DNA of 32,408 bases from Pseudogymnoascus verrucosus (GCA_001662655.1 KV460206.1), one strand, 5' to 3'. Counted from the first letter of the stretch, positions 1 to 32,408 are shown. Notes: generated from the sequence alone by a model not told the origin. Numbers and translations: made by a program.

Positions 1-1157
1 CCCTCCCCCTCCCTCGCCGGCATAACCGGCAACACATACGGCTCCCCCTGCCCAACCCCCCTCAAATCCGCCCGCTCCATCATCTCCGTAAAAGTAGTCT
101 GCGCCGACTGCCTCCGCTCCTCCACCCCCAACCCGCCGCTGCGCGCCGTACTCGGATCAGCGAAGATATTAATACTCTCCGAGCTGGGCTCTCGTCTCAG
201 CTGGCCCCCTACAGCAGGCGCCTCCTGTTGATACGCTCTTAAATCGCGATCTGGCATCGGTGGGGCCACGCGCCGCGGGGATGGCGAGGACGGGAGGCCC
301 ATTCCCAATCCACGCGTCTGTCGCGCTCCTGCCGCCGCTGAGGAGGATTTCCGAAACAGGCTGCGCACCCGACTGATCCCCGTAGCGGGCGTGCCGCTCG
401 AAGTGCCCGGGCTGGAAGGCTGGTAGCGGCGCACGAAATCGGTGCGGAAGTCTGAGCCTTGGTAGGTGGGGGATGAGATTTTGGGGGCGCGGGCGTCGGC
501 GCGGCGGCGGCGGGCGCCGAGGAGGCAGAATGTGGTGAGGGAGAGGAGGATGCCGGCTAGGATGCCGGGGAGGAGGCCGGTGAGGATGGCGGTTGTGGGG
601 AAGCGGGGACAGGTTGCTGGGATGGCGGTGGGGTTGATGGAGAGGGCGGAGATGGTCGTAGAGGTGTCTCCGGCGGAGGTCGAGTCTGCTGGGAGTGTGG
701 AGGTGGAGGATGGTGATGTGGATGAGGCTGGGGAGGATGGGGGGGGGAGGAGCTTCTGGTCTAGGTCCTGGACGCAGATTGCTGTTTTGCCGGTGCCGGA
801 ACAGGTGAAGCCGAAGGGGCAGCATTTGTCGCCGCATGCCGGCAGCTGGGTGCCGGTTAGATCGGTTGTCTTGACGGTTGATTCGGGGTGGAGGGTGGCG
901 TTTTGGTATGGGGTGCCGCAGAGGATTGGGTTGATGGCGGTGCAATCTCCGCCAGCGGGGCAGCAGAGAAGCGTGGTGTTCGAGGCGAGAGTGATGCAGC
1001 TTGAGCCGCTGGGACAGCAGAAGTTGGAGGGGAAACCGGAGCCGTCGCAGAAGTCGAAGTTGGCAGGGCATGCTGCTGAGGTTGTGGTGATGAGGTGGGT
1101 GAGGGTGGCTAGGAGTGTTAGAGCCAGACCCAGAGGGTTGAGGTTTTGTTTCCGCAT
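1..1157 (-). CDS. Signal-peptide, cysteine-rich, single-pass (type I) membrane protein, IDC3/SymC-like; 3' end lies outside the window
   Basis: Manual translation from the ATG at 1157 is open to the window edge (385 codons; it has no stop, so the ORF track missed it). It reads MRKQNLNPLGLALTLLATLTHLITTTSA (signal peptide), then CPANFDFC...CCPSGSSC...CCPAGGDC...C...CGDKCCPFGFTC...C (14 Cys), a Ser/Thr-rich stalk, a TM helix (AILTGLLPGILAGILLSLTTFCLL), RRRR stop-transfer and a Pro/Ser/Arg-rich tail. The IDC3/SymC assignment rests on architecture recalled from memory, not on a search. Confidence 0.85.
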   Translation of the reverse strand, partial: MRKQNLNPLGLALTLLATLTHLITTTSAACPANFDFCDGSGFPSNFCCPSGSSCITLASNTTLLCCPAGGDCTAINPILCGTPYQNATLHPESTVKTTDLTGTQLPACGDKCCPFGFTCSGTGKTAICVQDLDQKLLPPPSSPASSTSPSSTSTLPADSTSAGDTSTTISALSINPTAIPATCPRFPTTAILTGLLPGILAGILLSLTTFCLLGARRRRADARAPKISSPTYQGSDFRTDFVRRYQPSSPGTSSGTPATGISRVRSLFRKSSSAAAGARQTRGLGMGLPSSPSPRRVAPPMPDRDLRAYQQEAPAVGGQLRREPSSESINIFADPSTARSGGLGVEERRQSAQTTFTEMMERADLRGVGQGEPYVLPVMPAREGE

Positions 1158-1217
1158 CGCGGTGATGGGGTTGTGGTGTTCGAATATATGTAGGTTCGTC
1201 TTCCAAGCCCTCGAAAA

Positions 1218-1273
1218 TAGTGTAGAAGGCAGAAGCCTCAAGCCGTCGGAAGTAGTGTAAAAGGCAGAAGCCT
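1218..1273. repeat. 21-bp direct repeat, 35-bp period
   Basis: TAGTGTAGAAGGCAGAAGCCT (1218-1238) and TAGTGTAAAAGGCAGAAGCCT (1253-1273), one mismatch. Confidence 0.8.
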
Positions 1274-1937
1274 ATCCAAGTTTATAGTGGTCCTGTCGCT
1301 TGAAGTGATTTCACCGAATGCTTCCTCTTCAAACCCCAAAATCGTTGTGTATTCTTCACCTCCCAAGATCTCTCGATGATCGTATATTCTTCACCGTTCC
1401 TTGCGTCCAAAAAAACAAGCAGCAGAGAGAAGGCGTGAACAGAACAGAGAGAAAGACGGTGCGTGAAACAAAAACGAAATCCAAAGAAACAAAGGAACCA
1501 CCTACCACCACCCCTAACCATCTGACTCCCTCAGTCCCACCATCCCCTTCCGGGAAACACAAAGAGAGAGCCCCCATCTCCATCCATCGCGCTCGCCCTC
1601 CACCACACGCGCGCGACGACCACCACAAATAGCACAACGCGTCCCACACTCCCTTCAACGCCCACACCACACATTCACAGCACTCACCTTTGTCCTTCCT
1701 CCACCCACGTCACTCCTACCCCCTGTCCACGCACCTCCACCCCCCGACGCGCGCGCCGAAACAAAGCTTACGCGCGCCTGCGGGTTGACTGGCTATCGGC
1801 GCTTGCAACTCGATAAGAAAAGAACGGGCGAGGCTATGCTGTGGATCAATCAACCTGTGGTGGTACTCTCTTGAGGATTTTCCAGGGAAGAGGGTTGTGG
1901 ACGGGGATGATTGGTTGTGGGTAAAGTTAGGTGTTTC

Positions 1938-1945
1938 GGCGCTTA
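1938..1945 (+). promoter_or_regulatory. GGCGCTTA, a candidate PRO1/ProA/ADV-1 binding site
   Basis: Exact match to the reported PRO1-family consensus, ~780 bp upstream of the ATG at 1157. A 7/8 copy (GGCGCTTG) lies at 1798-1805. Confidence 0.5.
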
Positions 1946-3182
1946 TGAGGCGCGTAGAGGGCGGGCTTGCTGATTGGCCGGCTGGCTTTACGCCCCGAAT
2001 CGATCGCGGATTTATGCGGGAGAGGAACTACCAATACCCAGGGCACGCGTAGTCATCTGATCTCGTGGTGGGATTGGGGATATTCTGGGATGTTTGGGTG
2101 GGAAGTTTCGAGGTGGGAAGGGGTGGAGATTGGACGCTGCTATGAATGGGTGAGGGTTATGTCGAATAGTCGTTGGAAGACGGATACTGACCAGACAATT
2201 CATACCATCTCAACACTACAACTAACAATCAATACCTAATACACAATAGCTGAACTCCGCTACCCTCCGCATGCACATGTGACTCCCACCTTCTACCTCA
2301 TCTCAGCTCAGCTCGTCCCATACCGTCCCCTCCCCTCCCCTCCGACGAGTGGAAACGATTGGAAGCGACGGGATGGGATTCCTGTTTCCCATGTTTACAG
2401 CTTCTTACCCCATATCCACTCGGTGCGGACGGTACGTCATTATTATGACGCCCGAGTCTGGGCGTTGGGCTGGGGGGGTAAGGCATGGAGAGGAGGCGGT
2501 GAAGCGGTGAGGTGGAGACGCAGGGTGGCGAGGCGGCGAGGCGGCGGGGTAGGTCATCATGGAATGGATCTTCTTCTCATGGAGAGGCGCGGGCAGAAGT
2601 CTCTGGGGAGGGGGATACGGAATAAATGATATGGTGCTCTAGAGTACCAGCTCCACGTTCTCAAATCGAGACGAGATCAAGTCACTCCACAGCCCAACTC
2701 CCACCCAAAACCACTCACTGAAAAATCACAAGCCAAGCAACAGTAGCAGTAAAGAACCATCGATATAGTTTATAAGTTATTTTATTCGCTCCCCCAAAGG
2801 GGAGGTTGATTGACTATCCTATTCCTATTCTATTCCCAATATATCCCCCCGTAGGAGCTGTGCTCAACTACCCCCCCCAGCCCAATCCCGCCCCGAAAAA
2901 TAAAAACTCCTATATTGCGCCGTATAAGGGTATGCCTGCCTGCTATGCATATGTACCAAAATCCAAAGTCTCCAAAAGAAAAAAGAAGTGAAGTAGTGTG
3001 TGTGTGTTGCGGTGTAGTGATGATGGCAAAGGCCGCGAAGGTCCGCTGCCCGAGCTGATGATAATTCCCTCCATTCCAGTCCCCATCCAGTCCATCCCTC
3101 CCAAATCCAGCCGTCCAAACAGAACAGAAAAAAAAGAAAGATAGAACAAATAGCTGTTTTTCCCACAGGGAAAATAGACATT

Positions 3183-5305
3183 CTAGATCAACAAGAAGTC
3201 CCAGCCTTTGCTCTGCATGACATCTCTCCAGGAGACGACGACCTCCGGCTGCGCGTCCGCGCGCGCCCACACCTCGCGCAGGAGGCATGCGACGCGGCCG
3301 AAGCTGCCGCAGTCGGCGGCGTTGCCGAGGTCAGCAACGCGCGCGTCAAAGAAAGCGCGAAAGCTAGATCCAGCGGTGCTCACCGCGCCGCCCATGAGGT
3401 AGACCCAGACCATGCTCTTGTCGAAGCCATGTGCACCGGCGGGGATGAACGCCAGTACGCGCGTCAGGTTGTCGACGAGCCTGATGCAGCTTTCCTGCGC
3501 GGGCGAGAAGCCCGGAACAAGGGAGCACAAGTAGATGCGCGCGGCGATGCGGAAGGCGGCAGTGATGTTGACGCTGAGCTGGTCAGCGTCGAGGACGCCG
3601 TTGGCATCGAAGGGGTTCTTGAGGCTCATGGCGCCGTTCTCGGTGTGGGTGATGTGCTCGCCGAGGGTGGTGATGTAGGAGCACAGGACGTCCATGCCCA
3701 TGCCGCTGTGCTTGAGGCCCTCGAGGCACGCGATCTCGGAGATGAGGAACATGACGCGGTCGTCGCAGCCAGTCAGCTCGCGCAGACCGAGGCTGGTGGA
3801 GCTGAAGTTCTTCTCGCGGTAGGTGTCGGCGAAGGTGGGGGAGCGGCCGACGAGGGCGGCGCCCAGGATGTCGATCCAGGACATCAGTGTCATGTTGAAG
3901 GGCGCGGATGCTGTGTTCGAGGTTGCCTGTGCGGGAAGATCGAGCTTGTGGACGAGGTCGCTTGCAGCGTGGAAGTGCTGGTGCCACGAGACGTCTGGGA
4001 GAGCCTCGTCGACGCGGCCGACGGCACATTGGAGGAAGATCATGCCTAGTGTCGTATCGAGGATCTGCTCGGTCGGCTCGTTGCGCCCGATTGATGCGCA
4101 CAGCTCGCGGATTCCTGCCTGACGGTGGCGCATGATATCCGCGTCGATCGCATCGCTGTTCTCCTGAGCGTTAACCGTAGACTTGTAGTGCTGTGCCGAG
4201 ATGTTGAGGGCGCAGTGCAGGTAGCTCTTATTGGTCTCGAGCGCAGGAAGGATCAGGTCCGAGAGCGTGGGAGCGCTCACATTAGCCTCGAGGACGGGGA
4301 AGATTGACGGAAGCACGTTCTGGATGAAGTGGCCAAGCAGGGACTCGTCGCTCTGCTCGAGGTCAGGCAGGAGCGGGTGGCTCGGGGCGGGGATGCCGTC
4401 GGGCGAGTCGAAGAAGTTTGCGGTAAGCTCCTCTGGCATCGACTCCCGGCGCTCAAAGTACATGTCGTCAAAATACTCACCGTCGCCCTTGTAGGAAGAC
4501 AGCGAGGCGTCTTGCGACGGGTGATACTCTTGGGGTGTGTGGAAAGTGCTGAATGTCGACACCGTCGATTCGCGCCTTGTCAGGCCATCTTCCATGAGTA
4601 CCTCGCGCTCAGTCTTGACACCGACCTCGTACGGCGCAAACTCGGAGTATAGAGGAGCATAATGCGCATGCGACGAGTGCATCTGCGCATTGTATGAGTC
4701 GTAGTTTGCAATGCCTGGCGCGACGTCGAAGTTGAAGTCGAGCGAGAATGTAGAGTCGGCCGAGCCGGAGCGCGTGCGATCAATCGAGTCCGAGTAGGTC
4801 GCCGAGGTGGGCAGAGAGTGCGAGAGTCCTGGTGGGGTGTCTGCGCCCGGCGGCAGGATTTGCGACGTCTTCTCGGAAAGCTTCTTGCGCTTGATGATCA
4901 TCTTGATGGTGTCCTTCTGGTGGCGGCGCGAATCGCCATTGCTCCACCACATTGGCCGTTTGTAATTGCACTCCAGACCGAGGTTCTTGCATGCCGAGCA
5001 GCACGGGCTGCCCTCGTCGCACTTCTTCCTTCGTAACCTGCAGGTGTAGCATCCTAATGGCGGGGAGTCTAGTTAGTACACGTGCATATTTATCATAAGC
5101 GACACAGAGCTCAGAAGGAAATTTTGACCGGTATCATAGTAAACAGCGCGGACAAACCTGTGCGAGATCTCCTGTGCATCTGTGCCTTTAACTTGTTCTG
5201 CTGAGTGCTGGTGCTGCTGGCCTTGGAAGCCGGCTTGGGCTTTGGTTGTGCCACGGCCATTGTGGTGGGATTCGTTCTGCTCATGGAGCTCGAGGTGAGA
5301 GACAT
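3183..5305 (-). CDS. pro1: Zn(II)2Cys6 transcription factor PRO1/ADV-1/ProA (NosA/RosA family); exons 5305-5158 and 5053-3183, 672 aa
   Basis: The spliced product contains KAQMHRRSRTG/CYTCRLRRKKCDEGSPCCSACKNLGLECNYKRPMWWSN...IKMIIKRKK, the PRO1 N-terminal signature. It has a C-terminal fungal TF domain ending WRDVMQSKGWDFLLI. The intron at 5054-5157 reads GTTTGT...ACTAAC...TAG, and the total CDS of 2019 nt is in frame. Confidence 0.93.
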
Positions 5306-6085
5306 GGCTGGTATTAAAGGGTATAAGCGTTAGGTGGGTGGTGTTATGCTTGCAAGGTACGTGCGCGCCAGTCGTCCGTAGTGTGAAGTGTGTGTGGGGG
5401 TGCAAAGAGGGGTGTGTGACTTGGGTGAAGGTCGGGCAAGCCACTTCGGGACAGTCGTGTCTATAGTGCGAGAGTGCGAGAGTTGGCGAACAGGGGATGA
5501 TAGGATATTGGCGAGACCAGGGAAAATTAGTAGTAATGCGTCGAAATGAATGATAGGATCAAAGCGAAGTCCAGCTTGGCTTTGGGTCGAAAGGTAATAA
5601 CAATTATTAAATGAAGGAGTAGTAATAGGTTGAAAGTCGGGAGAGTAGAAGAGGTGGAGGTGGAGGGAGAGGTTCGAGAAGAATAGCACACACGGTCTGA
5701 CTTTGGTTAAAATGGAGTTCGTGGTGTTGTGTGGTCTATATATCGACCAAGATGCAGGTCGAGTGAGGCCTCTCCAAAGACCTGAATCTATTTTTACATC
5801 TTTTCGAATAGGATGGGGGATGTTGTGTGCTGGAGTTAGTCGTGGATATTTTTGGCCCTCACAAACATGGCCTAGTGGGGAAGAAAACACTCGAGATAGG
5901 TGACTAGGCGAAGAATAGAGAGCCATGAGTGGATGGATCTATATTGGTAGCGGTGATCTATATGGGTGCATATGTTGTATGTGGGCGTGTTGGTGGGTGT
6001 TGTGCGGGTTGGTGTGGGTGAGAAAGGTGGTGGGCGTGTAAAATGTGAGAGTGTGAGTGTGAGTTGGCTGGGGGAAGAGTGCGTA

Positions 6086-6109
6086 AGTGTGTGTGTCTGT
6101 GTGTGTGTG
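6086..6109. repeat. Imperfect (TG/CA)n microsatellite
   Basis: gtgtgtgtgtctgtgtgtgtgtg within a TG-rich stretch upstream of pro1. Confidence 0.7.
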
Positions 6110-9100
6110 CATGTTTGTCTGCAGCTGGTCCAACCCTCGAAGCTGAATACTCGACGGAGAGTGGTGGATGGTGATGCACATCGACCAGGGTCCCGTCGAG
6201 TCTTTCCCTCTTCTGTTCGTTCTCCAAGCCAAGATTCACTAGTCTCATGATCCCCCATGTTCACAGCTGTCTATCGCTGCCCACATTGGGTGAACGACAA
6301 GGTGTTGAGGGGTCGTGAGCTACAGCGAGGGAAGGTGGCCTGTCCCCTCCAGCCAGTCAGACCAACAGATGGGTTGCGCCCAATAGCTATTTTCGCTGAG
6401 CAGCCGCCCTCATGCGCCTTCCCTGCCACCAAGTATTGACATGCAGCAGGGGTGGGCGAGAGACAATAAGCTTGTTCGTGCTGTGAGTGGTCCGAGGGCC
6501 AGTGAGAGACAACAGGGGGACAAGCAAGAGAGGGTTCTCTAAGAGGACGAGGACTCCAAAAAAAGGTTCTTGTCGATCCCCGACGCTACTGCGCTGTGTG
6601 CGTAAAATATGGAGGGAGTACATGAGCACAGGTATTGATGGTGGTCCGGCTAGGCTCTTTTCTTCACATCTTGCCGGCGGGATTACTGTTCCCCCGTGCG
6701 TGCGATGCTAGCTTGACCACCAGAAGAAAGAGTGCAGGGAAAAGAAGAGTGGGTGCTTGTCAAGGTGCTGTCAAGGACTGTCACCACAACAGTAAGTCCC
6801 ACTTCGATAACGATAGCTCGGCAGGCCCATCCATCCATCCCGACATCGATCATCGAGGCCTCATGCAAACTCTGGTAAGGGAGCAACCAATGTGGGCATA
6901 TCCAGTACATCGAGATACATACCCTCCACCCAACCAAAGCCATAATAACCACACATATAAGCTTCCATCAAGTATCCCCCTCTCGCGTACCATTCCAGAT
7001 GAGGAGATGTCCGTCCGTCGTTGCCCAGCTTCCTCACCCATCAATATCAAGGCCACATTATCTCCTACCCAGCCAGCCAACCAACGCCATATTCCTCCCT
7101 GGCACGGGATCTTGAAAAATCAGCACCTCACAGACAGCTGAAAGAACAGAAAAGCACAATCTGCCTCATCCCCCGTGATCGTCATAACATCCCCCCTCCT
7201 CGACCTGCCATACGCCATAGGGCAAATCCACTCATTTCATGCGCAAGTCAGGTGGAGAACCCCTCTTCACCACTCACGACCAGAATGCGCATCTGGCAGT
7301 GGCGGTGGACGGGCGGGAGAAAACCGTCCGTCCTAGCGTCCCGCGAAGAACCAAACGAGGCGTCCACAACGCTCGCCCATCACATCTGCAATCTCCAGTT
7401 ATCTCCAGTAGCAGCGAGTCAGCGGTCCAGAGCTCCAGAGAGCGGTCAGCACCAGTGAAGTGAGTGCGTACCACAGCACAGCACGCACCAGCACTCACGA
7501 AGACCCCCCCAATCCCCCCCAATCCTCCCCAACCTCCCCCCATCACCAGCGTTCATCGCATTCACCCGCCCCTCACCCAGCGCGTGATTCCTGCCCTTCC
7601 CCCACCCCATTCGCTCCCGTTGTTGTGACAGTTGCCCTCGGCGCAGGGATCCCGCATTAGCAACCCCCTAGCGTGCATTAGTCCCCTAGGCGACGGGAGC
7701 GACCGTCACCAATCGATGCCTCCCGGCGATTACGCGCTAGCCCCGATCTGGGGCTCGTGCGGTGCGGAGCCCGGGGGGGGAGGAAGGGACGGGGGTGAGC
7801 TTGGGCCAATGGGGTAGGGCGGGAGATGGTAAATGGTTCTTTTTGATGGTGCTGCGGGGGTTGGGGGTATAGCCGATATAGAGGATAGTGAGTAGAGTAT
7901 GCTTACTGGGACCTGGGCTGACTGAGGGAGGGGGTCGGATAGGATGGATGGGATGGGATAGGAAGAAGTAGTGGTTGCACGGAAAATTCGTGCCTGAAGG
8001 GTAATTTCGACATGTGGTACAGTAGAGTACACAGTATCACAGTCTTCACTTTCCCATCCCGCGCAGTCCATCGCCAGCAGCGAGCTGTGCGATGGTAATT
8101 ACACAGCAAAGTGTCACCGCATCCTCCCAGCGCACCAGCGCATCGTCTTTGCGGAACGCGAAGACAGCCCAGCCCGCCCTCTGTCTCCCAGCCGGTGAGG
8201 AACGGAGCGGAAAAGGTCGCATAATCAGATCCGATGATGACATACCGTTGCACCATGTGGACCTCAACTCAACTCAACTCTGTCCAACCCCCCATCTTAG
8301 CTCTTTTTCGCCTACCCCCGCCTCCCATATCCACCGGAGTATCTTCCACCTTGCACTTCCACACACTTGCACAGTGCACAGATCGTCGCACACCCCCAAT
8401 GGAGCATTGCGTACCCTCCACCCGCGATCAGCGGCAGCGGGTATCCGGCAGCAGAAGGGAGGGAGTACAACGACGTACAAGGGTACACGGTTGAAGTGGA
8501 CGGGCGGGCCAGGGATGCTCGGGGCTAAACCCAGGTATGTACGGATCGCCTGCACAGAGGGAAGTGTCTGCATGCACTTTACGAGTACATACATCACGGA
8601 AGGAAAAGGCTAGAGCTGGGATGGATGGAGGAGTGAGTGAGGGTTTTCATGTCGTGTCTGCGCGGAAGGAGCGCAATATGCACCCACGGAGGAGAGAGGG
8701 TGTCTGATCGCGTCTGCACGCTATATTTAGGATGGACGCATTCTTGACGCCGGCGTCGTGATGATTCGAGAGTTTAGCGCTCGTCATGTTCATCGTCTGT
8801 TCCTTTGTTCCTTCATGATCGCTGCCGCAGCCGCTGCTGCGCTCTGCCGTCGGTCGATCGATGCTGATGGCCCATTGTGCGAGCGGGGAAGGTGGTGGGA
8901 AATCCCGCCATGGCTCGCATGGACACCTTACCTTACGAGTACGATGAACGTGCGCGGGCGGCGGGCGGGCAGCGGTCAGGTCAAGGGTAGGCGAGCGAGA
9001 TGGGGCCGGCGGTGCGATCGCAGATTCGGTGGGGGGGGGACGGGGGGGGGAAGGGACGGACGGACGATGCGACTCTGCCGTTCTCAATCGCACTGTGCTA

Positions 9101-12100
9101 AATGCCGTGCTGTACTGTAAATCCTGGCCGCGTCTTAGCCCAATTAAACTCGGCCCAGTTTGGTTGTAAAAATGCAGACTGTGTGAATCCTTCCACAAGC
9201 GATCTGGCGCTATGGTCACCGGTCAATACGTGACAGCAGCCGGATGACGGAGTGAGGAGTCCGCTATTCGGCTATAGTGAATTGTATGAACGTGCGGGTG
9301 AGGAGTCTTCACTGTCTCTAACGATGTCTCGCGCTGGGCCGACGGTGGCGTACGTAGACTGGGGCAAAAAGCCTCGCGCTCGCTCGGCCGACTCCGCACT
9401 TGAAAACACGGTGAGGACAGCTCGCCCCTCGCCGCCCTCTCAGCTTGCTCCGACAAAGTCACGTTGAGATTGCGTCTCAGCACTACTACAGAGTCATGTG
9501 TGCGGCTTAACCCAACCAACTCTTCCCCTCCCCGCCAACCTCGCTCCAACTTCGGTCGCGTCCCGCTCAACCCCTCAAGGCGGTCTGCAGAGAAGTTTCG
9601 GTCGCCAGATGGTCTCGATGCTGATCACCCGGCCCATCTGGTTCATGCACACCATACCCCCCACACCCTCGGCCGTTCTTGCATCTTCGAGATCGTAGTG
9701 TTCGCGCGAGCTATTCGCTGAACGGCGATATTTCGCATCGTAGCTAGGTCGGAGCCCATTTTCTGTTGAAGACGAGATAGCAGGGCTCGTCGCATAGAGG
9801 TCTGGTCATGTGAAGAGCGTGTGGGTGAGTATGGGATGGCAATTGGATGGATAAGGCCAGAGAAGGGGGGGAGTCACTTGGAATCTTTTTCCGAGTGGAT
9901 GTTCTGTTGTGAGAGTCATAGAGAGCGGTAGAGAGTGGCTCTTGTGGAGTTTGATCGCGCGACGCTCGGGTAGAACTATGCGTACCACTGTTCGTATGCC
10001 GCATGCCGCTCAATGCCGTACAACGCGTACTGCGACTGGGACGTTTTCAAAGACCAATCCACAGCGGACAGCTCATTGTGTGCAGTCCGATATGCGACCT
10101 CCCGTCCATAGATGCACGTGTGCGCCTCCATCCTTAGTAGAAAGAGGGGAATAGGTTACGAGTTTCGATACCAACGTAACTCCAAATATTCCGTCTTGGT
10201 AACGAATTATGCAGTGGGTATATCCCAAGTACTCGCTGCATCGCATCCGATCCCGACGACTGTGAAAAAAAGCAAGAAAAACTTAATAACATAGCAACCA
10301 TGTCAAGCTGTCGTCCTCTCCAGGATCAGATATCTCTCATTCCCATCCTAGCATGCACCCCCAATATAATGTCGTCACTCAACGCCACCGCTTTGAGCAA
10401 TTCCTCACGGACAGCATTATCTGTTCTGAATTAAACGGTCGGGGAACTGACGGAGACCGGGGCTGCTGCAGCGGTTATGCTCTTGCTAAGGCAAGGGGAT
10501 CGCGATGTGCACGGCGGTGTGTGCAGTAGCTCGAACTTGGGTAGTGCACTGCGCAGTAGCAGGGAAGAGAGCGTCGCATTGGGCTTGGAAGGGAAAGTCG
10601 AGCATATTTGTGGCGTATAAGTGGCGCCCAACCCAAGCAGGCCTCGAATCGGGCGGTGGGGGGGGGAGAGTGAAGAAGAGAGGGGTGGAGGAGGAGCCAC
10701 ATCCCGCACATATCCCACTTTTGGCAACTGGACAGCCATACAGATAGACAGAGCGGGCCATAGAGCGAACGACCTGTTCAATTTTCCTCGGCACATCTGG
10801 TCGCTCCGAGACACCTGCGTCAGAATGCCGCTGCGTGTTTCTCCACCATTACATTCCTTTTCGCCTTCGTTGCCTCTTTTTATCCTTGCTTGGAGCGGAC
10901 TATGAGTGATATGTAAGACACTCAGAGAGTAAGACAGTAATGTAAGTCACGCCAGTTTCTCGCCATCGGGCCGCTCCTTCCCTTCCCATATCCGCCCCGC
11001 TTCGAGCCCTCTTTCTGTCAACTGTCACCCACCCTCGCTATCTATCAGAATCAGGGTCTCTTGACAGGAAGGAGGGGACTGTTTCTGGGTCCCCATTGGC
11101 ACGGTGCAGGGACGGGACGGAGGATAATTCCCTAGACTGGATGTTTTTTCTCTATCAACGGCACCCCAGTGTCGGCCCGTTGATAGAAACGTGAGCTACT
11201 CGCAGTGGAAGCCCGCCAAAACAGGTAAGAAGGACATCTGAGAATAGCAAACTGGCCACTTGCAGAGCGCAGCGGGGGTTGGGGCAGAATAGGGTAAGAA
11301 AGGGTACGGCGCGTACAGCTGAGCATCGCTGCTAGTTGTAGTGTGACTGGCCAATGATAATTCGCAGCACAGTATCTCCATAAATAACCGACCAATGAAA
11401 AAAATCGGAGGACACACATCGGCTCAAGTTGTTTTGAACAGGGAGTATTTCTGTACTATGCATGCACTTTGCTGTGGTAACCGGCCATCACCACCTGATC
11501 CATGTCTGTCGAGAATTAAGATGGTACTTTGGTTGCAAGTATTCTCACTGGGATGGGGGTTGAGGATGACCTGTTGAGGGTTGTTGAGGGGTGCTGTCTG
11601 TTGCTGAATGTTGCTTGGTCGTCCACTGATTTATCACCTTCCAACCAACCATCTCAGCCCCCAATCACCAACATACCGCCCCCTCCCCCTCCTGACTCCC
11701 CTCCAACTGCCCTCCAACCTCCCCTCATACAAACCCAACCTCTTCCTCGCTCCAGCACCAACAGAGGTACTTCCAACTCCAGTACCATCCCCAGCCAACC
11801 CCGGGGACCCCAGTGCGACCATCGGAGAGTCGACTCCTCCCATCCCAGAATAGCATTTGTCCCTCCAATTGTGAATCGCACCATACTCCCATGTCCTATC
11901 TCGTGCAGCTATCACAGCAAATATCACATCGCCATCACAGTGGGCACAGCACCTTCCCCCCCAGCACTGCCATCGTGGCCGCCCGATTGGCGCCATGAAA
12001 CCATGCCTCTTTTCACACATAGTGTCCAACCGCGAAACAGCCACCTCTTGCCCTCCCCGCGATGCCCTCGGCCGTTTCCTTACTTATACAGACCGTAGCC

Positions 12101-12412
12101 GCCAGGCATTTCATGCCCCTCTCCTCTTGATACTTCCTTGAACCAAAAATCTCTCTCACTTTTCCCTATACCCAGTAGCGTTTCATCAGTTGTCAATCAG
12201 ATCCTCCCTTTTTGCAGTATCATCTCGCTCGGCAAATTAGAAAAATCGGAAAGAGTATCTTTTTTATATACACACCATAACGAAATTCCGGCAACGGGCA
12301 AAACAACGATTATATATCCCCAGAGTCAGAGACGTTTGAAACGAGAAACAAGACATCGTCGCACTATCACCCTCGCGCATTACCACTTTTGTCGCGAAGA
12401 CGCCCCGGAGCC

Positions 12413-14823
12413 ATGGCGACTCGCCAGCAGGCCAGTAGTAGCCGGCGCGCATCCCAACTCTCACAGCAACGCACCGCCGCCCTCCCCCCGCTCGACACCC
12501 GCGGCGAGATGTTCCAAAAGGGCCAGCATGGTTCCTTCTTCGACATGAAGGCGCTGGCGCCTCGTCCAATGTCGTCGTCGACGGAGATGTTTGACACAGA
12601 CTTCGAGGACGATGGCAGCGAGATCGAGGAAGGCGAATACTCGCCCAGGATCAGCATTAACTCCGTATGTGTGCCCGCCCGTCGCGGCGCATTTCTTGTT
12701 CAATATAGATTACTAACATGCGCTCACAGGCTGGACGGAGGAGTCAGACCACACTGTCCTCATTTGAGGACCTGCCAACGCCAAAGTCAAATAGCTTCCA
12801 TGGCTTTGACTTCCAACTCCAGCAGACGCAGGCGCCGCGCAAGTCAGTAGAGGGACCAAAGGGACCGCATCTGTTCAGGATCTCCCAGGAGGTGGCGCCG
12901 GAGGAGGAGTACTATCTCACAATGTCGCCAGTGACCCCGCGATACGCACCATCGTCGCGGCCTGAGACGGCATTCAGAGTCCCATCGATGCCATACCCAC
13001 AGCCGGAGCTGAAGCATAGGCCAATCAGCACGCTGACGGCAGCCGTGACAAAACTGAATAAGATGGAGGTAGCCATGTGGACGCCCCGCCAGGTGGCGAG
13101 GTGGATGTACCATGCGGGGTTCGAGCCAGCTATTGTGGAGAAGTTCGAGGAGAACGATATCTCGGGCGAGATCCTAACCACCCTCAAGTTTGAAGACCTC
13201 CGGGAACTCGACATCCAGTCTTTTGGCCAGCGCCACAAGCTGTGGGCCGAGATCCACACCCTCCGCGGCGATGCAGTGGGCGCACCAACGTCGCCAACTG
13301 AGATCGACTGCGGATCGAGCGACGAGGATGAGCGCACGCACAAGAAGTCCAAGCCGCGCAGGAAACACAAGAAGGCCAGTTTCGAGGACATCATTTCCCC
13401 ACTCGAGTCCGTCTCCATCGTCGGCATCGAGCAGCTCATGCCCAAGGCGCACAAGTGCTCCAAGGGCGAGAACTGCTCGCGCTGGAAGAAGCAACAGCGA
13501 CTCATCCAACAATTCAAGATGGGCCACCCCGTCAGCCCAGACGGCGGCATGATCCTCATCGCCGGCGACCCAGGCAACCCCTTCACAGCGGAAGCCGTGC
13601 GCCCCTTCTCCGAAGCCCAGCCCTCTGTCGTCGCCTCCTCCGACCTCCTCGGCCCCGGCGAAATCCCCACCTTCTCCCACCTCGACCCCGAGCAGCTCGC
13701 CGCCCTCGCCTCGCGCGACCCCCAGGACAACGTCAAGCAATTCCTCAACTTCCAACACATCGACCAGAACTGGTCCTCCGAGGAGCCTCCCACCCCACCA
13801 TACGAGATGTTCCCCTCCCTCCCCGTCGCCCTCCAACACACCGCTCAACCCACCCACCCCCTCTCCAATCTCCGCAACCTCCCCAAACTCGCCATCCCCC
13901 CTCCCCGCCCACCGCGCTCCGCATCCGCAATGGCCTTCTCCCCAGGCCCCATGGACCGCGCTGAGGCCCTCTCCCCCGACCTCCGCAGCGCGCGAGAGCG
14001 CCAACCCTACCGCTTCGGCACCCCAGCCTCAGACATGGACGTCCCCGTCACAGCCATCAACCACGGCCCCATCTCGCGCGACGCCTCCCAGTCCGTCCCT
14101 CCAAACATGTCCTACCGCAACAACGTCCCCGCCGCCGGCCCACCCCTCTCCCGCTCCGCATCCCGCTCCTCCCGCCGCCCCTCCTACCAAGCAGGCCTCC
14201 CGCGCCTCGACGAGGACCCAGTCGTTGCCCCACCCCGCCCTCAGCGCTCCAGTGTCCTTGGACCGATCTCACCTCCAAGGCAGGTCGTGGCTTCAAACGC
14301 GTATTCTCCTGTTCGCGCGCCCGCTGAGCGTTCTACGGATGACTTGGGACACCAGGGGTGGATGCGCAAGCGCAAGACCCGCATGTTGAGGCATGAGTGG
14401 CACGAGCACCATTTCACGCTGCGCGGGACGCGATTGGCGATGCACAAGGATGAGCGCGCGCGCGAGGTTCTCGAGTCGATTGATGTGGATGACTACGCTG
14501 TCGCATGCAGCTCGCTTGCGTCGTCGAAGATCAACACCGCGTTTAAGGCGATGAATATTAAGTTAGGGAAGAAGGAGGAAGAGGGCGCGTTTGCGTTCCA
14601 GCTTATCCCCGCTGTGGTGGAGAAGGCAGAGAAGTTGAGGAAGAATAGGGAGAGTGGGATTTTTGGGAGTAGTAGTGTAGAGAAGGATAAGGTTAAGACG
14701 CATCATTTTGCGGTGAAGTCGAGGGATGAGAGGATTGATTGGATGAGAGAGCTCATGCTGGCGAAGGCGCTGAAGCAGAAGGGCGAGGGCTTCGAGATCA
14801 ATGTCAATGGCAACATGATCTAG
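12413..14823 (+). CDS. SAM- and PH-domain protein, HAM-9/Boi1-2-like; exons 12413-12664 and 12730-14823, 781 aa
   Basis: SAM domain: WTPRQVARWM...FEENDISGEILTTLKFEDLRELDIQSFGQRHKLWAEIHTLR. C-terminal PH domain: HQGWMRKRK...WHEHHFTLRGTRLAMHK...HHFAVKSRDERIDWMRELM. No SH3 domain was seen, unlike yeast Boi1/2. The intron at 12665-12729 (GTATGT...ACTAAC...CAG) joins in frame. Confidence 0.88.
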
Positions 14824-14974
14824 GTTGCGACAGACTGAAGTGGTGTGTTTTTGTTTGGGCTGTTTGGGTGGTTATGTTATCTGCTCGCATATTTAGCGGT
14901 CCTTATTGTTTGTGGTCGACGATTATTATTACCCTACTTTTTCTTGGAACGGCTTCACAGCCTGGATGGAGCAT

Positions 14975-15040
14975 GGAATTGGAATTGGAATTGGATTGGA
15001 ACTGGATGGGATGGATGGGATGGATGGCATGGGAATGGGA
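14975..15040 (+). repeat. (GGAATT)n/(GGATG)n short tandem repeats in the 3' UTR
   Basis: ggaattggaattggaattggattggaactggatgggatggatgggatggatgg. Confidence 0.7.
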
Positions 15041-15600
15041 TATAGCATGAAGATTTGTGATATACAATCATTACTTTAGTATAGGAAATTAAGAAATCAG
15101 AGAACATACTCCAAAATCATCATTTTTTAACTGCAAACGCGTTTTTTTTGATGCATATTGGAAGGCGCGACCTACTTTGCGTGCCTTCCTCTACAGTTGT
15201 TGCGAGTGCATCGTGCCTGCCATTCCACATAGCAACTGTATGATACGGCAGGAACGATACAGCGATCGTGCCTACCATATCCCATCAACCTCCAACTTCC
15301 GCTCCTTTCTTCAATTCACCCCCCAACCAACTCACCTCCCTCCATCGACGTAACATTTCCAACACAAACCATCCCACCAACACCGCCCCCACCCCTGCGC
15401 CTCCTCTAGCCGCCCAACCGATCTGTAGCCTGCGGCCGGCGCTAAAAATGTAACTATGTGCATACAACACCAACGTCGTCTAGCTCAGCTTGCGTTTTAT
15501 AGGAAACATGGTAGGGGGCGGTGTTAGAGAAGAAGGTGCGTGAGGATTTAATTCGAGGATGTATAGTGGTTGCCTGTTGGTAGATTTTAGTGGTTTTATA

Positions 15601-15633
15601 TTTATTTTATGTTTATTTTATGTTTATTTTATG
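15601..15633. repeat. 11-bp unit TTTATTTTATG x3 in an AT-rich convergent intergenic region
   Basis: Three exact tandem copies read directly from the sequence. Confidence 0.8.
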
Positions 15634-15855
15634 TGATATATAGTTGGGAATAATAAATACCATTCTTTTGACCAACACAAACAATTAAATTTACTGAAAC
15701 AGGTTATTGTATAGTTAGATGGCTCCTAATAATCCCGAAATATTTATTTTTGCGCATGAGTAGAGATCGTTTTGATTTAATCGTAAGGAGGGCATTGTTG
15801 TTCATGAACACCGAATAAAGGCCAGCCTAGGAATTGCTCAATATTCCAACCCTGC

Positions 15856-17403
15856 TCACAGAAGAACATCGGTGAACACCCCCTTCGGATCCCACTCCCT
15901 CTTCAAAGTCTTCAACTTCTCCAGTCTCCCCTCCCCAGGGAACCGACTCTCAATCGGCGTCTCCCTCTGCGAATTCTGGAAAGTCTCCGTCTCTCCTACC
16001 TCATACCTCTCCGTCACAATCCTCAACGCCTCAACCTGCCACTCCCACGCCGCCTCATACGACTTCTCCTCCGTATACCAACACACCGCCTCAATCCACG
16101 CTGCCACGTTCCTATGCCCATACGCACTCTCTTCCCACCTCCCCGCCTCTCCCTTTCCAACGTACATCAAGCACGCCATCGACCTCGCCGCCTGGGCGCC
16201 CTCCTTCTCAATAAACGACTCATACGCCTTCACCTCCGCCTCCCACACTGCCGGTTCCCCCGGAACCCTTGGAACTCCCGCAACAATATGTCTCTTAAAC
16301 CCTCCCGTCACGCAGAATGGATCAAAGTCATCGTTAATGTTCGCATAAGAGACGCGTTTCTCCCCCCACACGAATGGACCCAGCGCCTTGACAGGCGCGA
16401 AATGCGCATTAGCGTCCTCGCTGCTGCCGAAGAAGATGAGAGAGGCAAGAACAATGGTCGAACCATCGCCATGTGGTGATTTGGTAATGACCATGGCGCC
16501 CGCGGCACGGGGTTCGGGGGAGGCGGCGAGAGGCGCAAGCGCGCTGATCAGTTCGCCGATGCGGGCGGCGGGGAAGGGGGCGGCGGTTTTCCAGATGGTG
16601 CCGTCGGGGGAGTTGAGTACGGAGAGGGGGGAGGCGCGGAAGGTGAGAGAGGTTATGAGACCGAAGTAGGTGCCGGCTCCCTTGATGGCATAGAGGAGCT
16701 CGGGGTGAGAGGTGGCGGAGACGGTGATGAGGTCGCCGGCGGCGGTGACGAGACGCGCTGAGAGGATGGCGTCGGAGGTTTGGCCTAGGATGCCGGAGAA
16801 GATCGTGAGGCCGCCGTTGACGGCTGGGTGGGGTGGGGAGTTAGCTTTGTACTACGGAATTGGGCGGGGGACTTGTAAGGGTACGAACCTTGAGCAACGC
16901 TGCCGACCGTGTTCGCCGTGCCAAATGGAGCACATAAGCCTGCCTTATAGAGCGGAGCAACAGCATCTTTAATCTGTGAACCACCGCTTACAGTCACTGT
17001 ACGTGCCTCCTTATCAACAACAACAGCGTTGAAAGCAGTGAGGTCGATAATGATGCCCTCTGCGCCAATTGTCGACCAAAGGCTGTGGCCACCGGATTTA
17101 GGGACAAATTCCACGCCGTGAGCAACACAGAGCTTAACCTGCGACTGTATTAGAATCCCCCAATTGTGGATTTGTTAGGATGAAAGGACGAACAGTCTCT
17201 TGGACATCAGCTTCGGTAGCGACTGCGACGATGGCTGCTGGGGTCTTCTTTCCAATGTTGGTCCATCGCTCATGCAACACCTTAAACTCTGCATCTTGCT
17301 CCGTCACAATTTTAGAATTCGAGCTAAGCTTTGAAGCTAGGTCTGCGACCACATTTTTTGCGGCGGCATATAGCCCCTCGGTTGTGTTTGATGTTCCCGA
17401 CAT
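15856..17403 (-). CDS. FAD-linked oxidoreductase (VAO/PCMH FAD-binding, berberine-bridge/6-HDNO-like); exons 17403-17194, 17138-16889, 16823-15856, 475 aa
   Basis: Motifs: PAAIVAVATEADVQET/VKLC, KSGGHS (flavinylation His motif), IIIDL, GGLTIFSGILGQTSDAILSARLV, ELLYAIKGAGTYFGLITSLTF, and a C-terminal BBE-like LEKLKTLKREWDPKGVF. Two GTTCGT...CAG introns (17139-17193, 16824-16888) give an in-frame 1428 nt. No signal peptide. Confidence 0.88.
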
Positions 17404-18204
17404 TGAGGCGGATTTTCTATCCAAATGTCAGTTTCAAAACTCCATCAAAGTAGGGAAAGGTGATATTCTAACAAGTCTATATTTTCAAAGTAATTTCCTA
17501 GCAACACAGAGATACAACTCCCCCCTCGAAAATAAAGTAACGACGGAAATGACTACTTATAGCTTGTAAGAGTGATAATCACAGACTAGCGCTCAATTAC
17601 GAGGGGTAAGTCTGATGTAAGCTGAATCCTCATCCCTTTTCAATCGACGGATTTTAACATTGCCGAGCATAAGCTATTTGGGCGAGTAACCGCTCAAATA
17701 TCACCTTGACCGGCCTATATATAAGATCCGGTCGCCGTCTTGACCGGCGTCTTTTGACTCCAAGGTGGTTCCACTCAACCCCGTATTAGTCGGAATGTCC
17801 AGCGAACAGCGCTTCTAGAGATGGGCGCAACATAGCGTTATGAACTGCACGATATTTGGTCGGAACTTATGTCAAGCCGATGATGGTGCGAATGGAATTG
17901 ACATTGCATATGGACATATGCTCCATTGGCTGGACATACGATGGCTCTAATGCAATGAGAGATAGTTATTGGTATAAGTTGCGAGCTCTGACATAAGCGC
18001 ACTACGATCCACTTATAACCGGCGTGCACGGACACTGAGAAAGGCTTGGTAGGGACTATAATTGTGGGATGATTATTGTGCAATAGTTATCCCCAAAATC
18101 GTTCGAAATACGGGCCATGCCCACATCATCTAATTACTCAAGTAATCTAGCAATGGTGACATAATCACATTTTCCACAGCAACAGTTATATACAAAGACT
18201 TTTG

Positions 18205-18565
18205 AGAACCTGCGCACTTCTGTGAATATCTTTGTAAGCTTCATCTTCTAAATCCGCGCACTAGTAGCTTTATTAGCGCCAATCTGCGCAAGATGAATCG
18301 CATCGAGCTTGTATATCTATCACCACCCAATTTGTGGATATCCTGAGCTTCATTTTTAAGGACCCGCGCGCTTCAAGCTCCAGTAGCGCCAATCTGCGCA
18401 AGAATGATCGCATCGAGTTTCCAGATACATCACTACACAATTTGTGAATATATTGAGCTTCAATTTCTGAATCCGCGCACTTCAAGCTCTAGTAGCGCTA
18501 ATCTGCGCAAGTTTGTGAATATCTTGAGCTTCATTTTGCAGAATTCGCATGCTTCTTTCTAGTAG
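18205..18565. repeat. Degenerate tandem repeat, ~110-bp unit, ~3.3 copies
   Basis: TGTGRATAT...AGCTTCA starts at 18221, 18333, 18443 and 18514. TAGCGCYAATCTGCGCAAG starts at 18274, 18384 and 18493. ATCGCATCGAG occurs twice. The third unit lacks ~39 bp. Confidence 0.85.
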
Positions 18566-18858
18566 ACCTTCAAAGTGATCAAGAACCCCGATTCGTTTTC
18601 AGTTTCTATATATCACTTATCTAACAACAGTGCCTGTACGCCGTTCTCAACCTCTAGATCACTGTCCTGCAATATCCCATCCTCAGATCTTATCACTCAG
18701 CCACCCAGCCACCCAAGAATCTCTACCTTCTCTAGACTTGTCTCCGGATGACGGGGTTAGAGTATTTTCCGGCTAGTGCATAATAAGTGGCCTGGCAAGG
18801 AAGCGAGTTGATATTGATCCATTTCTCTAAAATGAAAGTCTTGTCGTCTTCTTAATCA

Positions 18859-19805
18859 TTATAACGCCAACACAGACGCCAAGAGGACTGCCAACGCCAA
18901 CAACCCACCGCGAACCCCGATTCTAACGCTGTCCCCCGTGTCCGTAGGCGCAGGGGAGCTGGAGGTGGTGGTGCCTTTACTGATCCGCGACGTACAAGTT
19001 CTACCTTGGCCTCCAGTATGGACCACGGCGTCGACCTTCTTCATAAATGCTGCACAATCGAGCTTTCCCGTTGTGTAGATGTCAAGACTCAACGCCTCAT
19101 TCAAAGCCGGGAACTCAATACTAAGAGGATGTATTAGCCTTGATGATCGGAGGAAGATGGTTCAGATGGGACTCACGCATCAATATTGCCAGTCAGACTT
19201 ATGTTACGGGCATAGGACAAGCTCGGGAAGGAAAGCTTGATGGCTGGTCCATCTGATAGATCAAATACCAGGCTCTCGGTGACGTTCTTGAGCTTTGGGA
19301 CGTTCAAACTTGTGAGTGAAGATACATGGGAGATTATGAAGCTCGATGCGACATTCTCGAGGCCTGGTAGGTCGAGGCTGGTAATATTGCTGGAGTATAC
19401 GGCACCGAGGTAGGCTGGTGAATTGAGTACGATGCTGCCATTGACGGTGATACTAGACGCTTCGGCCATCCCAGGAATTGCCAACGGCCCTTTGATGGTC
19501 CCATCGATGAAGATCTTGTACGGGTGGGGTGTGCAATTGGCCGTAATAGCTTCATTCGTGCTATTGACTTGTACGACTTCGCCATCGCAACTGTAAGCAA
19601 GTCCTGCACAACCGGCGAGAGTATCTGCATTTGAGCTGTCGAAGGATAGGTTGCTACTCTTGCAGGCAGTTGCTGCGTATCCATAAATTAGCGTTGGAAT
19701 GTGAGAACGGGTAAGTCAGTGGCACCTACGAAGGTTACCGATTGCGGCCGCCGCAAGGCTCACTATAGACGCGCTGACAAGATGGCCGGAGAGTTTCATT
19801 TTCAT
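18859..19805 (-). CDS. Short GPI-anchored cell-wall protein, Ecm33/Sps2 (receptor L-domain)-like; exons 19805-19739, 19672-19177, 19120-18859, ~274 aa
   Basis: Signal peptide MKMKLSGHLVSASIVSLAAAAI. L-domain-like repeats: ITSLDLPGLENV, LTSLNVPKLKNV, IKLSFPSLSYA, IEFPALNEA. A Thr/Ser linker precedes a hydrophobic C-terminus (GGLLALAVLLASVLAL*). Introns are 19673-19738 (alternative in-phase donor at 19729) and 19121-19176 (GTGAGT...GCTAAT...TAG). Confidence 0.8.
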
Positions 19806-20041
19806 AATTCGTAAGTAGTGAATCTATTACTTACTTTTAGTTGGGGACCTTTCCGTCTTTATAAGCCATCCCAATCTCGTAAAGATGACCAGATAATTAA
19901 AGGACCTCGCCCTCTTAATACCCCATATTTATCTCGTATAGATGACAGATGATGGGAGACTCGTACTTTGACAACACTGATTTGGAATTTACAATATGTT
20001 GCTCTTATTTACATAGAAGCTTACTGCGAGCTTATCAAAAT

Positions 20042-20049
20042 TAAGCGCC
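20042..20049 (-). promoter_or_regulatory. GGCGCTTA (TAAGCGCC on +), a candidate PRO1 site
   Basis: Exact consensus match ~240 bp upstream of the GPI-protein ATG. It also lies in the 3' UTR of the acyl-CoA dehydrogenase. Confidence 0.3.
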
Positions 20050-20075
20050 AACTACCCCTGGCTGTAACGCTCGTC

Positions 20076-22023
20076 TTACAATTTCGAAGCCGCATCACTT
20101 GGGGCTTCCCCAAAGCTGATCTTACTGTTCATCCTAACCCTCTCCTTCAGACTTCCCGACCCCTGAGCTTTCCAGTCGGTGGGACCGGCTAACCAACGCT
20201 TTGCTACCTCCTTGGCAACCTCATCTCCGTCCCTCCTCGCATCGATTTCCAACAACACTGCCCCTACAACTCTCGCAAGTTCAAGCAGCACCTCCCTTCC
20301 ATCAATAATCAACTCTTCCTCGCTCTTCTCCCTCACATTCGCAGCCCATTGCTCCCACCTACTTTGACCATCAAACCCGACCTTGGCGCCACCGATCCAC
20401 CTAGCCAGGGCCTCAAGCACCTCGTTGCCACTGCGTCCCTTCACAATCTTCACCAAATCCCAGCTCAGAGTCTCCGTCGTACCCTCCCAGATACTCAGCA
20501 CATTAGAGTCCCGGTAAATTTTTGCCACATTCAAATCCATCTCCTCATTCTCCAAGTATCCCACCCCGCCCAACCCCTCAACGCACTCCTGCAATCCAGT
20601 AATGCAAGCCTTAGCACTCCCCGCCTTCAGCACAGGCGTCAACACTCTCAGCAACTTCGTCACATCCTTCGCATCCGGAACCAGCGCCGCGTCAACTCCC
20701 TTCCCAGAGCTTGCCGATCCCTGTTCCGAGATTCCAAGCAACAAAACTGTGAAGAACGAAAGATGCATCCATCCCCGATACTCGACCTCATCCCTCGCCA
20801 TCACCGCAATATGACTGGGCATATCAATCAGTCTCCTTCCCCCAGCGACCTTTCTCACCCTCGCAAATGCCCGCTTAATTGCCAGCCCGCGTCCCCACGC
20901 CCCGACCGCCGTCACCGAATTATGCACGCGAGTGATATTCAAGATCGTTGAGATCTCACGGATACCATTACCTGCCTCACCCATTAGATGCGCGCGCATA
21001 TCCTTGACCACCAACTCCGCCGTCGGCAGCGACTTCGTGCCCAGCTTGTTCTTCAGTCGCTGGATCGTCACGCCGTTGAGCTCGGTCTCAACTCCGTCGG
21101 TGGTGCGCCGCATCGGCGCAAAGAAGGTGCTTAGCTTCCCCTCCGGGGTGCGCGCAAGAAGGATCGTCATCTGGGCGTCAGTGGCGCTGCTGAACCATTT
21201 GAAGCCGTTGATGGACCAGGATCCTAGCGGGCTGCCGTCGATGGACTTGGCGGAGATGGGAGACGCTGCGGGCGTGGCGAGCGTCTCGGTGAAAGAGACG
21301 TCAGAGCCACCAGGACGCTCGGTCATCCATTGCCCGGATGTCCAGGCTTTGGAGGGGGAGCGCGAAGTAAGGCGTGAGTAGGCGGATTGGAGGATGGGGC
21401 GGAGTTCAGGGGAGAGGGTTGGGGATTCCATTTGCCGCGATAGGAATCTTGCGGCGCCGTCGGTCATGGCCGACGGGCATGTTACGGAGGAATTGGAGGC
21501 GGTCCAAAGATGGTATCTGCTGAGCGTCAGTGCTGGGCCCTCAAGAGAGAAGAGAAGTTGTCTGTCACTTACTTGATAAATTGGTGCACTCGGCTGAATT
21601 CCTTGTGCTTGTTCTCGAAGGGGATAGCCACTATCCCCTCCTCAATGCCCAGGTCCTGAAGATTCCTCCATCCCTCACTTGTGATAAGCTCATCACGCCT
21701 CTTTCCAAACGTGTCCCATGTCTTCAGATATGGGAGGTTCTTCTCTGAATCCGCGACCCAATCGAGGACTTTCCTGGACAGAACCACATCCCCGAAGCGG
21801 TTAAGGTCGGGATATATTTCTTGCTGGACTTCGGATGGGAGATACACTGTAGATGTTATCATTAATTGCGTTATTCTAGTGCTGACAGGCAGTCTGTGTG
21901 AAACATACATGCTAGCACACGCTGCAGCGCCCGGTCATCCTGCAGTTGGTTTGGAACGATTGGACGTTCTTGGAAGAACCCTGCAGTGGAGCTGGAGGGC
22001 GTTGGTGCTGGCTTTCTGGACAT
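20076..22023 (-). CDS. AidB-like acyl-CoA dehydrogenase with PTS1 (-SKL); exons 22023-21909, 21846-21573, 21516-20076, 609 aa
   Basis: Motifs: CPSAMTDGA, SGQWMTERPGGSDV, INGFKWFSSA, QRLKNKLGTKSLPTAE, ILNITRVHNS, EGLGGVGYLE, YRDSNVLSIWEGT; C-terminus ASKL*. Introns 21847-21908 (GTATGT) and 21517-21572 (GTAAGT) give an in-frame 1830 nt. Confidence 0.92.
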
Positions 22024-22137
22024 TATAAGGATATTTTGATAACTTGATATATATATAACTGATTTGATATAAGCAGGGCAAGTGTAAATGCTGGTATTAT
22101 ATGACCCAAGAAGCTGGATGGACCCTCGTGATAGTTT

Positions 22138-22184
22138 CCCCACGAAACTACCCCACATTTCTCCATGTGGCAACTGTGCCTCGG
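22138..22184. promoter_or_regulatory. FarA/FarB-type CCTCGG site plus two CreA-type SYGGRG sites upstream of the acyl-CoA dehydrogenase
   Basis: CCTCGG at 22179-22184. CCCCAC (GTGGGG on the minus strand) at 22138-22143 and 22151-22156. Confidence 0.45.
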
Positions 22185-22354
22185 CCCACGGATATTCCCT
22201 AGTAGCCTCGCCTTACCAACGACGTCAGGCGGAAGAAACTCTCACAATAAGCCACAGGAATATCAGGAAGGAGAAAATAAATATGAAAGATCCGCATAAT
22301 TGAATTAGAAATCGTAAATGTCATATCCTGTATGTAGTATAGATTTACAAGCCC

Positions 22355-25300
22355 CTACATCAAACTACTCCTTCCGCCAACCTCAGTCGGGCCCTGCCCA
22401 TTAGGCATCTCCCCATTCCTCCCCACAACAAACTCCCTATAGATCTTCTCCAACCTCCCTCTCTCGTCCTTGCTGATACTCGCTCTCGTGCCCTCCAACG
22501 CCTTCACAATGTGCTTCCACCCGATCATCACCTCCTTATGCTCCTTCTCCTCTGGCTCGCCATCAGCCTTGTCCTTCCCGAAATCTCCTCGCTGCGCCAA
22601 CTTCTGCTTCTTCTTGGCCAGTTTAAGCGCATCAAGTTTAGCAGTAATAGATGCTTGTTCCGCGAGCGCCTTGGAGCGGTTCGAGCCTGCAGTCGCACGA
22701 GCCTCGACCTCCGCCTCGTTCTCTGCTTCACCGTAGCGGAATTGGATAAAGGATTTCGCAGATGTGGGCGACACGCCCGTTTTCGCACCACGCTTATTGT
22801 TTGCTTTGCTTGGAGTGGTGTGATCTTGGTCACCTAGGACGTCGTGGATAGCCTCCAGTTGCGCGTTCGACACCAGGGCCTGTAGATCAGCGCCCGAGTA
22901 GCCTTCCGTCCGATGTGCGATCTCACGGAGTCCACCTTCAGGTCCGTCGATGACCTCGTTGGAGAGCTTCAATTTCTTTCCAAGGGCGCGGAGAATATCA
23001 ATACGATCGTCGTATGTCGGCAAATCGCAAATCAGCGACTTGTCCAAACGACCTGGACGTAACAAGGCCGGATCAATCAGATCAGGCCTGGAAGTGGCCG
23101 CAAGAACGTACACCCCAGACAAGCCCTCTGCACCGTCCATCTGCGTTAACAGCTGATTGACCACGCGGTCCGTAACACCCGTGGAATCGTGGCCACGTTT
23201 TGGTGCAATGGAGTCAAACTCGTCGAAGAAAAGAACACAGGGTCTTGCTGCTTCGGCGCGATCAAACAGGTCGCGGACGGACTTTTCGGAAGCACCGATG
23301 TACTTGTTAAGAATCTCAGGGCCCTTGACACTGATGAAGTTGAGGCCGCATTCACCTGCCACTGCACTTGCGAGCATCGTCTTGCCACATCCAGGATATC
23401 CGTAAAGGAGAAGACCCGAACGGAGGCGAAGAGGGCACTGCGCAAAAATCGGGGCGTAAGTGGTCGGGTACTGCAGGGTTTCGAGTAAAACCTTGCGTGT
23501 CTCGTGGAGACCACCGATGGAGTCGAAGGTGGTTGTAGAGGTCTGGAGAGTCACGTTACGAAGGGAAGCCGGAGTAAATCCCTTCAGCGCGCTCTGGAAA
23601 TCCACCTTGCCCAATTGAATCTTGGAGGACGTTTCCGAAACGGATCGGATAAGTGCATCGTTCCGTGCCCGCGATACCAGTAAGACAAGATCACCAGGCA
23701 TGTATCCGTCTGTCTGGCCTGCAAGGTCTAAAAAGTCGACTTCGCGACCAAGGACAAACCCTTCAGTATCTTCAGAAGCCAACCCAGACTTTTTAGACGA
23801 CGAGGCAACATTCATCCAACCGCCGGCATCTTCTTCGTCTGTCTCGCCATCAGCAGTAGGCGGCCGACTACCAGTGTTTTCATCGTCATCGCAGTCCTTT
23901 GTACTATCCACAATATTTTGGTTGACAACCATCTCCATCACTCTCCGCCTCCCTTCCTTGTCTGGTGCCTTCAAGCTAAGAATTTCTCTCACCACATGCC
24001 CGCCAACAATAACGTTATTGAGAGACTCCTTTGCTTGGGCAGTTGCTAGCAAAACAACTCCAGTGTTTTGGCCACAGTATTGCTTCACAATTGAGCAGAT
24101 AATCTCGCTAATCTGTTTGCTGCGACCATTCTCGCTGCCAACTTCTAGCTCTGTTTCTGCAGGGCACAGTCTGTCCAAGTCATCCAGAATGACTAAAGAC
24201 TGGCCTCCAAGGCGCGCACCCCAGCCCGCATCCATAAAGACACGGGTAAGGGTCTCCTTAATCGTAGCTACGCGGGTTTCATCCGTAACCAATTTCCGGC
24301 AGGGGAAATAAGTTGTATGGAACAAATTTTCGGCTTGTAGCTTGTGTGCCAGCAGCTGCGCAACAGAGCTTTTCCCAGCACCGAGGCCTCCGGTAAGGAG
24401 TACTCCCGATAAATGCGTGAGGTGAGATTGTAGTTGGGACTGTAGAGCATCGATACCGACCAACTGGGGAGCTTCCGCCGATAAAGGCTCTCCAATGGCA
24501 TCGCTCCCAGAAAGAGATGCTGGTTGTGGTATCGGATTTTGGATGTCGATCGAAAACTTGCGCTCAGACCCGATAATCCACCCCCATGGCTGGGTTCCTG
24601 CCTCTCCCGGTTGTACCGATGGGTCAAAACGTATTAATCCGCCCTCCCACGAGGAGGACCTCGTAAGGTCCGTATGTGGGGGCAAGACTAACCCATCTGT
24701 GAGCGGCCCATCAAGCAGACCTCCCCCAGGAACCAGTCTGCCATAAGCGTTGAGGATGCGTTTTGCAGCCTCTTCTCGCTCAGCTTTAGACTCCCCTCCG
24801 AATCTGATACCGTCAGATCGTTTGGTGTTGGGTGAAATAAATGGGTAAATCATCAGCTTTTGGGTGGAGCTGTTTTGTTCGGACCCCGATTCTCTGCGGA
24901 TATGCTGTGGAAGCGGCATCTGCTGGGGCGCTGGTTCAATCTTGACCAGACCTCCCACAAACCCAGCACAACCAAGTGATGCGCACAGTGTAGATGATAA
25001 CGCAATATGGCGACTATCCGGAGGATCGTCCCATTCGGCTAGTTTAGCAACGACTTTATGTGTGGGTTTCCCTGCTTCACCAGCTGCCTCGGCATCTTGT
25101 TGCTGCTTCTGAGGATCTACTGGTGCGTCGAGACCAGCGGGTTTAATCACTGTAACGCAGACATAGGAGACCCCGCGCAAGTTCTTGCTTTGTATGACTT
25201 CTCTGTCCACCCAGACAGTCAAGCTCTGTGGGTTTTGCTTCTCGTTCTCCTGGAACCAATCATCGCATCGGCTTCTGTCGAGGCCACGGAATAGTATCGA

Positions 25301-26175
25301 AGGTCGCGCTTCCGCCTCCCTCTCGGCCTTTTGTCGAGCTGTGCTTGCACCACTCCTGCCGCCTGCGCTTCTTCTGGATGCCCCGGCACTACTGCGGTTC
25401 TCCCTGCTGGTCGCGCGAGTTGAAGTTCTGGCCTTAGGAGCCACGAAGACCTCGGCATCTGGCGCAATTTTCGCAAAGGGCGAAGTTGATGGTAGCGCAG
25501 GGGTGAGTCCTGTAACTATGATATTTGCGGTCGAAGTTGGAGAGAGATGTACCGTAAGAGCCTGTGGTTTAGTTGGCTGGCCATTGGCCGAGACATAGGT
25601 CGGATTGGGTAGTGCTCTTATTTGAGACAGAAAGTTTAGTTCGAGGAATGTAGCATGGAGTTCTATAATCTCCCAATCGGCTGAGGTGAGAGGCTCTATG
25701 TTTACCGTGTGGGAGAGCGGAGGGTCGAGATGAAGGCTTGCTGTGACTTTCTGCCCATCTGACAAGCCGAGAGTTTGGCCGAATGTTGCGTCTATCTCAA
25801 CAAGTGGGATTTCTTGCTCCCGACCAGAGGCATTGCCTCGTGTCCCGCTTATGCCGTCTTTGCTGACTATTGGTGCAAGCTTCCGCCTGCTCGGCATACC
25901 TGTCCATCCAACATATATCGATTTCTGTGTCGGTTCCGCCTTGTCGCCGGTGGCGGATGGCGGGGGCATTTCCTTGTAGCTAAGTTCGACAATGACATTT
26001 TGCGCGACCTTGGCTGTTAGCATGGCGCATTGACAGAGGAGGGGAGTAATCTCACAGTATTGGTATTAACAAGTAGAGACTCTAAAGAGGACGGCAGATT
26101 GACCAAACAGTTCTTGAGGTGAACTAATGACAGCTCGGCAGGCACCGCCTGGCCACTGCCTCTTTTTGGCGCCAT
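22355..26175 (-). CDS. PEX1: Peroxisome biogenesis AAA+ ATPase Pex1; exons 26175-26056 and 26008-22355, 1257 aa
   Basis: N-terminal motifs LKNCLVNLP, YVGWTGMPS and VNIEPLTSADWEIIELHA. Degenerate D1 (GGLGAGKS, LDDLD). D2: PLRLRSGLLLYGYPGCGKT, FFDEFDSIAPKRGHDSTGVTDRVVNQ, LLRPGRLD. Intron 26009-26055 (GTGAGA...GCTAAC...AAG). Confidence 0.96.
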
Positions 26176-26353
26176 GGAAATAAATATATTACAAATGTGA
26201 AGCTGAAATCATATAGAGGCACGCAATGCGACCAAAGATCTGTCTTGCGCGAAACAAATATGTCCGTTTGTCAGAAGGAGGAGTCTGTCTTGTAAATCCC
26301 ACGATGTCGCAGTTGGAGGACTCCAGCCCGTGCCGACAATCCATCTCGAACAA

Positions 26354-26359
26354 CCGAGG
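26354..26359 (+). promoter_or_regulatory. FarA/FarB-type CCGAGG site upstream of PEX1
   Basis: Exact CCGAGG ~180 bp upstream of the PEX1 ATG. Confidence 0.45.
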
Positions 26360-26413
26360 CCGACCAATTTAGGCGCTAGCGTACCCCGAGATTGACCATT
26401 CTTCTTTGGGACG

Positions 26414-26468
26414 TCGCGTTAAGTAGTTTTCAACGACGCGACATGGGGGTTCACTTTACGCGTCGCGC
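26414..26468. promoter_or_regulatory. Cluster of MCB-like (ACGCG) cell-cycle elements upstream of MCM7
   Basis: TCGCGTT at 26414-26420, ACGCGA at 26436-26441, and ACGCGT at 26458-26463 followed by CGCG. CGCGAAA also occurs at 26248-26254. Confidence 0.65.
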
Positions 26469-26681
26469 TTGAAGATCAAAGCTTCGCCAAATCCAACCTC
26501 GACTCCTTGCGACCAGCCCCTCTAAATAACTTCGATTGTGCCAACTCAACACCTTCCACATAATTATACCATCACCAATACACTCCGCACCTACCTTCTG
26601 ATTACATACTGCTCCGCAACACCATCATAGCCAAGCAGAGCGCCTACAGAGCAACTACGGAACAACACAGCTCTCAGCGCA

Positions 26682-29218
26682 ATGGCGCTCCTAACCTACC
26701 GCAAGGATGTCGACTATACAAAGCAACAGAGTATGTCAACATGAGTTTGGATATGTGTCGTATACGCTAACAAAATATAAGGCGAGTTTGAAGGCTTTTT
26801 GGAGTCTTTCAAATCGGCAACACACGAACTCGAGAATGCCGCATTGAACATGCGCATCGACGACGGTGATACTAGTGACGAATACGACTTCGCTGATAGT
26901 GATGAGGAGGCAGCTGAGCGCCGGCATGCGAATAAACAGCAACCGCAGAAATTCGCAAACAAGTACATGGATTTGTTGCAGAAGGTTGCAAATAGGAAGG
27001 CGAATGAGATCACGATAGATCTCGACGACCTGGCGCAATACGAGAAGTCTTTAGAAGATGATGATATCTTCTCGGATCTAGTCAAAGCGATTGAAAGGAA
27101 CACCCACCACTACATCGAGATCATGTCGAGGGCCGTCGATAAGGTGATGCCAGAGCCAACAGAGGAGATCAACTACAAAGACAACGTTCTCGACATTATC
27201 ATGTCGCAGAGATCTCAAAGAAACGCGGAGAATCGATACAATGAGGAGAATATGGACGACCCATCCGTCCTGCCAGCGCCTTACCCCGCGGAGTTGACTC
27301 GAAGATACACCCTTAACTTCAAGCCAAGGACAGCCAATGAACTCACTCGCTCCAGAGCTCTCGCAGTCCGCGAAGTTAAAGGGGAGCATCTCGGCCACCT
27401 CATCACAGTTCGCGGCATCGCAACACGGGTGTCTGACGTCAAGCCTTCCATCCTAGTTAGCGCATATACCTGTGGTATTTGTGGCTGCGAAGTCTTCCAA
27501 CCCGTTACCACGAAGTCTTACGGACCTTTGACCGAATGTCCGTCAGAGGACTGCAAAGTCAACAATGCCAAGGGGAACCTATTCTCTTCCATGCGGGCTT
27601 CCAAATTTGTCCCTTTCCAGGAAGTTAAAATTCAAGAAGTCCCAGATCAAGTTCCAGTTGGACATATCCCAAGACAACTGACCATTCTGTGCCATGGAGC
27701 ACTTGTGCGCCAGATCAGCCCAGGAGACCTCATCGACTGCGGCGGAATTTTCCTGCCGACTCCATATACGGGCTTTAAAGCGATGAGAGCTGGTCTGCTA
27801 ACAGACACATATCTGGAAGCTCAGCATGTTATTCAACACAAAAAGGCGTACGAGCACATGGAAAGTGACCCAAAAATCTTCAAGCGACTTGATGCATACG
27901 GTGCATCAGGGCAAATGTACGAGTACTTGGCCAAATCTATTGCGCCAGAAATTTTTGGCCATCTTGATGTCAAGAAGGCTTTGCTGCTGTTGCTGGTTGG
28001 GGGTGTGACGAAAGCGATGGGCGATGGAATGAGAATCCGTGGCGATATCAACATTTGCCTCATGGGCGATCCCGGTGTGGCTAAGTCTCAACTCCTCAAA
28101 TATATCACCAAGGTTGCCCCTCGTGGAGTCTATACCACAGGTCGTGGTTCGAGTGGTGTTGGTCTCACTGCGGCTGTCATGAGAGACCCGGTCACCGATG
28201 AAATGGTTCTCGAAGGTGGCGCCCTTGTCCTAGCTGATAATGGCGTCTGCTGTATCGACGAGTTCGATAAGATGGACGACAGCGACCGTACTGCCATCCA
28301 CGAAGTCATGGAGCAACAGACCATTTCCATCTCGAAGGCCGGCATCTCAACAACCCTCAACGCTCGCACATCTATCCTTGCCGCGGCCAATCCCCAATAC
28401 GGCCGTTACAACCCTCGTATTAGCCCGGTTGAGAACATCAACCTGCCTGCTGCGCTACTGTCCCGTTTCGACGTACTTTTCCTGATTCTGGACAAGCCAA
28501 CCCGGGAGACCGATGCTATGCTGGCTAAGCACGTCACGTATGTGCACATGCACAATAAGCACCCAGAAACAGATGGTATCGTCTTGTCGCAGGATGAAGT
28601 TCGCCAATACGTGGCGAAAGCACGCTCATTCCGCCCTGTCATTACCAACAAAGTTTCTGAGTACATGGTCCGCGCCTATGTTGATATGCGCGCACAGCAA
28701 GCTCGCGATGAGAAGACTGCAAAGCAGTTCACACACACCTCTGCCCGTACACTTCTAGGCGTCGTTCGTCTGTCGCAGGCTCTGGCACGATTGCGATTCG
28801 ACAATGAAGTTATTCTGCCCGATGTTGATGAGGCCTTGAGGCTTATCGATGCGTCGAAGCAGAGTCTCTACGATGAGCAAACAAACCGCGGACGTGATGG
28901 CACACCGAGCAGTAAAATCTACAATCTCATTCTCGCCCTGGCCGAGGCAGGCACCTGTGATGTTGATGATGGATCGGATAGCGGCGAACTCAGCATTAGA
29001 AAGGTGCAGGAGAGAGTTATTGCCAAGGGATTCACAATCGATCAGTTCCAACAGGCGATTGATGAGTACACACAGCTTGATGTAAGCCCTTCTTCCCAAC
29101 TGAGTTGCCCGTATAATACTAATGAATACTACAGATTTGGCAAACTTCCGGTAATGGTACTAGACTGGCGTTCCTTCAGAACGTGGACAAGGACGCAGAT
29201 GTGGAGGACATGTTTTAA
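26682..29218 (+). CDS. MCM7: DNA replication licensing factor Mcm7; exons 26682-26730, 26782-29081, 29135-29218, 810 aa
   Basis: Zn finger CGICG...CPSEDC, Walker [50 protein letters not shown], and arginine finger LSRFD. Introns 26731-26781 (GTATGT...GCTAAC...AAG) and 29082-29134 (GTAAGC...ACTAAT...CAG). Confidence 0.95.
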
Positions 29219-29650
29219 TTTAAAAGGGGGGAAGTTCTTACATGTTCTATATGTAGACTTGTGCATTGGAGTGCTGGCGTTTCATAGGATGGTATACAGT
29301 GTGTTCACGCTAGGAGAGCACAGGGTAGATGTTTACGAATTCAAAGTTAAATTTCCTCAATGCTTTCCTACTATGGAGAGATAGCCGCCTTGTGATGATA
29401 TTCTGGATTGGATGCGCCTAACAAGCCTGAATTTATCTGCGGCAAGTTGCTGCTAGATGCTTCACCAATAGTCGACCCCATTCACTTCAGATGCCTTGAG
29501 AAGTTATCAAAGTTACATGTTTTGTATTCGACGTTGGCCGTGTCCACTGCTAGCCATCAATCAAACTAAAGCCGAACCTTTTCTTCCCACCCAGCCAACG
29601 CCAACATTCCCAAACGCCTTACAATGCCCCAACAACTACTTTTCTGGCCC

Positions 29651-30298
29651 TTATTTCCCCCCAGCCTTTCTCCCCTTACGCTCATTCGCTCTCTGGAGAC
29701 GCTCATTCCTCTTAACCTTCTCCTTACGATCTCTCCTTCCATCACCCTGCTGAGTCGTGCCCTCCTTCCTCTCACGCTCCTTCTTCATATCAACTTCCAC
29801 GATCCAGTCGTTCTCGCCGGCCTTGTTGGCTCCCTTGTAACCCCACTTAGGCACCCACTCCCCAGTCGCCTCATCATACTGCATCTTCTGGCGCACATCG
29901 GCAGTCTTGGCCTTAATGCCCTTCTTGCGAGCGAAGCGCTCCCAGGTCGTCTCGGCCTTTGGCGGTGGAAGAGGCTTTGCAGAGAGTTAGCGGCATGTAC
30001 TATGCGCGGCAGGGAATTGAAAGAGGCTTACCTTTTCACGCGGAAGGTGCGTACTCGGGGTAGGAAGGGTGAGGAGGACGCCAGCGGGCGCAGAAGTAAT
30101 GGGACATGTGCCCAAGAGCTGGTTGATGAGTGCCTGCGCACCATCCCTCGCTGTGGCACTCAGATCATCCTCGATGTTCTCACTGTTCAGCTCCAGCGGG
30201 TTTGGGTCGTTTGCGAGGAGGTACCCGAGATCAAAAGTATACGGGGTAGGCTTATCAACGACGACCGGTAACCGTGTGCGTTCCTGAACTTCAGCCAT
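29651..30298 (-). CDS. RRS1: Ribosome biogenesis regulatory protein Rrs1; exons 30298-30032 and 29974-29651, 196 aa
   Basis: Motifs: KPTPYTFDLGYLLANDPNP, ARDGAQALINQLL, LPREK/PLPPPKAETTWERFARKKGI, YDEATGEWVPKWGYKG. Intron 29975-30031 (GTAAGC...GCTAAC...AAG). Confidence 0.95.
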
Positions 30299-30562
30299 TT
30301 CGAGGTATCGTTGTGGTTGAAAAAGAAATTCGTAAATGGGTGGGTGGTATCGTTATCGGCGGCGCAAAAAGTTCGAGCGAACAGAGAGTTTCCTTGTCGC
30401 GCGAGCAAGGATGCCGCAACTTTTTAGCGGCCGCATTTTAGCGCCCTTTTTCAAAAGTGTACTGCAGCAAGCACACCCGAATGCAACACCTCGAATACAA
30501 TCCAACTTTCGCAAAAGCCCCCATCACAATCCCCCAGAGCTCGCCAATCCACAGCATTGGCG

Positions 30563-32031
30563 ATGGCCTCGACGAATTGCTGGAAGTGCCTGATCAGGCC
30601 TTCCACCGCAGCATCTCCATATGCCCTCTCCAATGCCCAACGAGCAGCCGCCTTCTCGACCACGACAACCGTTGGCGCAGCGGCAAACGCAAAGCAGAAG
30701 CCGAAGGTGCCTAACATGAAGGCGAAGGGCGCTGCGCAGTCATTGAGGATTAGGAAGAAGGCCCCTGTGAAGACCGGACGCCCGCCAGCTCCGGGAGAGA
30801 GAAAGGCGATGCGGAAGCGAATCGTACTGAGCAACACCAATGCGCTGGAGGTTCAGGGACTCCAGGAGCTGAGCCCGGAGACAATGGTGGATGCCGCGAT
30901 GGTGGGCAAGGTGGTGACAATCCCCGGACCAGTCATCGATCAATTGAGAGTCGTGGAGGCGTTCAAGAAGAACCAGTCCTGGGATCTCTTCCGAACACCC
31001 AGCATACTTGTCCGAGACGAGACCGTCACCCTCTCCAAGAAGCTCCTCGACGCAGCAGCAGCAAAGAAAACAGCCTCTATAATCCTCTCCGGCTCCCGCG
31101 CAACGGGAAAGAGCATGCTCCTCCTCCAAGCCATGGCAACCGCCTTCGCCAAAGGCTGGATCGTCATCAGCATCCCCGATGGTTCGTCCCCCCATCCCCC
31201 CCCCTTTTCCCACCAACCACCCCCCGCTAACCGCCCTCCCCCCGTCCAGCCAAAGAGGTCGCCACAGCCGTAACAGCCTACACCCCCCTCCCCGGCACCA
31301 CCCCCCTCCAATTCTCCCAAAACGTCTACACCGCCACCCTCCTCTCCCAAATCGGCAAAGCGAACGACGCCATCCTCTCCGCCCACACCGTCAAGCAGAC
31401 ACACACCCTCCCCATCCCCATCCCGCCCAACACGACCCTCACGCGCCTCGCCGAGCTAGGCGCCCGCGACCCAGAGGCAGCATGGCCTATTTTCCAAGCT
31501 CTCTGGAAGGAGATCACGGCGGCCGGGTTCCCGCCTATCCTGCTCGCTACGGATGGACTGAACCACATGATGACTTTCTCGGCGTATCGCGCGCCGGATT
31601 TCAGCCAGGTGCATGCGCATGACCTGGTGCTGGTTAAGCATTTCGTGGACCACATTTCTGGTGCTAAGACCCTGCCTAACGGCGGTGCAGTGGTGGCTGC
31701 TACGACTTCGGGGAACATCCCCAAGACGGAGGCGATGAACTTGGCGTTCCAGCAGATCCAGGAGAAGGCTGCTGGGGAGCAAGTTACGCTTCCCTCGCCG
31801 TGGGTGGTGACGGATGCGCGGGTGATGGAGAGTTTGAAGAATGTGGATCTTATGTCGTTGAAGGGGCTGACGAAGGCGGAGGCGAGGGGATTGATGGAGT
31901 ATTGGGCTGCGAGTGGGGTGTTGAGAGAGGCGGTTGATGAGAGGAGTGTTGCGGAGAAGTGGTCGGTGGCGGGTAATGGGGTGGTGGGGGAGATTGCGAG
32001 GGGGGCGCTGAAGATGCGTATTGTAGCATAG
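30563..32031 (+). CDS. RSM23: Mitochondrial small-subunit ribosomal protein mS29 (Rsm23/DAP3); exons 30563-31181 and 31250-32031, 466 aa
   Basis: Presequence-like N-terminus, GERKAMRKRIVLSNTNAL, P-loop GSRATGKS, LLATDG, and EARGLMEYWAASG...GNGVVGE. Intron 31182-31249 (GTTCGT...GCTAAC...CAG). Confidence 0.9.
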
Positions 32032-32052
32032 ATTGGGGAGAGCATAGAAGAA

Positions 32053-32092
32053 GGGGGGGGGGAGGGGGGGGGAGATGAGGGGGGGGGGGGGG
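32053..32092 (+). repeat. Poly-G tracts (G10, G9, G14), potential G-quadruplex
   Basis: Three long G runs beginning 22 nt after the RSM23 stop codon. Confidence 0.75.
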
Positions 32093-32341
32093 AGATGGAG
32101 GATGTATTTTGGTGTAAATTAGAACCTGTATTGTAAATGTTAAGACGCCGATTTTTCTACCCGGATATGTGTAGCTAGATAGATCACCATGTGACAAGTC
32201 TCATTGAAATTACATAGCCAGGCAGCCTGTTCAGGGGAGGACACCAGCACAGCATTCACCAAATCACCAGAATCCCGATAAAACCCACAAATCTCAAAAT
32301 CTTAATCCTTCGTTACTTCATCGCTCGGCCGGCTCAGCCGC

Positions 32342-32408
32342 TCATATCACGCCAACCAACGCATCGTCATAAAAAAAGTCTCCTCCCCCGCCGCCCTGCT
32401 TCTGAGAA
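32342..32408 (-). CDS. Possible C-terminus of a convergent gene entering from the right edge
   Basis: An open frame reads ...SQKQGGGGGDFFYDDALVGVI* and has the G-rich sense composition seen at other gene ends in this window. It is too short to confirm. Confidence 0.25.
   Translation of the reverse strand, partial: SQKQGGGGGDFFYDDALVGVI

Follow-up and report, generated by a model that had tools for sequence, protein, structure and literature searches.

Whether three neighbouring genes are held together as one module of the cell-fusion and fruiting-body pathway is the question raised by a locus of Pseudogymnoascus verrucosus (Leotiomycetes). In the window, the whole 32,408-nt stretch of DNA analysed here, the order is LEFT (minus strand), PRO1 (minus), a spacer and a SAM+PH gene (plus). 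The sequence-only reading had proposed such a module, made up of a Cys-rich membrane protein taken to be IDC3/SymC, a PRO1-family Zn2Cys6 factor and a divergently transcribed SAM+PH protein. All three genes were found at the places given and their order holds; they are consecutive with the qualification that 7,107 bases (5306-12412), devoid of conserved coding sequence, separate the start codons of PRO1 and the SAM-PH gene. The original observation was confirmed and its interpretation was supported in part: the pairing of PRO1 with HAM-9 stood, whereas the identification of LEFT as IDC3/SymC was not supported.

The middle gene (3183..5305, minus strand) has two exons and encodes 672 aa. Exon 1 spans 5158..5305 (start codon 5305-5303), and exon 2 (3183..5053, stop codon 3183-3185 included), with the Zn_clus and Fungal_trans_2 domains, is covered by RNA-like contigs. 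The GT..AG intron between them (5054..5157), read from the sequence, splits the codon just before the first zinc-cluster Cys, and its joint was present in RNA-like contigs of the public runs X1 and X3, where 104 nt are skipped at 5052/5157. An N-terminal Zn(II)2Cys6 cluster (Pfam Zn_clus, E 7.5e-08) is followed by a fungal transcription factor domain (Fungal_trans_2, E 2.5e-69, profile positions 2-384 of 384), the arrangement that defines the PRO1 family. Matches named pro1 from Claussenomyces, Cadophora, Rhynchosporium, Sclerotinia, Rhypophila, Bombardia and Verticillium showed 54-63% identity at 100% coverage, bearing out the proposal that this gene is the PRO1/ADV-1 orthologue; the mean column identity in an alignment of 12 sequences was 75%, and the annotated protein P0185 corresponds to residues 16-672 of our model. 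RNA-like contigs extend to 5678, giving a 5' leader of at least 373 nt (5306..5678, minus) with no upstream ATG. A PRO1/ADV-1/ProA factor would be expected to be needed for hyphal fusion and fruiting-body development and to complement across species; PRO1 is known to integrate MAP-kinase, light/clock and velvet inputs.

The SAM-PH gene (12413..14823, plus strand), divergent from PRO1, encodes 781 aa in two exons (12413..12664 and 12730..14823), the second of which holds the Pfam SAM and PH domains. Its GT..AG intron (12665..12729, plus) was supported by RNA-like contigs of runs X1 and X2, in which 65 nt are skipped at 12664/12730, and an X1 RNA-like contig beginning at 12206 gives a 5' leader of at least 207 nt (12206..12412, plus), also with no upstream ATG. 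Identity to P0065, a protein of 779 aa, is 96%, and the homologues have SAM and PH as their only domains. In the numbering of the ORF 12718-14823, the SAM domain occupies residues 119-183 and the PH domain residues 545-681; the Pfam matches were SAM_1/SAM_2 and PH only, in agreement with the claim that SH3 is lacking, and the precomputed Pfam column gave no SH3 among the 120 homologues listed, which extend no further than Xylariales and Magnaporthales. HAM-9 has been described as an 869-aa protein whose single SAM domain is accompanied by two PH domains; here a single PH match extends over 137 residues for 100 profile positions, indicating that the domain contains an insertion. The combination that characterises HAM-9, a SAM domain with PH domain(s) and no SH3, was thus found in this protein, which matches HAM-9 in architecture and in its position beside pro1, as the sequence-only reading had supposed; on both grounds the gene is probably the HAM-9 orthologue.

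The conservation of this linkage was followed in 80 metagenome PRO1 loci, dereplicated to 59 clusters. Where the flank upstream of PRO1 was at least 8 kb long, it contained a SAM-PH gene on the opposite strand in 19/19 clusters; for a flank of at least 6 kb the figure was 21/22. The spacers measured 2.8-9.1 kb. Clusters with the pair span two deep PRO1 clades, and locus tags or contigs of equal length agree with the pairing in named Leotiomycetes and Xylariales. In N. crassa, positions derived from a published ChIP table place both genes on one contig, with the TSS of adv-1 at 6,097,443 (minus) and that of ham-9 at 6,112,190 (plus), i.e. head-to-head and 14.7 kb apart; their locus numbers, NCU07392 and NCU07389, are nearly consecutive, as the sequence-only reading had stated, although the pair is not strictly adjacent, since two genes (NCU07390 and NCU07391) are annotated within the spacer. 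In Pyricularia oryzae the two genes are MGG_00494 (Pro1) and MGG_00492 (Ham-9). The PRO1–HAM-9 head-to-head pair is old, as had been suggested, and recurs in filamentous ascomycetes that are only distantly related; no remark on the adv-1/ham-9 linkage was present in the literature searched.

An all-against-all tblastx of 18 loci served as a control for the flanking background. PRO1 bins were common to 17/17 other loci and SAM-PH bins mostly to 13-15, whereas every other flank bin was common to 0-8 loci, so that neighbours other than the pair are rarely shared. No other window gene recurred in related loci, where just single HSPs of ~30 bits were obtained. A molybdenum-cofactor (MoCo) sulfurase gene stays nearby in several loci, on either side, so that some of the retention may reflect slow local scrambling, not selection on the pair.

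The 7.1-kb spacer between the two start codons (5306..12412) has no conserved protein-coding content: tblastx against the 80 related loci gave no matches at 1e-4, bins away from the gene borders were common to 0-1 of 17 loci in the all-against-all comparison, and no Rfam family or tRNA was found in it. Two non-coding elements were detected by blastn. A conserved block at 5436..5756, overlapping the PRO1 5' leader, aligned with L001/L002 over 330 nt at 72% identity, with short blocks in L004 and L041, and a 25-nt element with a CCAAT core (7694..7718) was collinear and identical (25/25) in the closest related metagenome locus (L001/L002). Past these nearest relatives, no spacer sequence conservation was found by blastn or tblastx against related loci.

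The PRO1/ProA consensus 8-mer GGCGCTTA (PMC6589725 and PMC5217103) is not enriched in the window (two exact 8-mers; 7-mer, four observed vs 2.5 expected), and neither exact GCGCTTA nor the 8-mer occurs in its spacer (5306-12412), where the site closest to the SAM-PH gene is a one-mismatch site at 11308-11315. In a post hoc analysis of 22 related spacers, the 8-mer was observed nine times vs 3.2 in shuffles (6/1000 shuffles reach nine), two of the nine sites (L051 and L058) not being independent because of their shared context, and eight of the nine lay 365-1247 nt from the SAM-PH end; it was absent from 13 of the 22 spacers, and the 7-mer alone was not enriched (10 observed vs 12 in shuffles). 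In N. crassa, ham-9 is a direct target of ADV-1, which represses it, and the ADV-1 ChIP summits fall inside the spacer, 1.5 and 2.9 kb ahead of ham-9. Elsewhere in the window, an exact GGCGCTTA at 1938..1945 (plus) precedes the LEFT ATG by 781 nt and lies 1.24 kb past the PRO1 stop codon; the 8-mer was present in 1/8 related PRO1–LEFT gaps.

The left gene (LEFT, 3..1157, minus) starts at a Met codon at 1157, and its frame stays open for 385 aa until it leaves the window at the edge, the 3' end lying outside; the 407-aa database protein P0001 is identical to it at 384/385 positions. A hydrophobic, signal-like N-terminal helix (predicted at residues 8-24) is followed by a head with 14 Cys within residues 1-140, by a stalk of 62% Ser/Thr/Pro (residues 136-187), and by a predicted TM helix at ~188-222 and a cytosolic tail. 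The 14 Cys are invariant or near-invariant in alignments of 20 and of 150 sequences, and the family alignments revealed conserved tail motifs (RTDFLR, RVxSLF, EPSSESINIFADP and TTFTDMM). These features, with a single predicted TM helix, are those of the Cys-rich type I membrane protein that had been described from the sequence. No Pfam family was matched by the whole protein (E up to 0.1) or, above threshold, by the head alone (searched up to E 10). The AlphaFold pLDDT of the head is 93-96 in the whole-protein model, and its mean is 86.5 when folded alone; the head had no clear structural match (best Z 2.2), and its likeness to granulin stayed below any threshold (Pfam Granulin, E 0.22; granulin-5 in a PDB profile search, E 0.082; zebrafish granulin AaE, Z 2.1, rmsd 2.9, 47 residues).

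Among the metagenome loci, LEFT was downstream of PRO1 in 8 of 11 clusters of the Leotiomycetes plus Sordariomycetes-type clade and in 0/12 outside that clade. Consecutive accession numbers place it beside PRO1, or one gene away, in two species of Rhypophila, Podospora didyma and Bombardia, and two Sordariales-like loci (L024 and L038) have no LEFT within 7-8 kb of PRO1. Named Sordariales homologues (n = 10) have 420-513 aa and an N-terminal signal-like helix.

The reading in which the three linked genes constitute one cell-fusion/fruiting module, with LEFT as the IDC3/SymC orthologue, a PRO1 target kept beside its regulator, seems improbable when these data are set against what has been published on IDC3. 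Like LEFT, IDC3/SymC (Podospora IDC3, Epichloe SymC, Sordaria SMAC_00214 and NCU00938) is a membrane protein conserved in filamentous ascomycetes, and LEFT, which spans the membrane once, is likewise conserved, its cysteines included; the IDC3/SymC promoter is bound by PRO1/ProA/ADV-1 (ADV-1 ChIP summits lie at -751 and -1335 of N. crassa idc-3, NCU00938), and LEFT of this window has its one exact PRO1 consensus upstream, yet such a motif was found in just one of the eight related gaps. A review credits IDC-3 with 'two conserved cysteine residues', as opposed to the 14 near-invariant ones of LEFT. GFP-IDC3 has an expected size of 64 kDa, from which IDC3 itself would be ~37 kDa, whereas LEFT of this locus has 407 aa and its ten named Sordariales homologues 420-513 aa. 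IDC3 with a tag at its N-terminus rescues the mutant and is seen at its full size, which does not sit well with removal of a signal peptide or with a head rich in disulphides. Pa_1_1990, NCU00938 and SMAC_00214 are the published orthologues, and in P. anserina and N. crassa the gene is not a neighbour of pro1: the distance to adv-1 is 566 kb in N. crassa and ~815 gene numbers in P. anserina, although idc-3 and adv-1 share a chromosome in both. LEFT could have left PRO1 in some Sordariales, as these positions would require if it were IDC3, given the two Sordariales-like loci that lack it nearby; it nevertheless lies near PRO1 in Rhypophila, Podospora didyma and Bombardia. LEFT, set apart by the published descriptions of IDC3 (few conserved Cys, ~37 kDa, N-terminal tags tolerated, location away from pro1 in model species) and not by sequence comparison, is probably not IDC3/SymC, and the 'three-gene module' is consequently at most a regulator-target pair, PRO1 and HAM-9, with an uncharacterised, lineage-restricted neighbour.

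Two further explanations concern the pair itself. Passive retention, in which PRO1 and HAM-9 lie together as a neutral leftover of ancestral gene order, functionally uncoupled, and the long spacer is PRO1's own large promoter, would agree with the missing PRO1 motif in the window's spacer, with spacer conservation confined to the nearest relatives, with the lingering housekeeping MoCo sulfurase gene and with the lineage-restricted linkage of LEFT. We consider it rather unlikely, however, as order and divergent orientation were kept in 19/19 informative clusters from two deep clades while other flanking genes were common to at most 8/17 loci and switched sides, the 8-mer is enriched and clustered at the HAM-9 side of related spacers, and ADV-1 binds within the N. 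crassa spacer and represses ham-9. Still less probable is a spacer occupied by a gene that annotation has missed, or by a long non-coding RNA, and it would be this element, instead of shared enhancers, that ties PRO1 to HAM-9. N. crassa does annotate NCU07390 in its spacer (TSS 6,108,187, plus strand), with NCU07391 assigned to it solely by its number, annotations of other fungi such as Marssonina (8970/8973) and Oculimacula (4185/4188) leave one or two gene numbers between the pair, and a small low-depth contig of run X2 was seen at ~9.35-9.68 kb; but protein-level spacer conservation was absent, both between the window and 80 loci and among 18 representative loci, no Rfam family was present, and the gene numbers of Drepanopeziza, Claussenomyces and Hymenoscyphus albidus are consecutive for the pair or consistent with no gene between.

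The explanation we favour, held with somewhat more confidence than doubt, is that pro1/adv-1 and ham-9 are represented at this locus by their Pseudogymnoascus orthologues, divergent over a 7.1-kb spacer, and that LEFT, probably distinct from IDC3/SymC, is a type I surface glycoprotein, single-pass, conserved and uncharacterised, in tandem downstream of PRO1, which it would have joined only on the branch that gave rise to Leotiomycetes and Sordariomycetes. The long spacer may be a large cis-regulatory region for PRO1 that also acts as the HAM-9 promoter and includes binding sites for PRO1 itself; with enhancers shared in this way, a rearrangement parting the two genes would damage the regulation of one or both, and selection could have maintained their linkage. 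PRO1 acting on ham-9 within the shared spacer would amount to local feedback between a regulator and a signalling component of its own pathway. A bolder version, which we offer tentatively as a possibility, is that the spacer (3-15 kb), in which no coding sequence is conserved, is a fungal counterpart of a genomic regulatory block, a shared control region acting over a long range and locking PRO1 to its direct target HAM-9, that this lock predates the split of the major filamentous-ascomycete classes and PRO1 binding beside ham-9 closes a local feedback loop, and that LEFT might be an unrecognised surface sensor of the PRO1 pathway, captured into the block in an ancestor shared by Leotiomycetes and Sordariomycetes.

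Comparison with known systems places each component of the favoured explanation. Boi1/Boi2 of S. cerevisiae and Pob1 of S. pombe resemble the SAM-PH protein in having a SAM followed by a C-terminal PH domain, and some homologues are annotated 'BOI2' or 'pob1'; Boi/Pob1 proteins have, however, an N-terminal SH3 domain, which is missing from the SAM-PH protein and from the 120 homologues listed. In cell-wall stress sensors of the Wsc1/Mid2 type, a signal peptide and an optional Cys-rich head are followed by a Ser/Thr-rich stalk, one TM helix and, in the cytosol, a short tail with a regulatory role. LEFT shares this overall layout, with its signal-like helix, Ser/Thr-rich stalk, single predicted TM helix and cytosolic tail, and several homologues are named 'Mid2 domain-containing protein' in UniRef, but neither the WSC nor the Mid2 profile appeared among its Pfam matches (whole protein, E <=0.1; head, E <=10). 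The N. crassa adv-1/ham-9 locus comprises the same two families, head-to-head over a long spacer; this spacer is about twice that of the window and has two annotated hypothetical genes, and the gene downstream of adv-1 (NCU07393) is convergent, whereas LEFT is in tandem with PRO1. The concept of the genomic regulatory block comes mainly from animal genomes. In such blocks and in conserved bidirectional pairs, as at the PRO1 locus, gene order and orientation persist over long evolutionary distances where a regulator of development has an extensive regulatory region; the PRO1 locus differs from the animal blocks in comprising just two genes and in that the partner, HAM-9, is itself a target and a component of the pathway.

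Three genes were found in the flagged 14.8 kb. On the minus strand lie a Cys-rich single-pass surface protein gene (LEFT, 3-1157), whose frame is open from the start codon through the window edge and whose product agrees with a 407-aa database protein at 384/385 residues, and a PRO1/ADV-1/ProA-type Zn2Cys6 factor gene (PRO1), with exon 1 at 5305-5158 (148 nt), an intron at 5157-5054 (104 nt) and exon 2 ending in the stop codon at 3185-3183. On the plus strand lies a HAM-9-type gene (SAM-PH), whose first exon is 12413-12664 and whose second is 12730-14823, the intron between them being 12665-12729. Contigs from three public runs that were only guessed to be RNA (X1-X3) bridged both the PRO1 and the SAM-PH intron exactly, and a sequence check detected no upstream ATG in either leader; for these reasons, and on the gene models, the three-gene observation of the sequence-only reading was upheld, with the qualification that its "consecutive" genes include two, PRO1 and SAM-PH, whose divergent start codons are 7,107 bases apart. 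According to the RNA-like contigs, the PRO1 leader reaches at least to 5678 (a 5' leader of at least 373 nt) and the SAM-PH leader starts at or before 12206, while most of 5679-12205 was uncovered in X1-X3, which was not taken as a sign of silence.

By the names of the closest database proteins, the window belongs to a Pseudogymnoascus species, a Leotiomycete, and its genes add members to families already known. The 672-aa PRO1 product carries a Zn2Cys6 cluster and a fungal transcription factor domain (Pfam), and its relatives named pro1/PRO1 in Leotiomycetes and Sordariomycetes showed 54-63% identity over the whole length (mean column identity of 75% in an alignment of 12 sequences), so that the naming of the middle gene as PRO1 proved right. 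The 781-aa SAM-PH product combines a SAM with a PH domain and lacks SH3 (Pfam), and its best 120 relatives all had SAM and/or PH, with SH3 in none. It is probably the HAM-9 orthologue, as had been proposed, an assignment drawn from domain architecture and genomic position.

The age of the PRO1–HAM-9 linkage was assessed in metagenome contigs scanned with the PRO1 alignment, which yielded 80 loci (all oriented with PRO1 on the plus strand), grouped into 59 clusters at 95% nucleotide identity. SAM-PH was located upstream of PRO1 on the opposite strand in every cluster whose upstream flank measured 8 kb or more (n = 19/19), and in 21 of the 22 whose flank measured at least 6 kb; the sole miss (L070) has a flank of just 6.8 kb and groups with Sordariales-like loci having spacers of 8-9 kb. 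The spacers measured 2.8-9.1 kb between tblastn hit ends, with a median of about 4.5 kb (22 values). A maximum-likelihood PRO1 tree, obtained by quick search only, displayed two clades, one with 13 loci and every named reference from Leotiomycetes and Sordariomycetes, and a sister clade of 14 loci (SH-aLRT 100); the pair was found in both. Neighboring locus tags were observed in Hymenoscyphus albidus (left gene 804, PRO1 803, SAM-PH 802), Claussenomyces (left gene 7915, SAM-PH 7917, with pro1 on the same contig), Diplocarpon rosae (left gene 2874, SAM-PH 2876) and Drepanopeziza brunnea (SAM-PH 9162, PRO1 9163). In N. crassa, the transcription start sites derived from the ChIP table of PMC5217103 are 6,097,443 (minus) for adv-1, the pro1 counterpart, and 6,112,190 (plus) for ham-9 on the same contig, a head-to-head arrangement with start sites 14.7 kb apart and NCU07390 annotated between them. 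In Pyricularia oryzae, Pro1 is MGG_00494 and Ham-9 is MGG_00492, as given in the data-availability passage of PMC10320130. The sequence-only reading had suggested an old linkage from nearly consecutive N. crassa locus numbers, and the 19/19 informative clusters, the two clades, N. crassa and P. oryzae bear this out. In the literature library searched, no paper brought ham-9, pro1 and synteny together and the linkage went unmentioned: ham-9 appears solely inside a cited title in PMC9781702, and solely in an accession list in PMC10320130.

As an internal control for background synteny, covering 18 representative loci, an all-against-all tblastx comparison was binned. The PRO1 bins were common to 17/17 other loci and the SAM-PH bins mostly to 13-15, the spacer bins to 0-1 loci except those bordering PRO1 and SAM-PH, and all remaining flank bins to 0-8 loci. 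The only other recurrent neighbor, seen in several unrelated loci and absent from the window, was a molybdenum-cofactor sulfurase gene (Aminotran_5 + MOSC_N + MOSC; for instance, L047 80-2686, minus, and L036 12668-15280, plus). Its position varied: some loci carry it on the far side of SAM-PH, others downstream of PRO1, sometimes directly. This gene swaps sides, while the PRO1–SAM-PH pair keeps its arrangement. The right half of the window (20076-32031) holds housekeeping genes encoding an acyl-CoA-dehydrogenase-like protein, PEX1 (PEX-1N and two AAA domains), MCM7 and DAP3/S29, a mitochondrial ribosomal protein whose reading frame is interrupted near 31250 by an intron or a frame change. Apparent tblastx matches of PEX1, MCM7, DAP3, the acyl-CoA-dehydrogenase-like gene and the spacer in related loci were rejected, being single HSPs of ~30 bits carried by summed statistics; the other window genes were present in none of the related metagenome loci. 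Two open frames on the minus strand, at 15856-16851 and 19173-19715 (331 and 180 aa stop to stop), matched no Pfam family and were without a counterpart in all 80 related loci; they may be lineage-specific genes or pieces of intron-split genes.

The spacer between the two start codons (5306-12412) gave no tblastx hits for conserved coding content against the related loci, and window scans that included it revealed no Rfam family or tRNA. Against its nearest relative (L001/L002), blastn recovered several collinear blocks. A non-coding block over the PRO1 5' leader (5436-5756) was 72% identical over 330 nt, with shorter parts recurring in two other loci (L004 and L041), and two short blocks matched near the SAM-PH leader. 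At 7694-7718, 25 nt that include a CCAAT core matched L001 8043-8019 perfectly and collinearly where the spacer otherwise did not align, and may represent a conserved element of a promoter or enhancer. One small, low-depth X2 contig was also noted inside the spacer at ~9347-9680, with none there from X1 or X3; a minor transcript or DNA contamination could account for it.

In PMC5217103, N. crassa ham-9 is listed among the cell-fusion genes as a direct ADV-1 target, its mRNA goes up in the adv-1 deletion, and the ChIP table places ADV-1 summits 1.5 and 2.9 kb upstream of ham-9, within the shared spacer. The published consensus sequences (GCGCTTA for ADV-1 and GGCGCTTA for PRO1/ProA) were counted post hoc in 22 related spacers and compared with shuffles. 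The 7-mer was not enriched in these spacers (10 observed versus 12 in shuffles), but nine of the 10 were the full 8-mer, for which 3.2 were expected and nine were reached in 6/1000 shuffles. Eight of the nine 8-mers in the 22 spacers sit 365-1247 nt from the SAM-PH end, and their density was 0.085 per kb in spacers versus 0.010 per kb elsewhere in the loci; the 8-mer was absent from 13/22 spacers, and two of the nine sites are in related sequences. The window's own spacer contained no exact PRO1 consensus site, and the motif was not enriched over the window. The second exact GGCGCTTA of the window (20042-20049), which lies just past the acyl-CoA-dehydrogenase-like gene on its 3' side, probably occurs there by chance. 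The analysis leaves a regulator-target pair that is deeply conserved, divergently transcribed and separated by an unusually long spacer.

An exhaustive search for LEFT homologues (E <= 0.001) recovered 513 representative clusters, the named ones from Leotiomycetes, Sordariomycetes, Lecanoromycetes, Eurotiomycetes and one Dothideomycete. The 20 proteins named in the Sordariales search came from Rhypophila, Podospora didyma, P. australis, Bombardia, Cercophora, Echria, Diplogelasinospora and Chaetomiaceae, with no entry from Neurospora, Sordaria or P. anserina among them. Of the 23 clusters whose downstream flank measures 5 kb or more, 8 have LEFT in tandem with PRO1, 1.5-4.4 kb downstream of it; tallied on the tree, LEFT is beside PRO1 in 8/11 of the Leotiomycetes and Sordariomycetes clade versus 0/12 of the other. 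Accession numbers that are consecutive or nearly so also put the two genes side by side in Rhypophila sp., R. decipiens, Podospora didyma and Bombardia bombarda. LEFT and SAM-PH occupy separate contigs in Monilinia vaccinii-corymbosi. The reading that remains is that LEFT joined the PRO1–HAM-9 pair in one large lineage.

Alignments of 20 and 150 members showed 14 invariant or near-invariant Cys in the first 130 residues of the LEFT family, and four conserved tail motifs (SxPI…RTDFLR, RVxSLF, EPSSESINIFADP and TTFTDMM). The sequence-only reading had proposed that LEFT is IDC3/SymC, an assignment that is probably wrong, as judged indirectly by three published IDC3 traits (described in passages of PMC8032637, PMC6162560 and PMC6455062). 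A review describes IDC-3 with "two conserved cysteine residues", whereas the LEFT family has 14, and in PMC8032637 GFP-IDC3 has an expected size of 64 kDa, with N-terminal fusions full-size and functional. In P. anserina, IDC3 (Pa_1_1990) is far from pro1 (Pa_1_10140), according to a table in PMC6162560, and in the PMC5217103 ChIP table N. crassa idc-3 (NCU00938) is 566 kb away from adv-1, although idc-3 and adv-1 share one chromosome in both species. Also in favor of the assignment, two Sordariales-like loci are without LEFT near PRO1, and a relocation of LEFT is therefore possible; an exact GGCGCTTA is found 781 nt upstream of LEFT in the window, and the ChIP table lists ADV-1 summits at -751 and -1335 of NCU00938. 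The motif was present in just 1/8 related PRO1–LEFT gaps. Taken with these points, we consider it improbable that LEFT is the IDC3 orthologue.

Hyphal-fusion and fruiting-body genes are usually regarded as scattered, with mutants and ChIP serving to deduce how they are wired. A regulator-target pair whose order, orientation and unusually long spacer are kept across deep fungal lineages offers a testable place for long-range cis-regulation, with dozens of spacers to mine comparatively for conserved elements, such as PRO1 sites beside ham-9; the linkage is of moderate interest because it is directly testable. The tempting assignment of LEFT to IDC3/SymC would be corrected, and an uncharacterised, widely conserved surface protein is nominated for fusion and fruiting assays.

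The 14-Cys head of LEFT (residues 26-140; 738-1082, minus) contains three CCPxGxxC-like motifs and was modeled confidently by AlphaFold, with a pLDDT of 93-96 in the whole protein and 86.5 on average when the head was folded by itself. The whole model had no Foldseek match at E <= 0.001, its VIA list being filled by the TM helix, and the head alone had no convincing match to a solved structure (best Z 2.2, best Foldseek E 0.5). A granulin resemblance of the head was sub-threshold throughout (VIA Z 2.1 for granulin AaE, Pfam Granulin E 0.22, PDB profile E 0.082), and a new fold is not claimed. The ESM Atlas offered automatic names only (PIG-S, Mid2 domain, receptor kinase) and no Pfam family in common. 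Although a WSC or Mid2 profile is missing from its Pfam matches, LEFT has the same architecture as the Wsc/Mid2-type surface sensors.
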